Assembly: GCF_024298765.1 (NCBI RefSeq)
Contig: NZ_CP101210.1
Reading direction: 5' to 3' (one strand)
Source: Escherichia coli
GTDB taxonomy: Bacteria; Pseudomonadota; Gammaproteobacteria; Enterobacterales; Enterobacteriaceae
DNA length: 64,000 bases
Shown: in pieces, positions 1 through 64,000 of the stretch
How positions within the stretch are numbered: position 1 is the stretch's first letter
How the letters are laid out: each line of letters starts with the position of its first letter
The notes under the pieces: model-generated
The model's database searches: none
What the model saw: the letters and a program-made list of their open reading frames with translations, nothing else
Told to the model about the DNA's origin: nothing
Program-made: the position numbers and the translations under genes

Positions 1-2283
1 TTTCATGCTGTGGCGGGTTCCCTGTGCCACAATGTCAGCCCACAGGCCGGAGGACGTGTGTGTCAGATTCAGGTATCCGCCCAGGCTGCCGGCATCATCC
101 CGGACCGTGCCGGCGCGGGAACCGTCATCATCCTTAACATCAACGGAAGAATGGCCTGCGGCACCATACACCCCTGTCGTCAGAGACATACCGGCAACCT
201 CTGTTCTGAGCAGGTCACCCTCCAGACGGACGAAGCCATAGCTGCCGCTGCTTTCCGGCGTGGCTCCACGGGCAATACCGCCGTTGTTATCGTGACCGAG
301 ATGACCGCCCTGAATGCTGAGACGGACGCTGTTATTTTCACCGTTTACACCGGTCTGATGGCTGCGGGAGCCTGCCAGAATCCGGTCATAGTCCATTGCC
401 TGTGTCAACATGGAGGCATACAGGGGGACTTCAGCACGATAAGCATTTTCACTGCGCAGGTACCAGTCTTCATCGCTGTCACGGTTCAGGGTGTAGTTAA
501 AGGCGCCGGCCTGAAGCGGGCGACTCAGGGCAAACGCACCTTCTTCTGTGGTGGCACCATTCTGTGCATCCACAACCCGGATACCCTGTCCGGAGGTTGC
601 CACCCCGAGGTTACTGTTTCCGACATTTGTAAACGCAAGCCAGGTTTTGCCGGTTGCCTGACCACCATTAATCACCAGCTGGTCAGAGGCATTGCTGCCA
701 TCAAGGCGAACACGCATATTGATGGTGCCACCCTGACCGGTGAGGTTACTGGTGGTCAGTTTATGGAACGTTACCGGGGCGTCGCCTTTTGCAACAGCAC
801 GGCTCAGGACGGCATCCTGTGTCGTCTGATTATCAAAGCGAATCTCCCCTGCGTTAACAATATCGCCGGTACTGACCACATCACCATTCAGTACCATGCT
901 GGCGCCTTTACTGAGCTGTGTTCTGCCACTCAGACTTCCCCCGGCAGCCAGCGTCAGTGTTCCACGATGTCCGACAGTGGTGTTGCCAGCCTGTCCCCCG
1001 GCATTAACCGTAAAGCTGCCGCCATTTTCCAGCAGCAGGCCGCTGGCCTGACCGGATATGCCATCAATACTGAACTTACCGCTGGCATTGGTCCCCTCAA
1101 CAGTGGCACCACTGTCTGCAATCAGGGCACCACCGGATGTCATGGTGACACCTGTCGCCTTACCACCGGCAGACACTGCCAGGGTTCCGCCGTCATCCAC
1201 CCGTGTTTTCTGCGCTGAATGGCCTTCCAGTACATCCAGGCGACCGCCGGACTCCAGAACAACGCCGTCAGCCTTACCGTTTTCCACCGTGAAATTGCCC
1301 AGACGGTTGCTGCCAAGAACCGTTGCCGCAGTACTGGTGACCAGTGCTCCACCCTGTTTCAGGGTGACATTCGTGGCTGTACCACCGGCGTTCACCTGCA
1401 GTTTGCCTTTCTGGTTAACGGTGGTGAAATCCGCCAGACCACCTTCCTTGACAATCTGCCAGCCGTCACTGTTTACAACCGTGTCAGAGGCTGTGCCTCC
1501 GTTGTGCACATACTGGTAACCGCCATTCAGTGTGGTATCCAGCGCATGCCCGTGTACCGTCTGGTCGCCGCCGGCATAAACCACAGTGGTATTTGCTGTT
1601 CCTTCAATAGCCACAATCTGACGACCATTTTTATTGATGGTGGTACGTACGGCATTTCCGCGAACAAACTGCCCGGTATCACCATTTTCTGCATCCGGTC
1701 CCCCTTCCGCGCCGGTATTCACAACCGTGTCGGTTGCCACTGCGCCGGATTTGACGGCCTGCCAGCCCTTCTCATTAATGACAGTACCCGTTGCAATCCC
1801 GCCTTCATGTACCCACTGCTCACCGCCGTTCAGAGTGGTGTTCACTGCCTGCCCCTGAAGGCTCTGTCCGCCTCCGGCACTGATAACCGTGTCTGAAACG
1901 CTTCCTCCGGCATTCACTCTCTGAAGACCACCACCGGTGACAGTAGTGTTGTTGGCGGTACCGCCATTTTGTATCCATTGGCCGCCGGTATTGGCCTCGT
2001 TATCCGGCCCATACTCCAGCCCGGTACTGATGGTCATTCCGTTGGCCGTACCGAAGACAATCTGGTTGTCATGATTTGTCAGTGTTCCGTCGTTCACGGT
2101 TTCTCCCGCCTGTACAACCGTGTCAGCAGCCAGTGCCGGGACTGATGTGACAGCAGCAAGAGACAGCGCAACCGCCACACCGGCGCGTTTTCCCCGTGAG
2201 CGGGCCAGTTCGGAAGCCACCACCAGGGTGCCCGTAATGTGATTCCATACCAGCCTGTAGCTGGTGTTCAGATGTCGTTTCAT
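1..2283 (-). CDS. flu: Antigen 43 (Ag43/Flu) self-associating autotransporter adhesin; N-terminal ~760 codons, 3' end runs off the window
   Basis: Reverse translation from ATG at 2281-2283 reads MKRHLNTSYRLVWNHITGTLVVASELARSRGKRAGVAVALSLAAVTSVPALA followed by Gly/Thr/Asn-rich beta-helix passenger repeats; frame stays open to position 1. Not in the ORF track because no stop lies in the window. Confidence 0.9.
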   Translation of the reverse strand, partial: MKRHLNTSYRLVWNHITGTLVVASELARSRGKRAGVAVALSLAAVTSVPALAADTVVQAGETVNDGTLTNHDNQIVFGTANGMTISTGLEYGPDNEANTGGQWIQNGGTANNTTVTGGGLQRVNAGGSVSDTVISAGGGQSLQGQAVNTTLNGGEQWVHEGGIATGTVINEKGWQAVKSGAVATDTVVNTGAEGGPDAENGDTGQFVRGNAVRTTINKNGRQIVAIEGTANTTVVYAGGDQTVHGHALDTTLNGGYQYVHNGGTASDTVVNSDGWQIVKEGGLADFTTVNQKGKLQVNAGGTATNVTLKQGGALVTSTAATVLGSNRLGNFTVENGKADGVVLESGGRLDVLEGHSAQKTRVDDGGTLAVSAGGKATGVTMTSGGALIADSGATVEGTNASGKFSIDGISGQASGLLLENGGSFTVNAGGQAGNTTVGHRGTLTLAAGGSLSGRTQLSKGASMVLNGDVVSTGDIVNAGEIRFDNQTTQDAVLSRAVAKGDAPVTFHKLTTSNLTGQGGTINMRVRLDGSNASDQLVINGGQATGKTWLAFTNVGNSNLGVATSGQGIRVVDAQNGATTEEGAFALSRPLQAGAFNYTLNRDSDEDWYLRSENAYRAEVPLYASMLTQAMDYDRILAGSRSHQTGVNGENNSVRLSIQGGHLGHDNNGGIARGATPESSGSYGFVRLEGDLLRTEVAGMSLTTGVYGAAGHSSVDVKDDDGSRAGTVRDDAGSLGGYLNLTHTSSGLWADIVAQGTRHSMK

Positions 2284-2494
2284 CAGCTTTTCCTTACAGA
2301 GGGTGAATAAAAAAGCCGGTACCCACAAAAGTGGATACCGGCAGGTACAAAACAGCATGGTCAGATAAAGTGGTTTTTCCCGGACATAAATGTTTCCCCT
2401 CTCTCATCCGCCAGAGAAGTATCAGTCCGTTGTGTGCAATTCCGTTCTGCATGATGAAGAGATTCAGCTGCCTTTTCGCAGACCATTAACCACT

Positions 2495-2540
2495 ATAAAC
2501 GATCGATAGTAACGATCGATACCTGTTTTATCGATCGTTT
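2495..2540 (-). promoter_or_regulatory. agn43 phase-variation switch region: three closely spaced GATC (Dam) sites in the flu leader, the expected OxyR-binding region
   Basis: GATC at about 2501-2504, 2514-2517 and 2533-2536 within aaacgatcgatagtaacgatcgatacctgttttatcgatcg, roughly 220-250 bp upstream of the flu ATG; matches the known Dam/OxyR switch architecture of agn43. Confidence 0.7.
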
Positions 2541-2653
2541 TATTCTATTAACAGCAAGGCAGTCACGCAAGAGAAAGAGGTGGATATGAGGGGGGTGTAT
2601 CATGTTTTCAGTTGGTTAACGCAATGTAATCAGGCATTTCCCTGGCAGACTGT

Positions 2654-3526
2654 TCAGAAGAAAATCCAGTTCCATACAGCGCGGGCAACAGAGACCACCG
2701 AGTCACGGACGGCACGCAGAACCGTGCGTGCAACAGAGGCAATACAGACGCTCTCCGCCGTGTCAAATATCCGGTCCACCGCACCGGTAAACTGTTCACG
2801 GGCCTGAGACCGGACAGATTCCGTGCGCAGCTCGTCCTGCAGGCGGGTCATCAGGGGACTGGCGGCATGGTCGGGAAGCGCTGTCATGAGCGCACTGACC
2901 AGCGTATCCAGTTCCCAGCCGGTGCAGGCCGATACGGCCACAACCGGATGTACGGGCCGGAACAGCCGGAATACCGCATCTGTTTTCTCACGAATGTTCT
3001 GTGCCTGTGCGGGAGAAGGCTGAATACCGGCCATATCCCATTCATGGCAGGGCTCCGTTTTGTCGGCCTGCGTCACCACAAACAGCACCCGCTGATGTCC
3101 CCGGTGCAGGATGTGTCGCCAGAAATACTCATCCACAGACAGGGCGCGGTCATCGGCTTTAATCAGCCACAGCACCAGGTCCAGTTCGGGCAGAATGTCA
3201 CGGTACAGGGCTTCATACTCTGCATCCCTGTCCCGGCTCTCGCCCACCCCGGGCAGGTCAGTGATAACCATGCTGTGACCGTGGCCACTCAGACGGAAGC
3301 GCCGCACTTCCCGGGTGCCGGCGTGAACATCACTGACCGGGGTGACCTCCCCCTGAAACAGCGCATTACAGAGTGAGGATTTACCGGCCCCGCTTTTACC
3401 CATAATGCCAATCACGGGTTCGTGACTGGTGAGTTTGCGCAGATGTTCCAGGATGTGACGGGAAAGTGAGTAAGGCAGGGAAGAAAGTGGTTTTTCAATT
3501 GCCTCAATGGCATCAGACGGATTCAT
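2654..3526 (-). CDS. yeeP: YeeP/YkfA/YfjP-family GTPase (CP4-type prophage-island protein)
   Basis: ORF 2654..3565; P-loop GIMGKSGAGKSS and DLPGVGE switch motif; position immediately upstream of flu as in CP4-44. Start at the internal MNPSD Met (3526) is my preference; the ORF-track start is 3565. Confidence 0.75.
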   Translation of the reverse strand: MNPSDAIEAIEKPLSSLPYSLSRHILEHLRKLTSHEPVIGIMGKSGAGKSSLCNALFQGEVTPVSDVHAGTREVRRFRLSGHGHSMVITDLPGVGESRDRDAEYEALYRDILPELDLVLWLIKADDRALSVDEYFWRHILHRGHQRVLFVVTQADKTEPCHEWDMAGIQPSPAQAQNIREKTDAVFRLFRPVHPVVAVSACTGWELDTLVSALMTALPDHAASPLMTRLQDELRTESVRSQAREQFTGAVDRIFDTAESVCIASVARTVLRAVRDSVVSVARAVWNWIFF

Positions 3527-3789
3527 ACATGTATTCCCGGTGAAAAAAGACAAAACCCCGCGCACCGGAAAGGTGGCGGGGGATTCACGGAGATAATATC
3601 TGTCTGAAATTATTTAGAATGCACCTGGTGCACTGCAAAGGAAAGGCAATATTCCGTTCCTCCTCCTTGTCGTGAATACCCCAGGTATCTCACAATGTAC
3701 ACCGACTTACTCCGGGGCTGCCTGAACCACAAGATTGCTGTAGAATTGCCCCCAATGATTCAGGTCCAAACCAGGAAAATGGATTAAAA

Positions 3790-5346
3790 ATGACAAGTAT
3801 TCAACAACGAGCAGAACTGCACCGCCAGATATGGCAAATTGCCAATGATGTCAGAGGTTCTGTTGACGGATGGGATTTTAAGCAATACGTTCTGGGCGCG
3901 CTTTTCTACCGTTTTATCAGCGAAAATTTTTCCAGCTATATTGAAGCCGGTGATGACAGTATCTGTTATGCGAAACTGGATGACAGCGTAATTACTGATG
4001 ACATTAAAGACGATGCCATCAAAACTAAAGGCTACTTCATCTACCCCAGTCAGCTTTTCTGCAACGTAGCTGCGAAAGCAAATACCAATGACAGACTGAA
4101 TGCAGATTTAAACAGTATCTTCGTTGCTATCGAAAGTTCTGCTTACGGTTACCCTTCAGAAGCTGACATCAAAGGTTTGTTTGCTGATTTCGATACCACC
4201 AGTAACCGCCTGGGTAACACCGTTAAGGATAAAAATGCCCGCCTGGCTGCGGTTCTGAAAGGGGTTGAAGGGTTAAAACTTGGTGACTTCAACGAACATC
4301 AGATTGACCTGTTCGGCGATGCCTATGAGTTCCTGATTTCTAACTATGCGGCGAATGCTGGTAAGTCAGGCGGCGAGTTTTTTACACCGCAGCACGTCTC
4401 CAGGCTGATTGCACAACTGGCTATGCACGGGCAGACCAGCGTTAACAAAATCTACGACCCGGCAGCAGGTTCCGGTTCGCTGTTGTTGCAGGCTAAAAAA
4501 CAGTTTGATGACCATATCATCGAAGAAGGTTTTTTTGGTCAGGAAATCAACCATACGACCTATAACCTGGCGCGTATGAACATGTTTTTGCACAACATCA
4601 ACTACGACAAGTTTGATATCAAGTTGGGCAATACGCTGACTGAGCCGCACTTCAGAGATGAAAAACCGTTTGATGCCATCGTTTCTAACCCGCCGTATTC
4701 GGTGAAATGGATTGGCAGCGATGACCCGACGCTGATTAACGATGAACGTTTTGCCCCGGCTGGCGTCCTGGCCCCCAAATCCAAAGCTGACTTTGCGTTT
4801 GTACTACATGCGCTGAACTATCTTTCGGCCAAAGGTCGTGCTGCGATTGTCTGCTTCCCGGGTATTTTTTACCGTGGCGGCGCAGAGCAGAAAATCCGTC
4901 AATATCTGGTCGACAATAACTATGTCGAAACCGTGATTTCACTGGCACCGAACCTGTTCTTTGGCACCACCATTGCCGTAAACATTCTGGTGCTGTCTAA
5001 ACATAAAACGGATACCAACGTTCAGTTTATTGACGCCAGCGAACTGTTCAAAAAAGAGACTAACAACAATATCCTGACCGATGCCCATATCGAACAGATT
5101 ATGCAGGTATTTGCCAGCAAGGAAGATGTTGCTCATCTGGCAAAATCTGTCGCGTTCGAAGCCGTTGTCGCGAATGACTATAACCTGTCGGTGAGCAGCT
5201 ATGTGGAAGCGAAAGATAACCGCGAAATTATCAATATTGCTGAACTGAATGCAGAGCTGAAAACCACGGTCAGCAAAATCGACCAGTTGCGTAAAGATAT
5301 TGATGCAATTGTGGCTGAAATTGAAGGCTGCGAGGTGCAGAAATGA
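3790..5346 (+). CDS. hsdM: Type I restriction-modification N6-adenine DNA methyltransferase subunit HsdM (type IC-like)
   Basis: 518 aa; SAM-binding motif DPAAGSGS and catalytic motif SNPPYS; stop overlaps the hsdS start (ATGA). Confidence 0.9.
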
Positions 5347-6569
5347 GCGAGTTGACTTATCTGGAAAAATTGCTGGATGGGGTTAAGGTTGAGTGGCAAA
5401 CACTAGGGAAAGTGCTTAAACGAACTAAAGGCACAAAAATAACCGCTGGGCAGATGAAAGCTCTTCACAAAGATAATGCGCCGCTTAAAATTTTTGCAGG
5501 AGGGAAAACAGTAGCCTTTGTTGACTTTAAAGATATACCAGAGAAAGATATTAATAGAGAGCCATCGATTATTGTTAAATCCAGAGGTATTATCGAATTC
5601 GAGTATTACGATAAACCATTCTCTCACAAAAATGAGATGTGGTCATATCACTCAAATAATGATGCGATAAGCATAAAGTATATTTATTACTTCCTAAAAA
5701 TAAATGAAGGATATTTCCAGAAAATTGGGGGTAAAATGCAAATGCCACAAATTGCAACTCCTGATACAGATAAGTTTGAAGTTCCAATCCCCTGCCCGGA
5801 TAATCCGGAAAAATCCCTTGCCATCCAGTCTGAAATCGTTCGGATTCTGGATAAGTTTACTGCACTTACCGCTGAGCTTACCGCTGAGCTTAATATGCGT
5901 AAAAAACAATACAACTACTATCGCGACCAGTTACTGAGTTTTGAGGATGGTGAGGTTGAGTGGAAGGCGTTAGGGACTATATGCCAAATTGGCGATGGCA
6001 ATCACTCATCAAAGTATCCTAAGGCGAATGAAATGATTGAGCAGGGGATACCCTTCATTCGTGGTACCAATATGGTGAATGGTACAATATGCAATCAAGA
6101 TATGAAGTACATATCTAAAGAAAAACACAATGAACTAAAAAAGGGGCATTTAAAAGCATTTGATGTTTTGATAGCTAATAGGGGAGAGGTTGGGAAGGTA
6201 GCATATGTTCCAGAGGGATATTCTGGATCTAATTTAAACTCCCAGTTAGCATGGCTTAGAGCCAACCCGGAAATTATCATTAATAGATATTTATTTTTCA
6301 TTCTTTGCTCATCAACCATACAGAATAAACTTTCTGGTGAAGGAGGGGCATTACAACAACTTACTATCAAGAACATAAAAAACATTCAGATACCTGTTCC
6401 ATCAATAACCGTTCAGAGCAATATCGTATCTTTTTTGGACAAGTTCGACTCGTTAACCAACTCAATCAGTGAAGGCTTGCCACGTGAAATCGAGTTGCGC
6501 CAGAAACAATACGAGTACTATCGTGATTTACTGTTCAGTTTCCCAAAACCTGATACTGTCAGTAATTAA
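5343..6569 (+). CDS. hsdS: Type I restriction-modification specificity subunit HsdS, type IC family, two target-recognition domains
   Basis: 408 aa; central conserved region [27 protein letters not shown] and C-terminal repeat [15 protein letters not shown]; the TAEL tandem repeat is the type IC (EcoR124I-family) hallmark. Confidence 0.85.
5868..5891 (+). repeat. 2 x 12-bp in-frame direct repeat (accgctgagctt) encoding TAEL-TAEL in the HsdS central spacer region
   Basis: Read directly in the sequence; in type IC HsdS the TAEL copy number sets the spacer length of the recognition site (EcoR124I vs EcoR124II). Confidence 0.85.
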
Positions 6570-6690
6570 TTGACCATTGCTACCGACCGGGCCACCTTAA
6601 CACCCGGTCTGTATATAGACTATTTTTTACGCGCCGGAAGTCACTCTTAACGCCCTTCCGGCCCTTGCCAGGCGGCACAAAGGATGCGCT

Positions 6691-9600
6691 ATGACTCATC
6701 AAACACACACCATTGCTGAATCCAATAACTTTATCGTCCTTGATAAGTACATCAAAGCTGAGCAAACAGGCGACAGCTATCAGAGCGAATCGGACCTGGA
6801 ACGGGAACTGATTCAGGACCTGCGAAATCAGGGCTATGAATTTATATCCGTAAAATCTCAGTCAGCGATGCTGGCCAACGTTCGGGAACAGCTTCAGAAC
6901 CTCAATGGTGTGGTGTTTAATGACAGCGAGTGGCGGCGTTTCACGGAGCAGTTTCTGGATAATCCGAGCGATGGCATCCTGGATAAAACCCGTAAAATTC
7001 ATATCGACTACATCTGCGACTTTATTTTTGACGACGGGCGTCTTGAGAACATCTATTTGATAGATAAAAAGAATCTCATGCGCAATAAAGTGCAGATTAT
7101 CCAGCAGTTTGAACAGGCAGGCTCTCATGCTAACCGTTATGACGTCACGATCCTGGTTAATGGTTTACCGCTGGTGCAAATCGAACTAAAAAAACGCGGG
7201 GTGGCGATTCGTGAGGCTTTCAACCAGATACATCGTTACAGTAAAGAGAGTTTTAACAGCGAAAATTCCCTGTTTAAGTATCTGCAACTGTTTGTCATTT
7301 CTAACGGCACCGATACCCGTTACTTTGCCAACACCACAAAGCGCGATAAAAACAGTTTTGACTTCACCATGAACTGGGCGAAATCAGACAACACGCTGAT
7401 TAAAGACCTCAAAGACTTTACCGCTACCTTTTTCCAGAAACATACTCTGCTTAATGTTCTGGTGAACTACAGCGTTTTTGACAGCAGTCAGACGCTACTA
7501 GTGATGCGACCGTACCAGATTGCTGCCACCGAGCGCATTCTGTGGAAAATTAAGAGCTCCTTTACAGCGAAGAACTGGTCAAAACCGGAAAGCGGTGGGT
7601 ATATCTGGCACACTACCGGTTCTGGTAAAACCCTCACCAGCTTTAAAGCCGCGCGTCTGGCAACAGAGCTGGACTTTATTGATAAAGTCTTCTTCGTGGT
7701 CGACAGGAAAGACCTCGATTACCAGACCATGAAGGAATATCAGCGTTTTTCGCCAGACAGCGTCAACGGCTCGGAAAATACCGCAGGCCTTAAACGAAAT
7801 CTGGATAAGGACGATAACAAAATTATCGTCACTACTATTCAGAAACTCAATAACCTGATGAAAGCAGAAAGCGACCTGCCTGTATATAATCAGCAAGTGG
7901 TGTTTATATTTGATGAATGCCACCGCAGCCAGTTTGGAGAAGCGCAGAAAAACCTGAAGAAGAAATTCAAACGCTATTATCAGTTTGGTTTTACCGGCAC
8001 CCCTATTTTCCCGGAAAACGCCTTAGGCTCAGAAACAACCGCCAGCGTATTTGGTCGTGAATTGCATTCGTATGTAATTACCGATGCGATTCGTGACGAA
8101 AAAGTGCTCAAATTCAAGGTGGACTACAACGATGTGCGACCACAGTTTAAGTCTTTAGAGACAGAAACTGACGAGAAAAAACTAAGTGCGGCTGAAAATC
8201 AGCAGGCGTTTCTTCATCCCATGCGTATTCAGGAAATCACGCAATATATTCTGAATAATTTCCGCCAGAAAACCCACCGTACTTTCCCTGGCTCCAAAGG
8301 TTTTAATGCCATGCTGGCAGTAAGCAGCGTGGATGCCGCGAAAGCCTATTACGCGACGTTTAAACGGTTACAAGAGGAAGCCGCTAATAAATCTACTACC
8401 TGTAAACCACTGCGTGTTGCGACAATCTTCTCCTTTGCCGCTAATGAAGAACAAAATGCGATTGGTGAAATATCCGATGAAACTTTTGATACCAGCGCAA
8501 TGGACAGCAGTGCTAAAGAGTTTCTTGACGCTGCAATTCGTGAGTATAACAGCTATTTTAAAACTAACTTCAGCACCGACAGTAAGGGTTTTCAGAACTA
8601 CTATCGTGATTTAGCCCAACGGGTTAAAAATCAGGATATCGATCTGTTAATTGTCGTGGGGATGTTTTTAACCGGTTTCGATGCTCCAACATTGAACACG
8701 CTATTCGTCGATAAAAACTTGCGTTTTCACGGCCTGATGCAGGCATTTTCCCGCACCAACCGTATTTATGATGCAACTAAAACCTTCGGTAATATCGTCA
8801 CTTTCCGCGATCTGGAACGCTCAACCATCGATGCCATAACGCTGTTTGGTGACAAAAACACCAAAAATGTAGTGTTAGAAAAGAGTTATGCAGAGTATAT
8901 GGAAGGCTTTACTGATGCTGCTACTGGTGAAGCTAAGCGCGGCTTTATGGCAGTAGTTGCAGAACTGGAACAACGGTTCCCTGACCCTGCCAGTATTGAA
9001 AGTGAAAAAGAGAAGAAAGACTTCGTTAAACTGTTTGGTGAATACCTGCGTGCCGAGAACATCCTGCAAAACTATGATGAATTTGCCACGCTGAAAGCCC
9101 TGCAACAAATCGATCTTAGCGATCCTGTTGCAGTAGAAAAATTCAAAGCAGAACATTATGTGGATGATGAAAAGCTCGCTGAATTGCAAACAATTCGTCT
9201 CCCTGCTGATCGCAAGATTCAGGATTATCGTTCTGCCTATAACGATATTCGCGACTGGCAGCGCCGTGAGAAAGAAGCTGAGAAAAAAGAGAAATCAACC
9301 ACTGACTGGGATGACGTAGTTTTTGAGGTCGATTTGCTGAAATCTCAGGAAATAAACCTGGATTATATCCTTGGTCTGATTTTCGAGCACAACAGACAAA
9401 ACAAAGGTAAGAGCGAAATGATCGAAGAGGTCAAACGCTTAATTCGTTCAAGCCTGGGGAACCGTGCTAAAGAGGGCCTGGTGGTCGATTTTATTCAGCA
9501 AACGAACCTGGATGATTTACCGGACAAAGCCAGCATCATTGACGCATTCTTTACGTTTGCTCAACGCGAACAGCAACGTGAAGCAGAAGCCTTGATCAAA

Positions 9601-9807
9601 GAAGAAAATCTCAATGAAGAGGCGGCGAAACGCTATATTCGCACATCTTTAAAACGCGAATACGCCACCGAAAATGGCACGGAATTAAACGAGACACTGC
9701 CCAGACTCAGTCCTTTAAATCCGCAATATAAAACGAAAAAACAGACTGTTTTTCAAAAAATTAGCGCATTTATTGAAAAATTTAAGGGGGTGGGTGGAAA
9801 GATTTAG
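6691..9807 (+). CDS. hsdR: Type I restriction endonuclease subunit HsdR (SF2 helicase/nuclease)
   Basis: 1038 aa; helicase motifs TGSGKT and DECHRSQ; RBS aaagga before the ATG; gene order M-S-R as in type IC systems. The TAG stop sits directly against the IS5 end. Confidence 0.9.
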
Positions 9808-11003
<1,196 letters not shown>

Positions 11004-11598
11004 CAAGAGAACGCAACAGCGCACTTGCTTTGCCACAGTTGAATTTTGTGCCGTAACGATGTGCAAGCATGTAAGCATAAGGAGTCAAGGTATAGCGTGT
11101 TACTTAGTTACTCGGATTAACAATCCCAACGTACAGAGCGGCGGATTTACAGAGTCAGCGCAGTCCCTGCTCCGGCAGTCAGTGGCAGGCGGCGTACTGA
11201 AGCAAACCATTATCGATACCGGCATCGGCGATACCATCGGCATGCTGATGTCACACGGCAATATTTCTCCCTACATCATGGCGTGGTTGATAACCGTGCT
11301 GATCCGTCTGGCAACGGGTCAGGGCGTGGTCTCAGCCATGACGGCGGCGGGGATTATTAGCGCAGCAATCCTCGACCCGGCAACCGGTCAACTGGTGGGC
11401 GTCGACCCGGCGTTGCTGGTGCTGGCAACAGCGGCTGGCTCCAACACGCTGACCCATATCAACGATGCTTCGTTCTGGCTGTTCAAAGGCTACTTTGATC
11501 TGTCGGTGAAGGATACGCTGAAAACCTGGGGTCTGCTGGAGCTGGTAAACTCCGTGGTTGGCCTGATAATCGTGTTGATCATCAGCATGATTGCATAA
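11004..11598 (+). pseudogene. C-terminal fragment of a GntP-family (gluconate/H+ symporter-like) permease, 5'-truncated at the IS5 boundary
   Basis: Open frame from the IS5 end to the stop at 11598; C-terminal hydrophobic segments ([35 protein letters not shown]...[17 protein letters not shown]) typical of GntP-family transporters; no start codon or N-terminal half. Confidence 0.55.
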
Positions 11599-11605
11599 CG
11601 TTGAT

Positions 11606-11638
11606 ACCGCTCTGGCCCACAGCGCCAGAGCGGTTTTC
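11606..11638. terminator. Hairpin terminator between the convergent GntP-fragment and ykgG (stem accgctctggc / gccagagcggt, then TTTT)
   Basis: 11-bp perfect inverted repeat with a 7-nt loop followed by a T-run on the + strand, in the 49-bp gap between convergent stop codons. Confidence 0.5.
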
Positions 11639-11647
11639 CATCCTGCC

Positions 11648-12343
11648 TCAACAATCCTCAATAATCAGATATACCGCCTTCACCGGACCATGCACCCCAA
11701 CCACCTTGATAAGCTCAATATCCGCCGTCGAGCTGGGTCCACTGATGATATTAATGCACGATGGCATACGCTCACCGGCCTGTGCTTTCTGATGCAGTTT
11801 TTCTGCCAGCTGCGCCACGCGCGGCAGGATGGTGCTTTTACGCAGCACGAAAATAGAGGACTCCGGCAACAGGCTCAGGGAGCGCCCGCGCTCCGGTGCG
11901 GAAAACAGCACCACGCCGCCGGACTCGGTCAGGCCATATTCGGCATACACCACGCCGACTTTCGCCTGCTCGGCCTGGGTAATATTTTCGCTACCACGCG
12001 CCGGATCCCAGACCACGGCGTTGCATTCCTGCTGCAAGCGTTCGGTGATGCCCAGCTCCACCAGCCGGCTGTCGCCGCTCAGCACCACCGGCTGCTGACC
12101 CAATTCTTCGCACAGGCGCAGTGCCGCGTCTGCGGCCTGGTCCTCGCTGGTCAGTTCGCAGCGGGCCAGCATCACTTCGCTGGCAAACTGGATAAACGCA
12201 GAGCAGCGCTGCTCGGGGCTAAGCTCGGTCAGGCGCTCGTTGGCATAGTTGTTAACCGGTGCGGCATCCGCTTGCGGTTCGAAGCGCAGCGGGCGACCCA
12301 GCGCCTGGGCGATGGTGTTTAAAAACGCGGTACGGTTATCCAT
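11648..12343 (-). CDS. ykgG: Lactate utilisation protein C (LutC/YkgG)
   Basis: Start at the internal Met MDNRTAFLNTIAQALGRP (231 aa), overlapping the ykgF stop by 8 bp; the longer ORF-track start at 12490 is rejected. Confidence 0.8.
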   Translation of the reverse strand: MDNRTAFLNTIAQALGRPLRFEPQADAAPVNNYANERLTELSPEQRCSAFIQFASEVMLARCELTSEDQAADAALRLCEELGQQPVVLSGDSRLVELGITERLQQECNAVVWDPARGSENITQAEQAKVGVVYAEYGLTESGGVVLFSAPERGRSLSLLPESSIFVLRKSTILPRVAQLAEKLHQKAQAGERMPSCINIISGPSSTADIELIKVVGVHGPVKAVYLIIEDC

Positions 12344-13763
12344 TCTTTTTCTCCTGCGCCTGATGTTTCTTAAACCAGCTGCGGAAGCTCTCGCCGTCAG
12401 CATCAGGCAGATCGCGCGCCTCCATCCAGTCACCAATCGCGCCAACCTTGAGCGGGGTTTTGCCGCCATTGAGAAACCAGCTCGCCGCATGCGCGCCCGC
12501 CATCATCCCGACTTTCCACAGCCCCGGATGGCTATTGGCATAGGCGAACATCTTGATCGCCCGTCGCTCGGCTTTCGGCGTAATGCCCTCCTCGGCCATC
12601 ACCCGGCGATGACGCAGGATCAGTTTTGACAACGGAATACGCACCGGGCAGACGCTGTCACAAGCCGTGCACAAAGAACAGGCGTACGGCAGGTCTTTAA
12701 AATCTTTATAGCCGCCGAGCAGCGGAGAAATCACCGCGCCGATAGGGCCGGGATAGATAGAGCCATAGCCGTGCCCGCCGATGTGGCGGTACGCCGGACA
12801 GGTGTTCATACAGGCTCCGCAGCGGATGCAGCGCAGCACATCGCGAAACTCTGAGCCCAGCACCTGCGAGCGACCGTTATCGACAATCACCAGATGGAAC
12901 TCTTCCGGTCCGTCAACGTTGTCCGCCTCACGCGGGCCGGTCAGCCAGGTGTTGTAGCCCGTCAGACGTGCGCCCACGGCGCTGCGCGCCAGCATGGTAA
13001 TCAGCACATCCACCTCGGCAAAGGTCGGCGCGATACGCTCCATGCCCATCACCGCAATGTGCGTTTTCGGTAGCGTGGTGCACATGCGCGCGTTGCCTTC
13101 GTTGGTCACCAGACACACCGAGCCGGTTTCCGCCACGGCAAAGTTACAGCCAGTAATACCGATTTCGGCACTGAGGAAATCCTCGCGGATCTTCTGACGA
13201 ATGAACAAGGTCATAGCTTCCGGGGTTTCCGGGCCGTCGTACCCCAGACGTTCGTTCAGCACGCGGCGGATCTGGTAGCGATCTTTATGAATCGCCGGAA
13301 CCACGACGTGCGAAGGCGGATCCTGATCCAACTGCAGGATATATTCCCCGAGATCGGTTTCGATCACCTGGATTCCGGCATCCTGCAACACATGGTTGAC
13401 GCCGATTTCTTCGGTCACCATCGACTTGGACTTCACCACCTTCTGCGCATTTTTACTCTGCGCGACCTGCAAAATGTAGCGAGTGGCATCTTCTTTGGTT
13501 TTGGCGAAATAGACGTGTCCGCCGTTTTCCGTCACTTTCTCGGAGAGTTGGTACAGGTAAGTGTCGAGGTTGCTCAGAACGTGATCGCGGATCTGGCTGG
13601 CACGATCGCGCCATTCTTCCCAGTGGCCTAACTCATCGACCATTTTTTGCCGATTCGCGCCGATACGCTCCTGCGCATTAGCCACGGCTTTGCGCATAAT
13701 CGGATCTTCTATCTGCTGACGAATACGCAGTTTAAATTCTACATCGCTGGTTTTTATCGACAT
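12336..13763 (-). CDS. ykgF: Lactate utilisation iron-sulfur protein B (LutB/YkgF)
   Basis: 475 aa; two 4Fe-4S ferredoxin-type Cys clusters (CIRCGACMNTCP and CSLCTACDSVCP). Confidence 0.85.
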   Translation of the reverse strand: MSIKTSDVEFKLRIRQQIEDPIMRKAVANAQERIGANRQKMVDELGHWEEWRDRASQIRDHVLSNLDTYLYQLSEKVTENGGHVYFAKTKEDATRYILQVAQSKNAQKVVKSKSMVTEEIGVNHVLQDAGIQVIETDLGEYILQLDQDPPSHVVVPAIHKDRYQIRRVLNERLGYDGPETPEAMTLFIRQKIREDFLSAEIGITGCNFAVAETGSVCLVTNEGNARMCTTLPKTHIAVMGMERIAPTFAEVDVLITMLARSAVGARLTGYNTWLTGPREADNVDGPEEFHLVIVDNGRSQVLGSEFRDVLRCIRCGACMNTCPAYRHIGGHGYGSIYPGPIGAVISPLLGGYKDFKDLPYACSLCTACDSVCPVRIPLSKLILRHRRVMAEEGITPKAERRAIKMFAYANSHPGLWKVGMMAGAHAASWFLNGGKTPLKVGAIGDWMEARDLPDADGESFRSWFKKHQAQEKKNG

Positions 13764-13773
13764 CTCTTTCCCC

Positions 13774-14493
13774 TCAGCGGCTCATCAGCACTTCAGCAAT
13801 ATGCATCACTTTGACCGGCTGGCCTTCCCGTTGCAGTCGACCGCCAATGTTCAGCAGGCAGCTAACGTCTGCGCCAATCAAAAATTCCGGCTTTGCGTCC
13901 ATCAGATGTAATACTTTCTCTTTCACCATCTCACCGGATATCTCGGCCATCTTGACCGAGAACGTCCCGCCAAAGCCGCAACAGGTATCCTGATCGGCAA
14001 ACGTCAACAGCTCCAGTCCGCGCACGTTTTTCAGCAGCGTAAGCGGCTCTTCCTTCACTCCCAGTTTGCGGGTCAGGCTACAGGAAGGATGATACACAGC
14101 GCGGCCCTGCAGGCTGGCACCAACGTCCACCACACCCAGTTTGTTGACGATAAAGGAGGTGAGATCCTGCATACGCGCGGAAACTTTCTCAGCACGCAGC
14201 GCCCATTCCGGTTCATCGGCCAGATACGTCGGGTAGCTTTTAACCGCGTAGGTGCAGGAGCCCGCCGGGGAGATAATCGGATCGTCGTTGTCTTCCAGCG
14301 CGGCGATCAGGTTTTTCATCCCGGGGATCGCCTCTTTGATGTAACCGCTGTTGATGGCTGGCTGACCGCAACACCCTTGCTTCTCGGGGAAATTAACGCG
14401 ACAACCCAGTTTTTCCAGCAGCAATACGGAGTCTCGTGCCATCCGTGATTTCAGTGCGTCACCAATACAGGTGACAAAGAAATTTACATTCAC
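13774..14493 (-). CDS. ykgE: Lactate utilisation protein A (LutA/YkgE), Cys-rich CCG-domain oxidoreductase subunit
   Basis: 239 aa MNVNFFVTCIGDAL...; Cys-rich motifs (CCGQP, CCGFGG). Confidence 0.85.
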   Translation of the reverse strand: MNVNFFVTCIGDALKSRMARDSVLLLEKLGCRVNFPEKQGCCGQPAINSGYIKEAIPGMKNLIAALEDNDDPIISPAGSCTYAVKSYPTYLADEPEWALRAEKVSARMQDLTSFIVNKLGVVDVGASLQGRAVYHPSCSLTRKLGVKEEPLTLLKNVRGLELLTFADQDTCCGFGGTFSVKMAEISGEMVKEKVLHLMDAKPEFLIGADVSCLLNIGGRLQREGQPVKVMHIAEVLMSR

Positions 14494-14567
14494 AATAACT
14501 ACTCCATTGCTTCATTTCTGTTTATTGCGCTTGATATCGCGATATCAAACAAATGTTCATTCGTATT

Positions 14568-16265
14568 TCATGCCCAGTTTTTATGTTTGCTGGTTTTACC
14601 AATACCTGGATTCATAGTGTTGGTCGGATCATTTTCCTGATAAAAACGTGCCAAATTTTCCTGCGCTTTATACAGATGGCCGACATTGTGTTCCGCCGGA
14701 TATTGCGCTCCGCGTTGGCGCAGTAATTCCAGCATCTGTTCTTTTAACGCGTGGGCATCTACGCCTTTTTTAACGATATAATCCTGATGGAATACATGGC
14801 ACATAAAATGGCCGTAATAGAGTTTATGCACCAACTGACTGTCAATTTCCGCCGGTAAATGCTCATACCATTCGGTATCATTGCGGCGTAATGCAATATC
14901 CAGCGCGAGAATATCCTCAACCTCGTCAGAATGAACGGCCTGATAACGAATGGCAGCACCCGCGGCGGCAAAACGATGCAGAAACGCCTTACTGCCCTCT
15001 TCCGCGGTACAGGTAAAGAACGCGCCCTCGGCCGATTTAAAATAGTCCGTTAACCATGCCTGGGCTTCGGCCACACCCTCACCGGACATTTTCAACATCA
15101 GATGGTGTTCATAGTTATCGCGCCAGGTCTTCATCCGCGCCGGGAGATGGCTCGGGAACAGATGGCTAAAAGCCTGCATCGCGCGGTCGGTAAAGTGCGG
15201 GCGAAAGATCTTCACCTTCTCAAGTATGGCCTCGGTACGCCCCTTCAGGTTGAAGAAGAACGGCATTTTGTCCGTGCCAAGTTTGTCGATCATCAGGAAG
15301 GTATCTTTGCTGTATTTCTCTGCAATATCATAGATATCGCGGTGCATATACTCCCCAGCAACCGGCAGGTTTGTAAAATTCGCCAGGATGTGGCGGCGAA
15401 TCTCAGTCAGGACATCAGTCTGATTGGTACCGATATAAAAGACCTGCTGGTTCTTCTCGGCTTCAAAGGTATCCAGACGTACGGCAAACACCGCTAACTT
15501 GCCCGCACAGCCAGAGGATTCAAACAGGCGATCCGGGTCAGCGTTGTAACGTGCTGGCGTGTCGGCATTGATGTCCCGCACGCGGCTAACATAGTCGTGA
15601 TCGTGCGCGTGACGCCCGTCATGGTTGACGAGCACGGCTTCAATCGCATTGTTATCCAGCCGGGCAAGGATTTGCTCTGGCGTCTGACCTAGCTCAATGC
15701 CGAGGTGATTGACCAGCTGCAAGCGTCCCTGTTCATCAATACGGGCAAACAGCGACATCTCGGTATAAGCCGGGCCACGCTGGACCAGAGAACCGCCGGA
15801 GTTATTACAGATACCGCCGATAACCGACGCGCCGATGCACGAAGAGCCAATCACCGAATGCGGCTCACGGCCAAACGGCTTCAGCGCCTTTTCCAGCGAA
15901 TACAGCGTGGTGCCCGGATAAGCCAGCACCTGCTTACCCTCATCCAGCACATGCAGACTGTCCAGCCGCAGCGTGCTGATAATGACGATCTCGCGGTCGT
16001 AATCATTACCATTGGGCGTCGAACCCTCAGTCAGGCCAGTGTTCGACGCCTGCATCAGGATTATTTTATCGGCCTCAACGCAGGCGCTAAGGACTTTCCA
16101 GAGTTCAAGCAAAGAGCCGGGGATAACCACCGCCAGAGCATCACCCTGACCCGAGCGAAAACCCTTACGGTAACGCGCAGTTTTTGACGGTTCGGTGAGG
16201 ATATGAGCAGGGCCAACCAATTGGGTAAGAGTTGTCAAAAAGGTCTTATTATCAGTATGTTTCAT
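14568..16265 (-). CDS. dld: FAD-dependent, quinone-linked D-lactate dehydrogenase (Dld family)
   Basis: ORF 14568..16313; preferred start at MKHTDNKTFL (16265) with ggag about 10 nt upstream; FAD-binding signature GSSCIGASVIGGICNNSGGS; ~565 aa, full length for Dld. Confidence 0.7.
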   Translation of the reverse strand: MKHTDNKTFLTTLTQLVGPAHILTEPSKTARYRKGFRSGQGDALAVVIPGSLLELWKVLSACVEADKIILMQASNTGLTEGSTPNGNDYDREIVIISTLRLDSLHVLDEGKQVLAYPGTTLYSLEKALKPFGREPHSVIGSSCIGASVIGGICNNSGGSLVQRGPAYTEMSLFARIDEQGRLQLVNHLGIELGQTPEQILARLDNNAIEAVLVNHDGRHAHDHDYVSRVRDINADTPARYNADPDRLFESSGCAGKLAVFAVRLDTFEAEKNQQVFYIGTNQTDVLTEIRRHILANFTNLPVAGEYMHRDIYDIAEKYSKDTFLMIDKLGTDKMPFFFNLKGRTEAILEKVKIFRPHFTDRAMQAFSHLFPSHLPARMKTWRDNYEHHLMLKMSGEGVAEAQAWLTDYFKSAEGAFFTCTAEEGSKAFLHRFAAAGAAIRYQAVHSDEVEDILALDIALRRNDTEWYEHLPAEIDSQLVHKLYYGHFMCHVFHQDYIVKKGVDAHALKEQMLELLRQRGAQYPAEHNVGHLYKAQENLARFYQENDPTNTMNPGIGKTSKHKNWA

Positions 16266-16700
16266 GGAGGGCGGCTCTCCGCTCCTTATATCAGGGCCAG
16301 TGAAAATGGCCATAAGTTCATTTGTACGACAAAACAGAATATTCCCTCAATCAATATCCACATGCAATACCCCATTTTATTTCTTTCGGCACCGCTCACA
16401 TTTTTTAATGAAATTACCACTACCACATAATTCATACTCCGTTCTTTTACTGGATGCCAAAACGCTTATTTCATTTATTGCAAAGACCATTTCATACCTA
16501 TTAATGATTAACTCTAATGGGTATTATTATATTTAGTGGTTATTCATATTTAATAAAAAAATAACATTATTTATACAATTATTAACCTTTGTAACTTTAT
16601 TTCACTGAAGCGATTCAGTTTGCATTTTTTATTTTATTATTAAGGTAGCCTCCTTCCCCCTAAATATAGTTAAGTCTAAAAAAGTAAATCGGGAATTGTA

Positions 16701-18254
16701 ATGCACGAATATTTAATGTTTGCTCTGGCACTCTCTCCTTTGCTGCTGATGGTATTTTTAATACTGAAATTAAAAATGCCCATCCATTATTCCGTACTGA
16801 TCTCTTTGGTATTCACCGCTGCACTATCGGCAATATTCTGGGAAATGCCCACACAGAATCTGAAAGCCGCGATAGGCTATGGTGCACTGAAGGGACTATG
16901 GCCGATCGTAATTGTTATCCTCGGCGCTATCTTCAGTTATAACGTCATGCAGGCGACCAAAGCGCTGGATATTCTGCGCGATATTCTCGCCAGCATTAGC
17001 GAAGATAAGCGTATTCAGGTGCTGCTGATTTCATGGTGTTTTGGTGGATTTCTTGAAGCCGCTGCGGGCTATGGCACGGCGGTCGCTATTCCGATCGGTA
17101 TTCTCATTGCGCTGGGATTCAACCCGTTGAAGGCGGCGATTGCTTCCCTCGTAGCAAATACCGTTCCGACCGCATTTGGCGCGGTTGGAATCCCGGTTTC
17201 TATTCTGGCAGAGCAGGTTAATCTGCCGGTTTATACCTTAGGCGGAACCATTATTTTGCAGCTCGCGCTGTTTAATATCCTGCTGCCGTTTGTGATTGTC
17301 TGCATTATTGGCGGTGGCCTGAAAGCCATTCGCGGCGTATTTCTGATCACGTTGATTTGCGGCATTTCCACGCTGGTTCCGCAATATTTTGTCGCCATCC
17401 ATCTTGGCGCGGAATTACCCGCCTTTGCCGGTAGCCTGGTCAGCCTGTTTGCCGTGGCGATGGTCAGTCGCCTGCGCAAAGGGAAAACCGATCCCGAGTG
17501 GCGCATTGAGGTCAGCCATACCCGCGAAACCACGCCGCGCTCGGCAAAAGTGTTGTTCCGGGTTGGCTCTATTTATCTGTTTATTTTTGTGTTTATCCTG
17601 CTGTGTTCGCCGCTGTTCCCGACAATAAAAGGCGCGGCATCCCAACTGGCTTCGGTGCTGCATTTCACGTTGGCTGACGGCAAAACGATGGCGCTGAAAG
17701 TTGAATGGGCGACCACACCGGGGATGCTGATCATCTTTGCGACCATTATCGGCGGTTTTATTCAGGGAGCGTCCGCACGTGGGATGCTGGAAGTATTTAT
17801 CAAAACGATTTTCCAGCTTAAAAACTCTATCGTCGCAATTATGGCGATCGTCGCGCTGGCCACGGTGATGGATCTCAGCGGGATTATCTCCACGCTGGCC
17901 CAGTCGATTGTCGATCTGACCGGCAGCTCGTACGTCTTCCTCGCCCCGGTGATTGGCGCGCTGGGCACGTTCGTGACCGGCAGCGATACCAACTCGAACA
18001 TTCTGTTCGGCAAGCTGCAAACCATTGCCGCCAGCAAGTTACATATCGATCCTAACTGGCTGGCGGCGGCCAATACCTCTGGCGCTACGGGGGGGAAAAT
18101 GATTTCGCCGCAAAGCATCGCCATCGCAGTTTCTGCCACCAAAATGGACGGTCAGGCCAACCAGATTATGTCTGGCACCATGAAATACTGCTGCGCCTAC
18201 ATTGTGATCCTCGGCCTGAAAGTCGGTCTGTTTTATTACTGGTTTATGGCGTAA
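16701..18254 (+). CDS. Lactate permease family (LctP) transporter, a paralog distinct from LldP
   Basis: 517 aa multi-pass membrane protein with the LctP signature GSDTNSN; divergently oriented from dld across an AT-rich intergenic region. Confidence 0.8.
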   Translation: MHEYLMFALALSPLLLMVFLILKLKMPIHYSVLISLVFTAALSAIFWEMPTQNLKAAIGYGALKGLWPIVIVILGAIFSYNVMQATKALDILRDILASISEDKRIQVLLISWCFGGFLEAAAGYGTAVAIPIGILIALGFNPLKAAIASLVANTVPTAFGAVGIPVSILAEQVNLPVYTLGGTIILQLALFNILLPFVIVCIIGGGLKAIRGVFLITLICGISTLVPQYFVAIHLGAELPAFAGSLVSLFAVAMVSRLRKGKTDPEWRIEVSHTRETTPRSAKVLFRVGSIYLFIFVFILLCSPLFPTIKGAASQLASVLHFTLADGKTMALKVEWATTPGMLIIFATIIGGFIQGASARGMLEVFIKTIFQLKNSIVAIMAIVALATVMDLSGIISTLAQSIVDLTGSSYVFLAPVIGALGTFVTGSDTNSNILFGKLQTIAASKLHIDPNWLAAANTSGATGGKMISPQSIAIAVSATKMDGQANQIMSGTMKYCCAYIVILGLKVGLFYYWFMA

Positions 18255-18511
18255 ACCATTGTCAACCCCGTCAAATTCGCGGCAATCGAATTTGACGACA
18301 TAGTGACCAAAAAGGTTTACACCGCCCCGGGAACGGAACGAGGCAACAGACTTTACGATTTGTCGGCGCTGACTAAAATAGCGCCGATGTTTCAAATCGA
18401 GGATTGTTGTTATGTTGTTCTGGAAAAAGATGGTGAAGAAGTTCGACGCCTTTTCCGGTGATGCTGCCAACTTACTGATTTAGTGTATGATGGTGTTTTT
18501 GAGGTGCTCCA

Positions 18512-18787
18512 GTGGCTTCTGTTTCTATCAGCTGTCCCTCCTGTTCAGCTACTGACGGGGTGGTGCGTAACGGCAAAAGCACCGCCGGACATCAGCGCTA
18601 TCTCTGCTCTCACTGCCGTAAAACATGGCAACTGCAGTTCACTTACACCGCTTCTCAACCCGGTACGCACCAGAAAATCATTGATATGGCCATGAATGGC
18701 GTTGGATGCCGGGCAACCGCCCGCATTATGGGCGTTGGCCTCAACACGATTTTACGTCACTTAAAAAACTCAGGCCGCAGTCGGTAA
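18512..18787 (+). CDS. insA: IS1 InsA (DNA-binding protein / transposition inhibitor)
   Basis: 91 aa with zinc-finger CPSC...CSHC; classic IS1 InsA. Confidence 0.9.
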
Positions 18788-19209
18788 CCTCGCGCATACA
18801 GCCGGGCAGTGACGTCATCGTCTGCGCGGAAATGGACGAACAGTGGGGCTATGTCGGGGCTAAATCGCGCCAGCGCTGGCTGTTTTACGCGTATGACAGG
18901 CTCCGGAAGACGGTTGTTGCGCACGTATTCGGTGAACGCACTATGGCGACGCTGGGGCGTCTTATGAGCCTGCTGTCACCCTTTGACGTGGTGATATGGA
19001 TGACGGATGGCTGGCCGCTGTATGAATCCCGCCTGAAGGGAAAGCTGCACGTAATCAGCAAGCGATATACGCAGCGAATTGAGCGGCATAACCTGAATCT
19101 GAGGCAGCACCTGGCACGGCTGGGACGGAAGTCGCTGTCGTTCTCAAAATCGGTGGAGCTGCATGACAAAGTCATCGGGCATTATCTGAACATAAAACAC
19201 TATCAATAA
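18706..19209 (+). CDS. insB: IS1 InsB (transposase catalytic part, expressed as InsAB' by -1 frameshift)
   Basis: 167-aa ORF overlapping the insA 3' end in the -1 frame. Confidence 0.85.
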
Positions 19210-19688
19210 GTTGGAGTCATTACCAATGGTGGTAACCGTATAGTCCCAAATAAAGATAAAAATGCTTCATTCTTACTCACCATTCCATTTGCTAAGTCTG
19301 TTATTGATGAAATATTGAGTAAAGAAAATCTGTCATGGTGCTCGAAAAATACTTTGCCAATATTGCATGCTTTTAGTATTAGAGCTTTAACCTCCTAATT
19401 GCTGAAGTAATGATACAAGCTACAGTATTGGTGACGAATCTATAGACAAGGAGATAAAAACCAAATATCAGAATTATTTTTGATAGTGCTGGTAAAGAAG
19501 CGGTGTTTGATATCAGCATGTTTATCGGAAAAAAGCTTACCTGGAGCTTTGAAAAATTGCAAAGCAGGGCCTGACAATGAAGGCCCTAATACTGTACTGA
19601 ATGTTAACTCAGTACCAAATTACAAGGAAAAGTATTTTTTCTGGTAAGATTCTGTATACATAATAAATCACCTTATAGTTACAATAGG

Positions 19689-20170
19689 TCAAAAACCGCT
19701 GTAGCCAAAGTTACGCTGGCCTGATGCTTTAGTGTCGAGCTTCGTCAAATAATCCAGACGTACCAATAAGCGCTGGTACTGCTCTGGGAAATCAGGCTCG
19801 TTAATATCCAGGATGTAACGTCCATTAGCAGGGAAATGAACTAATCCCTGGTGATCTTCCAGTTCCAACCCTAAGGCACTGTACCAGGCTCCGGTAATTA
19901 ACCCTCTCAGTGTGTCAGAGCGCTCATAGTTTCCCAGGTGGTAATAGGCGTCTTTGTTAAAAAAAGGCAGACGTGATAATGACATTTAAAGGACTGCGTA
20001 TATTCTTTCGCCCAGATAATACAAACCGCCGTTGCGTAGGTGCGTTTGCCTTGTTGTTTTTTACTGTGTTGATCTGCATTAATTTTCGCATTCAGCGAGT
20101 TACGGAAACGAGATATCTCTCCGGGGATCAGGTTAGGGAAACAGGTAATGATATCCCCGTTGTCAATCAC
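19689..20170 (-). pseudogene. Hypothetical gene, apparently frameshifted (two overlapping minus-strand ORFs 20170->19907 and 19985->19689)
   Basis: Two same-strand ORFs overlap in different frames between IS1 copy 1 and IS2; no family recognised. Could be unrelated spurious ORFs. Confidence 0.25.
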
Positions 20171-20260
20171 AGGAGGGTAATGGAGATCCCCCCGTATTGC
20201 TGTTATTCTGGAAGTGTTTTTAATATTCGTATTGATAGTTCTCAGAGATTGGATTTGCCC

Positions 20261-21166
20261 CTATATTTCCAGACACCTGTTATCACTTAACCCATTACTG
20301 GCCCGCTGCCGTAGATATTCCCGTGGCGAGCGATAACCCAGTGCACTATGCGGGTGCCATTCGTTATAATGCTCGAACGCCTCTGCAAGGTTCTTTGCTG
20401 CCGTTAACCCGTCTGGTTTAGGCATGATACTGATGTAGTCACGCTTTATCGTTTTCACGAAGCTCTCTGCTATGCCGTTACTCTCCGGACTCTGCACCGC
20501 CGTGTTCTTCGGTTCAAGCCCTAATATCCGGGCAAACTGCCGTGTTTCATTAGCCCGGTAGCATGAACCATTATCCGTCAGCCACTCTACTGGAGACGCC
20601 GGAAGCTCGTTGCCGAAGCGGCGTTCCACCGCTCCTGGCATGACGTCCTGTACTGTTTCACTGTCGAAGCCGCCCGTAGTGACTGCCCAGTGCAGTGCCT
20701 CACGGTCACAGCAGTCCAGCGCGAACGTGACTCGCAGTTTTTCTCCGTTATCACAGCGGAACTCGAACCCGTCAGAGCACCATCGTTGATTGCTTTCTTT
20801 CACGGCCACTTTGCCAGTATGTGCCCGTTTCGATGGCGGTACAGCGGTTTTTCGCTCAAGCAACAGCGCATTCTGGCGCATGATCCGGTAAACACGTTTG
20901 GCATTGATCGCAGGCATACCATCAAGTTCGGCCTGTCTGCGAAGCAGCGCCCATACCCGACGATAACCATACGTGGGCAGCTCTCCGATAACATGGTGTA
21001 TACGGAGAAGCACATCCGTATCATCTGAGTGACGGCTGCGGCGACCATCTTTCCAGTCATCGGTTCGTCTGAGAATTACGTGCAACTGCGCACGCGACAC
21101 CCGGAGACAACGGCTGACTAAGCTTACTCCCCATCCCCGGGCAATAAGGGCGCGTGCGCTATCCAC
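20261..21166 (-). CDS. insD: IS2 transposase OrfB (InsD)
   Basis: 301 aa with DDE-transposase C-terminus ...[18 protein letters not shown]. Confidence 0.9.
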
Positions 21167-21489
21167 TTTTTTGCACGCCCGTATTCAACGGCTTCTTTAA
21201 GGAGTTCATTTTCCATCGTTTTTTTGCCGAGCAGGCGCTGGAGTTCTTTAATCTGCTTTATGGCAGCAGCAAGTTCAGAGGCAGGAACGATCTGTTCTCC
21301 TGCGGCCACAGCAGTAAGACTTCCCTCCTGGTATTGCTTGCGCCAGAGAAATAACTGGCTGGCTGCCACACCGTGTTGCCGGGCAACAAGGGAGACCGTC
21401 ATTCCCGGTTCAAAGCTCTGCTGAACAATAGCGATCTTTTCCTGTGTAGTACGCCGTCTGCGTTTCTCCGGTCCTAAGACATCAATCAT
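21124..21489 (-). CDS. insC: IS2 OrfA (InsC), HTH protein
   Basis: Start at [26 protein letters not shown] within ORF 21124..21534. Confidence 0.85.
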
Positions 21490-21533
21490 CTGCTCTCCAA
21501 TGACTAGTCTAAAAACTAGTATTAAGACTATCA

Positions 21534-23450
<1,917 letters not shown>

Positions 23451-23463
23451 TACCGCAGGAGGC

Positions 23464-24918
23464 ATGATGGAGAGCATTAATAATCAAGTGCAGTCGGTAC
23501 GCCAGTTGCTGGCCATTCCCCAACTGGCCATCCCAAGCTATCAGCGACCTTACCGCTGGGGCTCCAAGAATATCTCGGATCTCTTTACCGATTTGGCAAC
23601 CCATCAGGACAAGAGCGCCTACCGGCTGGGCTCGGTGGTGTTTCATCAGCACACCGATAGTGAGCAGGGCGAAATGCTTGATATCGTCGATGGTCAGCAA
23701 CGCACCCTGACCCTGATGTTGACCGTCAAGGCGCTGATCGAGGTGCTGGATAACGAAAATCGCAGTGGCAAAGAGAAGAGTATCCGGTTTCAACGTCAGG
23801 ATCTGCGTGAGCAATTGCAGGTCTTGCGTGGACCTATCGATGCGTTTATGCAGCGCCAGCGCTTCCCCAGCCGGGATTCGGAGTTCAACCTCAGACGTAA
23901 CTATCTGGAGTTGCGTCGGCTGGTGGCCCGCCCTGAGTTTGACGAGCAGCAAATTGACTTTCTGCTCAACCGCTGTCAGGTGGTCTGCTTTGTACTGCAG
24001 GATATCTCGGAGGCGTTCCAGTTCTTCGATTCGCAAAATGCCCGGGGGCGCGATCTGGCTCCTCACGATCTGCTCAAGGCATTTCACCTGCGCGAGTTTG
24101 CCGGTCATGAGGCCAATCTCAAGGCCGAGGCGGTCGCCCATTGGGAGCGCCTGCCAAGCGACGAGCTGGCCAATCTGTTCGCCCTCTATCTCTATCGGGT
24201 ACGCCAGTGGGCCGAGGGCAAGTCGGCCCGCTACTTTGGCAAGGGGGAGGTGGATCTCTTCAAGGGGGTCAACCTAGATCGGGTAGGGCATTATCCTTAC
24301 GTGGAGTCGCTGCGCATCGCCCACCACTTTGTCGATGAGTACAACAGCCAGTACCAGCGCAAGATTGACGGCCAGTACATGACGTTTCCCTTTCATCTCG
24401 ACCAGATGATCATCAATGGTCGGCGCTTTTTCGAGATGGCCGAGTACTACCAGACGCGGGTGGCCGCCATCGTGGCCGAGGAGTCTGATTCCGGCAAGGC
24501 GCAATCTGCCACCCTGCTCGGCGAAACGCTGACACCGATGGCCAGCAAGGTGCTATCGACCCTGGGCAGCTACGAGCGTCGCCACCGCACCGGGGATCGT
24601 TATGTGCGGGCCATGTTCGACTGCGCCCTGATCTTCTATATCGACAAGTTCGGCAGCCAAGGGCTGTCACTGGCCATCGAGAAGTGCTTTATCTGGGCCT
24701 ATCGCTGCCGCATCCGCCAGCAGGTAGTGCAGTTGGCAACCATGGATAACTATGTGCTGGAGCACAATCTGATCCGTGCCATTCGTGATGCTCGTCTGCC
24801 GGGAGATCTGCACGGCTTCCCTTTGCCTAGCATGAGCAGTCGAGAGAACAAGAACAATCGCAATGGTGCCGAAGATGAGCTGGTCGGGCTGTTTCGGGAG
24901 ATGAAATATTATGAATGA
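23464..24918 (+). CDS. DUF262 (ParB/Srx-like NTPase fold) protein; candidate defence component, GmrS-like
   Basis: 484 aa; DUF262 signature [10 protein letters not shown] ... [13 protein letters not shown] and [18 protein letters not shown]; RBS aggagg before the ATG; 3' end overlaps the next gene by 8 bp. Confidence 0.75.
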
Positions 24919-26953
24919 TGCAGGCGTTCGCCCCTTTTCCATTCGTGCACTGCTTGAAGATCGCGCCCGCTATCTGGTGCCCATGTACCAGCGCAACTAT
25001 GCCTGGGGTGAGGGAGAGATCACCCAGCTGCTGCAGGATGTGCTGGATTATCAGCAAAAATTGGTCAGTGGTAAGGGGCCGCAAACCTACTATATCGGCA
25101 CCCTGGTGGTGTTTGCCCGGGACGATGGCAGTTTCGAGGTAATCGATGGCCAGCAGCGCTTTACTACCCTCTCTCTGCTGGCCAATTGGCTCAAACATCA
25201 CGCGATAGATTCGGTGGATATGAGCTGGTATCAGACCATCAACCTCGCTTTTGAGAGTCGCCCGATATCGAGCCATACCTTCGAGCGCTTATGGCAGGGG
25301 GTTGCCCCCGACGATTTGCGGGGGAGTACCTTCAATGAAGGTTTGGTGAACGGTTTTGAGCTGATTGGCAAGGCAATGGCGGAGCTTGGTTTGGTAGGGG
25401 CTAAACTGACGGCCTTTTGCGACTACCTCTTCAAGCATGTGCAGATCTCTCGTATCGAAGTACCCAAGGATACCGATCTCAATCACTTCTTCGAGGCGAT
25501 GAACAATCGCGGCGAGCAGTTGGAAAAGCATGAAGTGATCAAGGCGCGGCTGATGGAGACGCTGAACCAGATACCCGAGGAAGAGCATCGTCGCCAAAGT
25601 ATTCATATCCTGACCCGGGTATGGGATGCCTGCGCCAATATGGAGCGCTATATCCAGTACGGCTTTACCCCGCAAGAGCGCCACCGTCTGTTTGGTGAGA
25701 GCGACTGGGGTCAGTTTGTGCCCCGTGATTTTGCCCATCTGCTTGATCTGCTAGGATCCCCAAACACGGCCGACGCTGCCGATAAAAGCCGTGCAGCTGC
25801 CGGTAGCCAAGGGCGCACCTTGTTGGCCATTTTGCAGGATGACAAGCTTGATGGTGAGCAGACGGTGGAGGAGGAGAGCGCAGGCTCCGAGCGCTTTAAC
25901 AGCGTCATCAACTTCTCCAACTTCTTGCTCCATGTGCTGCGACTCGTGAGCCGCGACCCGGGTAATACGGAGGGGGTGCCGCTTGATGATAAACAACTGG
26001 TCGATCAGTTTGAGCTGCGAGTGATAAGGCAACCGGATCCAGTAGCGGCAGTTCAGCGTTTTATCTATGGCCTGTTAAAGAGCAAGTATCTGTTTGATCA
26101 GTTCATCATCAAGCGCGAGTTTGCCGATGGCAAGGATAGTTGGAGTCTGAAGCGGCTGCACTGGTATTCGGAAAAGAGCGTCAGTTACATCAATACCTTT
26201 GACAAGGATGAAAATGAGAATGGTTTCTCTGGTGTTAACCGGCGGGTCCTGATGTTGCTGTCGGCGTTTCATGTGTCGACCCCGACCCTGGTTTACAAAC
26301 ATTGGCTGAATGGTGCACTGAGATATCTGTTCGACAATTGTCACCCTGATCAACCGGTGGATGCCGGGGCTTATCTGTCCTATCTGGAGAGTCAGGCTCG
26401 CCGCTTTGTCTTCCAGCGCTTTTTAGCGCCTGGTGAAGGGGCTTCCTATTACCAGATGCTCTACCTTGATAACGCCCTGTTGCCCGCCATCAATGTGGAT
26501 GAGAGTTGGCACAAGGTGATTACATCCAAACTTCGCTTCGGTCATATCGAGAACAACTTTGTCTTCAACTTCCTCGACTATCTGCTGTGGGTACGAGATC
26601 GGAATAGCGACAAAGTTGCTGGCTCCTTTGAGTTCACTTTCCGCAGCTCGGTGGAGCACTTCTCACCCCAGCATCCGATGGATGGCTATAAACCGGTTGA
26701 GCAGAGTGCACTCCATTCGTTTGGCAACCTTTGCCTTATCAGCCACAGCAAGAACTCGCGCTTGAGTAACTTCCAGCCGCAACAGAAGCAGGAGCACTTT
26801 GAAGCAAGCCTTGCCAATAACCAGACTGATAGTCTTAAATTGCTTGCTATGATTCGGCTGATGAAAGATAAAGGTCGTTGGCTGGAAGATGAGATAGCTG
26901 TGCATCAACAAGATATGTTGCAGGTCTTACTATCCAATCAAATTCAGCAATAA
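24911..26953 (+). CDS. DUF262-DUF1524 two-domain protein (GmrSD-like type IV restriction-enzyme architecture: N-terminal NTPase, C-terminal His-Me finger nuclease)
   Basis: 680 aa; N-terminal YQRNYAW ... [11 protein letters not shown] and [17 protein letters not shown] (DUF262); C-terminal [14 protein letters not shown] ... [17 protein letters not shown] (DUF1524-like). Confidence 0.75.
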
Positions 26954-27023
26954 CGGATTGAATCTGTTGGTGATGCTGCCAACTTACTGATTTAGTGTAT
27001 GATGGTGTTTTTGAGGTGCTCCA

Positions 27024-27299
27024 GTGGCTTCTGTTTCTATCAGCTGTCCCTCCTGTTCAGCTACTGACGGGGTGGTGCGTAACGGCAAAAGCACTGCCGG
27101 ACATCAGCGCTATCTCTGCTCTCATTGCCGTAAAACATGGCAACTACAGTTCACTTACACCGCCTCTCAGCCCGGTACGCACCAGAAAATCATTGATATG
27201 GCCATGAATGGCGTTGGATGCCGGGCAACCGCCCGCATTATGGGCGTTGGCCTCAACACGATTTTCCGCCATTTAAAAAACTCAGGCCGCAGTCGGTAA
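27024..27299 (+). CDS. insA: IS1 InsA
   Basis: 91-aa ORF, one substitution (L to F) relative to copy 1. Confidence 0.9.
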
Positions 27300-27721
27300 C
27301 CTCGCGCATACAGCCGGGCAGTGACGTCATCGTCTGCGCTGAAATGGACGAACAGTGGGGCTACGTAGGTGCTAAATCACGTCAGCGCTGGCTGTTTTAC
27401 GCGTATGACAGGATACGGAGGACGGTTGTGGCGCACGTCTTCGGTGAACGCACTCTGGCCACACTGGAGCGTCTTCTGAGCCTGCTGTCGGCCTTTGAGG
27501 TCGTGGTATGGATGACGGATGGCTGGCCGCTTTATGAATCACGCCTGAAGGGAGAACTGCACGTTATCAGCAAGCGATTTACGCAGCGCATTGAGCAGCA
27601 TAACCTGAATCTGAGGCAGCATCTGGCAAGGCTGGGCAGGAAGTCACTGTCGTTCTCAAAATCGGTGGAGCTGCATGACAAAGTCATCGGGCATTATCTG
27701 AACATAAAACACTATCAGTAA
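27218..27721 (+). CDS. insB: IS1 InsB
   Basis: 167-aa ORF overlapping insA. Confidence 0.85.
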
Positions 27722-27736
27722 GTTGGAGTCATTACC

Positions 27737-27964
27737 CAGCTCATCGCGCAGTGAGCCAAAATCCGCATCTGAAGCACGGTCAAAAAGGTAATCCAGTTTG
27801 CGATTTACGTCGCTCAGCTGGTTGGTAACTATTTTCAACCCGGACTCCAGATCACCTGGGCCAGCTTCAAGGCAGCGCCGCAGATACTCTGACCGATTAC
27901 CACCTGAAACCAGGTCTATATAGGCCAAAAGTTCATCTGATACTTTTGCGGTTATTGTTGGCAT
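27737..27964 (-). pseudogene. Ribbon-helix-helix (CopG/Arc/TrwA-like) DNA-binding protein gene, 3' end interrupted by IS1
   Basis: MPTITAKVSDELLAYIDLVSGGNRSEYLRRCLEAGPGDLESGLK...: beta-strand then two helices as in RHH proteins; after ~76 codons the frame runs into the IS1 end (ORF 27656..27964). Confidence 0.5.
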
Positions 27965-28302
27965 CCAGTCCTCACTTTGTGCATTTTTTAAACGAAAAAA
28001 GGGTGTCTAATACGGTGAAATCATAGTATTACCAAAGTAATAAATAAAAATTGTTTTAAATCAGTAGGTTAGATTAGATTTGTAATGCCTGGGTAATACC
28101 GCAGCATGGCTAAATTTGGTTTTTTTTCTTTTAAATCAGTTGGATAGCGTGATTTATCACGCTGCGTTAGGTGTATAGCAGGTTAAGGGATAAAAAATCA
28201 TCTTTTTTTGGTAGGGCGATCTCCGTAGGTTAAGGGTCATTTGGCTAAAAAGCGTCCTATTCTTTGATGGTCATGCTTGCATGACCATCTGAGCAACCAA
28301 AA

Positions 28303-28448
28303 ACTACAGATAAACTACAGATAAACTACAAAAAACGTTTTGCCTTAGTATTGGAAGACTACAAATAGACTACAATAAAACTACAAAGAAACTACAAAAA
28401 ACATGACAGACTACAAATAGACTACAAGAATACTACAGATAAACTACA
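28303..28448 (+). repeat. Iteron array: 11 copies of ACTACA(A/G) in 11-bp register, three clusters (3+4+4); candidate centromere-like or operator site
   Basis: ACTACA at ~28303, 28314, 28325, 28358, 28369, 28380, 28391, 28410, 28421, 28432, 28443; preceded by a perfect palindrome gatggtcatgcttgcatgaccatc (28266-28289); just upstream of the StbA-like gene. Confidence 0.8.
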
Positions 28449-28509
28449 AAACTCGATTGACCCCTTCTTACGAGTGTTGTAGAGTCATTTTCATACAACG
28501 GAGGGGGTT

Positions 28510-28896
28510 ATGAATAAACCAGCAGATCTGAAACCCCGCAACTTATCGGCTGCTGTCAGATTGCGCCTAAATGAAATCGAGAACTGGCTGGACAGAGGGC
28601 TAACGCGGCATGAAATTGCTGAAATCCTCGACAGCGAATACAGCTTTTCGGTAACAGCCAAAGGGCTTGAGATGGCACTGTATAGAACGCGGCAAAACCG
28701 AAAAAATGTATTGCACAATACACATGATAAGAGTAGCGCGAAGGGTGCAGCGGAAAGTGTATTGCACAATACACAACCGTCTGAGCCTGAAGCGCAGGAA
28801 AGTGAAAAAGCAGAGAGTCCCGGCATTATTGATAAAGAATTCTTCAATAAAATCGGTGAGAATTTCGACCCTAAGAAGTTCAACAAAAAATTCTGA
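28510..28896 (+). CDS. Small putative DNA-binding protein, candidate iteron-binding partition adaptor (StbA/ParR-like); function inferred from context
   Basis: 128 aa; RBS ggaggg 6 nt before the ATG; directly downstream of the iteron array and upstream of a ParA-like gene fragment. Confidence 0.4.
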   Translation: MNKPADLKPRNLSAAVRLRLNEIENWLDRGLTRHEIAEILDSEYSFSVTAKGLEMALYRTRQNRKNVLHNTHDKSSAKGAAESVLHNTQPSEPEAQESEKAESPGIIDKEFFNKIGENFDPKKFNKKF

Positions 28897-28904
28897 GGTG
28901 ATTT

Positions 28905-29091
28905 ATGAAAGTAGCGGTAATTAATTACAGTGGCAGTGTTCGTAAAACCTTAATTTCATCTTACCTGTTAGCTCCGCGCCTGACTGGTGCAAAGTTCTAT
29001 GCGGTAGAGACTATCAACCAGTCTGCTTCCGATCTGGGTATTGAAAATGTGACCAGTTTTAAAGGTGACGACTTCTCACGTTTGATTGAGG
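28905..29091 (+). pseudogene. N-terminal fragment of a ParA/StbB-like ATPase gene, truncated by a solo IS1 end
   Basis: MKVAVINYSGSVRKTLISSYLLAPRL... resembles a deviant Walker-A start; ORF ends at 29096 where the IS1 terminal sequence begins. Confidence 0.4.
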
Positions 29092-29123
29092 GGTAATGAC
29101 TCCAACTTACTGGTAGTGTTTTA
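29092..29123. mobile_element. Solo IS1 terminal-repeat remnant (~32 bp)
   Basis: ggtaatgactccaacttactggtagtgtttta matches the IS1 end (ggtaatgactccaacttattgatagtgtttta) with 2 mismatches, then diverges. Confidence 0.7.
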
Positions 29124-29173
29124 GCGAAGTTAAGTGACACAATAGTTTAATCTGGAGGAATTAATGAAGAGTT

Positions 29174-32113
29174 ATGAGTAATTTTAATTTTCTAACAGAC
29201 ATCAGCCCTGAACTCGCTCAATTTGGTAAAAGTGCCGAGCTGTATTACCATGATGATAAGCAGGTAGCACTAGTGAAACTTAGGTGTTTTACTGAAGTAG
29301 TCGTTGGGGAAATTTATTCACGTTTATCGCTAACCCCACCTGTTCGTGATGATTTATATAATCGACTGCGCAGCTACGAATTCAAGGACGTTGTCAGTGA
29401 TAAGGGAATCTGGGCCAAATTAGATGTATTGCGACATAAAGGTAACAAAGCCGCCCACTCTAGCAATGGTTCAGACGAGATTTCCCTCAATGAAACACTC
29501 TGGTTAATCAAAGAAGCTTATTTAGTCGCCCGTTGGTATGCTCAAGCTATTCTCAATAAGCCTATCACTCCGCCAGAGTTTGTTGATCCGGTAAAACCTA
29601 TCGATCATACATCTCGCTTAGAAGCAGAGTTAGAACGGCAACGTCAAGAACTCAATAAACGAGAGGCTGAATTAAAGACCCAGCTTGCTGATAATAGTGA
29701 TAAATATCAACAACAGACGAGTGAGCTAATAGCTCAACTAGACGAAAAAAACGACACACTTTCCAATGTAAAAAAAGAGCAAGCACTATTACAGATTGAA
29801 CTTGAACAAAAACAAAAAGATCTAGTCGCTTCACAACAAGCCTTCTTTGATTACAGGACGCGTGAAGAGTTTAAACAAGCTAGTATTTCATCAGCTTCAA
29901 GCTTTGATCTTGATATGGAAGTGACGCGCCGAAATATTGATATATTTGATTGCTTTGAAGGAGTAAGTTTAACTAAAGGTCAAAACCAAATAGTTAAGCA
30001 AATAAATGAGTTTCTAACCGATACCAAACAAAACGTATTTTTACTTAATGGTTATGCAGGTACAGGTAAAACATTTATAACTAAAGGAATTACTCAGTAC
30101 CTAGAAAGAATTGGTCGTGAATTCGCTATTATGGCCCCGACGGGGAAAGCCGCGAAAGTGATATCAGACAAAACAATGCAACCTGCCAGCACTATTCACC
30201 GCGTGATATACAATTACGACAACGTGAAAGAGTACAAAGTTGACGGTGTGGAAGGGTCTGAAACTTATCGTTGCTATGCTGACCTTAAAGTCAATGTAGA
30301 TACTGCCGAAGCTGTTTATATAATTGATGAAGCGTCAATGGTTTCTGACAGATATTCCGATGGTGAGTTTTTTCGTTTTGGGAGCGGATATTTATTAAAA
30401 GACTTGCTCAAGTACATAAATATTGACCACAACGATCATAATAAGAAAGTTATTTTTATTGGTGATAATGCACAGTTGCCACCTGTTGGAATGAATACGT
30501 CACCAGCGCTAGATGCCAGTTACCTTAAAGAAAATTATCAAGTCGCTGTGGCTTCAGGGCACTTGACTGAAGTTGTTCGTCAAAAAGGTGATAGTGGTGT
30601 TTTGAACAATGCTGCCATGTTGCGTGACGGTTTAGAGCAAAATCTTTTCAATAAACTGAAATTTGAAGTTAATGATCATGATGTATTTAATTTGTCCTCG
30701 GAAAATCTACTTAGCACTTATCTAGACTCATGTGATAGAAAAGTTAGCCGTACAGGAGAAAGTATTATTATTGCTTCTTCAAACCGACAAGTAGCTGAGT
30801 ATAACCGTTTGGTTAGAGAGTACTTCTTTACTGGTCAACAGCAAATGGTCGCGGGAGATAAAGTCATTTCGGTAGCAAATCACTATCGAGCAGACGCTTG
30901 TATTACCAATGGTGAATTTGGAATGATCAAGGAAGTACTATCTCCTCATTCTGAGTTGATTAGTGTTGACATTAGCGTCAAAGGTGACACTGGTGACATG
31001 GTTAAGCGAAAAGTAAATCTGAGTTTTAGGGATGTGATTCTAGGCTTTCGCAACGACTACGGTGAACCATTCTTCTTTGAAGCCAAAATTGTAGAAAACC
31101 TACTTTACAATGATCAGCCGACCTTATCGTCAGATGAGCACAAAGCACTCTATGTTCACTTTTTAAATCGACACCCAGAACTGAGACGTAAAGGTAATGA
31201 ACAAAAGCTTAGAATTGCATTATTGCAAGATCCTTATTTCAATGCTTTTAAACTTAAGTTTGGTTATTCCATTACTGGACACAAAGCACAGGGTAGCGAA
31301 TGGAAAACTGTTTTCTTACAGTGTCAAACACACCAAAAAGCCTTAACTAAAGATTACTTCCGCTGGTTATACACCGCTATAACGAGAACTTCTGGCATCC
31401 TGTATGTAATGAATCCACCTCAGTTGCGCTTAGGAGATGGAATGAAAATAGCAGGAGCGTACCAACCCAAAGCAGTAAACCTAGACAATTCTGCTCCTGA
31501 AGGCGTTGAGGTTGTGCGACCAAGTACCGAAGCAACGAACTCAGTAGCCACAGCGAAGTTTGATTTTCAGACTGACATCCCGCAACTTAAAAAGCTATAC
31601 CAACTTGTTGATGCATGTATTGAAGGTACAGGGATTACTGTAGTGGATGTCCTTCATTATAACTATCAAGATCGTTACATCTTGCAGCGCGGGAATGAGC
31701 AGGCTTCGATAAGTTTCAATTACAAGGGTAACTGGAAAGTGTCTGGCGTAAAGAGCATTACTCAAGATGGGTTCGATGTTGAACTCATGGCTTTGCTTGG
31801 TCAATTAGAAGGTACTTTGCTCGATGTACCTGAGCCTTCAAAGGATACTCAGTTCCATTTTTCAGAGCCATTCTTAGAAGAGTTTTATCTAAATGTAATG
31901 GATCAAATCAACAGTGTTGGAGCTGATATAAGCAAAATTGAATCTCGTTCATTTTGTGAAAGATATGCATTTGTTAAAGGCAATGAGTTGGCGGTAATTG
32001 AGTTTTGGTACAACAAGTCTAGCCAGTTTACTAAAGTTCAACCTATGCCTCAGCTTAGTAATTCCACAAGGCTCATTGACGAAATAATATGTCAAATAGG
32101 TGTGCTTCTATGA
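29174..32113 (+). CDS. Large SF1B (RecD/Pif1/Dda-like) helicase with an uncharacterised N-terminal helical domain and a coiled-coil linker; candidate defence effector/sensor
   Basis: 979 aa. Helicase motifs: Walker A NGYAGTGKTF, IMAPTGKAAKV, Walker B IIDEASMV, motif III VIFIGDNAQLPPV, motif V/VI SITGHKAQGSEWKTVFL. N-terminal ~130 aa contains LDVLRHKGNKAAHS (possible DUF4145/HEPN-like R-x7-H); residues ~140-230 are a heptad-rich E/Q/K/L segment. No relaxase motifs. Confidence 0.75.
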   Translation: MSNFNFLTDISPELAQFGKSAELYYHDDKQVALVKLRCFTEVVVGEIYSRLSLTPPVRDDLYNRLRSYEFKDVVSDKGIWAKLDVLRHKGNKAAHSSNGSDEISLNETLWLIKEAYLVARWYAQAILNKPITPPEFVDPVKPIDHTSRLEAELERQRQELNKREAELKTQLADNSDKYQQQTSELIAQLDEKNDTLSNVKKEQALLQIELEQKQKDLVASQQAFFDYRTREEFKQASISSASSFDLDMEVTRRNIDIFDCFEGVSLTKGQNQIVKQINEFLTDTKQNVFLLNGYAGTGKTFITKGITQYLERIGREFAIMAPTGKAAKVISDKTMQPASTIHRVIYNYDNVKEYKVDGVEGSETYRCYADLKVNVDTAEAVYIIDEASMVSDRYSDGEFFRFGSGYLLKDLLKYINIDHNDHNKKVIFIGDNAQLPPVGMNTSPALDASYLKENYQVAVASGHLTEVVRQKGDSGVLNNAAMLRDGLEQNLFNKLKFEVNDHDVFNLSSENLLSTYLDSCDRKVSRTGESIIIASSNRQVAEYNRLVREYFFTGQQQMVAGDKVISVANHYRADACITNGEFGMIKEVLSPHSELISVDISVKGDTGDMVKRKVNLSFRDVILGFRNDYGEPFFFEAKIVENLLYNDQPTLSSDEHKALYVHFLNRHPELRRKGNEQKLRIALLQDPYFNAFKLKFGYSITGHKAQGSEWKTVFLQCQTHQKALTKDYFRWLYTAITRTSGILYVMNPPQLRLGDGMKIAGAYQPKAVNLDNSAPEGVEVVRPSTEATNSVATAKFDFQTDIPQLKKLYQLVDACIEGTGITVVDVLHYNYQDRYILQRGNEQASISFNYKGNWKVSGVKSITQDGFDVELMALLGQLEGTLLDVPEPSKDTQFHFSEPFLEEFYLNVMDQINSVGADISKIESRSFCERYAFVKGNELAVIEFWYNKSSQFTKVQPMPQLSNSTRLIDEIICQIGVLL

Positions 32114-33534
32114 ATGAGCCAGCTAATCGTACAGTAAATAATTTGAGAAAGAGCGGAGACCTGCAAGGGGCTTGGGAGTTTGGTTTTCAAGCGTTGCAGG
32201 CAGCTCCCCAAGATACTTACTTGAAAGGTGCTTTATTTTGGGTGTGTTATGAGTTTCTTAAGCACCAGCTTGAAAATCTAAATAAGCGAGCGAGTTCTTC
32301 AAACAACTATCGTCCTACTGATTTTGAATTTGAGCAAATAGAGAACTTGCTGCAAACCATAGTAAATTTAGATATTGCTACTGGCGGCCTAGAGTACAAA
32401 ATGCTGCTGGTTCAGTTTAAGAAGAGTTTGGAATGGTTTCCAACCTTGATTCACCTTGTGCTTCGACATCAAACTGTACTATTTGATGATGAGGCTAAAA
32501 CACCTTTTCAAGCTGAAAAAGGTGAAGTGCCAAGTTTGATGCTCTCAACAGCACGCCAAGTGGCGAGTGCATGGCTTAGAGCACGAGAGTATTGGCATCT
32601 AGATCTTAACCAAGTGATGGCATTTATTAACCAAACACGCGAGCAAGCCTCTGACACTAAACATATGATGTGGCTTGATTACGACCAAGCGAAGTGCCTT
32701 GTTGTTGCGGGCCAATACGATCAGGCTCGCGAACTCATTCTACCCATTTTAAGAAAGAAGCAAAAAGAGTCTTGGGCTTGGGGAGCGTTGGCTGCTACTT
32801 ATTCAAAACAAGATCAGCGTTTAGCAATGAAGTTTTTTGCTAGGGGAATAGTATCCGCACATGACGTTACTTTTAGTTTACGTTTATTACAGGGAATTAT
32901 TCCTTTATTACTTGCAAATCAACAGCAAGCTGAAGCCTCAATGTGCCTAAAAACGGCTATTGCGGCTTATCAAGCCCATGGGTGGAAGCTAAAGCAAGAG
33001 CTAGAACAGCTATCTATGCAGGCTTGGTATGATTCTGGTGTCGATGAGAAGCAACTGAGTCCTTTTTTAAACTCTATTTCTCACGACGCTTTAAATTACT
33101 TGCATGGGCCGATGGAGAAGGTTGTTGCTATCGTAGAGAATATCCATAAATCCGGTAAAGGCTTTCAAGTATTCGTAAATAAGTCGACATCACTATCAGT
33201 TCGCATGGGGGTTCATAAAGGTAAGCAGAAACCTCAGGCTGGTGACTATGTCGAGCTATCCGTAGCGAGTGTTGATGGAAACAAAGAAGTAGTAGCTTCC
33301 TCATCGTCCAAGCAAGTAGATATGGCTGATGTTTCGTATGTAGAGGGTACGCTTCGAATAGCACCCAAAGGCTTCGGATTTGTCGAGGATACTTTTGTTC
33401 CTCCCTTTGTTATAGGTAATTTAAAAAATGAAACAAAAGTCAGAGCACTCCGTATCATGAGTTGGGACAAATCTAAAGCTCGCCACAACTGGAAAGCGAT
33501 TAAGTTAACGGAACTAAATTTTAATGAAGACTAA
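32110..33534 (+). CDS. Uncharacterised protein with N-terminal TPR-like helical repeats and C-terminal cold-shock/OB-fold-like region, translationally coupled to the helicase
   Basis: Start at MNEPANRT (ATG 32110, overlapping the helicase stop; ORF-track start 32089 rejected); C-terminal ...GTLRIAPKGFGFVEDTFVPPFVI resembles the GFGF cold-shock/S1 motif. Confidence 0.65.
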   Translation: MNEPANRTVNNLRKSGDLQGAWEFGFQALQAAPQDTYLKGALFWVCYEFLKHQLENLNKRASSSNNYRPTDFEFEQIENLLQTIVNLDIATGGLEYKMLLVQFKKSLEWFPTLIHLVLRHQTVLFDDEAKTPFQAEKGEVPSLMLSTARQVASAWLRAREYWHLDLNQVMAFINQTREQASDTKHMMWLDYDQAKCLVVAGQYDQARELILPILRKKQKESWAWGALAATYSKQDQRLAMKFFARGIVSAHDVTFSLRLLQGIIPLLLANQQQAEASMCLKTAIAAYQAHGWKLKQELEQLSMQAWYDSGVDEKQLSPFLNSISHDALNYLHGPMEKVVAIVENIHKSGKGFQVFVNKSTSLSVRMGVHKGKQKPQAGDYVELSVASVDGNKEVVASSSSKQVDMADVSYVEGTLRIAPKGFGFVEDTFVPPFVIGNLKNETKVRALRIMSWDKSKARHNWKAIKLTELNFNED

Positions 33535-33591
33535 GTCACTTTCCGGCGAAATCGAGTTAGGACAGGCTCAAGAATTAGCCGAGGTCGAATA

Positions 33592-33688
33592 ATGGCAACC
33601 CGAGTAGAAATGATTATCGAAACGCTCAAGGCGAACCCCGACAAGAAGTTTACTGCTCGGGACTTAGCCAAAGAATTTGTGCTTCGAT
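33592..33688 (+). pseudogene. First 32 codons of a third gene (winged-helix / HARE-HTH or Mrr-N-like N-terminus), truncated by the IS903-like element
   Basis: RBS gagg 7 nt before ATG 33592; MATRVEMIIETLKANPDKKFTARDLAKEFVLR then the frame enters the IS terminal repeat at 33689. Confidence 0.45.
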
Positions 33689-34745
33689 GGCTTTGTTGAA
33701 TAAATCGAACTTTTGCTGAGTTGAAGGATCAGATCACGCATCTTCCCGACAACGCAGACCGTTCCGTGGCAAAGCAAAAGTTCAAAATCACCAACTGGCC
33801 CACCTACAATAAAGCCCTCATCAACCGTGGCTCCATAACTTTCTGGCTGGATGATGAAGCTATTCAGGCCTGGTATGAGTCAGCAACACCTTCTTCACGA
33901 GGCAGACCTCAGCGCTATTCTGACCTTGCCATCACGACTGTGCTGGTCATTAAACGCGTATTCAGGCTGACCCTGCGCGCTGCGCAGGGCTTTATTGATT
34001 CCATTTTTTCTCTGATGAACGTTCCGCTACGCTGCCCGGATTACAGCTGTGTCAGCAGGCGGGCAAAGTCGGTTAATGTCAGTTTCAAAACGCCCACCCG
34101 GGGTGAAATCGCACATCTGGTGATTGATTCCACCGGGCTGAAGGTCTTCGGTGAAGGCGAGTGGAAAGTCAAAAAGCATGGCCAGGAACGCCGCCGTATC
34201 TGGCGTAAGCTGCATCTCGCCGTTGACAGTAAAACACATGAAATCATCTGTGCAGACCTGTCGCTGAACAACGTTACGGACTCAGAGGCCTTCCCCGGGT
34301 TAATCCGGCAAACCCACCGGAAAATCAGGTCAGCCGCCGCCGATGGCGCTTACGATACCCGGCTATGTCACGATGAACTGCGGCGTAAGAAAATCAGCGC
34401 GCTTATCCCTCCCCGAAAAGGTGCGGGTTACTGGCCCGGTGAATATGCAGACCGTAACCGTGCAGTGGCTAATCAGCGAATGACCGGGAGTAATGCGCGG
34501 TGGAAATGGACAACAGATTACAACCGTCGCTCGATAGCGGAAACGGCGATGTACCGGGTAAAACAGCTGTTCGGGGGGGCACTGACGCTGCGTGACTACG
34601 ATGGTCAGGTTGCGGAGGCTATGGCCCTGGTACGAGCGCTGAACAAAATGACGAAAGCAGGTATACCTGAAAGCGTGCGTATTGCCTGAAAACACAACCC
34701 GCTACGGGGGAGACTTACCCGAAATCTGATTTATTCAACAAAGCC
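33689..34745 (+). mobile_element. IS903/IS102-like element (IS5 family), ~1057 bp
   Basis: Inverted ends ggctttgttgaataaatcg (33689-) and the reverse complement ...gatttattcaacaaagcc (-34745); single transposase ORF; flanking 9-mers tgcttcgat / gttgccaaa do not match. Confidence 0.85.
33766..34689 (+). CDS. IS903-family transposase
   Basis: ORF 33721..34689 (322 aa from the track start); 307 aa if started at GTG 33766, the size I recall for IS903 transposase. Confidence 0.8.
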   Translation: MAKQKFKITNWPTYNKALINRGSITFWLDDEAIQAWYESATPSSRGRPQRYSDLAITTVLVIKRVFRLTLRAAQGFIDSIFSLMNVPLRCPDYSCVSRRAKSVNVSFKTPTRGEIAHLVIDSTGLKVFGEGEWKVKKHGQERRRIWRKLHLAVDSKTHEIICADLSLNNVTDSEAFPGLIRQTHRKIRSAAADGAYDTRLCHDELRRKKISALIPPRKGAGYWPGEYADRNRAVANQRMTGSNARWKWTTDYNRRSIAETAMYRVKQLFGGALTLRDYDGQVAEAMALVRALNKMTKAGIPESVRIA

Positions 34746-35282
34746 GTTGCCAAACCTGAAATAACACTTAGCTGTGATGATTCGCTATTACCTACCGATG
34801 GCTTCGGAAAACATAAATTAAAAATGCCCAGAGGAGTACTATTATCGTTAGCATTACCCGAACGCCGTATTAACGGTTATTTATTGGTAAGAGCTACGTT
34901 CCATGGCAAGAGTTCATCAACAGGTTGGAAGGCCATTCCGGCAAAACTCTCAGTATATGGCGCAGATACCATTCAGACAGCAGGTCCCGCTCAGCCCGTA
35001 CAGTAGAGCGCCGTTCACTACCGTAATCGCTACCGAAGAACACATTGATTGCCCCTCAATAATCCTGCTGTTAACATCAAAATTGTTGGTCGGGCTCGAT
35101 TTATTTAATTGTGTAAACAGGGTCTCTCAGAGAAAGGCCCTTATGCATCACCTGACGTTAAAAGTCACTACACCCAAGATGACGTTCAAAGTGTCATAGT
35201 CCCCTGCGCTGAGGACAAAGCCACACGTTAACGACAAATCCACGCGATAACTTACGATAGTTCGGACATAAGCCCCCATAAT

Positions 35283-35846
35283 TCAGTTATGTCGTGGTCG
35301 GCCGCGGTTACTTTTTTCGGGAAGCCTGCTACGGCCCAGAATAATACCGTGTTCTTTCTGATCTTGTTTAGCCAGATAGCTAAGGGCGTAACGTAAGTCG
35401 TCTACCGCAGACTTATCACTATAGTGAATCACGTGATCGATACGCACCGGGTATTTATCTTTAGCCCGGCACAGGTGAAAATAACCCTCCCCTTCCGTGA
35501 TCCGCCTCCAGATATCCCCCAGTTGCCTGGATATCTGATAAGAGTTCTTGTGACGTTGCCCATCCAGATAGCCGATAAAATGAATATGAAGCCCTTTGTC
35601 TGGTGTATATTCCATAACCCAGTAATATCCTGCCAACATCGTCTGGGTTTCGCTAAGTAAACGGTATATTTCCATACACATACTGTGCTTACAGGAATGC
35701 CCGAAACTGGGCGTGTCTTTCCTGTAGGCAAAATCAATTCTGAAAGGTAACAGTTTAGAAAAACGTTGAAACAATCCCTCCATGTGTTCATTCACATCTT
35801 TCAGAATCGCGAAATTCATTTCGTAATTGGGATTGGCATTATACAT
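35283..35846 (-). CDS. YagK/YfjJ-family protein (CP4-type island conserved gene)
   Basis: 187-aa ORF; family assignment from memory of CP4-57/CP4-6 gene content and its position next to the yfjI-like and alpA-like genes. Confidence 0.45.
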   Translation of the reverse strand: MYNANPNYEMNFAILKDVNEHMEGLFQRFSKLLPFRIDFAYRKDTPSFGHSCKHSMCMEIYRLLSETQTMLAGYYWVMEYTPDKGLHIHFIGYLDGQRHKNSYQISRQLGDIWRRITEGEGYFHLCRAKDKYPVRIDHVIHYSDKSAVDDLRYALSYLAKQDQKEHGIILGRSRLPEKSNRGRPRHN

Positions 35847-36735
35847 TTTATAGTCCTTACTTTATAAAATTCACAGGAAGAGGGAATTACGTAAATACTG
35901 AGAGTACATAAACGCCGTACCACGGCATTAATAAACGAGGTAACCAGCAGTACAGACAACCTGATAAAACTGTTTTGTATTACCGCATCGCTGTAACAAG
36001 GTAATACTTCAGAATTCAGTGAGGCTCTCTTAAACAGAGGACCAGTAATAATTACAATGGCAAAAACACACCTCAATATAATTGAATTTAAGAAAGCACC
36101 ATTCAATCACTTACAGGAAGTAATCTGATCTTCACAAAAGTCAGCTATCGAATAGCCACAGGCAACACCGCTATTGATACCCCACACACCATAAGAAGAT
36201 TATTCCATACAGAAAAAATTATATTTACCCATACTTATAAACTGTAACGGAGCTATGACGTACGAACTAAAGACACTACACTCTAATAGAGTTCTGGTAC
36301 CTAACCAGTGTTAAATACGAACCAGACATACATTCTATGGATTAATTTTCTCAATATTACGCTATGAGTGTAGTAACATAATTTACACCACATACACCAC
36401 CACACTGTAGTTAGTATATGGGGAGACATTACGATAAAAAGAGATAAGTTATACCACAGATACCACCACACAATACCATAACTCCCATTAATAATACTAA
36501 TTAACCTAAATTATTTATTGAATACGAAAACAATGAAGGTCCCACCTCACCTCAGACTAAAGCCGACAATATCCTGAGCAACACTCTATCCAATAGTAAA
36601 TAGTGGTTACACCAGTTATATTTACTGACTGACCTGTACCAGAGTTTTCTAATACAACAACGCTGACATGGTAAAGGCATTAGTCTCCTCCGCAAGTAGC
36701 AGAGGAGACTATATGTTACTCAACGATTAAGTCGT

Positions 36736-38187
36736 TCAGAGGTCAAAGTTAGGTGCGACACACAACGTTTTTCCCTCAATAACCGGTACAACTCTGTTTT
36801 GTTCATACAGTAAATCCAGTAACCAGTTGATTTTATCCTTTTTCCGGAAACGGTTCGGACCACGCTGTAAAATATCATTTTTTTTCATACAGGGGATCCC
36901 CTTCTCAATGCAATAGCTTTTTATCCAGTTGAAAAGTTCAAGCTCCTCTGGAATGAGTCGCACAGGTACGGTCAGGGCAGGGTTGTCAAAAGTTAACGGA
37001 TTAGACAACCGCACATACTCATTACCGTACCATATTGCTAATTCTCTCGCCATTTCTGCAGTGTAAGGGGAAATGTCCCCCTCTTCACCGCTCGAATGGT
37101 GAATAAGTCCTGCCAGTCTTGCCATATACTCTGCATTTTTAGCAGCATATTCCCGGCAATGTCTTAAAGGCCCCAATCCCCCCAGCTTCGATTCCACATC
37201 GTTGTAATAATCCGTCCAGATTCTGGCAGCCTGAGGAGAAAAGTGAAGGCAACGTCGTTCACCACTCATCGCCAGATTTTCATCAATAAGCTCATTGATC
37301 CTCTGTTCAAACAAATCCTGATACTGTGATGAATAATTATCTCCGGTTATTATCCTTGTCCCCTGCGTTGATGTTGGTTGACACATCAAAAACCTTGCAT
37401 GATGTCCTGACGTTTTCACAAGTTCTTTTTTTCGCGTACAAAAACCTTTCTGGTAAACATCAGGCTGAATCATCACCGATACCGTCAGTCTTGGATCCTT
37501 CAAAATAATTCCGGGAGATGATTTCCTGTCGATGAAAAGAGAACCACCATCCCACAAAGAGTTAAGTATTCCAAGTTTACTCATTGCCCGGCCATCAAAA
37601 ATTATTCCTCCTTCACTGGATACAAGAGCAAAAGAGCGATTGCTGTCGGAATAATATTTTAACATTCCCTCTATCGTTGTCTCATTGAAAATTGTCCGGC
37701 GTATCTGCGGCGGAACAGGACATTTATTCAGATGTCTTTTAAGCTCTGACTCTGTTGCCTTACAATCTTTACCGGCGCGAATTTCTTTATGCAATTTTGA
37801 CTCCAGTGCTTTTTGCTTTTGCTCCCATATTTCCTTTTCTGTACTGTAATTCTCAACCAGTTTCGCGTATTCTTCCGCCAGGGCTTCATCCCTGAGATAA
37901 AATGCTTTCATAAACACTTTATCCACGGTCGTTTTCCTTTCACCGGAATCAGCCAGAATCAGAGAGTAAAGATTAACAGGCCCACGTAAATTTCCAGGTC
38001 TGCACACGTCAATCTGATTCTGACAGGCACTTGAGAACGCTGTTAATGCGGATGTCGCCACCATAGCCAAAGGTGCCTGTGTATTTTTTTGAGTTTCAAT
38101 TATTGCATTTCTCACCAGCGGTGGTAGTGCATATACCGGATAAGGATTTTCTGGTGCAAGTAAGCACATAAAAGCCTCTCTTTTCAT
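36736..38187 (-). CDS. YfjI-like protein (DUF3987 family), CP4/P4-type island conserved gene
   Basis: 483-aa ORF (alternative start at MCLLAPENPYP, 38169); synteny alpA-yfjI-yfjJ on the same strand as the tRNA, as in CP4-57. Confidence 0.5.
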   Translation of the reverse strand: MKREAFMCLLAPENPYPVYALPPLVRNAIIETQKNTQAPLAMVATSALTAFSSACQNQIDVCRPGNLRGPVNLYSLILADSGERKTTVDKVFMKAFYLRDEALAEEYAKLVENYSTEKEIWEQKQKALESKLHKEIRAGKDCKATESELKRHLNKCPVPPQIRRTIFNETTIEGMLKYYSDSNRSFALVSSEGGIIFDGRAMSKLGILNSLWDGGSLFIDRKSSPGIILKDPRLTVSVMIQPDVYQKGFCTRKKELVKTSGHHARFLMCQPTSTQGTRIITGDNYSSQYQDLFEQRINELIDENLAMSGERRCLHFSPQAARIWTDYYNDVESKLGGLGPLRHCREYAAKNAEYMARLAGLIHHSSGEEGDISPYTAEMARELAIWYGNEYVRLSNPLTFDNPALTVPVRLIPEELELFNWIKSYCIEKGIPCMKKNDILQRGPNRFRKKDKINWLLDLLYEQNRVVPVIEGKTLCVAPNFDL

Positions 38188-38399
38188 TAATGGGTTAGTA
38201 AAGCAGCAGCAACTCCCGCTATAATAGCGAAATAGCTGCTGTTCAGACCTAATGTTCTGAGAAATACAGAATATCTGTAGATCTGATGTTTAATAAACCG
38301 ATAAGGTTAATTCAGTTCATACTGTGTTATTTACCACGAAATATCATTCATGTTTCTCATTCTTAACACCTCCTAAAATTATTTCACTAACACCTTCCC

Positions 38400-38645
38400 C
38401 CCGGTCTTTTTCCTTTCTCAGGAATCAGCCAGAACCATAGTGTAAATATTAACAGGCCCACGTAAATTTCCAGGTCTGCACACGTCAATCTGATTCTGAC
38501 AGGCAATTGACATCGCTGTTAATAATGATGTGGTAGTCATAGCCAGAGATGCTTTTTCATTGTGTTGAGTTTCAATTATTGCATTTCCAGTCATTGATGG
38601 TTGCGCATATACTGGATACGGAGTATCCGGTTTGATGTAAGACAT
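38400..38645 (-). pseudogene. Diverged partial duplicate of the 5' end of the yfjI-like gene
   Basis: 38400-38645 is ~85-90% identical to 37935-38187, including a 57-bp identical core; 75-aa ORF MSYIKPDTPYPVYAQPSMTGNAIIETQ... parallels the yfjI-like N-terminus then diverges. Confidence 0.6.
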
Positions 38646-38750
38646 AAATATTTCCTTTTTTCGTAATAACTTTCGGTTATAGCAGCTATTTCCGCTACAA
38701 TAGCAACAATAGCTGCTATACAGACTGGATATACTGAAAATACAGACAGT

Positions 38751-38999
38751 TCATCTGGTCTGTATCCAGCAAAGAAGGTCACTTAACAACCATCCGCAAG
38801 ATTTCTTTCCGATAGACTTACGTGGTGGAAATTTTCCCTCCCGTTCAAGTTTCCACGCTTGTGTACGAGAAATTGACGTGATCTCATATCGTTCCTTTTC
38901 ACGTACCAGTCTGTCGCATTCAATCCCATAAGCTTTCAAAATGACCAGACGCTGTTCATCTGTTAATGGAAGCCACATACTACCCTCCTGATATATCAA
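38751..38999 (-). CDS. alpA: AlpA-family phage/island transcriptional regulator (MerR-like HTH)
   Basis: 82-aa ORF; C-terminal ...ITSISRTQAWKLEREGKFPPRKSIGKKSCGWLLSDLLCWI matches the AlpA pattern. Confidence 0.6.
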   Translation of the reverse strand: MIYQEGSMWLPLTDEQRLVILKAYGIECDRLVREKERYEITSISRTQAWKLEREGKFPPRKSIGKKSCGWLLSDLLCWIQTR

Positions 39000-39669
39000 T
39001 ACTTTTTATTTCCGGCATGAGCATGAAATGACTAAGTTTCCCGGATAAACAATGAGTGAAAGTCACTATCATTCATCCAGTCAACGCCTTGCAAATAAAA
39101 TGTAATACTATGATTTTTATAGGTCAAAATACTAAATTACAATGTTAAAATGGCTTTTAACAGAAAAAATAAAGACATATGGAACCAAATAAAAACAAGC
39201 CACGACCAATAAAAACAAAAGATTAATATTAAAAATCCATTATGACGATTTTTGTTGACTAAAATTAGGTTGGGATATATAAATAAATCCATGTAAAATT
39301 CAAACAAGGCATAGAGGAGCCGCAGGAAGGTGAAATATTTCCATCTAATTTGTGATAATCATCACAAAAATAAGCTACAACAAGCGGAGGAAAAGACAAT
39401 CTGTTGCTGAACAGACAGAAGCAGGCTACGAATGATCGGAAAATGAAGCAAATACGCTTATACAGAAGACGCAGAGGTAACTGACGGAGACAATCACAAT
39501 CAGGAGAAAATTATCGTAAATAATGTATAAAATCTCAGGATATAAACAAATGTACACAAGCTATCCACGTAATCAGCGGCTGGCTCAGGATTGACGTTTC
39601 ATTTCAGTGGACAACATCGATTCTGTCTGACAGCGGACCAATATGTAGCAAGCAGAAACTTCTGACATC

Positions 39670-41307
39670 ATGGTAACTCGGACAATGCAACAAAAGTATC
39701 AGTATGATCGTGTTTTATCCGGCGAACTCCACCCATTCCCTGGCATATACGAGGCGGTTTCCGAACAAATCCTTTTGCTCATTTTTAAAGCACGTCAACT
39801 ATATCAGGATCCAGAATATCGCCCCTGGTTTGAAGAACAGCACAGAGTACTCTCTGCATTACGTGCCAATACAGAGCTCCTGAGAATCTTTAGAGAACAA
39901 AGAAGCGCTGAAGAACCAAAGCTTACTATTGAAGAGTCTACCTCCCCCCAACCCACTCCTTCTGCTCTTACAGATGCGCTTAATGTGATGTGCCATTTAT
40001 ACAATGGTTTTGATGAAGGAAATATCAGTCTGAAAACCTGGGGGGCGATGCAAGAGGTACAGACAACATCAACCTTTATCAGCCCAGGACCGAGAACCTG
40101 GAAAACACCTGAACTGGCAAAGTTTGTAGGAGATGATTTATTTAATATTCTGACTGAATGTAAGGCCTGGAGTTCACCAATTCCAGCAGAAACCCGACAG
40201 GGGTATTGCCATCAGGATCTGTCTGTTGCACACTCCTGCACCTCAGAGTTACTGGCACACCTGAATCAATATCATGAAATTGATGAATCAGCAATACTTG
40301 CCAGAGTTATTGGTATAACAGTTAACGGATTCTACAAGAAAAATAATACAGACCTTCCAGAATGGCTATCCCCCTTTAAAGAGGAACATAAAATATTCAA
40401 AGATTGTCCGGAGCAAAATACCGGGGATGTAATCAGACGGAAAGAACAACTGTTGAAAACAGGACGTACAGAATTCGTGAATAATTTGTGTCGGGTCGCC
40501 AACTGGTATGAAATTGAGTCAATATACGATGAATACGTCCGTCTTTATGCCAATGAAATCATTGACTGGTTCAACAAAACCATGAAGTATTTTAAACCAA
40601 CAGATTTTATCCGATATACATGGAAATTCGCAACAGTTACTCCGGATAAAGATACAGAAACCGGGCATACAACTGCATGGGAAAAGGATTATTGCCAGAT
40701 AACCATACAACGTGATGAACTTCTGAGGTTGATTCACACTAATACCCTTCAGGATGCTGTAATTTATCTTTGTCATTGTCTGCAGGAGAAATACAAGAAA
40801 TCATCCCAGAATGAGACAGAGTTTCCAGGAATAAAACCTCCGGCATCAGAGAGTGAAATTAATATAACAGATAATTTTGAATTTCATTCTCTTCTGGAGC
40901 TAAGTAAAGATAATGAGAAGCGGCTGGAAACATTTCAAAAATGGTATGAAAAAAATAAAGTTTTGTTAGAAAGTCATAAACAAAAACGAACAGAGAAGAT
41001 TGACGTTGCCGTACGACTTGTAGGGCTGAAAGCCTATGATCTGCATGAAGGGATTCCGGATAGTCCAAAACGAAAAGTTAAAGATGGCATAAATGAAGAC
41101 ATCAAAGCCGATACCAGTTTACGCCTGTCAAAGACAAATATAAGTGATACGTCGCTAAACCGTTATCGCCGCACTGTTAAGGAGATTATCAATAACGAAA
41201 TCGACGCATTCCTGTTGGAACAGAAGAAAAAAAATAAAAGATTTCCCTACAGTGAAGATAGAGATGTGATTCGCCCTTTATGGGGAAAATGCCTGACCGG
41301 GCAGTAG
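39670..41307 (+). CDS. Hypothetical protein, 545 aa, no recognisable domain; AT-rich island cargo
   Basis: Long ORF after a ~670-bp AT-rich, purine-skewed upstream region; no motifs recognised. Confidence 0.5.
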   Translation: MVTRTMQQKYQYDRVLSGELHPFPGIYEAVSEQILLLIFKARQLYQDPEYRPWFEEQHRVLSALRANTELLRIFREQRSAEEPKLTIEESTSPQPTPSALTDALNVMCHLYNGFDEGNISLKTWGAMQEVQTTSTFISPGPRTWKTPELAKFVGDDLFNILTECKAWSSPIPAETRQGYCHQDLSVAHSCTSELLAHLNQYHEIDESAILARVIGITVNGFYKKNNTDLPEWLSPFKEEHKIFKDCPEQNTGDVIRRKEQLLKTGRTEFVNNLCRVANWYEIESIYDEYVRLYANEIIDWFNKTMKYFKPTDFIRYTWKFATVTPDKDTETGHTTAWEKDYCQITIQRDELLRLIHTNTLQDAVIYLCHCLQEKYKKSSQNETEFPGIKPPASESEINITDNFEFHSLLELSKDNEKRLETFQKWYEKNKVLLESHKQKRTEKIDVAVRLVGLKAYDLHEGIPDSPKRKVKDGINEDIKADTSLRLSKTNISDTSLNRYRRTVKEIINNEIDAFLLEQKKKNKRFPYSEDRDVIRPLWGKCLTGQ

Positions 41308-41393
41308 ATCACAGATGGGATAACATCCCGGTTATCCCCTGTTTGTTCTGCTTCAGGTTGCCGGAGCTCCAGGAACACGAGGCAATCGGCAAA

Positions 41394-41990
41394 TTATGCG
41401 GCTTTTCCATTAACAGATTCGGCCACAAGAACAACACCGTGTTTGTTTCGATCAGGATGTTCACTCCAGATTTCTGATTCAGGAATACTTTCCCCATCAT
41501 AGCAGATCCGATCACCATCAAACGAATAATACCGTGCGGAATCTGTATCTAAGATAAACACCTTAAAATTCGTTGAACGACGCGCTATATGCTGCCAGAG
41601 GGCTTTACCTCCTTCATATTGCTCGTTATCACTTAATAGTATAACGCCTGCTTTTGTGGCTATTGTTTCATAAACAAACGTAGCAAGGCTAACATCACGT
41701 ACAGCGCCATCGACAACAATCCCTTCAATCTGAGCAACGTCCTGTTCTTCCCAGAATTTCCGGACAAACACCCCTTCAAGCTGTGAACGACGCTGAAGCT
41801 CCAGAGTGGCAACAACCTTATGGCGAATATCACCATCAATAACAGAAGGTGCAGCTTCGATTACCGCAGCGAACGGAGTCTTTGGATCCCAGATGATCTG
41901 GTAAAGCACACCCTGAATAGTTACTCCATCCAGTATCGAAAAACGACGAGCTACAGTAGCAGGGGAGTAAGACATTGGAATGACAGCCAT
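41394..41990 (-). CDS. Hypothetical protein, 198 aa, no recognisable domain; occupies the tRNA-proximal slot where an integrase is expected
   Basis: ORF ~310 bp from the thrW 3' end; no tyrosine-recombinase motifs. Confidence 0.45.
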   Translation of the reverse strand: MAVIPMSYSPATVARRFSILDGVTIQGVLYQIIWDPKTPFAAVIEAAPSVIDGDIRHKVVATLELQRRSQLEGVFVRKFWEEQDVAQIEGIVVDGAVRDVSLATFVYETIATKAGVILLSDNEQYEGGKALWQHIARRSTNFKVFILDTDSARYYSFDGDRICYDGESIPESEIWSEHPDRNKHGVVLVAESVNGKAA

Positions 41991-42300
41991 TTTATGGCCT
42001 AAAATTTGAAAACATCAGTATCAATACTGACCTCATCAGTCTGAGCATATATTGATAAAGTTTTTATGTTTACACTCAATAAATACCTTGCCAAACAACT
42101 AATAGCGATGTCTACATTGCCATTCGACATGCTTACAATTTTTGTCAACAAGAAAGTGAATTTATATCAACGGTAAGAAGTAAACACGAGGACACCAAAA
42201 CCAAATGTACACACTTTTGTGCTTTGTGTCCCCTGTGTGTACCCAAATGACAAACTGCAAGAAAATCTAGGCACACACTTATCTAACTTATTGATTTAAA

Positions 42301-42376
42301 TGGTGCCGATAATAGGAGTCGAACCTACGACCTTCGCATTACGAATGCGCTGCTCTACCAACTGAGCTATATCGGC
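42301..42376 (-). tRNA. thrW: tRNA-Thr (anticodon CGU)
   Basis: Reverse complement gccgatatagctcagttggtagagcagcgcattcgtaatgcgaaggtcgtaggttcgactcctattatcggcacca: cloverleaf with anticodon loop attCGTaat, T-loop ggttcgactcc, encoded CCA. Confidence 0.95.
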
Positions 42377-42490
42377 CCTGAAAGGACATGTTCACGAACG
42401 TGAATCACGGTGGACAAGGTTAAAACTAACCGGGCGATGCGTCAATGGCCTTGTGAATCAAATGGCTACTTTTGCATCACCCGGTTTTAT

Positions 42491-43744
42491 TTACGCACGA
42501 ATGGTGTAATCACCAATGCCGATCCACTTATAAGTGGTCAGTGCTTCCAGCCCCATTGGGCCGCGCGCGTGGAGTTTTTGTGTGCTTACCGCAACTTCCG
42601 CCCCCAGTCCAAACTGGCCGCCGTCGGTAAAACGCGTAGAGGCGTTAACGTAAACAGCGGAGGAATCCACTTCGTTAACAAAACGCTGGGCGTTGCGCAT
42701 ATCGCGGGTCAGGATCGCATCGGAGTGTTGCGTGCCGTGTTCACGAATATGGGCGATGGCATCGTCAAGATCGCTAACGATTTTGACGTTCAAATCTAAT
42801 GACAGAAACTCATCGTCATACTCTTCGGCTTTAACCGCCACCACCTTCGCGGGGCCTGTCTGCAACTGCGCCAGTGCACCTGCATCAGCGTGTAACGTCA
42901 CGCCACTTTCCGCCATTTGTTTGCTTAATGCGGGCAGGAAACTATCGGCGATGTTTTTATTCACCAGCAACGTTTCAACCGTATTACATGTGCTCGGTCG
43001 CTGAGTTTTCGCGTTGACGATCACTTTCAGGGCTTCAGCGATCTCTGCACTTTCATCAACGTAAATATGGCATACGCCTATACCACCTGTGATCACCGGG
43101 ATCGTCGACTGTTCGCGGCACAGTTTATGCAGGCCAGCGCCACCGCGCGGGATCAGCATGTCGATGTATTTATCCATACGCAGCATTTCACTGACCAGCG
43201 CGCGGTCAGGATTATCAATCGCCTGCACGGCACCCGCCGGTAAGCTGCAGGATTTCAGGGCGTCCTGAATCACCGCTACCGTTGCAGCGTTAGTGCGACA
43301 GGTTTCTTTGCCGCCGCGCAGGATCACCGCGTTACCGGTTTTCAGGCACAGGGAAGCAACATCAACCGTCACGTTCGGGCGCGCTTCATAAATCACGCCA
43401 ATCACCCCCAGCGGCACGCGACGGCGCTCCAGACGCAGGCCGCTGTCCAGTACGCCGCCATCGATTACCTGCCCCACCGGATCGGCGAGATTGCACACCT
43501 GGCGCACATCGTCGGCAATGCCTTTCAGCCGTGCGGGCGTCAGTGCCAGACGGTCAAGCATCGCTTCGCTAAGGCCATTGGCACGCGCGTCTGCAACATC
43601 CTGCGCGTTAGCGTTGAGGATACTTTCGCTTTGTGCTTCCAGTTCATCGGCGATTTTTTCCAGCACACGATTTTTTTCGCGGCTGGAGAGTTGCGCTAAT
43701 TTATACGAGGCTTGCTTCGCGGCAATGCCCATTTGTTCCAGCAT
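42491..43744 (-). CDS. proA: Gamma-glutamyl phosphate reductase
   Basis: 417-aa ORF, aldehyde-dehydrogenase-fold protein downstream of proB. Confidence 0.95.
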
Positions 43745-43755
43745 CGGCCAGCTCC

Positions 43756-44859
43756 TTAACGGGTAATCATGTCATCACGGTGAACGGCAACCGGGCCGTA
43801 TTCATATCCCAGTATTGCATCAATTTCTTGCGAGTGGTGTCCGGCAATACGGCGTAATGCATCGCTGTTGTAACGACTGACGCCGTGGGCGATATCGCGA
43901 CCTTCGAGGTTGCAAATACGGATGACTTCACCACGCGAGAAATTGCCAGTCACGCTTTTAATGCCTTTCGGCAACAGGGAGCTGCCGCGTTCCAGAATGG
44001 CGGCAGTTGCCCCTTCATCTACCGTGATTTCACCCGCAGGCGGCGCACCGAAAATCCAGCGTTTACGGTTTTCAAGCGGAGTCGCCTGGGCATGGAACAG
44101 CGTACCGACGGAAATGCCTTCCATCACATCACCAATAACGCCCGGCTTGCTGCCCGCGGCAATAATGGTGTCGATACCCGCACGGCAAGCCACGTCAGCG
44201 GCCTGCAATTTGGTGCTCATACCGCCAGTTCCGAGGCCTGAAACGCTATCACCGGCAATCGCGCGCAGTGCGTCATCAATGCCGTACACATCTTTAATCA
44301 GTTCTGCCTGCGGATTGCTGCGCGGGTCAGCGGTATACAAACCTTTTTGATCGGTCAGCAGCAACAGTTTATCGGCACCCGCCAGAATCGCCGCCAGCGC
44401 AGAAAGGTTATCGTTATCACCGACCTTAATCTCTGCAGTAGCGACAGCATCGTTCTCATTAATTACCGGAACGATATTGTTATCGAGCAACGCACGCAGG
44501 GTATCGCGGGCGTTCAGGAAGCGTTCACGATCTTCCATATCAGCACGGGTCAGCAACATCTGCCCGACATGAATGCCGTAAATTGAAAACAGCTGTTCCC
44601 ACAGTTGAATCAGTCGACTCTGCCCTACCGCCGCCAGCAGCTGTTTTGAAGCGATAGTCGCCGGCAATTCCGGGTACCCCAGGTGCTCACGTCCGGCGGC
44701 AATCGCACCCGACGTCACAATAACAATCCGATGCCCGGCGGCATGTAACTGCGCGCACTGGCGAACAAGTTCAACGATATGGGCACGGTTCAGGCGGCGC
44801 GATCCGCCTGTTAGCACACTGGTGCCGAGTTTTACCACCAGCGTCTGGCTGTCACTCAT
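43756..44859 (-). CDS. proB: Glutamate 5-kinase
   Basis: Start at [19 protein letters not shown] within ORF 43756..44898; amino-acid kinase domain plus C-terminal PUA. Confidence 0.95.
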
Positions 44860-45147
44860 GATTCTCTGCCATTCAATTTTAGGAAAAAATGATATCAAAC
44901 GAACGTTTTAGCAGGACTGTCGTCGGTTGCCAACCATCTGCGAGCAAAGCATGGCGTTTTGTTGCGCGGGATCAGCAAGCGTAGCGGCAGTTGTTTACGC
45001 TTTTATTACAGATTTAATAAATTACCACATTTTAAGAATATTATTAATCTGTAATATATCTTTAACAATCTCAGGTTAAAAACTTTCCTGTTTTCAACGG
45101 GACTCTCCCGCTGAATATTCGCGCGTTAATTAAAATCAGGAATGAAA

Positions 45148-46203
45148 ATGAAAAAGAGCACTCTGGCATTAGTGGTGATGGGCATTGTGGCATCTGTATC
45201 CGTACAGGCCGCAGAAATATATAACAAAGACGGTAATAAACTGGATGTCTATGGCAAAGTTAAAGCCATGCATTATATGAGTGATAATGACAGTAAAGAT
45301 GGCGACCAGAGTTATATCCGTTTTGGTTTTAAAGGCGAAACACAAATTAACGATCAACTGACTGGTTATGGTCGTTGGGAAGCTGAGTTTGCCGGTAATA
45401 AAGCGGAGAGTGATACTGCACAGCAAAAAACGCGTCTCGCTTTTGCCGGGTTGAAATATAAAGATTTGGGTTCTTTCGATTATGGTCGTAACCTGGGCGC
45501 GTTGTATGACGTGGAAGCCTGGACCGATATGTTCCCGGAATTTGGTGGCGACTCCTCGGCGCAGACCGACAACTTTATGACCAAACGCGCCAGCGGTCTG
45601 GCGACGTATCGGAACACCGACTTCTTCGGCGTTATCGATGGCCTGAACTTAACCCTGCAATATCAAGGGAAAAACGAAAACCGCGACGTTAAAAAGCAAA
45701 ACGGCGATGGCTTCGGCACGTCATTGACATATGACTTTGGTGGCAGCGATTTCGCCATCAGTGGAGCCTATACCAACTCTGATCGTACCAACGAGCAGAA
45801 CCTGCAAAGCCGTGGCACAGGCAAGCGTGCAGAAGCATGGGCAACAGGTCTGAAATACGATGCCAATAATATTTATCTGGCAACTTTCTATTCTGAAACA
45901 CGTAAAATGACGCCAATCTCTGGCGGCTTTGCCAATAAGACGCAGAACTTTGAAGCGGTCGCTCAATACCAGTTTGACTTTGGTCTGCGTCCATCGCTGG
46001 GTTATGTCTTATCGAAAGGGAAAGATATTGAGGGCATCGGTGATGAAGATCTGGTCAATTATGTCGATGTTGGTGCTACGTATTATTTCAACAAAAATAT
46101 GTCAGCGTTTGTTGATTATAAAATCAACCAACTGGATAGCGATAACAAATTGAATATTAATAATGATGATATTGTCGCGGTTGGCATGACCTATCAGTTT
46201 TAA
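45148..46203 (+). CDS. phoE: Outer membrane phosphoporin PhoE
   Basis: Signal peptide [21 protein letters not shown], 16-strand porin pattern ending VGMTYQF; second in-frame ATG chosen. Confidence 0.95.
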
Positions 46204-46211
46204 TGGATATT

Positions 46212-46232
46212 GCCGGATGTGATGCATCCGGC
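46212..46232. terminator. Hairpin (gccggatg / catccggc) between convergent phoE and crl
   Basis: 8-bp perfect stem with 5-nt loop in the 38-bp gap between the two stop codons. Confidence 0.4.
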
Positions 46233-46241
46233 ACATTTCAT

Positions 46242-46700
<459 letters not shown>

Positions 46701-47945
46701 TTAACACAACCGTTTTTCGATCCAGTCTGTGATTTCCTGAAGGCCTTTGTCAAAATTCCGATACACCGGGTTAAATGGGATCTCTAATAATTTACCGTCA
46801 GCAGATGACGACGTGATTAAGCGTGAGTCCTCTTCCGGGCTGAACGGATCGTTCTTCCAGTAGCCTGATAACATTGGCGTTGGGCAGCGACGTCCCAGCA
46901 ATCCTTGCACTTTTAATGAATAGCGATTCAACTCCACTCGCAACGCTTCATCGGAAGCATCATGCATCCCTAAACGACTGGCCAGAACGTCAAGATACAT
47001 TTCCGGCACCTGTTGCTGGCACTTAAAATCACTCAACAGGGTATGAACTACCGGACCAAGACAGGCAACCACTTTCAGACGCGGCGATTCAAGGTATGCC
47101 AGACGCACGGCAACGTTAGCGCCGAAACGGAAACCAAAGGCCGCGACGCGAGTGTGATCCACCCACGGTACGTTAGGCAGCGCCTTTAAAACGTGCTGAT
47201 GCAACAGGCTGGAGTCCTGGGTGAGCTTCCATTTTGAAGAAAAGCCCACCGACGGCATATCAATAGTCAGCATAGCAATGCCGCGCGGCGCAAAATAACG
47301 TTCATACAGGCTGTAATAGTCCGTCTGCATCGCATCCAGACCACCACACATTAATACTGTCGGGAACGGGCCATCGCCTTTCGGCATATGCAAAAAGCCG
47401 GTGATGGGCGCACCGCCGGGTACGGTAAACTCCATCTGCCGCATCGTGCCCGGCAGACGCTGAGCGGCCTCTTCATAGGCGCGGTTTGACAAAGCCTGCG
47501 CTTGCTCGGCCAGGTCATCTCCTTTCAGATGAGGATAGGCAGCAATGTTGTACAACGTAGCCGCATGCAGCCAGTGTCGACCGCTGAGTTGCGGATCTTC
47601 TTCCGCACAGGCTTTTTGTTGCCACACCATCGCCTGGGTAGCCCACTCATAAATCCAGTTGCCGCCGCGGTAGCCAATCACCGTATCGTATAAATCATCG
47701 TCGGTACGTTCGGCATCGCTCATCACAATACGCGCCTGGACGTCGAGGATTTCACGGGGGTCAATGCCGCGCCAGATCCACATCAGACGGTTAATCATGC
47801 GATACCAGTGAGGGATGGTTTTACCATCAAGGGCCGACTGCACAGGCGGTTGTGCGCCGTGACTAAAGCGGCGGACTAGCGTCGAGGTTTCAGGATGTTT
47901 AAAGCGGGGTTTGAACAGGGTTTCGCTCAGGTTTGCCTGTGTCAT
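46701..47945 (-). CDS. frsA: Esterase FrsA (alpha/beta hydrolase)
   Basis: 414 aa with alpha/beta-hydrolase core. Confidence 0.95.
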
Positions 47946-48036
47946 GGATGCAGCCTCCAGAATACTTACTGGAAACTATTGTAACCCGCCTGAAGTTAAA
48001 AAGAACAACGCCCGGCAGTGCCAGGCGTTGAAAAGA

Positions 48037-48495
48037 TTAGCGACCGGAGATTGGCGGGACGAATACGACGCCCATATCCCACGGCTGTTCGATCCAGGTA
48101 TTTTGCGGGATATCAACAACATAATCATCAACCAGCGGACGACCAGCCGGTTTTGCGAAGATGGTGACAAAGTGCGCTTTTGGATACATTTCACGAATCG
48201 CAACCGCAGTACCACCGGTATCTACCAGGTCATCAATAACGATGAAGCCTTCGCCATCGCCTTCTGCGCGTTTCAGCACTTTAAGCTCGCGCTGGTTGTC
48301 GTGATCGTAGCTGGAAATACAAACGGTATCGACATGACGAATACCCAGTTCACGCGCCAGTAACGCACCCGGTACCAGACCGCCACGGCTTACGGCAATA
48401 ATGCCTTTCCATTGTTCAGAAGGCATCAGTCGGCTTGCGAGTTTACGTGCATGGATCTGCAACATGTCCCAGGTGACGATGTATTTTTCGCTCAT
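48037..48495 (-). CDS. gpt: Xanthine-guanine phosphoribosyltransferase
   Basis: 152 aa; PRPP-binding motif [11 protein letters not shown]. Confidence 0.95.
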
Positions 48496-48755
48496 GTGAA
48501 GTGTCCCAGCCTGTTTATCTACGGCTTAAAAAGTGTTCGAGGGGAAAATAGGTTGCGCGAGATTATAGAGATCTGGCGCACTAAAAACCAGTATTTCACA
48601 TGAGTCCGCGTCTTTTTACGCACTGCCTCTCCCTGACGCGGGATAAAGTGGTATTCTCAAACATATCTCGCAAGCCTGTCTTGTGTTGACAACATTTTCT
48701 GCTAACCCTGTGACCTGCAATACTGTTTTGCGGGTGATCGACAAGGAGACTTAAC

Positions 48756-50213
48756 GTGTCTGAACTGTCTCAATTATCTCCACAGCCGCTGTGGGATATT
48801 TTTGCCAAAATCTGTTCTATTCCTCACCCGTCCTATCATGAAGAGCAACTCGCTGAATACATTGTTGGTTGGGCAAAAGAGAAAGGTTTCCATGTCGAAC
48901 GCGATCAGGTAGGTAATATCCTGATTCGTAAACCTGCTACCGCAGGTATGGAAAATCGTAAACCGGTCGTCTTGCAGGCCCACCTCGATATGGTGCCGCA
49001 AAAAAACAACGACACCGTGCATGACTTCACTAAAGATCCTATCCAGCCTTATATTGATGGCGAATGGGTTAAAGCACGCGGCACCACGCTGGGTGCGGAT
49101 AACGGCATTGGTATGGCCTCTGCACTGGCGGTTCTGGCTGACGAAAACGTGGTTCACGGCCCGCTGGAAGTGCTGCTGACCATGACCGAAGAAGCCGGTA
49201 TGGACGGTGCTTTTGGCTTACAGAGCAACTGGTTGCAGGCTGATATTCTGATTAACACCGACTCCGAAGAAGAAGGTGAAATCTACATGGGTTGTGCGGG
49301 AGGTATCGACTTCACCTCCAACCTGCATTTAGATCGTGAAGCGGTTCCAGCTGGTTTTGAAACCTTCAAGTTAACCTTAAAAGGTCTGAAAGGCGGTCAC
49401 TCCGGCGGTGAAATCCACGTTGGCCTGGGTAATGCCAACAAACTGCTGGTGCGCTTCCTGGCGGGTCATGCAGAAGAACTGGACCTGCGCCTTATTGATT
49501 TCAACGGCGGCACACTGCGTAACGCCATCCCGCGTGAAGCCTTTGCGACCATTGCTGTCGCAGCTGATAAAGTCGACGCCCTGAAATCTCTGGTGGATAC
49601 CTATCAGGAGATCCTGAAAAACGAACTGGCAGAAAAAGAGAAGAATCTGGCATTGCTGCTGGACTCCGTAGCGAACGACAAAGCTGCATTAACGGCGACA
49701 TCTCGCGATACCTTTATTCGTCTGCTGAACGCAACCCCGAACGGTGTGATCCGCAACTCCGACGTGGCAAAAGGTGTGGTCGAAACCTCCCTGAACGTCG
49801 GTGTGGTGACCATGACCGACAATAACGTAGAAATTCACTGCCTGATCCGTTCTCTGATCGACAGCGGTAAAGACTACGTAGTGAGCATGCTGGATTCACT
49901 GGGTAAACTGGCAGGTGCGAAAACAGAAGCAAAAGGCGCATATCCTGGCTGGCAGCCGGACGCTAACTCTCCGGTAATGCATCTGGTACGTGAAACCTAT
50001 CAGCGTCTGTTCAACAAGACGCCGAACATCCAGATTATCCACGCGGGCCTGGAATGTGGTCTGTTCAAAAAACCGTATCCGGAAATGGACATGGTGTCTA
50101 TCGGGCCAACCATCACCGGTCCACACTCTCCGGATGAGCAAGTTCATATCGAAAGCGTTGGCCATTACTGGACACTGCTGACTGAACTGCTGAAAGAAAT
50201 TCCGGCGAAGTAA
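48756..50213 (+). CDS. pepD: Cytosol non-specific dipeptidase (aminoacyl-histidine dipeptidase) PepD
   Basis: 485 aa M20-family metallopeptidase; GTG start preceded by aggag. Confidence 0.95.
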   Translation: MSELSQLSPQPLWDIFAKICSIPHPSYHEEQLAEYIVGWAKEKGFHVERDQVGNILIRKPATAGMENRKPVVLQAHLDMVPQKNNDTVHDFTKDPIQPYIDGEWVKARGTTLGADNGIGMASALAVLADENVVHGPLEVLLTMTEEAGMDGAFGLQSNWLQADILINTDSEEEGEIYMGCAGGIDFTSNLHLDREAVPAGFETFKLTLKGLKGGHSGGEIHVGLGNANKLLVRFLAGHAEELDLRLIDFNGGTLRNAIPREAFATIAVAADKVDALKSLVDTYQEILKNELAEKEKNLALLLDSVANDKAALTATSRDTFIRLLNATPNGVIRNSDVAKGVVETSLNVGVVTMTDNNVEIHCLIRSLIDSGKDYVVSMLDSLGKLAGAKTEAKGAYPGWQPDANSPVMHLVRETYQRLFNKTPNIQIIHAGLECGLFKKPYPEMDMVSIGPTITGPHSPDEQVHIESVGHYWTLLTELLKEIPAK

Positions 50214-50269
50214 TTATTTGATTTGCTGCCGGATGGCGTTTAATCGCCTTCCGGCAGTTTCATCCTTCA

Positions 50270-50884
50270 TTACCCTTCGATAAAGGCCATCCCTGTAAAC
50301 GTTCGTCGCGGGTTGCCACGTTCAATCTGGTGATGGAACATTCGCCGCTGCGATTTCAGCGCCGCGCTATTTTCCTGTTGCTGTTGTTCCAGCTTCCAGG
50401 CAATCAGTAATCGCGCCAGCCGTTTGTTAGCATGCTGACTGCGCTCTGACTGAACCTTCACGCTAATACCGGATGCCAGATGCGTGGCGCGTACCGCCGA
50501 GTCGGTTTTATTGACATGTTGACCGCCCGGCCCCGACGAACGCAGCGTCTCATAACGGATTGCATCCGATTGTTCCTGCTCATCAGCGGTAAAACGCCCA
50601 ATGCCCAGAAACCAGTTTTTGCGCCCATGATGAGGCCGATACGGACTCGGACAAATCCACTGAATAGTGCCGCACCAGCTTTCGCTTAGAGCCCATGCGT
50701 TATCGCCATCCAGAGAAATCAGCGCCGAACGCAGTGTGTCAGAGTAGCGACCCGTTTCTGTTTCCAGCACCGTTACCGCGACGTCCTGTCGGGTAGCTTC
50801 TTTAATCAGCCTGTCCAGTGCTTTTCTCACTGCGAGACAACATTCTTCCGGCCCCTGAGCAGAGGAGAGTTGTAGCAAGATCAT
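50270..50884 (-). CDS. prfH: Peptide chain release factor homolog PrfH (GGQ motif present), apparently full length
   Basis: Start at [14 protein letters not shown] overlapping the upstream rtcB-like stop (ATGA); contains [15 protein letters not shown]. Confidence 0.85.
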
Positions 50885-52020
50885 CCTTTTTTCCCTCCAC
50901 TGTTTTTGAGCGTCAGCACCGGGCGCAGTCGCGCGACAGGAATAATTAACCCAGCCAGCACCAGACATTGCACCACGCTTTCAGCCGATTTATAGGCTTG
51001 TGGCGCTTCTTCAAAGATGAGTTGTTTATCGCGACAAATTACCCGACTGCCAAGTTCAGTCCGCGAGAGTTGCGTCGCCGTGTATTTCGCTGCCAGACGC
51101 CCTTTACACTCGGTGCGCCCCCATTTACGCCCCGCCCCATGCGCCAGCGAGTGGAGCGTTTTTTCGTTCGCAACAGGTTTAACCAGCCAGGAGTAATCGC
51201 CGCGTGAACCGGGAATAATCACCAGACCGTTGTCATCCGGCGTGGCGCCTTTACGATGCAACCAGCCCTGTTGATCGCCGATTTGGCACGCGCTAACAAA
51301 GTTATGCGCCACATCCAGAACCGGACTTCCGGTGGCCTTAACTTGTTGCATTATGCGCAAAGCGATCAGCTGGCGATTAATACGCGCAAACGCCAGCGCA
51401 TCGTCATGTTCCGCAATATACCGTAGCGCGTCGTCACTGCCTTCAGGCAAACCATGATGCGAAAACGAGGCAATATGCCGCTGTAAAATAGACTGCCCCA
51501 ATCCCCTCGAGCCGCTATGAACCAGCAGTTGCAGATGCTGCGCATCCAGACCAGCCAGTGCAAACAGTTCCGCGTCGATAATTTGATCAATCTGTTGCAG
51601 TTCTACGAAGTGGTTACCGCCACCGATGGAGCCAAGCGAGTTGCGCCACGGATGCTGTGCAAATGCTGACGGCAGGTTTTCCTCCAGCCAGCTTTCTTCA
51701 GCAACGTCATCCAGATCTGATAATCGCTTTTCAAACTTATCGGCGTTGTATTTGCGAGCGAGAATATCTGTTTGCCATAGCGCCATGCCGCAGCCGATAT
51801 CATTGCCGACCAGTGCCGGGTAAAAACGACCAACAGAGAAGAACGCTGCGCCAATCGGGTAGCCGCGTCCGGGATGTAAATCTGGCATCCCCACAACGCG
51901 CTGCATGTTGGGTAAATTTGCCGTGGTGTGTAATTGTTGGATCGCTAAACTCTCGATCCACAGGTCATCAGATGCGATGGTAAATACCGCATCGGATAAG
52001 GGACGAATATATTTGCCCAT
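50881..52020 (-). CDS. rtcB: RtcB-family RNA ligase paralog coupled to prfH
   Basis: Start at [13 protein letters not shown] within ORF 50881..52032; RtcB-like His/Cys-rich motifs ([17 protein letters not shown]). Confidence 0.8.
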
Positions 52021-52209
52021 GTACCATTCCATTTATGAATAAAAATCAGGAAATGGCAGACGAATCCAGGGCAAGAAAAAAGAATTAATCCTGGAAAGGT
52101 CTGCAAAGAGTCATTGATAAAGGATTTGTCATGATTTACCTCCTTGCAGTTTGTGGAATAAGAAAACGCGCACATACTAGACGGGCGTTATTTTCATTGC
52201 AAGCTGGAT

Positions 52210-52662
52210 TTAATGTTGCGGTTTATATCGCATATAAAAATTAGTAAACCACGTTCCCCGGCATTCAACGCGCTGCTGCTTAACTGTCTGAAAACCATAA
52301 CGTTCAAAAAAGGGTTTTGCGGTTATGCTGGCGTCCACCGTAAGTTCGGATTCAGACTTAATCAATGGTTTTAACAAAGCGCTGGCAACTCCGCGTCGGG
52401 TGTATTCCGGTTCAACAAATAACATATCGATATAATGTCCAATGCGGGTAATAAAACCAACCGGTTGTGCATTAATAACTGCAACCCGCACTTGTGATTT
52501 CGCGAGTTTCTCCTTCCAGCGAGATTCGTCAATCTGCGCCCAGGCGGCAATTTGCTGTGGAGAATAGTGCTGACTCGCCGTCATCGTAACAGCTCGAAGG
52601 AAAATAGCGCATAGTTGCTGAAAATCACCAGGCTGATAGTTTCTTATTTGTATGTTATTCAT
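52210..52662 (-). CDS. yafP: GNAT-family N-acetyltransferase YafP
   Basis: 150-aa ORF; start overlaps the dinB stop. Confidence 0.9.
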
Positions 52663-53714
52663 AATCCCAGCACCAGTTGTCTTTCCATTTGAGGGTCAAG
52701 CAACGTCACATGCAGCCCCACCAGTCGCACACCGCGCCCGCCGCGACGTTCATCCCAGGTTTTACGCGCGGTGGCGATTAGATCAGCTTTATTCAGCCGC
52801 GGCCAGACGTGCTCCTGAGTAGTTTGCTGAAAATCGTCGAACTTTAATTTCACCCCCTGGCGAGCAATCAGTAAATCAGGTTTTACCTTTGCCAGACGGC
52901 GTTCAAGTTCAGGATACAGCCGCTCAATAATCGCTTCACATTCAGACCAGTGATGAATATCTTCCGCCATCGTGCGTTCCACGCCGACGGATTTTCGCAA
53001 CCGTTCACTGTTAACGTCGCGCTCGTCAATCCCCTGACTACGCTCCCACAAAATGCGGCCAAATTTGCCAAAGCGTTTAAGCAGAATCACCAGATCACAC
53101 TTTTGCACATCACCGCAGGTCCGCAGCCCCATCGCTTCCAGTTTTGCCGCCGAGACTTTGCCGACGCCGGGAATTTTTGCCAGCGGTAAGGTTTGCAGAA
53201 ATGCCGGAACTTCTGCCGGCGTAATCACAAACTGACCGTTGGGTTTATTCATGTCGGAAGCAATTTTGGCGAGAAACTTGACCGGCGCAACGCCCGCAGA
53301 CGCCGTCAGTTGCAGCTCGTTGAAGATCGTCTGGCGGATTTCCTGGGCGATGAGGGTCGCAGAACCGTGGCAATGGACGCTATCGGTGACATCGAGATAG
53401 GCTTCATCCAGTGATAACGGTTCAATGCGCGAGGTATAGCGCGAGAAAATTTCGCGGATATGATTTGAGGCTTCTTTGTAGGCGTCAAAGCGCCCTGGAA
53501 GCAAGGTGAGATGCGGGCATAATTTGAGCGCCATCCCTGTCGGCATAGCGCTACGTACGCCAAATTTACGCGCGGGATAATTGGCGGTGCTGATCACCCC
53601 CCGTCGTTCGCGGCTGCCGCCAATAGCAATAGGGATATCGCGCAGGGCGGGATTATCGCGCATCTCCACCGCTGCGAAAAAGCAGTCCATATCCACATGA
53701 ATGATTTTACGCAT
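52659..53714 (-). CDS. dinB: DNA polymerase IV (Y-family translesion polymerase)
   Basis: 351 aa [33 protein letters not shown]...; UmuC-type catalytic motifs. Confidence 0.95.
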
Positions 53715-53784
53715 TGCTCACCTCTCAACACTGGTAAAGTATACAGTAATTTCAGGGGTTGAGAAATGCGTAAAGATTCAGCAT

Positions 53785-54500
53785 TTAACGCGCTCGCTGC
53801 GAAAGCACCTGCTGCTTATCCAGCTTTTGCACCAGCGGCTGCACCACTTTATCCCCATGCTGACCAAAGTATTGATACAGCGTATCGGACGCACTTTTGG
53901 TCAGCACCATAATCTCAATGCGCCGGTTGCCCGCGCTTTGCGGATTTTTGGCATCCAGCAACATCTGGTCCGCCATTGCGCTTACCTGCATCACTTTATC
54001 TTCCGGCATTCCGGCCTCTTCCAGCACCCGACGAGCCGAAAGCGCGCGATCGCCCGAAAGGTTCCAGTTGTTGTAGATATTGTTTTTGTAGGCCATCGCA
54101 TCGGTATGCCCGGTAATAATAATTTTGTTATCGAGAGAGTCGAACACCGGCGCAAGCTCCACCAGCAGCGTTTTAAAGAACGGCATAATCTTCGCGCTGC
54201 CGCGTTCAAACATATTGCGGTTCTGGTCGTCTTTAATCAGCACGCGTAATCCCTGGGGAACAATCTCCATCTCCAGATTCGCTTCCATATGCGCATCACG
54301 GGCGATGGTATTGATACTGGTTGCCAGCTCGCCAAGCTCGGTGGCGGATTTCTTCTTCAGCAGCGCCGTTTTCTCGTTGACGTCGCGCGCTTTTTTCTCC
54401 GTCTCTTCCGGCACCGCCACGGTGGCAGGTTTTGGCGGATGAGACGGGCTGATTTTATTTAACGGCGACAGCCCGCCACCATTGAAAATCGACTGCCCGT
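53785..54500 (-). pseudogene. lafU: Remnant of lateral-flagellar (Flag-2) motor protein gene lafU (MotB-like C-terminal OmpA domain)
   Basis: C-terminal OmpA/MotB-like region (...IIITGHTDAMAYKNNIYNNWNLSGDRALSARRVLEEAGMPED...); N-terminal part of ORF 53785..54675 is antisense to the lfhA fragment and not MotB-like. Confidence 0.7.
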
Positions 54501-54544
54501 GCAGCGCGGCGATAATGCTTTCACGCTCGGATTTACTGACGCTG

Positions 54545-56254
54545 TTGACAATCAACTTTATCGTCGTCACCAAGGGGGCCGAGCGTATTTCCGAGGTTTC
54601 TGCCCGCTTTACCCTGGACGCGATGCCCGGCAAACAGATGGCGATTGACGCCGATCTTAACGCCGGGTTGATCAACCAGACGCAGGCGCAAACCCGGCGT
54701 AAAGATGTCGCCAGCGAGGCCGATTTCTACGGCGCAATGGACGGGGCATCAAAATTTGTGCGCGGGGACGCCATCGCCGGGATGATGATTCTGGCAATCA
54801 ACCTGATCGGCGGCGTCTGTATCGGCATCTTCAAATACAACCTGAGCGCCGACGCCGCCTTCCAGCAATATGTGCTGATGACTATCGGCGATGGGCTGGT
54901 GGCGCAAATCCCTTCCCTGCTGCTCTCCACCGCGGCGGCGATTATCGTCACCCGCGTCAGCGATAACGGTGATATCGCCCATGACGTGCGTAATCAGTTG
55001 CTGGCAAGCCCGTCGGTTCTCTACACCGCCACTGGAATTATGTTCGTGCTGGCGGTGGTGCCGGGAATGCCGCATTTCCCGTTCCTGATGTTCAGCGCCC
55101 TGCTTGGTTTTACCGGCTGGCGGATGAGCAAGCGCCCGCAAGCGGCGGAGGCGGAAGAGAAAAGCCTCGAAACGCTAACCCGTACGATGACAGAAACCAG
55201 CGAGCAACAGGTCAGTTGGGAAACTATTCCGCTGATCGAACCTATCAGTTTAAGCCTCGGCTACAAACTGGTGGCGCTGGTGGATAAAGCGCAGGGCAAC
55301 CCGCTCACCCAGCGTATTCGCGGCGTACGTCAGGTGATTTCCGACGGCAACGGCGTGCTGCTGCCGGAGATCCGTATTCGGGAAAACTTCCGCCTCAAGC
55401 CCAGCCAGTACGCCATTTTCATCAACGGCATTAAGGCTGATGAAGCGGATATTCCGGCAGATAAACTGATGGCCCTGCCCTCCAGCGAAACCTACGGCGA
55501 GATAGACGGCGTGCTGGGGAACGACCCGGCGTACGGGATGCCGGTCACCTGGATTCAGCCCGCGCAGAAAGCGAAGGCGCTGAATATGGGGTATCAGGTG
55601 ATCGACAGCGCCAGCGTAATTGCCACCCATGTGAATAAGATTGTGCGCAGCTATATTCCTGATTTGTTTAACTATGACGATATTACTCAGCTGCATAACC
55701 GTTTGTCGTCGATGGCACCGCGACTGGCGGAAGATTTGAGCGCGGCGCTCAATTACAGCCAGTTGCTGAAAGTGTACCGGGCGCTACTGACTGAAGGCGT
55801 TTCCCTGCGCGATATCGTCACCATCGCCACCGTGTTGGTCGCCAGTAGTGCGGTGACTAAAGATCATATTCTGCTGGCGGCCGATGTGCGCCTGGCGCTG
55901 CGGCGCAGCATTACCCATCCGTTCGTTCGCAAGCAGGAGCTGACGGTGTATACGCTGAATAATGAGCTGGAAAATCTGCTGACCAACGTGGTGAATCAGG
56001 CGCAACAGGCCGGCAAAGTGATGCTTGATAGCGTGCCAGTGGATCCGAATATGCTCAACCAGTTCCAGAGCACGATGCCTCAGGTGAAGGAGCAGATGAA
56101 AGCGGCGGGGAAAGATCCGGTGCTGCTGGTGCCGCCGCAGCTGCGCCCCTTGCTGGCGCGCTACGCAAGGTTGTTTGCGCCGGGGCTGCATGTGCTGTCG
56201 TATAACGAAGTGCCGGATGAGCTGGAGTTGAAGATAATGGGGGCGCTGATATAG
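54545..56254 (+). pseudogene. lfhA: 5'-truncated lateral-flagellar FlhA homolog (lfhA), remnant of the Flag-2 cluster
   Basis: FlhA-like from ...INFIVVTKGAERISEVSARFTLDAMPGKQMAIDADLNAG (about FlhA residue 140) to the C-terminus; the first ~20 codons of ORF 54482..56254 are not FlhA-like. Confidence 0.75.
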
Positions 56255-56257
56255 GCA

Positions 56258-56535
56258 TGATAAGACGCGTCTGCGTCGCATCTGGCACCGGTACACAACC
56301 GCCGGATGCGGCGTGAACGCCTTATCCGGCCTACGGGTGAGCACGGTTTTGTCGGCATGATAAGACGCGTGGCGTCGCATCTGGCATCGGCGCACAACCG
56401 CCGGATGCGGCGTGAACGCCTTATCCGGCCTACTGGTGAGTGCGGTTTTGTCGGCATGATAAGACGCGTAGTGTCGCATCAGACACCGGCGCACAACCGC
56501 CAGATGCGGCGTGAACGCCTTATCCGGCCTACAAA
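56258..56535. repeat. REP/BIME cluster: three tandem ~98-bp units of repetitive extragenic palindromes
   Basis: Repeated gcatgataagacgcg...gtcgcatc...gccggatgcggcgtgaacgccttatccggcctac units at ~56258, 56356, 56454. Confidence 0.85.
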
Positions 56536-57287
56536 ATCGTCTCTTCCGTCAAAATCCGTCGCGCGCCTAAAAAATGGTCCTGCCAGAAAGGTTCGGCTAA
56601 CCGACTTACCCGAATGGTTTCCCCGGTGCGCGGTGACTCGATAAACTGACCGTCTCCAAGATATACGCCCATATGGTCGGCTATCTCACGACTGTGGATA
56701 TGGAAAAACAGCAAATCTCCCCGGCGCAGGTCGTTATTCGCCACAATCGTTGCCCGACGGTAGTGGTACATCTCATTGGCCGTGCGCGGGAGCTTAGCCT
56801 CAAGGATCTTGTTGTAGGCATAAAAAACCAACCCGCTACAGTCGAAGCCTTTATCAGGCCGCGTGCCCCCCCAGATATAAGGCTTACCTAGCTGCTGCTC
56901 CAGGCGGTGAATCGCCACTTCGGTGATGTTATGTAGATGGTCGCTGCTTAAGAAATGATTATTCTCCACCAACGCCTGCCAGCGTCTGTCACTCGCCTTG
57001 AGCGGCGCAGGAAACCATTCTGGATGCTGTTTTATCTGCTCCCGATTATGCTGGCGCAGCGCCCTTCTGCTTTTGGCATTGCCTTCCACAATATAGCTGG
57101 CCTGCTTTTTCAGATGGGTTTGGTACTGTTTTAATAAACGCGCACGGTTTTGCATCCGCTGGCGGGCGGCGTAGCTAAAAGAGATATGTGATGTGGTGGC
57201 GCTGGCGAGTAAAGGGAGCAAAACGCATAACGAAAACACGCCTGGATGCAGAAATCTGCCGTGCAAGAACGAAGACATGAAGGACAT
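56529..57287 (-). CDS. yafL: NlpC/P60-family peptidoglycan endopeptidase lipoprotein YafL
   Basis: 252-aa ORF with signal/lipobox-like N-terminus and NlpC/P60 catalytic region (...FDCSGLVFYAY...HMGVYLGDGQFIESP). Confidence 0.85.
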   Translation of the reverse strand: MSFMSSFLHGRFLHPGVFSLCVLLPLLASATTSHISFSYAARQRMQNRARLLKQYQTHLKKQASYIVEGNAKSRRALRQHNREQIKQHPEWFPAPLKASDRRWQALVENNHFLSSDHLHNITEVAIHRLEQQLGKPYIWGGTRPDKGFDCSGLVFYAYNKILEAKLPRTANEMYHYRRATIVANNDLRRGDLLFFHIHSREIADHMGVYLGDGQFIESPRTGETIRVSRLAEPFWQDHFLGARRILTEETIL

Positions 57288-57589
57288 AAACCAGCTGAAT
57301 GAAGGTGAGAATTTTAAAAGACCGGAGGAGTAAACGGGATTATTAATTGCTTATTTGCATATTACTATTGCGGTTTCATAATCTTAGGAAATAAGAAATA
57401 AATCTACAATCCATGCGCTTTTCGGACTCTTGAAAACTGCCCCTGTGCTAAATTTGTAAACCCTGCGCCGACAGGCTTGCGTAAAACTCTTTTGGTGATA
57501 ATGTGAGCCTTCCAAATCCAGACTATTCCGATTTGGGATTCATTTTGCCGTCCTGGCGTGTGTAACCGTTTTATCAAGGAATAAGCAGT

Positions 57590-58330
57590 ATGCGTAAAAT
57601 CGCATTAATTCTTGCGATGTTGTTGATCCCGTGCGTTTCGTTTGCCGGTTTGCTGGGCAGCAGTAGCTCGACCACGCCAGTGAGCAAAGAGTATAAGCAG
57701 CAGTTGATGGGATCCCCTGTCTACATCCAGATCTTCAAGGAAGAACGTACGCTCGATCTCTACGTCAAAATGGGCGAGCAATATCAACTGCTCGACAGCT
57801 ATAAAATCTGTAAATATTCCGGCGGATTAGGGCCAAAACAGCGTCAGGGCGATTTCAAAAGCCCGGAAGGGTTTTATAGCGTCCAGCGTAATCAGTTAAA
57901 ACCAGACAGCCGTTACTACAAAGCGATTAATATTGGATTCCCAAACGCCTATGACCGTGCGCATGGTTATGAAGGGAAATACCTGATGATTCACGGCGAT
58001 TGTGTTTCCATCGGCTGCTACGCGATGACCAATCAGGGTATTGATGAGATCTTCCAGTTCGTTACTGGTGCGCTGGTGTTTGGTCAGCCGAGCGTGCAAG
58101 TGAGTATTTACCCGTTCCGTATGACCGACGCCAATATGAAGCGCCATAAATATTCCAACTTTAAGGACTTCTGGGAGCAACTGAAGCCGGGCTACGACTA
58201 CTTTGAGCAAACCCGTAAGCCACCGACCGTTTCTGTGGTCAATGGCCGTTACGTGGTCAGCAAGCCGTTAAGCCACGAAGTTGTGCAGCCACAACTGGCA
58301 TCAAACTACACGCTCCCCGAGGAAAAATAA
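57590..58330 (+). CDS. yafK: YafK (DpaA), L,D-transpeptidase-fold periplasmic protein
   Basis: 246 aa with signal peptide [19 protein letters not shown] and YkuD-type motif [12 protein letters not shown]. Confidence 0.9.
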
Positions 58331-59068
58331 GCGCCATTCACCTGGCATAATCTTTTGCCAGGTTTCATTGCCCGTCAGCGGCTGTGTCGCAATCACCGTG
58401 ACCACATCATTCGGTGTGGTCTGCGAGCTGAAGTCGATTTCCACATCCTGATCCAGCAACGTTGCCACGCCAAACGGCGCGCGGCGGGTGATCCAGTGTA
58501 AATTAGTCGAGCAATACGCCATTACATAGCGCCCGTCAGAAAGCAGCATGTTGAAAACGCCCTTCTGCCGCAGTTCATCCGCCAGTGAGGCGATATATTT
58601 AAACACTGCCGCCATGTTGCCCGGTGTGCGCGGGTAACGCTGCGTTAATTTATGCAGGAGCCAGCAAAAGGCTTTTTCGCTATCGGTTTCACCGACCGGG
58701 CGGAAGTTGCCGGTTTCCAGTGATTTGTAGCCCGTCAGTTGTCCATTATGGGCATAAGTCCAGTTACGCCCCCATAACTCGCGGGTAAACGGGTGAGTAT
58801 TTTCCAGCGCCACCTCGCCCCGATTAGCCTGGCGAATATGAGCCACCACCGAACAGGATTTTATCGGGTAGTCCTGGACAAGTTTGGCGATGGGGGAATT
58901 AAAGCTGGGTTGCGGATCTTTAAATGTGCGACAGCCTTTACCTTCGTAAAAGGTAATGCCCCAGCCATCTTTATGTGGCCCGGTTCCACCACCACGCTGT
59001 ACAAGTCCGGTGAAACTAAAGCAGATATCGGTAGGGACGTTGGCGCTCATCCCGAGCAATTCGCACAT
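58301..59068 (-). CDS. yafJ: Class II glutamine amidotransferase-like protein YafJ
   Basis: Start at [11 protein letters not shown] (N-terminal nucleophile Cys at position 2) within ORF 58301..59083. Confidence 0.9.
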
Positions 59069-59134
59069 GGGTAACCTCCACAACAGCGGGAGCGCATGGC
59101 CCCCGGCGAAGATTGATTTAAGAATTTTCAGGTC

Positions 59135-59265
59135 GGATGTGGCGTGAACGCATTATTCGGCCTACGGTTCGGGTGCAGATTGTAGGCATGATAAGACGCG
59201 TCAGCGTCGCATCAGGCATCAGAGCACAAATGCCGGATGCGGCGTAAACGCCTTATCTGGCCTAC
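59135..59265. repeat. REP elements between yafJ and gmhA
   Basis: ggcatgataagacgcgtcagcgtcgcatcaggc...gccggatgcggcgtaaacgccttatctggcctac. Confidence 0.8.
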
Positions 59266-59272
59266 GCCAGAC

Positions 59273-59851
59273 TTACTTAACCATCTCTTTTTCAATTAAC
59301 TGGATCAGGATATGGATCACTTTAATGTGGATCTCCTGAATGCGGTCGGCATAACCAAAGTGCGGAACGCGAATTTCAATATCCGCCGTGCCAGCCATTT
59401 TGCCGCCGTCTTTACCCGTCAGGGTGATCACTTTCATCCCCTTCTCACGCGCCGCTGCGATCGCTTTGATCACGTTTGCAGAGTTACCGGAGGTGGAGAT
59501 CCCCAGCAGTACATCGCCTTCGCGACCTACCGCTTCAACGTAACGCGAGAAAATATCATTGAAACCAAAATCGTTACCGACGCAGGAAATATGACTAACG
59601 TCAGAAATGGCAATCGCCGGGTAGCCCGGACGGTTTTCACGGTAGCGACCGGTCAACTCTTCGGCAAAGTGCATGGCGTCGCAATGGGAGCCGCCGTTGC
59701 CACAGGAAAGCACTTTACCACCGGCTTTAAAGCTGTCTGCTAACAGGACCGCCGCGCGCTGAATGGCGTGAATATTGGCGTCATCTTTTAAAAAGTTAGC
59801 CAGCGTTTCCGCCGCTTCGTTCAGTTCATTACGAATAAGATCCTGGTACAT
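59273..59851 (-). CDS. gmhA: Phosphoheptose isomerase GmhA (LpcA)
   Basis: Start at [20 protein letters not shown] within ORF 59273..60013; SIS domain ([10 protein letters not shown]). Confidence 0.95.
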
Positions 59852-60090
59852 GAGGATATCCTTCAGCATAAATGTAATAGACAAAATGCAGTGTACCGGA
59901 TACCGCCAAAAGCGAGAAGTACGGGCAGGTGCTATGACCAGGACTTTTTGACCTGAAGTGCGGATAAAAACAGCAACAATGTGAGCTTTGTTGTAATTAT
60001 ATTGTAAACACATTGCTAAATGTTTTTACATCCACTACAACCATATCATCACAAGTGGTCAGACCTCCTACAAGTAAGGGGCTTTTCGTT

Positions 60091-62535
60091 ATGATGATTT
60101 TGAGTATTCTCGCTACGGTTGTCCTGCTCGGCGCATTGTTCTATCACCGCGTGAGCTTATTTATCAGCAGTCTGATTTTGCTCGCCTGGACAGCCGTCCT
60201 CGGCGTTGCTGGTCTGTGGTCGGCGTGGGTACTAGTGCCTCTGGCCATTATCCTCATACCGTTTAACTTTGCCCCTATGCGTAAATCGATGATTTCTGCG
60301 CCAGTGTTTCGTGGATTCCGCAAAGTGATGCCGCCGATGTCGCGCACCGAGAAAGAAGCGATCGACGCGGGCACCACCTGGTGGGAGGGCGACTTGTTCC
60401 AGGGCAAGCCGGACTGGAAAAAGCTGCATAACTATCCGCAGCCGCGCCTGACCACTGAAGAGCAAGCGTTTCTCGACGGTCCGGTAGAAGAAGCCTGCCG
60501 GATGGCGAATGATTTCCAGATTACTCATGAGCTGGCGGACCTGCCGCCGGAGTTGTGGGCGTACCTTAAAGAGCATAGTTTCTTCGCGATGATCATCAAA
60601 AAAGAGTACGGCGGGCTGGAGTTCTCGGCTTATGCCCAGTCTCGCGTGCTGCAAAAACTCTCCGGCGTGAGCGGGATCCTGGCGATTACCGTCGGCGTGC
60701 CGAACTCATTAGGCCCGGGCGAGCTGCTGCAACATTACGGCACTGACGAGCAGAAAAATCACTATCTGCCGCGTCTGGCGCGTGGTCAGGAGATCCCTTG
60801 CTTTGCACTGACCAGCCCCGAAGCGGGTTCCGATGCGGGCGCGATTCCGGATACCGGGATTGTCTGCATGGGCGAATGGCAGGGCCAGCAGGTGCTGGGG
60901 ATGCGTCTGACCTGGAACAAACGCTACATTACGCTGGCACCGATTGCGACCGTGCTTGGTCTGGCGTTTAAACTCTCCGACCCGGAGAAATTACTCGGTG
61001 GTGCAGAAGATTTAGGTATTACCTGTGCGCTGATCCCGACCACCACGCCGGGTGTGGAAATTGGTCGTCGCCACTTCCCGCTGAACGTACCGTTCCAGAA
61101 CGGACCGACGCGCGGTAAAGATGTGTTCGTGCCGATCGATTACATCATCGGCGGGCCGAAAATGGCCGGGCAAGGCTGGCGGATGCTGGTGGAGTGCCTC
61201 TCGGTAGGCCGCGGCATCACCCTGCCTTCCAACTCAACCGGCGGCGTGAAATCGGTAGCGCTGGCAACGGGCGCGTATGCGCACATTCGTCGGCAGTTCA
61301 AAATCTCTATCGGTAAGATGGAAGGGATTGAAGAGCCGCTGGCGCGTATTGCCGGAAACGCTTATGTAATGGATGCTGCGGCATCGCTGATTACCTACGG
61401 CATTATGCTCGGTGAAAAACCTGCCGTGCTGTCGGCTATCGTTAAGTATCACTGTACCCACCGCGGGCAGCAGTCGATTATTGATGCGATGGATATCACT
61501 GGTGGTAAAGGCATTATGCTCGGGCAAAGCAACTTCCTGGCCCGTGCTTACCAGGGCGCACCGATTGCCATCACCGTTGAAGGGGCCAACATTCTGACCC
61601 GCAGCATGATGATCTTCGGACAAGGAGCGATTCGTTGCCATCCGTACGTGCTGGAAGAGATGGAAGCGGCGAAGAACAATGACGTTAACGCGTTCGATCA
61701 ACTCCTGTTTAAACATATCGGTCACGTCGGTAGCAACAAAGTTCGCAGCTTCTGGCTGGGCCTGACGCGCGGTTTAACCAGCAGCACACCAACCGGCGAT
61801 GCCACTAAACGCTACTATCAGCACCTGAACCGCCTGAGCGCCAACCTCGCCCTGCTTTCTGATGTCTCGATGGTGGTGCTGGGCGGCAGCCTGAAACGTC
61901 GTGAGCGTATCTCGGCACGTCTGGGGGATATTTTAAGTCAGCTTTACCTCGCCTCTGCCGTTCTGAAGCGTTATGACGACGAAGGCCGTAATGAAGCCGA
62001 CCTGCCGCTGGTGCACTGGGGTGTACAGGATGCGCTGTATCAGGCAGAACAGGCGATGGACGATTTACTGCAAAACTTCCCGAACCGCGTGGTTGCCGGG
62101 CTGCTGAATGTGGTGATCTTCCCGACCGGACGTCATTACCTGGCACCGTCTGACAAGCTGGATCATAAAGTGGCGAAGATTTTACAAGTGCCGAATGCCA
62201 CCCGTTCACGTATTGGTCGCGGTCAGTACCTGACACTGAGCAAGCATAACCCGGTTGGTTTACTGGAAGAGGCGCTGGTGGATGTGATTGCCGCCGACCC
62301 GATTCATCAGCGGATCTGTAAAGAGTTGGGTAAAAACCTGCCGTTTACCCGTCTGGATGAACTGGCGCACAACGCACTGGCGAAGGGGCTGATTGATAAA
62401 GATGAAGCCGCTATTCTGGTGAAAGCTGAAGAAAGCCGTCTGCGTAGTATTAACGTTGATGACTTTGATCCAGAAGAGCTGGCGACGAAGCCGGTAAAGC
62501 TGCCGGAGAAAGTGCGGAAAGTTGAAGCCGCGTAA
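60091..62535 (+). CDS. fadE: Acyl-CoA dehydrogenase FadE
   Basis: Start at [20 protein letters not shown] within ORF 60013..62535 (814 aa); membrane-anchored acyl-CoA dehydrogenase. Confidence 0.95.
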
Positions 62536-62577
62536 TTGAATAACGGAGCCGAAAGGCTCCGTTTCTTTATCCGCTAA

Positions 62578-63051
62578 TTATTTAAAATTAAAGCCATCCG
62601 GATGGTTTTCCAGGCTGCCGGTCAACGCCGCGAACAGCACCGTTTTACCATCAATAGAAAGCGCATCGTTCACATTCAACCAGGTGAGTTTCTCTTGCGA
62701 CGTTTTCTCATCAATGGTCGAGAACAGCCCCGTCATCTGATTAGATTTCTCGGACCACATCACAGCGATACGTTGCGAGCCACAGTCATGCGGTTTGCAC
62801 GCGCTCATCACCTGATACGTCTCATCTCCCAACGTTACGGTTTGTGCGGGAGTATACGTACCGCCTTTCATCACCCAGGCAGGCAGCTTATGCCCTTGCA
62901 CCATCTGATTAAAAGCAGCTTTGGTGGTTTCGCCCTTTGCAAGGCTGCTAATGGTTAAATCATCCTGCGCCATTGCACTGGTGGCGATGACCAGAGCGGC
63001 GACTGTCGTTATTGCCTTAAACATCATTCCTCCCGGGCTTATCCTGCCCAT
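62578..63051 (-). CDS. ivy: Inhibitor of vertebrate (C-type) lysozyme Ivy
   Basis: 157 aa with signal peptide and the Ivy loop CKPHDCG. Confidence 0.9.
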   Translation of the reverse strand: MGRISPGGMMFKAITTVAALVIATSAMAQDDLTISSLAKGETTKAAFNQMVQGHKLPAWVMKGGTYTPAQTVTLGDETYQVMSACKPHDCGSQRIAVMWSEKSNQMTGLFSTIDEKTSQEKLTWLNVNDALSIDGKTVLFAALTGSLENHPDGFNFK

Positions 63052-63204
63052 GTTATTAACCTCCTAAAGCTTGGCGATAACACGATAATTTGCAAATCAG
63101 ATATTTCCAATATCAGAATTTGTTATCAATTTATTCTGCGCTAAGGCAACTGCCTGATAAGGTGTTAAAGTTATAAAACCCTTCGCATAAAGGAGTTGTA
63201 CACC

Positions 63205-63975
63205 GTGCCTGGTTTGAAGATTACGCTTTTGCAGCAACCACTGGTGTGGATGGATGGCCCTGCCAATCTGCGCCATTTTGATCGTCAACTGGAAGGTATT
63301 ACCGGGCGCGATGTGATCGTTCTACCGGAAATGTTTACCAGCGGCTTTGCCATGGAAGCGGCAGCTTCGTCGCTAGCACAAGATGACGTAGTGAACTGGA
63401 TGACAGCCAAAGCGCAGCAGTACAATGCGCTGATTGCAGGCAGTGTTGCATTACAAACGGAGTCTGGTTCGGTTAACCGCTTTTTGCTGGTTGAGCCGGG
63501 CGGCACGGTACATTTTTATGATAAGCGTCATCTGTTCCGCATGGCAGATGAGCATCTACATTATAAAGCGGGCAATGCGCGAGTGATTGTGGAATGGCGC
63601 GGCTGGCGTATTTTGCCGCTGGTGTGCTACGACTTACGTTTTCCAGTGTGGTCGCGCAATCTCAACGATTATGACCTCGCCCTGTACGTCGCCAACTGGC
63701 CTGCTCCGCGCTCTCTGCACTGGCAGGCATTGCTGACGGCCCGCGCGATTGAGAATCAGACGTATGTAGCGGGATGCAATCGCGTCGGCAGCGATGGCAA
63801 CGGCTGCCATTATCGCGGTGACAGCCGGGTGATTAATCCACAGGGCGAGATTATCGCTACTGCCGACGCGCATCAGGCAACGCGCATTGATGCGGAGTTG
63901 TCGATGGCTGTATTAAGGGAATATAGAGAAAAGTTTCCGGCATGGCGGGATGCGGATGAGTTTAGGTTGCTGTGA
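63205..63975 (+). CDS. yafV: Omega-amidase YafV (nitrilase-superfamily CN hydrolase)
   Basis: GTG start at 63205 with aaggag 9 nt upstream (ORF-track TTG start 63196 less likely); nitrilase-fold motifs incl. catalytic Cys in LPLVCYDLRFP. Confidence 0.9.
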   Translation: MPGLKITLLQQPLVWMDGPANLRHFDRQLEGITGRDVIVLPEMFTSGFAMEAAASSLAQDDVVNWMTAKAQQYNALIAGSVALQTESGSVNRFLLVEPGGTVHFYDKRHLFRMADEHLHYKAGNARVIVEWRGWRILPLVCYDLRFPVWSRNLNDYDLALYVANWPAPRSLHWQALLTARAIENQTYVAGCNRVGSDGNGCHYRGDSRVINPQGEIIATADAHQATRIDAELSMAVLREYREKFPAWRDADEFRLL

Positions 63976-64000
63976 GTGGGTGTTGCGTTTAGGGCCGGGG

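Follow-up and report, generated by a model that had tools for sequence, protein, structure and literature searches.

A probable Dam/OxyR switch with a leader attenuator upstream of an island copy of flu (agn43) in Escherichia coli

Described switches and the flu locus

In the published mechanism of agn43 control, OxyR bound to unmethylated sites keeps the gene in the OFF state, and methylation prevents OxyR binding and gives the ON state. Replication produces a hemimethylated intermediate at which Dam and OxyR renew their competition; because they compete again after each replication, both states are heritable yet reversible. The gene has a single OxyR site, and OxyR acts there solely as a repressor. 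We take the transcription start of K-12 agn43 to be the G of the first GATC site in the direction of transcription (GATC-I), the position at which Wallecha et al. reportedly found the transcript to start in 2002.

Two other described systems invite comparison. The Salmonella gtr loci (of phage P22 and genomic) and opvAB share with the locus studied here half-sites spaced 32 bp apart, with GATC sites embedded in them; this spacing has been described as canonical for reduced OxyR at opvAB. Paired GATC sites lie 13 bp apart inside the half-sites of gtr, as do the second and third sites here, and in gtr and opvAB methylation blocks OxyR and OxyR blocks Dam. Both nevertheless differ from our locus in having three or four half-sites of alternative occupancy, positioned upstream of the promoter, through which OxyR can activate, whereas here a single OxyR site of two half-sites is predicted to lie over the -10 hexamer and the start point. 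The pap system, run by Lrp and Dam, resembles agn43 in being an epigenetic ON/OFF switch in which Dam competes with a DNA-binding regulator at GATC sites after replication. It differs in its use of Lrp/PapI, in its two GATC boxes placed 102 bp apart and in its two mutually exclusive sets of binding sites, and no such architecture is present in the regulatory region described below.

We analysed a stretch of 64,000 nucleotides of E. coli DNA (contig NZ_CP101210.1 of assembly GCF_024298765.1), hereafter the window. Its first 10 kb carry the following genes.

1 to 2283, minus strand: flu/agn43, an Ag43/Cah-family autotransporter gene; the window edge cuts it, leaving codons 1-761 of about 948 inside
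2654 to 3526, minus strand: YeeP-like GTPase gene, co-oriented with flu, bounding the intergenic region
3790-5346: hsdM of a type I restriction-modification system
5343-6569: hsdS of the same system
6691-9807: hsdR of the same system

The identity of the first gene is well supported. Against NF033177, the NCBIfam equivalog for Ag43/Cah (auto_Ag43; cut-off 1200 bits), the flu product reaches 1525 bits over model positions 1-761 of 948, and it contains the ESPR extended signal peptide, AIDA repeats and the AC_1 autochaperone domain in Pfam. All 761 of its codons inside the window are open. The intergenic region extends exactly from 2284 to 2653, from the flu ATG (2283, minus strand) to the stop codon of the upstream GTPase gene, and a YeeP-like GTPase gene adjoins the flu locus in all alleles sampled. 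The complete type I restriction-modification system (3790-9807) adjoins the GTPase-flu pair and is transcribed divergently from it.

The minus-strand region from 2570 to 2284 is in all probability the regulatory region of the Ag43/Cah autotransporter gene, homologous to the Dam/OxyR switch of K-12 agn43. The anatomy of the region, its homology, its motif statistics and its conservation are observed directly. The interval 2284-2653 had been labelled the agn43 leader in a preliminary description of this DNA; an attenuating leader is indeed present, and the label is too narrow in that the interval also includes the promoter.

GATC sites, predicted OxyR site and putative promoter

The elements of the proposed switch lie in the upstream half of the intergenic region, listed here in the orientation of flu.

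2565 to 2570, minus strand: putative -35 hexamer TTGCGT, matching at 3/6 positions, with a 17-nt spacer
2542 to 2547, minus strand: putative -10 hexamer TAGAAT, inside half-site A
2502 to 2548, minus strand: predicted OxyR tetramer site, half-sites A and B with a 17-bp linker, 32 bp centre to centre
2548-2534, minus strand: predicted OxyR half-site A, ATAGAATAAAACGAT, 8/10
2516-2502, minus strand: predicted OxyR half-site B, ATCGTTACTATCGAT, 8/10
2533 to 2536: GATC-I, the first site met in the direction of flu transcription, at -253 relative to the ATG; the 3' element of half-site A; invariant in intact alleles
2514 to 2517: GATC-II, at -234, 19 bp past GATC-I and overlapping half-site B at its 5' element
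2501 to 2504: GATC-III, at -221, 13 bp past GATC-II and overlapping half-site B at its 3' element

The preliminary description had noted three GATC sites in 36 bp upstream of flu. The span of 36 bp is exact, and the location requires qualification: flu is a minus-strand gene, and the sites lie 218-253 bp upstream of its ATG.

The number of GATC sites is by itself uninformative. The window contains 224 of them, or 1 per 286 bp, and random placement yields an expectation of 1.25 clusters of three sites in no more than 36 bp, with a probability of 0.69 for at least one. Three such clusters are observed (2501-2536, 13583-13607 and 59303-59333), and the raw count was rejected as a significant signal. 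The second cluster lies inside lutB and the third inside the 3' end of gmhA; neither has the 19/13-bp spacing, and both are consistent with chance. With more than one cluster expected and two others present, the three sites upstream of flu might likewise be taken for a chance cluster devoid of regulatory meaning. This reading has next to no probability. The exact 19/13 spacing occurs once in the window, against 0.0055 occurrences expected; the sites are positionally homologous to the experimentally characterised K-12 sites and are kept across thousands of genomes; and they lie in the window's highest-scoring OxyR motif. The spacing statistics, the comparison of alleles and the OxyR motif score thus refute chance clustering, and it is the spacing of the GATC sites, together with the geometry of the OxyR motif, that carries information.

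For the comparison of alleles we sampled the regulatory regions of eleven further E. coli loci. Nine of these have an intact switch: K-12, ETEC H10407, ST131, Nissle, two O157/STEC cah loci and three others. Registers were compared without gaps, anchored on the flu start. A 13-column gap introduced by MAFFT through the GATC region between K-12 and the window proved spurious, the anchored ungapped comparison giving identical spacing. The 19/13 spacing is shared exactly by K-12 agn43, with sites at -222, -203 and -190, and by the eight further intact alleles. K-12 agn43, located in CP4-44, resembles the window also in its gene family, in the YeeP-like GTPase gene upstream, in the distance of TAGAAT from GATC-I, in the positions of the OxyR half-sites (8/10 each), and in the terminator hairpin, ribosome-binding site and start codon context.

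The OxyR motif was scored as ATAGnTnnnAnCTAT-N17-ATAGnTnnnAnCTAT on both strands of the whole window, amounting to 128 kb of strand. The site at 2548-2502 reaches 16/20, the top score on either strand, with a runner-up of 14, and a score of 16 was found in 3 of 200 whole-window shuffles; the N17 spacing was tried only after the half-site matches had been seen, which makes these figures partly post hoc, though the geometry itself is published. The same score in the same register is found in K-12 and in six of the seven other alleles scored, the seventh scoring 15. The classical contiguous consensus, ATAGnTnnnAnCTAT-N7-ATAGnTnnnAnCTAT, does not discriminate and was set aside as evidence: it gives 14/20 in K-12 and 13/20 in the window allele, a score that is attained at 36 further positions of the window.

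The N17 arrangement explains two features of the region. The first is the placement of the GATC sites, GATC-I forming the right element of half-site A and GATC-II and GATC-III the elements of half-site B. The second is the divergence between the K-12 and window alleles. The two are identical at 37 of 47 positions of the OxyR region, and the 12 nucleotides in which they differ most, AATATCTATTTT in K-12 and GATAAAACAGGT in the window, with matches at only 4/12 positions between GATC-I and GATC-II, fall in the linker between the half-sites. On reading the sequence, we saw no third OxyR half-site 32 bp to either side of A and B, and an alternative-site mechanism of the gtr type is therefore not supported.

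In the window and in the nine other intact alleles alike, the first base of TAGAAT precedes the G of GATC-I by 11 nt. The TTGCGT hexamer is conserved among window-type alleles, and its counterpart in K-12 is TTGTCC. A consensus promoter scan of 2100-3800 returned no promoter, as the -35 hexamer matches at only 3/6 positions; a sigma-70 promoter is accordingly a putative assignment made by homology, on the strength of its invariance across alleles. If transcription starts at GATC-I as in K-12, the OxyR site would cover approximately -12 to +35, including the -10 hexamer. The correspondence of the GATC sites to the known Ag43 switch, proposed in the preliminary description, is borne out by the 19/13 spacing, the position of TAGAAT, the N17 OxyR motif and the NF033177 score of 1525 bits.

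All sequence elements needed by the published agn43 mechanism are intact in the window, and the switch is very likely a working member of the known agn43 Dam/OxyR family of switches. For OxyR binding, methylation states, start site and switching of this allele we infer the behaviour from published work on homologous alleles. By that analogy, a sigma-70 promoter (-35 TTGCGT, -10 TAGAAT) would fire at or beside GATC-I, and one OxyR tetramer site with half-sites 32 bp apart would overlap the -10 hexamer, the start point and all three GATC sites. OxyR on unmethylated sites would repress transcription and shield the sites from Dam, giving a heritable OFF state; where Dam methylates the sites first after replication, OxyR would not bind and the promoter would be free, giving a heritable ON state. 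Both dam and oxyR lie outside the window; the host is presumed to encode them, in view of the roughly 99% identity to E. coli of the core genes beside thrW.

Allelic variation and the 5' end of the transcript

The window carries the common form of the regulatory allele. Of 5426 complete E. coli genomes, 3243 (about 60%) contain its 56-bp core, in up to 5 copies per genome, compared with 1236 genomes for the K-12-type core, and the 370-bp intergenic region gives 6408 matches in 4017 genomes. The allele is rare on plasmids, with 11 records, several of which are of chromosome-scale length (0.8-4.9 Mb), and a search of phage records with the regulatory region returned no match. Patterns built on the terminator and the flu start gave no match in contigs sampled at one genome per species, from which the distribution outside E. 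coli is not assessable.

Three loci depart from the common arrangement. The STEC-type cah locus of NZ_AP042695.1 carries at positions 400-450 of the sampled locus a natural 13-bp deletion between direct repeats TATCGATCGTT, which leaves only two GATC sites and removes OxyR half-site B; the variant predicts a switch that OxyR cannot close. NZ_CP075665.1 has an IS3 element in place of the promoter and GATC region, with the distal leader and terminator kept. NZ_CP172217.1 represents a third allele type, with a GATC spacing of 18/13, the same TAGAAT and a variant terminator, and an IS66 element takes the place of the downstream gene.

The ST131 genome sampled has the same regulatory allele as the window, with one substitution in the 56-bp core. 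In EC958, a strain of ST131, deletion of oxyR increased agn43 transcription 121-fold; in CFT073 and 83972, mutation of oxyR relieved the repression of IrmA, whose gene is transcribed together with agn43 (PMC4807369). These results speak directly for OxyR control of this type of allele. They also bear on the proposal that the 12 nucleotides distinguishing the window from K-12 between GATC-I and GATC-II weaken OxyR binding, so that the allele is locked or strongly biased, with constitutive ON expression. The left half-site, read in the K-12 N7 register, does fall from 6/10 to 2/10, and natural loss of the switch occurs, both by the 13-bp deletion that leaves two GATC sites and by IS3 replacement. 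A locked allele is nonetheless very improbable: both half-sites in the N17 geometry score 8/10, equal to K-12; the allele is carried by an ST131 genome, and agn43 of an ST131 strain is strongly repressed by OxyR, as is IrmA in the other two strains; and the three GATC sites are invariant in 10/10 intact alleles while nearby positions vary.

The reading of the window allele as a switch of the K-12 type meets one further observation from EC958, in which 5'RACE placed the 5' end of the transcript 228 bp from the start codon (PMC4807369); this was the one published 5'-end mapping located for a strain of the lineage with this allele. In the window allele -228 corresponds to 2511. This base falls in the gap separating GATC-II from GATC-III, 25 nt further into the transcript than 2536, the counterpart of the K-12 start, and no reasonable -10 hexamer precedes it. 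The EC958 end may be a processed end or a stop of reverse transcriptase in a GATC-II/III hairpin. If it were a true start, the transcript would include GATC-III alone of the three sites, and OxyR would cover the -35 and -10 of a second promoter; the bias of switching and the direct effect of Dam on the promoter could then depart from the K-12 model. Together with the different linker and a leader longer by 31 nt, the -228 end would then suggest that the common non-K-12 allele is not wired exactly like that of K-12, an outcome which we regard as quite improbable.

The SMRT methylome of one E. coli strain includes six unmethylated GATC positions upstream of agn43 genes among 18 genome-wide. For methylome analyses of the present locus, the adenines at 2502/2503, 2515/2516 and 2534/2535 are those expected to appear as rare unmethylated Dam sites.

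The leader, the island and the flu coding sequence

The downstream part of the intergenic region is occupied by the flu leader, with the following features.

2284 to 2536, minus strand: flu 5' leader, 253 nt if transcription starts as in K-12
2302 to 2538, minus strand: match to Rfam RF00124 IS102 (IsrC), 70.4 bits, full model 1-206
2306 to 2342, minus strand: intrinsic terminator with a 12-bp stem (2342-2315) containing 8 GC pairs, a UUUU loop and then UUUUUUAUU (2314-2306)
2295-2291, minus strand: Shine-Dalgarno AAGGA of the flu leader

The terminator hairpin has a predicted stability of -24.1 kcal/mol (z = -6.7), equalled in 0/200 shuffles, and its stem is invariant in the alleles compared. 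Its end is separated from the Shine-Dalgarno sequence by 10 nt and from the flu ATG by 22 nt. The IS102 match, well above the gathering score of 46 bits, begins 2 nt before GATC-I and ends at the terminator. It agrees with the RF00124 family in its 5' end at ACGAUC and in the terminator at its 3' end, and differs in length, spanning 237 nt against the 206 positions of the model, with two large insertions in a middle part of low conservation. Between alleles, too, the middle of the leader is poorly kept: the leader measures 222 nt in the K-12 type and 253 nt in the window type, and its central part is largely unalignable.

Since the IS102 match ends at a terminator just before the ribosome-binding site, the IsrC/IS102 "small RNA" is best understood as the prematurely terminated flu leader. 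Transcripts would cross the 253-nt leader and meet the strong terminator immediately ahead of the ribosome-binding site; those terminated would constitute the IsrC/IS102 RNA of roughly 235 nt, and those reading through would express flu. The leader terminator would in this way add a second, attenuation layer of control to the epigenetic one.

The full-length RF00124 match, running from 2 nt before GATC-I to a strong terminator, could also be read the other way round, as a free-standing small-RNA gene with targets in trans, for which the GATC/OxyR region serves as promoter and flu expression is a by-product of read-through; one paper speculates on cyoD as a target of IsrC. We consider this unlikely. 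The RNA and flu are collinear, no separate promoter serves the RNA, and its 3' end stops 22 nt short of the flu start codon; published descriptions treat it as the attenuated flu leader; the central leader differs between K-12 and the window, contrary to what a conserved trans-acting seed would require; and the cyoD target is a prediction only.

A leader peptide was likewise considered and rejected. A 52-aa ORF (2452-2294) runs through the terminator and had suggested ribosome-mediated antitermination. Its frame varies by allele, being in frame with flu in K-12 and frameshifted in the O157 type, and no Shine-Dalgarno sequence precedes any ATG of this ORF.

The flu locus is part of an island bounded by a tRNA gene.

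42301-42376: tRNA-Thr(CGU), thrW, adjoining proA/proB and marking the island boundary

The roughly 42 kb to the left of thrW have a GC content of 47.4%, against 52.1% on the core side, and carry IS elements and defence genes. The term "island copy", used for this flu gene in the preliminary description, is therefore fair in view of the thrW boundary, the GC difference and the IS and defence genes. No integrase adjoins thrW; in a relative strain, the opposite end of the island has a tyrosine recombinase, some 4-5.5 kb past the left edge of the window.

Two closely related genomes, 13P460A and 2020CK-00188, are both identical to the window over 1-10110, and they disagree on the state of flu. In 13P460A the gene is an intact 948-codon ORF. 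In 2020CK-00188, whose island shows 14 mismatches to the window in 42.4 kb, flu has become a pseudogene, which breaks off at codon 873 and continues into a fragment of a JAB-domain gene (690-3595 of the sampled locus). A 10.3-kb insert at 19225-29508 is common only to the window and 2020CK-00188 and is absent from 13P460A. In 2020CK-00188, yeeR and its neighbours are deleted beside the truncated flu.

The switch might hence be intact and the flu gene a dead copy, such that switching would alter the transcription of the leader/IsrC RNA and of a pseudogene without yielding a phase-variable surface Ag43. We consider this possible but less likely than not: the window stops at codon 761 of about 948, and the sole genome sharing the 10.3-kb insert has the truncated gene, whereas 13P460A is equally identical over 1-10110 and has flu intact at 948 aa, and the 761 codons in the window are open and match the Ag43 model throughout positions 1-761. 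The switch itself is probably active at the DNA level, and a phase-variable surface phenotype is not guaranteed, because flu is cut at codon 761 and one of the two closest relatives has a truncated pseudogene. The earlier suggestion that this copy is probably phase-variable thus holds for the sequence elements of the switch, all of which are intact, and is not assured for the surface phenotype.

If the 3' end of flu is intact, mixed Ag43-ON and Ag43-OFF subpopulations are expected, which would affect aggregation, biofilm formation and the reproducibility of phenotypes. The switch, its dependence on OxyR and Dam, the leader attenuation and the IsrC RNA have all been published before, and nothing in them is novel here; the significance of the locus lies mainly in annotation, in that the flu copy of the thrW island carries an undamaged epigenetic switch and attenuator.

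Several other features of the window were recorded. The segment 19225-29508 is bounded by IS1 copies and carries an IS3 element, a methylase fragment and two adjacent DUF262 genes (23467-24918 and 24911-26953), which match PADLOC HEC-06, Orf5 and SspE through the N-terminal domain only. The gene pair at 29174-33534 encodes an AAA/RecD-like ATPase of 979 aa and a TPR protein of 474 aa; over nearly their whole length the two match A and B of PDC-M16, a candidate defence system in PADLOC (1348 and 833 bits). An IS1 element cuts the ATPase gene in 13P460A. In the core-genome part of the window, three intergenic copies of the Rfam family naRNA4, a REP-derived nucleoid-associated RNA, are located at 56254-56430 and 59185-59262.

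Follow-up and report, generated by a model that had tools for sequence, protein, structure and literature searches.

The 64,000-nucleotide stretch of E. coli DNA analysed here (the window) very probably carries an intact type IC restriction-modification operon, hsdM-hsdS-hsdR, in which hsdR was left unchanged when an insertion sequence (IS) came to lie directly at its stop codon through a deletion of ~3.8 kb that started from an IS copy further downstream. The operon is situated in an accessory island of the E. coli chromosome that reaches a tRNA-Thr gene, which we take to be thrW. The features of the operon and of the adjoining element are listed in Table 1.

Table 1. Features of the hsd operon and of the adjacent insertion sequence (window positions)
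Feature	Position	Strand	Description
hsdM, type IC methyltransferase subunit	3790-5346	+	518 aa, uninterrupted ORF
hsdS, specificity subunit	5343-6569	+	408 aa; 4-nt overlap with hsdM stop
Two tandem 12-bp repeats	5868-5891	+	translated as TAEL-TAEL; HsdS aa 176-183
hsdS-hsdR intergenic gap	6570-6690	+	121 bp, no ORF
hsdR, restriction/translocase subunit	6691-9807	+	1038 aa, full length, uninterrupted
TTAG	9804-9807	+	third base of Ile codon ATT and the stop codon TAG; IS target tetranucleotide
ISKpn26-type IS5-family element	9808-11003	-	1196 bp; starts right after the hsdR stop
IS transposase	9955-10935	-	326 aa; DDE_Tnp_1 and DUF772; convergent with hsdR
Right flank	11004-11598	+	starts CAAG; 3' part of a gntP-like gluconate permease gene (11185-11598, ~137 codons)

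The operon and its subunits

The operon appears to be a complete type IC restriction-modification system of the EcoR124 family, an assignment that follows from the full-length identity of HsdR and HsdM (~98-99%) to their EcoR124I/II counterparts together with the HsdS constant regions, the TAEL repeats and the M-S-R gene order. The original criteria for type I families were subunit complementation and antibody cross-reactivity (PMC3874165). HsdM matches the Pfam families N6_Mtase and HsdM_N and the NCBIfam model TIGR00497 (hsdM, 648 bits), and its residues 1-518 align with residues 3-520 of EcoR124II HsdM (7bst_D) with five substitutions (~99% identity); the AdoMet-binding motif DPAAGSG and the catalytic motif NPPY are located at residues 223-229 and 300-303, respectively. 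HsdR aligns over its full length with EcoR124I HsdR (2w00_A, 1-1038 to 1-1038, 2265 bits, ~98% identity), from which it differs by ~21 substitutions, and includes HSDR_N, SWI2_SNF2/ResIII and T1R_D3-like domains (Pfam/NCBIfam). Its motifs comprise D151/E165/K167, Q179/Y183, GSGKT (310-314) and DECH (408-411), with D151, E165 and K167 being presumably the catalytic residues known from EcoR124I mutagenesis. Q179 and Y183 are confirmed in PMC2475608, in which a term search gave no match for the D151/E165/K167 numbering.

An earlier, sequence-only reading of this region had described three full-length ORFs with their catalytic motifs, had assigned them to type IC from the gene order and the TAEL repeats, and had noted that no prrC-like gene lies between hsdS and hsdR. 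The coordinates and motifs are as claimed, the EcoR124 alignments, the HsdS constant regions and the TAELTAEL sequence agree with the family assignment, and the 121-bp gap leaves no space for prrC. Within this gap a promoter-like match at 6597-6626 is weak (9/12), and the promoter-like count of the whole region is not above the shuffled expectation.

HsdS, which contains two Methylase_S domains (Pfam), shows near-identity to EcoR124 HsdS (7bst_A) that is confined to the constant regions (N-terminal, central and C-terminal), and both of its target-recognition domains are unlike those of EcoR124I, so the specificity of the window enzyme is not expected to be GAA N6 RTCG. The first recognition domain is held in common with comparator allele L005 and the second with alleles L004 and L007; HsdS is a natural recombinant of recognition domains. 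Two TAEL repeats correspond to an N6 gap in EcoR124I, and three repeats to N7 in EcoR124II, EcoDXXI and EcoprrI (PMC3874165); by analogy, the two repeats in the window would place its HsdS in the N6 spacing class. Among the matches listed in an exact-sequence cluster look-up and a homologue search, no characterised enzyme shared either recognition domain, and the names of these matches are all generic ('restriction endonuclease subunit S'), so that the target sequence is not derivable from them.

Among the known systems, EcoR124I and EcoR124II, encoded by plasmid R124 and the prototype of type IC, have the same hsdM-hsdS-hsdR order, and EcoR124I also has an HsdR of 1038 aa (~98% identity), an HsdM of ~99% identity, near-identical HsdS constant regions and two TAEL repeats. 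However, their operon resides on a conjugative plasmid, whereas that of the window belongs to a chromosomal genomic island and has an IS against its hsdR stop. EcoprrI of the prrABCD locus is likewise a type IC core on an E. coli chromosome, but in it the anticodon-nuclease gene prrC separates hsdS from hsdR, and it has three TAEL repeats instead of two. The recognition-domain shuffling of EcoDXXI and of the engineered EcoR124I/EcoDXXI hybrids resembles that of the window HsdS, although EcoDXXI has three TAEL repeats and the window allele is natural; such module shuffling has been demonstrated experimentally for type IC enzymes (PMC3874165).

The sequence-only reading had also raised the possibility that the native 3' end of hsdR was replaced, and had named an alignment with EcoR124I/EcoprrI HsdR as a way to check the C-terminus. 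This suggestion does not stand, as the C-terminus is complete: the C-terminal 132 aa of HsdR align with EcoR124I residues 907-1038 and end at the same final residue, and the EcoR124_C domain (PF12008) is matched at positions 1-260 of 260. The gene ends in AAG ATT TAG, its last base being 9807, and the last 47 nucleotides shown before the TAG, as well as the TAG itself, are identical in the alleles of strains ET670 (L007) and DAX4 (L008), which are IS-free at the stop; zero mismatches to these two alleles were found over the final ~300 nucleotides. The HsdR C-terminus is therefore native, with only non-coding DNA downstream of hsdR being lost. The dN/dS values of hsdR against eight other alleles (~0.04-0.07) point to strong purifying selection.

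The insertion sequence and its flanks

The left terminal repeat of the element, GGAAGGTGCGAATAAG, occupies positions 9808-9823 and thus begins at the base after the hsdR TAG, as had been noted from the sequence, and its right end, CTTGTTCGCACCTTCC, lies at 10988-11003, the inverted repeats matching at 15 of 16 positions. The transposase is a full-length IS5-family protein (NF033581 matched at 1-285 of 285, 367 bits). The earlier designation of the element as IS5 holds at the level of the family and not for IS5 itself, as its type in RefSeq is ISKpn26: near-identical records (99.9% over the region) are annotated as 'IS5-like element ISKpn26 family'. Strains 13P460A and 2020CK-00188 match the region at 99.9% identity. 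In common with ISKpn26 and the IS5 family, the window copy has a size of ~1.2 kb, 16-bp terminal repeats, a full-length DDE transposase and one end at a YTAR-type tetranucleotide. Unlike simple insertions of this family, it lacks a 4-bp target duplication, its flanks being TTAG (left) and CAAG (right), in agreement with the sequence-only reading. The right flanks of other hsdR-adjacent IS copies are CTAA (in three contexts) or TTAG, which fits the YTAR preference, whereas the CAAG of the window is non-canonical. The missing duplication is attributable to rearrangement and not to the element being outside the IS5 family.

The position of the element directly past hsdR is explained by the stop codon, since the T preceding the TAG completes TTAG, a target of the IS5 family. 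On its other side, the element cuts a gntP-like permease gene that is 83-84% identical to the 3' part of E. coli gntP and that is annotated as 'gluconate permease, incomplete, missing N-terminus' in the collinear record NZ_CP019271.1.

Origin of the hsdR-IS junction

The most informative comparators are ET670 and DAX4, which contain the same island and operon and in which the hsdR TAG is followed by native sequence beginning with TAGTAACAAAAGG, identical between the two strains for more than 100 bp; no part of the window contains this native downstream sequence. In DAX4 the same IS, followed by the same right flank with the truncated permease gene, is found 3.8 kb beyond hsdR, and the window arrangement is that of DAX4 minus these 3.8 kb. 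Specifically, window positions 6462-9807 align with 6255-9600 of the DAX4 sequence, and 9804-14994 with 13410-18600 (99.6% identity). By these two collinear alignments, the window lacks the segment corresponding to DAX4 positions 9601-13413, and TTAG marks both breakpoints: window positions 9804-9807 form a 4-bp homology that aligns with both 9597-9600 and 13410-13413 of DAX4. The suspicion of the sequence-only reading that a deletion had occurred alongside the insertion is thus borne out.

It is probable that an IS copy already present ~3.8 kb downstream, where it truncated the gntP-like gene, had one of its ends joined to the TTAG at the hsdR stop, with deletion of the DNA in between, which comprised a porin gene and remnants of IS1 and IS3 in addition to the sequence natively following hsdR. 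End joining of this kind produces a deletion with no target duplication. Adjacent deletions and inversions mediated by insertion sequences are classically described for IS903 and IS1, and for the window IS both the deletion and the inversion counterparts were found among genomes. In strain CP131_Sichuan the opposite IS end abuts the same hsdR stop in inverted arrangement (porin-TTAG, the IS, then CTAA-hsdR as reverse complement). Such a configuration is what intramolecular transposition from a DAX4-like state would be expected to give as its inversion product, and the window corresponds to the deletion product.

Strain 2452 shares the arrangement of DAX4. DAX4 itself is not the direct ancestor, because its hsdR is only 96% identical to that of the window, compared with 99.6% for the IS and right flank; a DAX4-like arrangement probably existed in the window's own lineage. 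The DAX4 copy likewise has TTAG as its left flank and no duplication (TTAG/CAAG), so earlier rearrangements must have taken place as well. The direction of the deletion and its one-step nature are suggested by these comparisons of arrangement.

A possible, though less probable, route to the same end product involves two steps: a simple ISKpn26 insertion into the TTAG of the hsdR stop with target duplication, and subsequent homologous recombination between this copy and the one in direct orientation at the truncated gntP, 3.8 kb away, which removes the interval and one IS copy. The IS copies adjoining hsdR differ between genomes as SNP mosaics, evidence of IS-IS recombination or gene conversion at this locus. 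In addition, among 5426 complete E. coli genomes the hsdR-IS junction occurs in 211, with at least six different right flanks, a variety that is best explained by IS-IS recombination. However, the required intermediate, a simple insertion with the IS end followed by TTAG and the native downstream sequence, was detected with a chimeric query in none of the 5426. Recombination within the IS also cannot join its other end to the same TTAG as seen in CP131_Sichuan, which requires transposition-type end joining.

In the same genome set, the window arrangement from hsdR through the IS to the truncated gntP was identified in 34 genomes, the junction of the porin upstream region with the IS in 23, and the inverted junction of the CP131_Sichuan type in six. 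Close relatives of the 3'-end sequence of this hsdR were found in 1243 of the 5426 genomes (~23%). Strain CRE1540, with TTAG on both sides of the IS, was considered as a primary insertion and rejected, as the sequence after the second TTAG is not native and leads into an IS66-family element; a chance match to TTAG among YTAR targets is expected in about one of four cases. Plasmid matches with hsdMSR and ISKpn26 (H1-H7) were similarly rejected as carriers of the shared junction, the IS in H1 being located between hsdM and hsdS. The candidate papers from a literature search on ISKpn26 with hsdR or thrW describe neither the locus nor the hsdR/ISKpn26 junction.

Predicted activity and significance

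By analogy with EcoR124I, an M2S methyltransferase would methylate adenine within a bipartite asymmetric target, the half-sites of which would be set by the two recognition domains and would differ from those of EcoR124I. Association of M2S with HsdR would yield an endonuclease that translocates DNA at the expense of ATP and cleaves it, when unmodified, away from the site. The enzymatic activity of the system is predicted on this basis, and the strain probably restricts incoming DNA at a bipartite site, which would be relevant to transformation, conjugation and phage work in this lineage.

It appears unlikely that the operon is silent in restriction (R- M+ or inactive) because the 3' untranslated region of hsdR was lost, because the convergent transposase gene is transcribed antisense to hsdR, or because of one of the ~21 substitutions in HsdR. 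The IS has removed all native sequence past the hsdR stop. Its transposase gene reads toward hsdR, and HsdR levels could fall if transcripts from it ran into the 3' end of hsdR; moreover, in one comparator that shares the island, an ArdB/KlcA-type antirestriction gene lies immediately upstream of the position that corresponds to the left edge of the window. However, every catalytic motif is intact, all eight comparator alleles are full-length, including the five that adjoin the IS, and 60 of 60 junction records among the matches listed are annotated as HsdR. Little was apparently lost with the native downstream sequence, as no terminator-like element was detectable in it, and a terminator-like hairpin is located within the IS, 100 nt past the stop. 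The promoter and terminator scans gave counts not above the shuffled expectation and serve as weak annotation.

There is a slim chance that the IS acts as a portable homology handle, or that a convergent transposase transcript tunes HsdR and the junction has been kept by selection, the hsdR-ISKpn26 junction then representing a single old event beside an intact hsdR with its other flank swapped at least six times. As a handle, the IS would allow the type IC genes, together with the neighbouring arm of the island, to be moved or reshuffled between chromosomal contexts, and transcript tuning would amount to a built-in restriction alleviation. Replacement of the hsdR 3' end by IS-associated or foreign sequence, giving a non-native C-terminus, had only the missing target duplication in its favor and is refuted by the C-terminal alignments and the IS-free alleles described above.

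The preferred explanation, an intact operon abutted by the IS through deletion, has little importance beyond housekeeping, as type IC is the best-studied type I family and identical proteins are already deposited and named: exact HsdM, HsdS and HsdR are found on 95, 89 and 74 public contigs, respectively, all three under correct generic names. Nevertheless, the locus illustrates how an IS can generate adjacent deletions and inversions in nature where a stop codon doubles as its target, and how recognition domains are reassorted between type IC alleles of chromosomes and plasmids.

An EcoR124-family restriction-modification operon

The sequence-only reading is upheld in its observation and main interpretation: the three co-directional ORFs are real, with a 4-nt overlap between hsdM and hsdS, and the type IC system that they encode belongs to the EcoR124 family, is well understood and has been annotated before, and adjoins a common IS. 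As that reading also held, prrC is absent between hsdS and hsdR, since the 121-bp gap contains no ORF. HsdR aligned with EcoR124I HsdR (2w00 and others) over residues 1-1038 of both proteins (2265 bits), with ~21 substitutions as counted from printed alignments. Its last 132 residues correspond to EcoR124I 907-1038 with an identical C-terminal ending, and the Pfam EcoR124_C profile was covered over 1-260 of 260 positions, up to residue 1031 of 1038. The earlier suspicion that the 3' end of hsdR had been replaced is thus refuted, the alignment to EcoR124I being complete to the last residue. HsdM 1-518 differs from EcoR124 HsdM 3-520 by five substitutions. HsdS (408 aa) aligned end to end with EcoR124 HsdS (404 aa), but near-identity is confined to the N-terminal, central and C-terminal constant regions, whereas both recognition domains are unlike.

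HsdM carries both the NPPY and DPAAGSG motifs, and HsdR has GSGKT at 310-314, DECH at 408-411, and D151, E165 and K167, which we take to be its nuclease residues. HsdR also has the RecB-type Q179 and Y183, whose role in EcoR124I is described in PMC2475608. HsdS contains two TAEL repeats, a number that gives an N6 gap in EcoR124I, three repeats giving N7 in EcoR124II, EcoDXXI and EcoprrI (PMC3874165). Exact-sequence look-up and homologue search gave only generic public names for the hsdS allele and its relatives, from which no recognition sequence could be derived. Nothing in the sequence speaks against activity, and we infer that the enzyme is probably active.

Features of the operon, the adjoining IS and neighbouring loci (window positions)
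Feature	Position	Strand	Description
Ag43/Cah autotransporter gene	to ~2283	minus	cut by left window edge
YeeP/YkfA-like GTPase gene	2654-3526	minus	
hsdM	3790-5346	+	Pfam N6_Mtase, HsdM_N; NCBIfam TIGR00497
hsdS	5343-6569	+	Pfam Methylase_S x2
hsdR	6691-9807	+	Pfam HSDR_N, SWI2_SNF2/ResIII, T1R_D3-like, EcoR124_C; NCBIfam TIGR00348
Junction ORF	9782-9973	minus	63 codons; begins within IS, stops within hsdR 3' end
IS element	9808-11003		1196 bp; inverted repeats 15/16 matching
Transposase	9955-10935	minus	326 aa; full-length IS5-family enzyme (NCBIfam)
Lactate-utilisation cluster	11648-18254		
InsB ORFs of IS1 copies	18706-19209, 27218-27721		
Extra segment	19225-29508		10.3 kb
IS2	20261-21534		
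GmrSD-like gene 1	23464-24918		484 aa; GmrSD_N, DUF7834
GmrSD-like gene 2	24911-26953		680 aa; GmrSD_N, GmrSD_C
PDC-M16A/B	29174-33534		gene 1, 979 aa: DUF4145, SF1B helicase, TBP-TOTE; gene 2, 474 aa: DUF7017, S1CSD-TOTE-2

The IS at the hsdR stop codon

The 3' end of hsdR reads AAG ATT TAG (stop at 9805-9807), and the IS begins at the very next base, 9808, with GGAAGGTGCGAATAAG, as had been noted. The IS is bordered by TTAG to the left and by CAAG to the right, which bears out the reported lack of a 4-bp duplication. The sole correction to the observation concerns the name IS5: the transposase is of the IS5 family, but near-identical RefSeq records name the element 'IS5-like element ISKpn26 family'. 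IS5-family elements prefer YTAR targets, and the location at the stop codon is explained by ATT-TAG making TTAG, a YTAR-type site. Right flanks of other hsdR-adjacent IS copies begin with CTAA (in three different contexts) or TTAG. The junction ORF, called 'hypothetical protein' WP_306417990.1 by RefSeq in many genomes, is probably a gene-calling artefact, usable as a marker of the junction.

Strains ET670 and DAX4 have the same GTPase-hsdMSR arrangement as the window. After the identical ...GGAAAGATTTAG, both continue with TAGTAACAAAAGGAAC..., sharing >100 bases of native downstream sequence found nowhere within the window. In DAX4, 160 bp of native sequence separates hsdR from IS1B, beyond which lie remnants of transposases, a porin gene that is intact, and ISKpn26, the last being the same IS as in the window with the same right flank, CAAGAGAACGC..., leading into a truncated gntP-like permease gene (gntP') and then lutCBA-dld; strain 2452 has the same layout. 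In pairwise alignments with the DAX4 locus (L008), window 6462-9807 matches 6255-9600 and window 9804-14994 matches 13410-18600 (99.6% identity), so that the window is without L008 9601-13413. The suspected deletion accompanying the IS is thereby supported, 3.8 kb of this layout being missing with TTAG at both breakpoints; the left flank of the DAX4 IS is ...GGATTATTAG.

Among 5426 complete E. coli genomes, the hsdR/IS junction of the window occurs in 211, the full hsdR/IS/gntP' arrangement in 34 and the porin-upstream/IS junction in 23. In CP131_Sichuan (L015), porin-upstream sequence ending in TTAG is followed by the IS and CTAAATCTTTCC..., the last part being the reverse complement of hsdR, so that here the stop-codon TTAG of the window junction meets the other end of the IS; this type of junction is present in six genomes. 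Since an IS end keeps its flank in intra-element recombination, the two orientations imply two transposition-type end joinings. We favour a one-step IS-mediated adjacent deletion as the origin of the window arrangement. Starting from a DAX4-like layout, intramolecular transposition into the hsdR-stop TTAG would yield two canonical products, namely a deletion (hsdR-TTAG/IS/gntP', as in the window) and an inversion (hsdR-TTAG/inverted IS/inverted porin segment, as in L015). A two-step route, with simple insertion followed by IS-IS recombination, would give the same product and appears less likely; simple insertions, with the IS followed by TTAG and native downstream sequence, were found in none of the 5426 genomes. 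DAX4 serves to model the ancestral arrangement and is not itself the ancestor, its hsdR being only 96% identical to that of the window. Two points are mildly notable, namely that a deletion and an inversion form a clean pair at a target site made by a stop codon, and that the hsdR/IS junction is widespread.

The IS removed all native DNA 3' of the hsdR stop. No terminator-like structure was detectable in the native hsdR downstream sequence of ET670, and the IS itself has a terminator-like hairpin ~100 nt past the stop. As the transposase gene is convergent with hsdR, antisense effects on hsdR are conceivable.

The CP131_Sichuan chromosome (NZ_CP053720.1; L013, L015) has two hsdR copies ~218 kb apart, both adjoining ISKpn26 at the stop codon via opposite IS ends, one with a truncated hsdS upstream.

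Alleles and right flanks in other genomes

The left hsdR/IS junction is constant among the sampled genomes, and the right flank is variable: a gntP' fragment (window and loci L001 and L012), an integrase (YSP8-1), an AT-rich stretch that runs up to an autotransporter gene (47-1826), an IS66-family element (CRE1540), HNH and Hhe genes together with the remnant of a second hsdM (L010, L011), or IS3 and phoH (L013). The hsdR-adjacent IS copies are SNP mosaics, as is usual where dispersed IS copies recombine homologously. Beyond the IS in L010 and L011 (porcine ETEC, O139 strains), positions 5690-8600 hold another defence cluster, with a truncated second hsdM, an HNH endonuclease fragment and an Hhe anti-phage helicase.

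Purifying selection on hsdR is strong (dN/dS 0.04-0.07 against eight alleles). The hsdR alleles are block mosaics, a pattern that indicates frequent recombination. HsdS of the window combines TRD1 of 47-1826 with TRD2 of YSP8-1 and ET670, all of these having two TAEL repeats, and is a natural reassortant. The 3' 600 nt of hsdR was matched at roughly at least 90% identity in 1243 of the 5426 genomes, at 754 chromosomal and 610 plasmid places. It is suggested that type IC alleles may be exchanged between plasmids and the chromosomal island. Plasmid NZ_CP062914.1 (L003), a phage-plasmid-like replicon with ~97% nucleotide identity to the window across hsdMSR, carries the same hsdS allele at 7577-8800, frameshifted after codon 56; intact near-identical (99%) copies of this type lie on ~107-111 kb contigs.

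Island context and neighbouring loci

The window, part of an E. coli chromosome, runs collinear with that of strain 13P460A except for the 10.3-kb extra segment, and the identity is 99.95% over 1-19224. The operon lies within a CP4-type island arm with Ag43 and a YeeP-like GTPase, both typical genes of such islands. Comparators have antirestriction and CbtA/CbeA genes further left in the island; the antirestriction gene, of ArdB/KlcA type, shares the island with the type IC system and lies another few kb to the left. The accessory region extends to a tRNA-Thr beside proA, presumably thrW.

The cluster right of the IS is a second, divergent lactate-utilisation cluster. It has dld and an L-lactate permease gene, and its lutC/B/A paralogues share only ~81% identity with ykgEFG. 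Only 98 of 5426 genomes have a match covering at least 80% of the first 1.4 kb of the IS right flank (11004-12400). The extra segment, absent from 13P460A, the closest comparator, is bounded by IS1 copies. Besides IS2 and an IS5-family fragment, it holds two GmrSD-like genes side by side, whose best PADLOC matches are HEC-06, Orf5 and SspE-like; these are probably a type IV-like restriction pair on an IS1 composite. PDC-M16A/B is a two-gene candidate defence system ('TOTE conflict system'). In 13P460A, the helicase ORF is annotated as shorter (2619 bp), with the end of the IS1 transposase gene 1 bp ahead of it; the window ORF encodes 979 aa.

Follow-up and report, generated by a model that had tools for sequence, protein, structure and literature searches.

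The window analyzed here is a 64,000-nucleotide stretch of an Escherichia coli chromosome, and it carries an hsdM-hsdS-hsdR operon on the plus strand. The modification subunit gene hsdM (3790..5346) encodes a type IC protein of 518 amino acids with the Pfam domains N6_Mtase (1.2e-120) and HsdM_N, and it overlaps the start of hsdS by 4 bp. The specificity subunit gene hsdS (5343..6569) is intact and encodes 408 amino acids with two Pfam Methylase_S domains; the protein aligns end to end with the 404-amino-acid HsdS of EcoR124 (7bst_A; E = 4e-84). The restriction/translocase subunit gene hsdR (6691..9807), likewise intact, encodes 1038 amino acids with the domains HSDR_N, SWI2_SNF2, T1R_D3-like, and EcoR124_C. 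HsdM is identical to EcoR124 HsdM (PDB 7bst_D) at 513 of 518 positions (99.0%), and residues 1 to 1038 of HsdR align with residues 1 to 1038 of EcoR124 HsdR (PDB 2w00_A) at 2265 bits. HsdM and HsdR similarity within one type I family is over about 70% (PMC10030836), and both subunits are similar to the family reference at the level of fellow members. The order of the genes and the 121-bp gap between hsdS and hsdR follow the type IC layout. This gap holds a promoter-like consensus match at 6597-6626; when the operon was scanned for promoters and terminators, consensus matches were no more numerous than in shuffled sequence. The operon DNA is 95 to 97% identical to many plasmid type IC operons, an identity at which DNA hybridization between them is all but certain to be expected.

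The alignment of HsdS with 7bst_A shows near identity at residues 1 to 20, 146 to 206, and about 349 to 408 and is poor between these segments. The N-terminal target-recognition domain, TRD1 (about residues 20 to 146; 5400..5780, plus strand, boundaries approximate), is poorly conserved with respect to EcoR124I. It is followed by the central conserved region (residues 147 to 208; 5781..5966, plus strand), which forms the helix that sets the spacing of the TRDs and in which residues 146 to 200 are identical to those of EcoR124 HsdS. The C-terminal target-recognition domain, TRD2 (about residues 209 to 360; 5967..6422, plus strand, boundaries approximate), is again diverged from EcoR124I, and the distal conserved region (residues 361 to 408; 6423..6566, plus strand), the coiled-coil partner helix, is nearly identical to that of EcoR124 HsdS. 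This is the type IC arrangement, in which two variable TRDs alternate with conserved N-terminal, central, and C-terminal regions, and the central region also contains a tetra-amino-acid tandem of the kind found in this family (TAEL, LEAT, SEAL, or TSEL). Because HsdM, HsdR, and the conserved regions of HsdS all match and both TRDs are dissimilar, the window system is, as judged by sequence, a member of the EcoR124 (type IC) family with a TRD pair that differs from that of EcoR124I. The preliminary description had called the gene a type IC hsdS, and this assignment holds: the central region has the very sequence seen in the solved EcoR124 HsdS, and HsdM shares 99.0% identity with its EcoR124 counterpart.

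Both TRDs of the window protein are also found with other partners. TRD1 is joined to other TRD2s in the HsdS proteins P0011, P0058, P0090, and P0102, while TRD2 is common to the allele family of ET210 and NT1F25, with at least 99% identity from hsdS nucleotide 432-442 onward. P0058 combines the window TRD1 with the TRD2 of EcoR124I. P0011, a natural HsdS of 415 amino acids on 40 Escherichia contigs, carries the window TRD1 in both TRD positions; it is a symmetric specificity subunit, and its predicted site is bipartite and palindromic, as for the engineered EcoR124I-NT.

The central region contains a single array at 5865-5892, identified with Tandem Repeats Finder as 2.3 copies of a period of 12 with 100% matches and the consensus CTTACCGCTGAG. 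This perfect tandem repeat (CTTACCGCTGAG x2.33, plus strand) consists of units at 5865-5876 and 5877-5888 and a partial copy at 5889-5892. It lies in frame with the hsdS open reading frame (5343-6569); the codons at 5868-5891 encode TAEL twice, as residues 176 to 183 of HsdS. From 5859 to 5894, the letters read ACT GCA, then CTT ACC GCT GAG twice, then CTT AAT. The perfect 12-bp direct repeat encoding (TAEL)x2 that had been described for 5860-5900 is therefore present as described. Perfect tandems with at least 16 matched positions and a period of 7 to 30 number two in the window and occur in 0 of 60 first-order Markov sequences of 64 kb, so the tract is beyond what chance would produce. In addition, the 12-mer, allowing at most one mismatch, occurs 3 times, against 0.24 expected from shuffles. 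A scan of the operon found no other tandem tract in hsdM, hsdS, or hsdR.

The hsdS gene is 100% identical to those of strains 13P460A and 2020CK-00188, and over 31 kb the window runs collinear with 2020CK-00188, with 99.96% identity. The operon is situated in a thrW-associated island, near tRNA-Thr and proA, that also holds an Ag43-like adhesin, a GTPase gene, and IS elements. Directly downstream of hsdR, on the minus strand, lies an ISKpn26-family IS5-like transposase (9955-10935), and beyond it comes a gluconate permease gene that is truncated. The window and 13P460A differ at 7 positions in the first 12.5 kb, every one of them inside this IS. Farther along, a segment of roughly 10 kb (19225-29508) is present in 2020CK-00188 and absent from 13P460A. 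It comprises two DUF262 genes, a frameshifted N-6 DNA methylase, IS1 and IS3 copies, and a frameshifted inovirus Gp2-like gene, and it looks like a decaying patch of defense or mobile elements adjoining the hsd island. Within it, at 28301-28450, there are iteron-like 11-bp units with ACTACA, 2.7 perfect copies followed by about 8.7 degenerate ones, just upstream of stbA (about 28510-28896; annotated in 2020CK-00188 as a plasmid stabilization protein). This array may serve as the binding site of StbA or as a centromere-like site. A further tandem repeat at 56254-56532 has a 99-bp unit in 2.8 copies with 92% matches, and the unit holds a REP-like palindrome, GCCGGATGCGGCGTGAACGCCTTATCCGGCCTAC.

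The mechanism by which repeat number acts as a spacer has been known since 1989, and the window repeat is this textbook EcoR124I/II device; what is new is the allele. In EcoR124I, two repeats go with the site GAA N6 RTCG, and in EcoR124II, three repeats go with GAA N7 RTCG (Loenen et al., PMC3874165). Engineered hybrids with altered repeat number had gaps exactly as predicted (PMC3874165). The literature thus agrees with the rule put forward for this locus, that two TAEL units give N6 and three give N7 (PMC3874165), and for the window allele the rule is carried over by homology from EcoR124I/II, EcoDXXI hybrids, and NgoAV. Each 12-bp unit would extend the helix separating the two recognition domains by four residues, or roughly one turn, and the number of units would thereby set the distance between the two half-sites. 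The window allele would be the two-copy state, of N6 type by analogy with EcoR124I. With units that are identical in DNA, occasional misalignment, by replication slippage or unequal crossing-over, could add or remove one unit, and the new specificity would keep both half-sites with a gap one base longer or shorter. A third unit in the window allele would accordingly be expected to change N6 to N7. We consider it highly probable that the tract is a TAEL spacer repeat of the EcoR124 type within an intact chromosomal type IC system, in which rare misalignment shifts specificity.

Natural variants of the tract are found in both chromosomal and plasmid systems. The island is also present in strain MB06102, where HsdM, the GTPase, and the Ag43 protein have the same accessions as in the window and hsdS is 12 bp longer. 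Compared with the window hsdS, it has exactly one additional CTTACCGCTGAG unit, making three copies, and 0 substitutions. The chromosomal window allele thus has a natural three-copy sister, which is an addition of the present analysis. Positions 1-9807 of the window differ from MB06102 by 51 mismatches, distributed as 0 in the Ag43 gene, 0 in the GTPase gene, 0 in hsdS, 2 in hsdM, and 49 in hsdR. The 49 lie in the 3' two-thirds of hsdR (window 7500-9777), and only 2 lie in the 7.5 kb to the left; this clustering points to a recombination mosaic within hsdR. A second allele family joins the window TRD2 to another TRD1 and occurs as a protein of 418 amino acids with two units (ET210, NT1F25) and one of 422 amino acids with three units (ES6, ET151). 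Beyond the 12-bp unit, ET210 and ES6 have 0 mismatches in 6.8 kb. Synthetic one-copy and four-copy queries retrieved a further variant on plasmid p98210, an intact one-copy hsdS that is otherwise identical to a very common two-copy plasmid allele; the one-copy protein of this type is found on 28 contigs and its two-copy counterpart on at least 1000. In all three cases (MB06102, ET210/ES6, and p98210), sister alleles with identical TRDs differ in unit number alone. The proposal that the locus can switch is thus borne out by natural variants, the three-copy allele of MB06102 and the ET210/ES6 pair.

Longer tracts were found in ETEC1701, which has four copies in an hsdS split by IS3, and in strain 33-6, which has eight copies, a truncated hsdM, and an hsdS cut by IS1. 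The closest intact relative found of ETEC1701 is ETEC4073, with three units and 19 differing positions over the 2.9 kb compared. The eight units were read in 33-6; strain 58-3 has an equal match span of 249 bp, 48 bp more than the four-copy query. The eight-unit tract lies at 2501-2749 of L011 (NZ_CP050031.1, strain 33-6), and the four-unit tract lies at 2501-2704 of L010 (NZ_CP122941.1). Every intact hsdS read as sequence has one to three units, and four and eight copies occur only in IS-disrupted genes. This small survey of unit number against gene integrity, also added here, suggests, from a sample of two lineages, that selection caps the length of the tract only while the system works.

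DNA similar to the central region is present in 1269 of 5426 complete E. coli genomes, with up to 6 matching places per genome. The frequency of each state was estimated from systematic spread samples of records matching a 180-bp central region. Among the complete E. coli genomes sampled (57 informative rows), 32 had the two-copy length and 25 were 12 bp longer; the corresponding numbers for the plasmids sampled were 33 and 24. Pooled, 65 of 114 central regions had the two-copy length and 49 (about 43%) had 12 bp more, and no length of −12 or +24 was found in either the genome or the plasmid sample. Four of the sampled rows were read as sequence, and both of the longer ones encode TAEL x3 and both of the others TAEL x2. 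Units are homogeneous within alleles, with synonymous differences between alleles (GCT versus GCC; CTT ACC GCT GAG versus CTG ACA GCA GAA). For example, Azotobacter pAcX50f has CTT ACC GCC GAG twice, and pYDC107_184 has CTG ACA GCA GAA twice followed by CTG ACA GCA GAG. Such identity of units within an allele is the pattern expected from repeated loss and regeneration of units. The best 120 full-length HsdS protein matches all have at most two TAEL units, a figure that was rejected as a copy-number distribution because a 4-residue gap lowers the score and so biases the ranking. A 74-amino-acid central-region query with five TAEL units retrieved only fragments of at most 130 amino acids, none with three or more perfect TAEL units. 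No population-scale survey of TAEL number turned up in the literature searched, the EcoSal Plus 2025 review holds no passage on the TAEL repeat, and searches by strain and by accession found no paper on the variant-carrying strains or the HsdS protein accession.

The rate at which the tract changes bears on how it should be regarded. The unit changed while flanks of 6.8 to 7.5 kb gained 0 to 2 substitutions; the behavior of the tract is that of an evolutionary hotspot and not that of a classical contingency locus, and the evidence as a whole points to switching as a rare, evolutionary-scale change rather than frequent phase variation. With two units, a shifted register gives only 16 bp of identity, and the rate is probably low. 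This length is below the usual minimum for efficient RecA-dependent exchange, which makes replication slippage no less likely than unequal crossing-over, the route suggested in the literature.

The tract could instead be a high-frequency reversible phase-variation switch, with clonal cultures that mix N6 and N7 methylomes in the manner of a phasevarion. A repeat-driven change of spacing in the hsdS of type I systems has been put forward as a hypothesis by Atack et al. (PMC7383803), the sister strains ET210 and ES6 come from one frog-farm setting and differ by one unit, and the identity of units within alleles implies repeated turnover. The tract itself argues against such a switch, as two 12-bp units are far below the length of classical contingency tracts and in-frame changes bring no ON/OFF state. 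The tract was also considered as a member of the SSR phasevarions, defined by a long tract and high-frequency frameshifts, and was not assigned to them, as it has 2.3 units of 12 bp and all of its changes are in frame. The exact two-copy HsdS protein of the window is found on 89 contigs of a public collection, whereas an exact look-up among 15 billion proteins retrieved no one-, three-, or four-copy form of it. The same look-up retrieved no one- or three-copy sister of five other abundant two-copy alleles (29 to 145 contigs each). These absences are weak evidence, because the RefSeq three-copy proteins of MB06102 and of ES6/ET151 are missing from the same collection. Overall, frequent phase variation at this tract appears quite unlikely.

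Less probable still, and in our judgment very unlikely, is that the differences in copy number reflect recombinational import of a three-copy central region out of a different type IC system, such as a plasmid-borne one. In favor of this reading, a genome can have up to 6 matching places, and TRD shuffling has its crossovers in the central conserved region, as illustrated by the other partners of both window TRDs. However, MB06102 retains the allele-specific CTT AAT ATG directly 3' of the repeat, at a place where AAC stands in most of the other alleles, and its hsdS is without any substitution; ES6 and ET210 likewise have zero mismatches in 6.8 kb. A tract brought in from elsewhere would need to span nothing but the repeat. 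An origin of the variant copy numbers in assembly or sequencing artifacts, with the repeat itself a fixed structural feature, is hardly credible: some assemblies can miscount short tandem repeats, but independent assemblies agree (three copies in both ES6 and ET151, the same 249-bp span in 33-6 and 58-3), the one-copy protein recurs on 28 contigs, the extra 12 bp is present in about 43% of the central regions sampled, and EcoR124I and EcoR124II were established by experiment.

With rare misalignment of a spacer repeat as the preferred reading, gaining or losing 12 bp would equip the host with a different restriction specificity and a different methylation pattern with no gene added, and strains that are otherwise the same would find the barrier between them to phage and plasmid DNA reset. 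Near-identical chromosomal islands, and isolates from a single setting, are observed to differ in unit number, which is of use in reading the methylomes of E. coli and its barriers to plasmid transfer. Once a switch has occurred, the chromosome lacks modification for the new specificity, and survival is presumably ensured by restriction alleviation and assembly control of type I enzymes. A broader and rather doubtful extension is that TAEL number in E. coli type IC systems serves as a selectable ruler, held at one to three units in intact genes and drifting upward once the system is inactivated, and that the island toggles between N6 and N7 in clonal lineages often enough to cause differences in methylome and restriction barrier even among very close relatives, for instance isolates of a single farm.

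Among known systems, the SSR-driven phasevarions share with the window system the principle that a change of repeat number in hsdS alters the output of the methyltransferase (PMC7383803). In contrast to their long frame-shifting tracts, the two in-frame 12-bp units of the window would change spacing and not expression. In the NgoAV system of Neisseria gonorrhoeae (type IC), LEAT repeats range from 0 to 3 among strains, and the PacBio motifs go from N6 to N7 accordingly (PMC6789123). There too, the number of a tetra-amino-acid repeat varies among strains and the gap of the motif follows, but the peptide and the species are different, and NgoAV has an additional poly-G frameshift that truncates HsdS. 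EcoDXXI and EcoPrrI, likened here by their published description, belong to the type IC family and have TAEL repeats in the central region; they carry three repeats (PMC3874165), and thus N7, where the window allele has two. EcoR124I/II of plasmid R124 has the same gene order, an HsdM at 99%, an HsdR matched over its full length, and, in EcoR124I, the same HsdS central region with TAEL x2. The kind of variation is also the same, a 12-bp unit in two versus three copies. The window system differs in lying in a chromosomal island instead of on a plasmid and in both of its TRDs, and because both TRDs differ from those of EcoR124I, its half-sites are not GAA and RTCG.

Follow-up and report, generated by a model that had tools for sequence, protein, structure and literature searches.

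Why should an Escherichia coli strain carry, in its accessory DNA, a set of lactate-utilisation genes that is on paper redundant with the lldPRD-type, dld and ykgEFG functions its host possesses anyway, and where did this set come from? The question is raised by a locus in the genome of E. coli 2020CK-00188, which we analysed within a stretch of 64,000 nucleotides (the window, from whose first letter all positions are counted). A sequence-only reading had delimited a lactate cluster at 11004 and 18456, the first base past an ISKpn26 element and the last base ahead of an IS1 element, respectively. Based on the evidence presented here, we consider it likely that this region is a horizontally acquired, self-contained module for lactate respiration. 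The module as such is already known, from plasmid pFec10 (Kamal et al. 2020); what is new in this work is its origin, its distribution and its predicted regulation.

From 11185 to 18456, the window contains a 3' fragment of gntP, then the minus-strand genes lutC-lutB-lutA and dld, and finally a divergently oriented lctP, so that every gene of the set previously named (lutABC, dld and lctP) lies where it had been placed. The genes lutA (13774-14493, minus strand, 239 aa), lutB (12336-13763, minus strand, 475 aa) and lutC (11648-12343, minus strand, 231 aa) are adjacent, share one strand and follow the A-B-C order, with an 8-nt overlap between lutB and lutC. They are of the ykgE, ykgF and ykgG type, and their products are 94.6%, 94.5% and 85.7% identical to K-12 YkgE, YkgF and YkgG. 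LutA has two CCG cysteine-rich domains (PF02754 matched in two stretches, 113 bits), LutC has a LUD domain (PF02589), and LutB, the iron-sulfur subunit, combines LUD (PF02589), 4Fe-4S dicluster (PF13183) and LutB_C (PF11870) domains and reaches equivalog level (758 bits against the TIGR00273 cut-off of 444.8). The dld gene (14568-16265, minus strand, 565 aa), which may be co-transcribed with lutABC, encodes an FAD-dependent respiratory D-lactate dehydrogenase with FAD_binding_4 (PF01565) and Lact-deh-memb (PF09330) domains along its full length. Its earlier description as a divergent dld-like gene was correct as to its presence and overstated in its wording, given an identity of 86.3% to K-12 Dld and an equivalog-level score (1047 bits against a cut-off of 391 for NF008387). 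The RefSeq annotation starts this gene at an upstream ATG (16313), giving 581 aa; this codon is confined to the present variant class and takes the place of an ATA in the plasmid copy.

The fifth gene, lctP (16701-18254, plus strand, 517 aa), encodes an LctP-family lactate permease (TIGR00795, 403 bits against a cut-off of 341; PF02652 covered over positions 3-519 of 522). It is only 32% identical to K-12 LldP, and its assignment as an LldP or GlcA equivalog was rejected (257 bits against cut-offs of 918 and 1121, respectively). Additionally, two terminator-like hairpins, each a perfect 11-bp inverted repeat, would close the transcription units: one at 11606-11634, between the convergent gntP fragment and lutC, and the other at 18269-18297, directly 3' of lctP.

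It could be argued that this is simply the core lactate locus of E. coli (the orthologous ykgEFG and its neighbours), with K-12 as the exception, as the ykgE and ykgF labels given to the module genes in some RefSeq records and the 94-95% protein identity to YkgE and YkgF might suggest. Nevertheless, the same genome retains the core ykgEFG intact at a distance of about 44 kb, at its usual position between rclR and betA, to which the module lutABC is only about 83% identical at the nucleotide level. The genome also has dld in two places; the module dld is about 77% identical in nucleotide sequence to the core dld, which is present in 5423 of 5426 E. coli genomes and whose presence here answers the question, left by the earlier reading, of whether the module gene is the sole ortholog. 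The whole module occurs in just 105 of the 5426 complete E. coli genomes (1.9%), and it lies inside a genomic island at the tRNA-Thr gene thrW (42301-42376), among IS elements, rather than at the core position from rclR to ykgH/betA. Taken together, these observations leave the core-locus explanation a practically negligible probability. The synteny comparison thus bears out the proposal of one accessory catabolic unit that is not contiguous in K-12, where its counterparts occupy three separate loci, and that lies within mosaic DNA instead of clean core sequence. The cluster supposed to have arisen by joining ykgEFG to new neighbours does exist; its lutABC, however, is a second, foreign copy and not ykgEFG.

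The edges of the module record how it was assembled. On the left, ISKpn26 (IS5 family; 9808-11003, minus strand, 1196 bp, according to the RefSeq annotation) contains a transposase ORF at 9955-10935 (NF033581, 367 bits), is delimited by the terminal repeats GGAAGGTGCGAATAAG and CTTGTTCGCACCTTCC, and is flanked by TTAG and CAAG, with no 4-bp target duplication. A 181-bp spacer (11004-11184) separates the end of this element from the Citrobacter-derived DNA; it is present in the E. coli chromosomal copies of 13P460A, G3/10 and SW07164, and matched neither the Citrobacter loci nor the Klebsiella plasmid compared. The gluconate permease fragment follows (11185-11598, plus strand, 137 codons), matching positions 310-446 of the 447 in NF007459 and positions 310-440 of PF02447; in the homologous locus of C. 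portucalensis L008, gntP is full length (447 aa, at 5181-6524). The sequence-only reading was therefore right about a permease fragment and wrong about a direct cut by IS5, as 181 bp of unrelated DNA intervene: the truncation of gntP predates the adjacent IS5 element and is independent of it. On the right, the claim of a small ORF cut by IS1 held: a putative 25-codon ORF starting at 18412 (18412-18456, plus strand) is truncated after codon 15, and intact copies, as in SW07164 and C. portucalensis, read MLFWKKMVKKFDAFSALIPPRYFRV, a sequence conserved in Citrobacter. The IS1 itself (IS1A-like; 18457-19224, plus strand, 768 bp, NF033558) is flanked by gccttttcc and aatggtggt, again with no target duplication.

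Since neither ISKpn26 nor IS1 has a target-site duplication, both mark rearrangement joints and not simple insertions. An arrangement of this kind might also be produced by a composite transposon moving ISKpn26, module and IS1 as one unit, and in G3/10 the homology with the window does begin 5 bp outside ISKpn26 and stop at the outer edge of IS1, with both outer flanks differing. Such a transposon would need two copies of the same IS and a target duplication; here the bracketing elements belong to different families (IS5 on the left, IS1 on the right) and no duplication surrounds either IS or the whole block. In addition, the IS1 junction is common to only 44 genomes, against 86 for the ISKpn26 junction, and other copies of the module terminate in an IS3 remnant. 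Recombination between dispersed IS copies fits the pattern equally well, and we regard transposition of the block as improbable.

The DNA between these joints points to Citrobacter. Homology to Citrobacter starts at window position 11185, the module coding DNA is 96-98% identical to that of C. portucalensis, and LctP is 97-99% identical to its counterparts in C. portucalensis, C. youngae and C. braakii; longer copies of the module additionally carry REP-like sequences 3' of lctP. Judged from these identities, the module DNA derives from a chromosome of the Citrobacter freundii complex. Among the retrieved Citrobacter species representatives, none combines an intact dld with an identity of at least 97%, which traces the donor no further than the complex: in those of the C. 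freundii complex, a deletion scar stands in place of dld, and C. gillenii keeps dld, but is only about 83-88% identical. Outside the E. coli chromosome, the whole module is found on 142 plasmids, chiefly from Klebsiella and Raoultella, and in one K. pneumoniae IncFIB/IncFII plasmid examined closely it sits between the ars and pco operons. In the route that we propose, a segment that starts midway through gntP and stops some 450 bp beyond lctP would have been excised from a C. freundii-complex chromosome, spread via large plasmids of Klebsiella, Raoultella and E. coli, and then entered E. coli chromosomal islands. The pairing of permease and L-lactate complex appears to be much older: in each of the 41 loci from Enterobacterales and Sutterella that extend far enough to reveal it, lctP adjoins lutABC, which is the pattern of an ancient functional link.

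All five genes of the module are under purifying selection, with pN/pS values of 0.02-0.07 relative to the plasmid copy and zero stop codons, and the five ORFs are intact in all copies examined. Much of this divergence may predate the transfer, having arisen in Citrobacter, and for that reason the signal of selection is no proof of a benefit in E. coli.

How the module could be expressed in a new host is suggested by its operators. A predicted operator of the YieP type (GntR/FadR family) at 16319-16333, 54-68 nt upstream of the dld start, reads ATTTGTACGACAAAA and fits 13 of the 15 positions of the published YieP motif atTTGTaTGAcaAAT, one of the mismatches replacing a high-information T by C; in the copies from plasmids and Citrobacter, this box reads TTGTATGACAA. 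YieP represses ykgEFG about 10-fold (PMC7642389), and a YieP-type box is also found upstream of ykgE in K-12 and in the core locus of the present host, as well as in all Citrobacter loci; YieP is a candidate regulator at the module site. Upstream of lctP (16605-16618, 83-96 nt before its start) lies a predicted operator of the Cra type, the palindrome CTGAAGCGATTCAG, which fits 13 of the 14 positions of the published Cra (FruR) motif ctgaAtCGaTtcag (bioRxiv 10.1101/080929) and is the sole exact copy of this sequence within the window. Of 43 Enterobacterales loci, 27 keep a Cra-type box at -88 to -115 relative to lctP, and Cra may bind here. A promoter scan yielded no enrichment. The module contains no regulator gene and, together with the YieP-type and Cra-type boxes, this suggests that its expression is probably controlled by the resident regulators of the host.

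The resulting mechanism can be outlined as follows. LctP would bring lactate into the cell, where Dld, a membrane-associated flavoenzyme, would convert D-lactate to pyruvate and the LutABC iron-sulfur complex would do the same with L-lactate, the electrons then passing to the respiratory chain; this second copy would operate beside the host ykgEFG, dld and lldPRD, bracketed by ISKpn26 and IS1. The enzymatic activities are predicted from the 86-95% identity that the proteins share with characterised ones of E. coli, that of LutABC from its identity to YkgEFG, which competition assays identify as a respiratory L-lactate dehydrogenase working with nitrate, whereas Dld acts on D-lactate (PMC9701030). 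The true substrates might instead be other short hydroxy-acids, such as 3-hydroxypropionate or glycolate: the YieP regulon, including ykgEFG, was found via 3-hydroxypropionate tolerance, the ligand of YieP is not known (PMC7642389), and the glycolate permease GlcA belongs to the LctP family. This is very unlikely in view of the same competition assays, of the equivalog-level match of the module Dld to D-lactate dehydrogenase, and of the fact that the tolerance was due to yohJK and not to ykgEFG deletion (PMC7642389).

Lactate being the expected substrate, the module may confer a fitness benefit or may be redundant cargo, hitch-hiking on islands and metal-resistance plasmids with no selectable advantage to E. 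coli. The latter would agree with the presence of lactate genes in the host, the low prevalence (1.9%), the lack of a regulator of its own, the finding that dld and ykgEFG mutants of E. coli have no fitness defect in mouse colitis models (PMC9701030), and the remark of Kamal et al. that what drove the gain of the second copy is yet to be determined (PMC7984374). Against this, the five ORFs have stayed intact with low pN/pS between chromosomal and plasmid copies, the predicted operators are conserved, and E. coli otherwise lacks a close counterpart of LctP, so that the transporter at least is new to the host. On balance, we find the cargo explanation doubtful, and keep that of a self-contained lactate-respiration module.

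A more specific possibility, which we put forward only tentatively, is that the module is a plug-in unit run by the host YieP and Cra, providing a transporter and a coupled capacity to oxidise D- plus L-lactate independently of the oxygen- and LldR-controlled lldPRD; as both regulators are conserved across Enterobacterales and the module has predicted operators for them, a dedicated regulator gene would be superfluous. If so, it could promote growth in an inflamed gut that is rich in lactate and contains nitrate, and could account for its upkeep on Klebsiella plasmids (one of them, read closely, pairing it with arsenic- and copper-resistance operons) and in E. coli islands; moreover, YieP may have lactate or a related acid as its signal. 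Since Enterobacteriaceae expand in the inflamed gut with the support of host-derived lactate (PMC9701030), a mobile transporter with second D- and L-lactate dehydrogenases is a plausible colonisation factor, and what had been a second copy of unclear purpose is now open to deletion and reporter experiments.

The module is thus of foreign descent, has few carriers in E. coli, retains all its genes intact and probably answers to regulators of the host; it is not a new kind of system. Its closest relative is the lactate-utilisation cluster of plasmid pFec10 from E. coli Fec10, described and noted as a second copy by Kamal et al. (2020, Mol Microbiol, PMC7984374): as far as can be judged from the description in that paper and from our plasmid search, both have an LctP with no equivalent in K-12, a Dld that shares over 85% identity with its chromosomal counterpart, and a ykgEFG set whose YkgE is 94% identical, but the present module is chromosomal, lies in a thrW island and has ISKpn26 and IS1 junctions. 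The core ykgEFG, dld and lldPRD of E. coli share with it the enzyme families, the domain architectures and an upstream YieP-type box, yet are spread over three loci in K-12 instead of forming one 7-kb unit, and the module, whose LctP belongs to another LctP subfamily (32% to LldP), has neither LldD nor LldR. The gntP-lutCBA-(dld)-lctP loci of the C. freundii complex agree with it in gene order, orientation and predicted operators (and, in C. portucalensis, are 96-98% identical in coding DNA), and differ in the loss of dld with a scar, seen in the species representatives, and in their full-length gntP. More distantly, the lctP-lutABC operons of Proteus, Edwardsiella, Pectobacterium and Kosakonia likewise link the permease to the L-lactate complex, but consist of four co-directional genes with no dld. 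The link between a permease and the three-subunit complex also appears in the lutABC/lutP or lldP-dld-lldEFG clusters of Bacillus subtilis, Shewanella oneidensis and Helicobacter pylori, Shewanella using a different D-lactate enzyme (Dld-II) and Bacillus having its own regulator, LutR.

The stretch between window positions 11004 and 18456 carries a lactate-utilisation module that is a second copy, distinct from the core locus of the same genome. The ORF listing, the NCBIfam and Pfam scans and the RefSeq annotation are concordant on its content: a 3' fragment of gntP (11185-11598, plus strand, profile positions 310-446 of 447); on the minus strand, lutC (11648-12343, 231 aa, with a LUD domain), lutB (12336-13763, 475 aa, TIGR00273 at 758 bits against a cut-off of 444.8), lutA (13774-14493, 239 aa, with two CCG domains) and dld (14568-16265, 565 aa, NF008387 at 1047 bits against a cut-off of 391); and the divergent permease gene lctP (16701-18254, plus strand, 517 aa, TIGR00795 at 403 bits against a cut-off of 341). 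The three lut genes, dld and lctP are all full length and contain no internal stop codons. The RefSeq annotation of dld in E. coli 2020CK-00188 is 581 aa long, because an ATA-to-ATG change creates an extra in-frame start at 16313, upstream of the conserved one (16265). A 143-aa ORF on the minus strand (18039-18470) was discarded as spurious, since it matches no family and overlaps the 3' part of lctP on the opposite strand.

E. coli 2020CK-00188 (human rectal swab, USA) matches the window at 100%. In this genome the core ykgE, ykgF and ykgG (the E. coli names for the core lutABC) are intact in their usual place between rclR and betA, approximately 44 kb outside the left edge of the window, so that the sequence-only reading, which had taken the module lutABC to be ykgEFG itself with new neighbours, has to be corrected. 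The same reading had proposed a check for a canonical dld elsewhere, and a second dld place was indeed found. Across 5426 complete E. coli genomes, the module lutABC is approximately 83% identical in nucleotide sequence to the core ykgEFG, and the module dld approximately 77% identical to the core dld, which is present in 5423 of these genomes. At the protein level, identities to K-12 are 94.6% (LutA), 94.5% (LutB), 85.7% (LutC) and 86.3% (Dld), while LctP and K-12 LldP share 32%. As the sequence-only reading had supposed, the genes are not contiguous in K-12, where the lactate functions occupy three separate loci. In some genomes with a single place, such as strain G3/10, the module is apparently the sole lutABC; there, mmuPM is directly followed by tauA, and the K-12 stretch holding the core ykgEFG is missing.

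When a whole module is defined as a match to at least 80% of the query, 105 of the 5426 genomes carry it, and the synteny comparison thus places the arrangement in the accessory genome. The whole module is also found on 142 plasmids; plasmid records with any match (n=206) are mostly from Klebsiella (124), Escherichia (58) and Raoultella (11). In the one plasmid read in detail, p69-1 (Klebsiella pneumoniae, IncFIB/IncFII), the module has the ars operon on one side and the pco operon on the other, with an IS3-family element marking its end, and an IS3-remnant end as on plasmids is seen in SW07164 and other E. coli carriers. The ISKpn26 junction occurs in 86 E. coli carriers and the IS1 junction in 44. 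G3/10 has the same ISKpn26-to-IS1 block as the window, with both outer flanks different.

The limits of the region, as first drawn, coincide exactly with the inner edges of ISKpn26 (IS5 family; 9808-11003, 1196 bp) and IS1 (18457-19224, 768 bp). The ends of neither element show a target-site duplication: no 4-bp duplication flanks ISKpn26 (TTAG vs CAAG), and none was found at IS1, whose flanks also differ. ISKpn26 starts right after the stop codon of hsdR, and the type I restriction-modification system hsdM, hsdS and hsdR is complete at 3790-9807, with hsdR intact despite the insertion sequence. Contrary to the sequence-only reading, the IS5-family element does not interrupt the gntP fragment, since 181 bp of unrelated DNA (11004-11184) intervene and the Citrobacter homology begins at 11185. 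A search of all retrieved loci matched this spacer only to identical E. coli copies, apart from one weak 49-bp match near an inovirus Gp2-type gene of another strain. At the other border, IS1 has taken away the last ~246 bp (C. portucalensis coordinates) of the Citrobacter-derived segment. The small ORF said to be cut by IS1 proved to be a putative 25-codon ORF, MLFWKKMVKKFDAFSALIPPRYFRV, which starts at 18412 and is truncated by IS1 in the window (18412-18456); it is intact in SW07164 (19404-19481 of that locus) and in C. portucalensis (11712-11789). This ORF, downstream of lctP and with a Shine-Dalgarno-like sequence, is conserved in the mobile module and Citrobacter, and REP-like sequences come after it in longer module copies.

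The surrounding island extends from tRNA-Thr (42301-42376) leftwards beyond the window start, up to an integrase. A near-identical island in E. coli 13P460A is missing the ~10.3 kb right after the first IS1 (window 19225-29508), which hold a second IS1 (26969-27738; 94% identical, same orientation), a frameshifted Gp2-type gene, an IS3 element, a methylase fragment, two DUF262 proteins and stbA. In that strain a single IS1 abuts the large ATPase gene, in a copy shortened at its 5' end and annotated as a helicase, and the absence looks like an IS1-mediated deletion. A gene pair at 29174-33534, encoding a 979-aa AAA ATPase and a 481-aa tetratricopeptide-repeat protein, is possibly a defence system.

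When LctP was searched against a single genome for each prokaryotic species, its nearest relatives fell in the Citrobacter freundii complex (97-99% amino-acid identity). The homologous chromosomal stretch of C. portucalensis contains a complete 447-aa gntP followed by lutC, lutB, lutA and lctP, and its coding DNA is 96-98% identical to that of the window. In the species representatives of the complex (L008-L013, L017, L028 and L032 among the comparison loci), dld is absent between lutA and lctP, and what is left of it is a deletion scar: the last ~70 nt of the gene and its upstream region are kept (locus ~9420-9640, compared with window 14494-14640 and 16266-16340), so that lutABC now follows what used to be the dld promoter and YieP box. 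C. gillenii retains dld at the same place, with 92% amino-acid identity. Together, the scar and the C. gillenii gene argue, by sequence comparison, that the mobile module descends from a Citrobacter lineage still holding dld; among the species representatives, no donor combining an intact dld with at least 97% identity was found. Elsewhere in the Enterobacterales, as in Sutterella, the gene for this LctP subfamily belongs to a co-directional operon, lctP-lutA-lutB-lutC, that has no dld; therefore, the link between permease and LutABC is old and the dld insertion is, among the sampled genomes, Citrobacter-specific.

The window and the copy on the Klebsiella plasmid were compared gene by gene, leaving out rows for loci without the gene in question, and each of the five genes gives a pN/pS of 0.02-0.07. 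These values reflect constraint on all five, and some of the divergence may be older than the transfer. Compared with SW07164, the window shows essentially no differences between 11004 and ~15500, including the lut half, and 94-99% identity from there to 18456, where the 1-6% differences fall in the 5' part of dld, the intergenic region and lctP. This break near 15500 indicates a mosaic module, with recombination between module variants.

The module contains no regulator gene, and from predicted operators we infer that it would be controlled by YieP and Cra. YieP (GntR/FadR family) recognises the motif atTTGTaTGAcaAAT, and deletion of yieP derepresses ykgEFG ~10-fold (PMC7642389). A YieP-type operator is predicted upstream of dld (16319-16333, ATTTGTACGACAAAA). 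The consensus box TTGTATGACAA lies upstream of ykgE in K-12 and 2020CK-00188, and is also present in SW07164, the Klebsiella plasmid copy and all Citrobacter loci; K-12 dld has a weaker version upstream. In the window and G3/10 the box reads TTGTACGACAA; here C replaces T at a high-information position, which might weaken dld-lutABC repression in this variant class. Upstream of lctP, a predicted Cra-type palindrome (16605-16618, CTGAAGCGATTCAG) agrees with the published Cra motif at 13 of 14 positions. Allowing at most two mismatches, 27 of 43 loci, from several enterobacterial families, have a Cra-pattern site upstream of lctP at a distance of 88-115 nt; the background rate of these loci would predict ~0.7. 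The palindrome is kept at a fixed distance in Enterobacteriaceae, Pectobacteriaceae, Erwiniaceae and Hafniaceae (comparison loci L008-L034, L037 and L072), and was not found upstream of lctP in Proteus, Budvicia and Sutterella. We found no mention of lldP, dld or ykgE in the Cra motif paper (bioRxiv 10.1101/080929).

A promoter and terminator scan of 11000-18460 showed no excess of predictions over shuffled sequence. No terminator-like signal lies in the 74-bp gap between dld and lutA, and the dld upstream region directly precedes lutA in dld-less Citrobacter, which suggests that dld-lutABC form one operon. Terminator-like hairpins follow lutC/gntP' and lctP. A perfect 18-bp palindrome inside the gap (14524-14541, TTGATATCGCGATATCAA) is shared with C. 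portucalensis; it was rejected as a terminator, having no T-run and being absent from C. gillenii and upstream of K-12 ykgE.

On the basis of competition assays, D-lactate has been assigned to E. coli Dld, and L-lactate to YkgEFG as a respiratory dehydrogenase working with nitrate (PMC9701030). Since the module enzymes are 86-95% identical to the E. coli proteins, they most likely have the same roles, for which LctP would supply lactate uptake. In mouse colitis models, dld and ykgEFG mutants showed no fitness defect (PMC9701030), and a benefit of the extra copy is therefore not established.

The sequence alone had correctly pointed to an accessory lactate-utilisation unit, a gene set already described by Kamal et al. 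2020 on the E. coli plasmid pFec10 (PMC7984374). Our analysis adds the proof that it is a second copy in 2020CK-00188, figures for its prevalence, exact IS junctions, an origin in Citrobacter (where the C. freundii complex bears a dld deletion scar), and the predicted YieP and Cra operators. Literature searches found no functional study of the plasmid-borne cluster, Klebsiella included, and Kamal et al. 2020 (PMC7984374) called the reason for gaining a second ykgEFG undetermined. By that paper's description, the pFec10 cluster has the same identity values as the module studied here.

Follow-up and report, generated by a model that had tools for sequence, protein, structure and literature searches.

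The interval between two IS1 copies on the chromosome of Escherichia coli 2020CK-00188 is very probably the 7.7-kb residue of a defence cluster of plasmid type, eroded by IS elements and lying between two IS-bounded modules, rather than a transposon that arrived in one piece. It belongs to a hypervariable island adjoining tRNA-Thr, and we analysed it within a stretch of 64,000 nucleotides (the window). Between the IS1 copies stand a YagK/YfjJ pseudogene, a whole IS2, a 209-bp IS5 fragment, remnants of hsdM and hsdS, a 3' fragment of an IS3-family element and a pair of intact DUF262 genes (Table 1).

Table 1. Features in and around the IS1-bracketed interval, with the flanks of the complete IS elements (positions in the window).
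Feature	Coordinates	Strand	Left flank	Right flank	Remarks
ISKpn26, complete, IS5 family, 1196 bp	9808..11003	-	TTAG	CAAG	source-like copy of the 209-bp repeat; no 4-bp duplication
IS1-L	18457..19224	+	GCCTTTTCC	AATGGTGGT	IS1A-type, 768 bp, insA/insB intact; no 8-9 bp duplication
257-aa hypothetical gene (gene X), 3' remnant	19225..19398	+			58 codons including stop; cut by IS1-L right end
YagK/YfjJ ('inovirus Gp2') family pseudogene	19689..20254	-			frameshifted; start abuts IS2
IS2, complete isoform, 1331 bp	20250..21580	-	GAGAT	CCAGG	both IRs, orfA/orfB intact; no 5-bp duplication
IS5 fragment, 209 bp, internal to ISKpn26	21581..21789	-			100% identical to 10650-10858
hsdM remnant, type I methylase (N6_Mtase)	21790..22641	+			first ~667 nt missing; frameshifted
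hsdS remnant	22631..22969	+			~95 N-terminal codons; joins IS3-family sequence at 22917/22918
IS3-family transposase 3' fragment	22918..23341	+			C-terminal part of rve domain
Two tandem ~102-bp copies, end of IS3-family fragment	23246..23450	.			about 95% alike
DUF262 gene 1 (GmrSD_N + DUF7834)	23464..24918	+			intact; PGAP start 23467
DUF262 gene 2 (GmrSD_N + GmrSD_C/DUF1524)	24911..26953	+			intact; domains from Pfam
IS1-R	26969..27736	+	GAATCTGTT	CAGCTCATC	divergent isoform, 768 bp, insA/insB intact; no 8-9 bp duplication
traK', IncN-type relaxosome accessory (RHH) gene	27737..27964	-			first 76/138 codons kept; truncated by IS1-R
IS903B, 1057 bp	33689..34745	+	TGCTTCGAT	GTTGCCAAA	right edge of traK'-stbA-PDC-M16 module; no 9-bp duplication

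A sequence-only reading of this DNA had described two same-orientation, 768-bp IS1 copies of different isoforms around these contents, and this layout was confirmed at base resolution. Each copy has both terminal inverted repeats of about 23 bp, as found by a pattern search of the ends, and ORFs of 91 and 167 aa (insA and insB'), for which RefSeq annotates a programmed frameshift. The two copies, in direct orientation, differ at 43 positions (94.4% identity), and IS1 is present in only these two places of the 2020CK-00188 chromosome, both at the edges of the interval. The frameshifted ORF of unknown identity in the earlier reading is indeed frameshifted, and its family can now be named as YagK/YfjJ ('inovirus Gp2'). 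The RHH gene at 27964 is truncated by IS1 as had been claimed, but its identity is corrected to an IncN-type traK, which is interrupted at codon 76 of 138. Another gene truncated by IS1 had been seen in the small ORF at 18405 (ATG at 18412). In an uninterrupted relative it corresponds to an unannotated 25-codon ORF followed by REP-like palindromes, and there is no support for it as a gene. The truncation of gene X by IS1-L is absent from the earlier reading; the gene is intact in THO-010 (WP_002461143.1), where its product had no match in Pfam or NCBIfam.

To the left of the interval lies a recurrent 9.4-kb module (IS5-gntP'-lutCBA-dld-lctP-IS1) that has ISKpn26 as its left boundary, and to the right lies a module derived from IncN/IncR plasmids (IS1-traK'-stbA-stbB'-PDC-M16-IS903B). 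The DNA between them resembles a cluster of Klebsiella IncFIB (pKpQIL-like) plasmids, and an intact cluster of the ancestral type is present on one of these, pKP_160-3. The hsdM and hsdS remnants, the IS3 fragment and the DUF262 pair are collinear with this plasmid and 97.6-99.7% identical to it (97.6% for hsdM), and DUF262 gene 1 encodes exactly the protein found on the Klebsiella plasmid (WP_000443938.1). Unlike pKP_160-3, the chromosomal copy lacks the 5' end of hsdM, the 3' end of hsdS, yecA, hsdR and sprT, and in 2020CK-00188 also hhe, whereas IS2 and the IS1 flanks have been added. The ancestral cluster would have consisted of hsdM-hsdS-yecA-hsdR-sprT, then the DUF262/GmrSD-like pair, then hhe.

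The IS5 fragment is cut on its left by IS2 and fused on its right to the interior of hsdM, a joint that amounts to a 2,664-bp deletion relative to pKP_160-3 and shows no microhomology. The IS2, the sole copy in the 2020CK-00188 chromosome, aligns with IS2A of K-12 over 1331 bp without gaps and with matching ends (95.3% identity), and it encodes ORFs of 136 and 301 aa, as expected of IS2. Its left flank is the Gp2 pseudogene in the window and in THO-010 and an ISL3 remnant in GF8; in EM20-18-50 IS2 itself is truncated, at ecpC'. IS2, ISKpn26 and IS903B each have just one flank in common with relatives. The ~102-bp tandem repeat lies directly 5' of the first DUF262 gene and is single copy in most relatives. 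IS2, the IS5 and IS3 fragments and IS903B may all mark additional deletion or recombination joints.

Base-exact end mapping found no target-site duplication at any IS1, IS2, ISKpn26 or IS903B in the window; as a positive control, the same method recovered the CTAA/CTAA duplication around ISKpn26 on a Klebsiella plasmid. The flanks of the inner pair (right of IS1-L and left of IS1-R) are also mismatched. The sequence-only reading had reported that the IS1, IS2, IS5 and IS903 copies lack duplications and had named this mapping as the test that could refute it; the absence held. Its view that the region was built by IS-mediated deletion and recombination rather than by simple insertions is likewise supported, now that the alignment to related genomes proposed there has been run. 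IS x IS recombination and adjacent deletions are known to leave IS elements without duplications (PMC11708052), and the IS1 copies without duplication are explained by deletion or recombination.

Comparison of the junctions among strains reveals that each IS1 combines one old, widely shared outer junction with one young inner junction. The lctP/IS1 outer junction is found in about 40 chromosomes, as a single unbroken match in about 39, and the IS1/traK' outer junction in at least 14 records and in the Klebsiella IncR plasmid pS165-1.3. The DUF262/IS1 inner junction, 14 bp beyond the stop of the second DUF262 gene, occurs in three strains (2020CK-00188, 50EVA and CUPF09), and the IS1/X' inner junction in no record besides 2020CK-00188, which is also the only strain with the two-junction form of IS1-R or of IS1-L. 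In 50EVA and CUPF09 the IS1 at the DUF262 junction is of the IS1-R type at positions 1-344 and 1-127, respectively, and then of the IS1A type, and the right flanks differ from that of IS1-R.

The origin of the IS1-R inner junction is revealed by two relatives. EM20-18-50 is 99.9% identical to window positions 20953-26968 and then runs on into hhe; 13,247 bp beyond the DUF262 pair comes an IS1 that matches IS1-R at 768/768 positions, with the right flank CAGCTCATC and the traK' junction. THO-010 has the same layout, with 14,020 bp between the DUF262 pair and the IS1 at the traK' junction. In these two strains the interval of 13.2-14.0 kb holds hhe, a group II intron and IS debris, and both retain the contiguous DNA that separates this IS1, at its conserved junction, from the point where the new junction lies, the mark of an adjacent deletion. 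As EM20-18-50 has the identical IS1 at traK' plus 13.2 kb to the left of it, the IS1-R inner junction is shown to be a loss of about 13 kb (hhe, the group II intron and IS3/IS30/IS66/IS5 debris) that ended exactly at the left terminus of IS1. This IS1 already resided at traK', and the junction bears the signature of an IS1-adjacent deletion (intramolecular transposition). Two steps, a local hop of the IS1 and then RecA recombination between the identical copies, would yield the same sequence, from which the one-step, transposase-driven route cannot be told apart.

The IS1-L inner junction presumably arose with loss of sequence in a similar way, by adjacent deletion or by IS1 x IS1 recombination; no pre-deletion comparator for the IS1-L/X' junction was found among the genomes compared. 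To the right of the IS1 at lctP, the sequence resumes at 19225 in the window, at ~27925 in ET210 and, within the PDC-M16A gene, at 29509 in 13P460A, whereas G3/10 has a TetR gene and G47-1 an ABC permease remnant, the far side being different in every strain inspected. ET210 and 13P460A may represent larger deletions from this same IS1. The left and right modules would each have supplied one IS1 to sandwich the leftover of the cluster, the DUF262 pair remaining intact throughout the erosion, and homologous replacement may also have moved island segments from strain to strain. About a dozen comparator genomes, all from one collection, underlie this order of events.

Adjacent deletion promoted by IS1, or intramolecular replicative transposition, is part of classical IS1 genetics. 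As in those deletions, the IS is kept and has no target-site duplication, one junction is conserved, the deletion begins precisely at the opposite end of the IS and varies in length, and related strains give a nested series of end points. Unlike the classical deletions, those described here are seen by comparing natural isolates rather than after laboratory selection, and a two-step hop and recombination also fits. IS-adjacent deletion has been reviewed as a general phenomenon (PMC11708052).

Like Tn9, the interval has two intact, directly repeated IS1 copies around a few kilobases of cargo, here including intact defence genes, and such a composite transposon could have inserted with the DUF262 pair as one unit and perhaps still be transposing. 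This is highly improbable. Unlike Tn9, the outer ends have no 9-bp duplication (GCCTTTTCC left of IS1-L versus CAGCTCATC right of IS1-R), the IS1 copies are 5.6% divergent, and the flanks and cargo have separate histories: each outer junction recurs in many genomes that have neither the opposite IS1 nor the cargo, and cargo and right flank were syntenic before IS1-R abutted the cargo, as in EM20-18-50 and THO-010. At a coverage of at least 80%, the full arrangement was found in 1 of 5,426 E. coli genomes, which argues against a composite transposon, and the whole unit was found in none of the best 5,000 of 72,556 plasmid records. The sequence-only reading had termed the region a 9.3-kb IS1-bracketed segment; the bracketing stands, but the hinted mobile unit does not, because the unit occurs in that one genome and its parts do not share one history.

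The inner junctions might instead be wholly the work of RecA-dependent recombination among IS1 copies that were already present, including exchange with incoming strain or plasmid DNA, with no transposase-driven adjacent deletion. IS1 copies in related strains, such as ET210, 50EVA and CUPF09, are clear isoform mosaics, apparently produced by gene conversion or recombination (which weakens any argument on lineage drawn from isoforms), the left and right flanks of IS903B and of ISKpn26 are combined differently in other strains, and the modules on either side of the interval occur on plasmids too. However, the collection contains no strain that combines hhe with an IS1 at the DUF262 junction and none that carries an IS1 within gene X, and IS1-R is identical over its full length to the traK'-junction copy of EM20-18-50, with no crossover visible. 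Recombination as the sole route is possible but rather unlikely. An assembly artefact, with contigs collapsed or mis-joined at IS1 repeats, deserves scarcely any credence. The IS1-L/X' junction and the two-junction IS1-R do occur in this assembly alone, and the record is labelled whole genome shotgun, but it consists of a single 4.88-Mb chromosome sequence, and all junctions except IS1-L/X' are independently present in other complete genomes. As IS1 occupies only two places and the copies differ at 43 sites, a mis-join through identical repeats is unlikely.

The genes that survived this erosion resemble a defence system. Pfam identified GmrSD_N in both DUF262 proteins (E = 2e-28 and 1.7e-29) and GmrSD_C in the second only (E = 1.5e-11), so that two adjacent genes have DUF262 at the N-terminus of both products and DUF1524/GmrSD_C in one, as in two-protein GmrSD-like systems. 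PADLOC returned N-terminal domain-level matches only (HEC-06, Orf5, SspE), and a PDB search returned only weak N-terminal DUF262 matches (E = 3e-6). Two-protein GmrSD-like systems associated with type I R-M include TgvAB of Vibrio cholerae VPI-2 and GrwAB, and TgvAB restricts phages with modified DNA, for which both proteins are needed (PMC12409362). The pair resembles TgvAB/GrwAB in its domains, and its intact plasmid version likewise adjoins a type I R-M operon. Unlike TgvAB/GrwAB, the first protein carries DUF7834 and the pair is downstream of the R-M operon instead of embedded in it; in 2020CK-00188 the R-M partner is destroyed and hhe deleted.

The DUF262 pair is undamaged in all nine arrangements inspected (9/9), across which independent IS events repeatedly destroyed its neighbours, type I R-M genes on one flank and hhe on the opposite flank. 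As the pair stayed intact while its neighbours were destroyed, IS elements may prune a plasmid defence cluster until only a type IV restriction module of two genes, sufficient by itself, is left, with the TgvAB-like pair as the selected cargo; we regard this as speculative and improbable. If it were true, the DUF262 module between two putatively active IS1 copies could be mobilised or deleted as a block.

The process seen here is a known phenomenon, and the region is real but ordinary, since it was made by well-known IS deletions and recombination and not by the arrival of a transposon. It has little importance beyond annotation, where an 'IS-bracketed' layout should not be called a composite transposon before flanking repeats and distribution have been checked. 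It does offer a clean example from nature of how IS1 erodes a defence island, with a pre-deletion comparator that carries an identical IS1 and with nested deletions from one IS1. For 2020CK-00188, the outcome is the loss of hhe and of one type I R-M system, and the strain retains the GmrSD-like pair, a second type I R-M system and a PDC-M16 candidate.

The region lies in a variable island between the Ag43 gene and tRNA-Thr/proA (RefSeq annotation). From left to right, this island consists of an intact type I R-M system, ISKpn26, gntP'-lutCBA-dld-lctP (primes denote gene remnants), a first IS1 (IS1-L), the interval under study, a second IS1 (IS1-R), traK'-stbA-stbB'-AAA ATPase-TPR, IS903B and Gp2/YfjI-type island genes. 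Among 5,426 complete genomes of E. coli, only 2020CK-00188 (NZ_ABACVG020000001.1) covered at least 80% of the 12.5 kb around the interval, and its chromosome matched this query at 100%. The 2020CK-00188 chromosome contains just two IS1 places and one IS2 place, all within the island, against a median of 11 matching places among those E. coli genomes that matched the IS1-containing queries at all. Further right, a 294-bp direct repeat (78% identity) pairs a YfjI-family gene with an adjoining DUF3987 N-terminal pseudogene fragment, i.e., a partial gene duplication.

A reading made from the sequence alone had described two same-orientation IS1 copies of different isoforms, a complete IS2, an IS5 fragment, hsdM/hsdS remnants, an IS3-family fragment and a pair of DUF262 genes, with no matching duplications flanking the IS1, IS2, IS5 and IS903 copies. 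Alignment and Pfam bore out this inventory. IS1-L and IS1-R have the same orientation, and 43 positions distinguish them (94.4% identity). Pfam identified N6_Mtase in two frames of hsdM', YagK_YfjJ_C in two frames of a pseudogene, the C-terminal part of rve in the IS3-family fragment, and GmrSD_N+DUF7834 followed by GmrSD_N+GmrSD_C in the two DUF262 genes, both intact. End mapping, for which CTAA/CTAA around ISKpn26 on a Klebsiella plasmid served as positive control, found no target-site duplication at IS1-L, IS1-R, IS2, ISKpn26 or IS903B. An Rfam search found no RNA family within the interval; elsewhere it matched, at gathering score, IS102 upstream of the GTPase gene and three REP-derived naRNA4 copies in the core region.

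Features of the window, with the sequences flanking the IS elements
Feature	Position	Left flank	Right flank	Description
IS102 RNA	2302-2538 (-)			Rfam match
ISKpn26	9808-11003	TTAG	CAAG	complete
IS1-L	18457-19224	GCCTTTTCC	AATGGTGGT	768 bp, complete terminal repeats, insA/insB intact
X'	19225-19398			last 58 codons of gene X
IS2	20250-21580	GAGAT	CCAGG	1331 bp, both ends present, 95.3% gapless identity to K-12 IS2A
IS5 fragment	21581-21789			209 bp, identical to 10650-10858 inside ISKpn26
Tandem duplication	23246-23450			two copies of about 102 bp
IS1-R	26969-27736	GAATCTGTT	CAGCTCATC	768 bp, complete terminal repeats, insA/insB intact
11-bp repeat array	28301-28450			2.7 + 8.7 copies
StbB fragment, ATPase and TPR genes	28905-33534			right module
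294-bp direct repeat	37898-38191, 38374-38667			78% identity
IS903B		TGCTTCGAT	GTTGCCAAA	
naRNA4	56254-59262 (-)			three copies

We compared the junctions of IS1-R with those in other genomes. A query of IS1-R with 400 bp on each side found both junctions together only in the source strain. At least 14 other records contain its outer junction with traK' in one piece, and the junction is also on the Klebsiella IncR plasmid pS165-1.3, whereas the inner DUF262/IS1 junction was found, besides the source strain, only in strains 50EVA and CUPF09. The key comparator is strain EM20-18-50, which agrees with window 20953-26968 at 99.9% identity, the 102-bp duplication included, and past 26968 runs on into hhe, a group II intron and debris of IS3, IS30, IS66 and IS5. 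There, 13,247 bp on, lies an IS1 that is identical to IS1-R at 768 of 768 positions and has the same right flank. Strain THO-010 has this same layout with a spacing of 14,020 bp. Together, these two layouts imply that an IS1 already present at traK' lost all the DNA on its left as far as a point 14 bp beyond the stop codon of the second DUF262 gene. The inner junction of IS1-R is thus a deletion that ends exactly at the IS1 terminus. IS1 in particular is classically known to promote adjacent deletions. The left end of the DUF262-junction IS1 is of the IS1-R type in 50EVA (positions 1-344) and CUPF09 (positions 1-127); beyond it, both copies are IS1A-type, and their right flanks differ from the window. 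These mosaics are consistent with both strains having later undergone IS1 x IS1 recombination. Comparison with 50EVA and THO-010 at first suggested that IS1-R itself is a chimera of the DUF262-junction and traK'-junction copies; this was rejected, as EM20-18-50 has the identical isoform at traK'. In CUPF09 (9401-19168 of its locus), the DUF262-junction IS1 is followed by the neighbouring hsdR-hsdS-hsdM-GTPase-Ag43 block, inverted, an arrangement suggestive of IS-mediated inversion of the island's left part.

At IS1-L, the corresponding query likewise found both junctions together only in the source strain. The lctP/IS1 junction is present in one piece in about 39 chromosomes, and the IS1/X' junction in no record besides the source strain. 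The right flank of the lctP-junction IS1 was different in every strain examined: it joins at 19225 in the window, at about 27925 inside traK' in ET210, at 29509 inside the PDC-M16A gene in 13P460A, a TetR gene in G3/10 and an ABC permease remnant in G47-1. Placed on window coordinates, the ET210 and 13P460A arrangements resemble larger deletions that started from this same IS1. ET210 was also considered as the exact product of IS1 x IS1 recombination on the window, but its right junction is displaced by ~190 bp to the right and its IS1 has another mosaic pattern, so this was rejected. As 13P460A, G3/10, ET210 and G47-1 include no pre-deletion comparator for the IS1-L/X' junction, and none leads to X, we infer its mechanism, which may be adjacent deletion or IS1 x IS1 recombination.

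The sequence-only reading had each IS1 truncate a neighbouring gene. This holds on the right, where the proposed RHH gene proves to be an IncN-type traK: the 138-aa TraK from an IncN plasmid aligns with its first 76 residues, beyond which the ORF consists of IS1 sequence. The 76-aa remnant had no Pfam match and one sub-threshold NCBIfam match, to a MazE antitoxin (E = 1.1e-4). Between traK' and stbA, an 11-bp tandem repeat array occupies the position of the IncN-type oriT/StbA-binding repeats, here chromosomal and beside a truncated traK. On the left, nothing suggests that the small ORF at 18405-18412 (ATG at 18412) is a truncated gene, as an 85%-identical uninterrupted relative has merely a 25-codon unannotated ORF there, followed by REP-like palindromes. 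What the right end of IS1-L does cut, and what had been missed, is X, a hypothetical gene of 257 aa, of which THO-010 has an intact copy; X has no match in Pfam or NCBIfam.

The interior of the interval derives from a cluster that is intact on Klebsiella IncFIB plasmids such as pKP_160-3, in the order hsdM-hsdS-yecA-hsdR-sprT-(IS debris)-DUF262-DUF262-hhe. Window 21790-22917 and 23032-26968 are collinear with this plasmid at 97.6-99.7%. Compared with the plasmid, the IS5(10858)/hsdM(21790) joint corresponds to a deletion of 2,664 bp that starts within ISKpn26, stops within hsdM and shows no microhomology. At 22917/22918, the interior of hsdS is fused to the interior of an IS3-family element, with loss of the hsdS 3' end, yecA, hsdR and sprT. 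Both joints are common to every E. coli chromosomal copy inspected, and IS2 would have entered the already truncated IS5 after they formed. The right junction of IS2 is widely common and its left flank varies among strains (Gp2' in the window and THO-010, ISL3' in GF8); in EM20-18-50, IS2 itself is cut at ecpC'. The DUF262 pair is annotated as intact in all nine arrangements inspected, while neighbouring genes decay. PADLOC gave only domain-level matches for this pair (HEC-06, Orf5, SspE, mREase_IV), and a PDB search only weak N-terminal DUF262 matches.

The exact 209-bp IS5 direct repeat, spaced 10.9 kb, is a ready substrate to delete the lactate module, IS1-L, Gp2' and IS2. The corresponding collapsed layout, with IS5 9808-10858 fused directly to hsdM', is present in DDG206, 23CRST022 and CUPF09 and is probably the older state. 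Also missed before was the tandem duplication of the 3' end of the IS3-family fragment, directly upstream of the first DUF262 gene. Its copies are about 95% alike with one indel; it was established by sequence comparison, and Tandem Repeats Finder did not report it. The window, 50EVA and EM20-18-50 carry the duplication, and the Klebsiella plasmid, DDG206 and THO-010 a single copy.

Both flanks of the interval belong to modules that occur elsewhere. The left module, a 9.4-kb IS5(ISKpn26)-gntP'-lutCBA-dld-lctP-IS1 unit (window 9808-19224), recurs in G3/10 and G47-1 at 99% identity with both flanks different, and a diverged version is found on plasmids. This unit behaves like an IS-bounded lactate-utilisation cassette. 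The right module, IS1-traK'-stbA-stbB'-PDC-M16-IS903B, is found on plasmids too, including p2EC1-3 (IS1 to IS903B), and its IS903B flank combinations vary between strains. Its 63-aa stbB' ORF corresponds to StbB (NCBIfam NF041292) over the N-terminal 62 residues alone; next come genes for an AAA/RecD-like ATPase and a TPR/M48 protein, a full-length match to the candidate defence pair PDC-M16A/B (PADLOC).

A composite transposon, in which IS1-segment-IS1 moved as one unit, is contradicted by the absence of a 9-bp repeat at the outer ends, the 5.6% divergence of the IS1 copies, the single occurrence of the unit, and the cargo and right flank having been syntenic before IS1-R abutted the cargo. 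Purely RecA-dependent recombination between pre-existing IS1 copies is compatible with the sequence but less likely: it requires a second IS1 that was seen in no strain, and comparison of IS1-R with the EM20-18-50 copy reveals no crossover. Mis-assembly is unlikely, as the chromosome has just two IS1 places, 5.6% divergent, and all junctions but one were seen independently elsewhere.

The comparison with EM20-18-50 and THO-010 instead supports the earlier proposal that the region was built by IS-mediated deletion and recombination rather than simple insertion. That adjacent deletion and IS x IS recombination remove target-site duplications is documented and common (PMC11708052). On this reading, the IS1-bracketed segment is what remains of a defence cluster, enclosed by two IS-bounded modules, each of which contributed one IS1.

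Follow-up and report, generated by a model that had tools for sequence, protein, structure and literature searches.

The stretch of DNA analysed here, the window in the following, comprises 64,000 nt of the Escherichia coli contig NZ_CP101210.1. It contains a lactate-utilisation cluster consisting of lutCBA, dld (14568-16313, minus strand), and a gene for a permease of the LctP family (16701-18254, plus strand). According to the ORF call, the permease gene is intact, specifies 517 aa, and ends with the stop codon TAA at 18252-18254. Pfam family PF02652 was found on orthologues of this permease, and the corresponding E. coli RefSeq record lists the protein as 'L-lactate permease' (WP_000545262.1). 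The region of interest is the stretch of 204 bp from the permease stop to a copy of IS1. The IS1 element occupies 768 bp (18457-19224, plus strand) with insA at 18512-18787 (91 aa) and insB' at 18706-19209 (167 aa), and both terminal inverted repeats could be read in the sequence (left, GGTGATGCTGCC; right, GGTAATGACTCC). Its length of about 768 bp, the inverted repeats, and insA with the overlapping insB' frame are the characteristics by which IS1 is recognized, and the corresponding RefSeq record labels it 'IS1-like element IS1A family transposase, programmed frameshift'. The 204-bp stretch was detected in 108 out of 5426 complete E. coli genomes, and in about 65 complete E. coli genomes the region is intact. 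The entire arrangement of the window is also matched by E. coli 2020CK-00188.

The lactate cluster is native to Citrobacter. The gene order in this genus is gntP, lutCBA, and then lctP on the opposite strand, and 3' of lctP a convergent operon is located, which codes for a pdxK-like kinase, a tyrosine permease, and a tyrosine phenol-lyase-like enzyme. At native Citrobacter loci (L006-L008, 3861-4443), no dld gene is present between lutA and lctP, but an intergenic region of about 580 bp, whereas the mobile module of E. coli and Klebsiella carries dld at this position (14568-16313, minus strand, in the window). The mobilised module therefore appears to be a derived, expanded form. The dld-bearing version of the cluster is found on many plasmids and in IS-bounded islands. 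On plasmid pZ1323HEC0108-3 (L002, 7421-10877), the lactate module adjoins a DUF305 gene, a plasmid-borne rpoH, and an encapsulin shell gene, a cargo region of the heat/stress-resistance type. In E. coli 504239 (L001, 4447-6000), which harbors the IS1 junction of the window described below, the lactate permease gene is a pseudogene with an internal stop, while it is intact in the window; the module is thus decaying in some lineages.

Downstream of the permease gene, a perfect hairpin (CGTCAAATTCG/CGAATTTGACG) is located at 18269-18297 (plus strand). It begins 15 nt past the permease stop, consists of an 11-bp stem and a 7-nt loop (CGGCAAT), and is present in the minimum-free-energy fold. A perfect hairpin past the LctP stop had already been described in an earlier note on this DNA. 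The structure itself was confirmed, but its coordinates had been placed about 6 nt too far to the right, and the stem and loop had been given as 10 bp and 6 nt. In total, the window contains four perfect hairpins with a stem length of 10 bp or more, compared to 0.23 expected from composition-preserving shuffles, so that their number exceeds chance. The other three, with stems of 10-11 bp, map to 2511-2539 (AACGATCGATA...), 11606-11634 (ACCGCTCTGGC...), and 28266-28289 (GATGGTCATGC...).

The hairpin at 18269-18297 has an AT-rich stem with five G-C pairs among its 11, ACATAGTGACC without a T-run comes next, and the terminator scan did not call the structure. In most Citrobacter relatives, the sequence CGTATTTGAC introduces an uncompensated T-T mismatch, others show two mismatches, and four loci (L003, L015, L016, and L017) do not contain the repeat. 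When RNAalifold was applied to the alignment of the relatives, the helix was not recovered; instead, the invariant TTGTCAA (18259-18265) was paired with TTTGAC (18291-18296). A function of the hairpin as rho-independent terminator of lctP was considered and rejected, because a T-run is missing and the structure is not conserved. As the stem is not kept in the relatives either, this hairpin is probably of minor or lineage-specific importance, and it probably represents the perfect form, specific to this lineage, of a repeat that is otherwise imperfect. Within the variable spacer, short conserved motifs were detected between 18259 and 18321 (plus strand), namely TTGTCAACCCC (18259-18269), TTTGAC (18291-18296), and AAAAGGTTTACA (18310-18321). 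They are invariant or nearly so, are found about 65 to 125 bp upstream of the predicted start of the small gene introduced below, and could represent regulator sites or a long-range RNA helix. CRP-like and GntR-like operators were considered for these motifs by eye and dropped, since spacing or symmetry did not fit. In Citrobacter sp. MGH106 (L015, 4552-4600), the permease stop is TGA, 34 extra nucleotides precede the TTGTCAACCCC motif, and an unrelated GC-rich repeat (CTGGCGG...CCGCCCAG) is located at the position of the 18269-18297 hairpin.

Upstream of IS1, a small ORF starts with ATG at 18412 (plus strand), preceded at a distance of 8 nt by the invariant Shine-Dalgarno sequence GAGGA (18399-18403). 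Only the first 15 native codons, MLFWKKMVKKFDAFS (18412-18456), are present in the window, because the left end of IS1 at 18457 directly follows TCC, codon 15. Intact relatives read on from this codon as TCC GCG TTG ATT CCA CCA CGC TAC TTC CGC GTG TAA, resulting in a 25-codon ORF specifying MLFWKKMVKKFDAFSALIPPRYFRV*. The earlier note had stated that an ORF with the ribosome binding site gagga runs straight into the IS1 end and that IS1 destroyed a gene at this site. Both statements agree with the positions given here and with the 10 further codons in relatives. A homology search, which had been suggested there as a check, yielded intact 25-codon homologues in Citrobacter, in E. coli islands, and on plasmids of Klebsiella and E. 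coli. Since the ORF continues in these relatives for 10 codons to TAA, IS1 truncated a conserved ORF. In the window, the frame extends for 8 codons into IS1 to a TAG codon, creating a chimeric ORF of 23 codons (18412-18483, plus strand) composed of the 15 native codons and GDAANLLI* from the IS1 left end (MLFWKKMVKKFDAFSGDAANLLI*). Because the DNA past codon 15 is replaced by unrelated DNA, codons 16 to 25 (ALIPPRYFRV) are lost, and consequently the remnant can encode only the 23-aa chimera.

The same junction of ORF and IS1 was found in 44 of the 5426 complete E. coli genomes. A target duplication of 8-9 bp is absent around IS1 (left flank, GCCTTTTCC; right flank, AATGGTGGT), and a search across the whole window for the missing 3' part of the small ORF gave no result. 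Therefore, IS1 seems to mark the edge of a deletion or rearrangement rather than a simple insertion. The left junction is shared by a second E. coli lineage, in which other DNA follows beyond IS1. These features indicate that IS1-mediated deletion or recombination after the insertion shaped the present structure. Compared to known genes inactivated by IS1, the locus is typical in that the truncated ORF borders directly on a complete 768-bp element, which has standard ends and insA/insB', but it differs by the lack of a 9-bp duplication and by the other DNA right of IS1 in the two E. coli lineages.

The 3' flank of the lactate module is a recurrent IS junction. In E. coli 504239 (L001, 6203-8275), an IS3-family element interrupts the IS1 copy. 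On IncY-type and other E. coli plasmids (L002, 6535-7300; L005, about 5200-5650), a second, independent IS1 in opposite orientation is found about 50 bp past the stop of the small ORF within a REP element. About 175 bp downstream, the module is bordered by ISEc52 or by IS3-family elements in E. coli AR_0137 and on Klebsiella plasmids. To the right of IS1 in the window (19225-22500; L090), AT-rich foreign DNA with a frameshifted gene of the inovirus Gp2 family and an IS3-family element with programmed frameshift (about 20261-21534, minus strand) are present. An N-6 DNA methylase fragment, two DUF262 genes, another IS1, and stbA were also detected, which characterizes this region as an island of mosaic structure containing remnants of plasmids and phages.

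The distribution of the small ORF was determined in a permease-anchored scan of species-representative genomes, which comprised 80 lctP loci. In all 12 Citrobacter species recovered, the small ORF follows lctP. For the lctP loci of other genera in this set, a tblastn search with the peptide detected no homologue, and in genera other than Citrobacter lutA is located immediately after lctP. Thus, the small gene is confined to one genus-derived module, which, like the lack of any family match reported below, counts against its being a genuine gene. Metagenomes were scanned with a 24-nt promoter/hairpin pattern, chosen independently of the ORF, and the small ORF was present on 39 further contigs. 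By tblastn, it was also detected on 145 plasmids, 114 of which are from Klebsiella. In all 51 loci with enough flanking sequence the 25-codon ORF is unbroken; the peptide is the same in 42 of them, and one-residue differences were observed in the remainder. Among 16 aligned loci, the spacer between Shine-Dalgarno sequence and ATG varies at positions -8, -7, and -2, while GAGGA and ATG are fixed. Start codon, Shine-Dalgarno sequence, and length of the ORF are therefore conserved between species, as expected for a small protein-coding gene. In current annotations, the small gene is either skipped or a 68-aa ORF is called in another frame. Scans of the 25-aa and the 68-aa peptides against Pfam and NCBIfam (E<=10) returned no match, and a literature search for the peptide string retrieved no paper containing it. 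Starting from Citrobacter, the lactate module appears to have reached more than 140 sequenced plasmids as well as islands in E. coli, and the small-protein candidate is part of this module.

Conservation, calculated as the share of variable alignment columns in 16 loci, is sharply bounded. Of the third codon positions of lctP, 71% are variable, and the value for the region from the lctP stop to the -35-like hexamer is 72%. It drops to 15% between -35 and ATG and to 11.5% within the small ORF, and rises to 90% in the 60 columns past TAA, where REP elements and a terminator-like hairpin interchange between species. In one Citrobacter species, the terminator-like hairpin is located immediately 3' of the stop of the small ORF. 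Thus, the conserved block consists of 138 nt extending from the -35-like TTTACG to the stop codon of the small ORF. It could be argued that this block has no function at all and was kept by recent horizontal spread or recombination, the ORF, the promoter-like site, and the hairpins having arisen by chance. The module is indeed highly mobile, with copies on 145 plasmids and in islands whose borders are IS1 and IS3-family elements, and for this reason many copies are near-identical. However, the block is also kept in the chromosomes of 12 Citrobacter species despite a divergence of lctP of up to 15% (38% at third positions), and the DNA directly flanking it is diverged or replaced in Citrobacter species. 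Moreover, a sweep would not be expected to end at a -35 hexamer on one side and at a stop codon on the other. A block without function is therefore considered very unlikely.

A further question concerned the reading frame. As mentioned above, annotation by RefSeq/PGAP has placed another ORF at this site, a 68-aa 'hypothetical protein' (WP_023157188.1). A truncated copy of it is present in the window at 18303-18461 (plus strand) with GTG at 18303 as start, and further calls are located at 6961-7167 in L004 and at 6892-7098 in L130. The gene truncated by IS1 could accordingly be the one for this protein, which is annotated in RefSeq records of E. coli, Klebsiella, and Citrobacter, belongs to a protein cluster of 40 members, and occupies the longest open frame spanning the conserved block. 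To compare the frames, 12 distinct variants of the ORF across 18 haplotypes, a small sample, were evaluated. In the 25-codon frame, six of the 12 variants are synonymous compared to 19% expected (P=0.016), while the corresponding numbers for the other two frames are zero and three. Five variants, GCC>GCT, TTT>TTC, TCC>TCT, ATT>ATC, and CGC>CGG, are present in at least two haplotypes; all of them are synonymous in the 25-codon frame and nonsynonymous in both others. The six variants that are nonsynonymous in the 25-codon frame were each found in a single haplotype. This substitution pattern fits the 25-codon frame and, as far as can be judged from these variants, no other.

In the 68-aa frame, nine of the 12 variants are nonsynonymous, and a C>T exchange at ORF nucleotide 33, which was detected in two contigs, generates a stop codon. 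In three loci (L003, L016, and L017), a 1-nt indel upstream shifts the N-terminal part, and the internal ATG of this frame is changed to ATA. At its C-terminus, the 68-aa ORF enters species-specific REP elements or terminators, and the length of the open frame consequently ranges from 63 to 140 codons. The 68-aa protein is invariant only where it overlaps the conserved block, and it is one of the two peptides without a Pfam or NCBIfam match. Based on the substitution pattern, the indel, the nonsense change, and the non-homologous C-terminus in the PGAP frame, the constraint acts on the 25-codon frame. The 68-aa call probably represents an artefact in the wrong frame, and it is hardly conceivable that WP_023157188.1 is the real product of the gene truncated by IS1.

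Upstream of the small ORF, a sigma-70-like promoter is predicted at 18352-18379 (plus strand), composed of the -35 sequence TTTACG (18352-18357), a 16-nt spacer, and the -10 sequence TAAAAT (18374-18379). The promoter scan called the site in two relatives as well as in the window, and the sole variant of the -10 region, TACAAT in two species, still fits the consensus. Transcription is predicted to start near 18386, yielding a leader of about 25 nt. The promoter overlaps a nearly invariant, GC-rich hairpin at 18361-18389 (plus strand) with the arms TCGGCGCT (18363-18370) and AGCGCCGA (18380-18387). Its 8-bp core includes six G-C pairs and can be extended to 11 bp, the -10 hexamer is mostly within the loop, and the tail is TTTCAAAT. 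The pairs are kept in 15 to 17 of 17 sequences with one-sided changes only; covariation is uninformative here, because the hairpin hardly varies. Due to the adjacent TTTCAAAT, a leaky lctP terminator is conceivable, although the four T residues among eight are below the threshold of five used in the terminator scan. A leaky terminator, an operator, or both are the candidate functions of this structure.

These features raise the possibility that the 138-nt block is a non-coding element, such as a terminator or 3'-UTR structure of lctP, an operator, or a small RNA gene, and that the ORF is incidental. Nucleotide conservation is indeed above the needs of coding. Only five of the 25 third positions of the small ORF are variable compared to 71% in lctP, codons 1 to 10 are without synonymous change, and the 60 nt upstream are nearly invariant. 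Since the third positions vary far less than those of lctP, a constraint at the nucleotide level unrelated to coding exists. The promoter and hairpin signals account for part of the excess conservation, and non-coding constraint alone could explain much of it. The nearly invariant hairpin of 8-11 bp followed by TTTCAAAT is also compatible with a non-coding element, as is the folding of the lctP 3' region, which is far better than that of shuffled sequences (z = -5.4). On the other hand, the 3' boundary of the block coincides exactly with the stop codon of the ORF, and the variation within the block falls on the spacer between Shine-Dalgarno sequence and ATG and on third positions of one frame. 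Folding of the putative transcript from the predicted start was not more stable than that of shuffles (z = -0.37), and covariation supporting the hairpin was not observed in this hardly varying structure. Rfam scans with permissive thresholds, covering the window region and an intact relative, detected no family, only chance-level matches and downstream fragments of the REP-related naRNA4. In a crude duplex search, complementarity to the translation initiation regions of lctP, dld, and lutABC did not exceed that of shuffled controls. Taken together, a purely non-coding block with an incidental ORF is regarded as unlikely.

From these analyses, the 204 bp probably represent the 3' flank of a Citrobacter-type lctP gene with a separate gene for a small protein, which has its own promoter and is cut by IS1 in the window. 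The most likely reading is thus a genuine, unannotated small-protein gene inactivated by IS1. According to this interpretation, the promoter TTTACG-16-TAAAAT (18352-18379) would fire, and a leader of about 25 nt with GAGGA would direct synthesis of the cationic 25-aa peptide MLFWKKMVKKFDAFSALIPPRYFRV. A possible target of the peptide would then be the lactate-utilisation machinery encoded nearby; located as a helix at the membrane surface, it might for example modulate the permease or a dehydrogenase, similar to the action of AzuC on GlpD. The conserved linkage to lctP and the analogy to known small proteins led to this suggestion. With low confidence, this small peptide is therefore proposed to modulate either the lactate permease encoded next to it or a dehydrogenase, and the RNA might have a role in addition.

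Such an additional role would make the 138-nt block a dual-function RNA, with a transcript of about 130-160 nt providing both the 25-aa peptide for the lactate permease or dehydrogenase and a function at the RNA level. This extended version is quite improbable as judged at present, but it would have several implications. Synonymous variation is missing from the leader and from codons 1 to 10, and a role of the RNA would account for this. A dual-function RNA would travel with a mobile lactate module among Citrobacter chromosomes, plasmids of Klebsiella and E. coli, and E. coli islands, and the IS1 allele in 44 E. coli genomes would be a natural knock-out or an altered version of the regulator. 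Some published work links lactate use to the fitness of gut Enterobacteriaceae, and given this link, a small regulator attached to a mobile lactate module would merit attention. Taken by itself, the locus is an ordinary gene disrupted by IS1, and the added value is modest. New are the candidate for an unannotated 25-aa small protein with unusually strong and sharply bounded conservation and the evidence that the 68-aa RefSeq call WP_023157188.1 for the same spot is probably mis-framed. In addition, the natural alleles truncated by IS1 offer ready-made comparisons for the small gene.

The peptide MLFWKKMVKKFDAFSALIPPRYFRV consists of 25 aa and has a net charge of +5. On a helical wheel, F3, W4, M7, V8, F11, F14, and I18 cluster opposite to K5, K6, K9, K10, and D12, and residues 3-18 precede a kink at PP and a tail of aromatic and basic character. 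A hydrophobic moment of 0.37 was calculated, a value reached by 11-14% of shuffled sequences, compared to 0.55 for AzuC (0.7% of shuffles). The idea of an amphipathic helix is thus a weak one for this peptide. A number of small proteins are known to tune transporters or enzymes, such as SgrT acting on PtsG, MgtS on MgtA, AcrZ on AcrB, KdpF on KdpABC, and MntS. The candidate described here shares with them a size below 50 aa, the linkage to a transport or metabolic system, and the fact that it was missed by standard annotation. Most of these proteins are single transmembrane helices, whereas the peptide predicted here has no hydrophobic stretch long enough to span the membrane.

A resemblance was also noted to AzuC of E. 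coli, a membrane-associated small protein of 28 aa, which is encoded on the 164-nt dual-function RNA AzuCR and activates GlpD, a membrane-associated respiratory dehydrogenase (PMC8915982). The AzuC sequence used for the comparison was verified from K-12. Homology was rejected, since BLASTP gave no alignment at E<=100 and the DNA alignment was at background level; the resemblance is analogy and not membership. The candidate peptide differs from AzuC by a weaker amphipathic signal and another genomic location. The likeness concerns size (25 versus 28 aa), an N-terminal segment that is basic and has a hydrophobic face, a PP pair located about six residues before the C-terminus, and FR close to the end. 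In addition, both seem to be short, stand-alone transcription units beside genes of carbon metabolism. AzuC acts on the dehydrogenase GlpD, and the ORF described here travels with genes for a lactate dehydrogenase and a lactate permease. Finally, the conservation beyond coding in the 138-nt block recalls a coding region with an overlapping region for base pairing.
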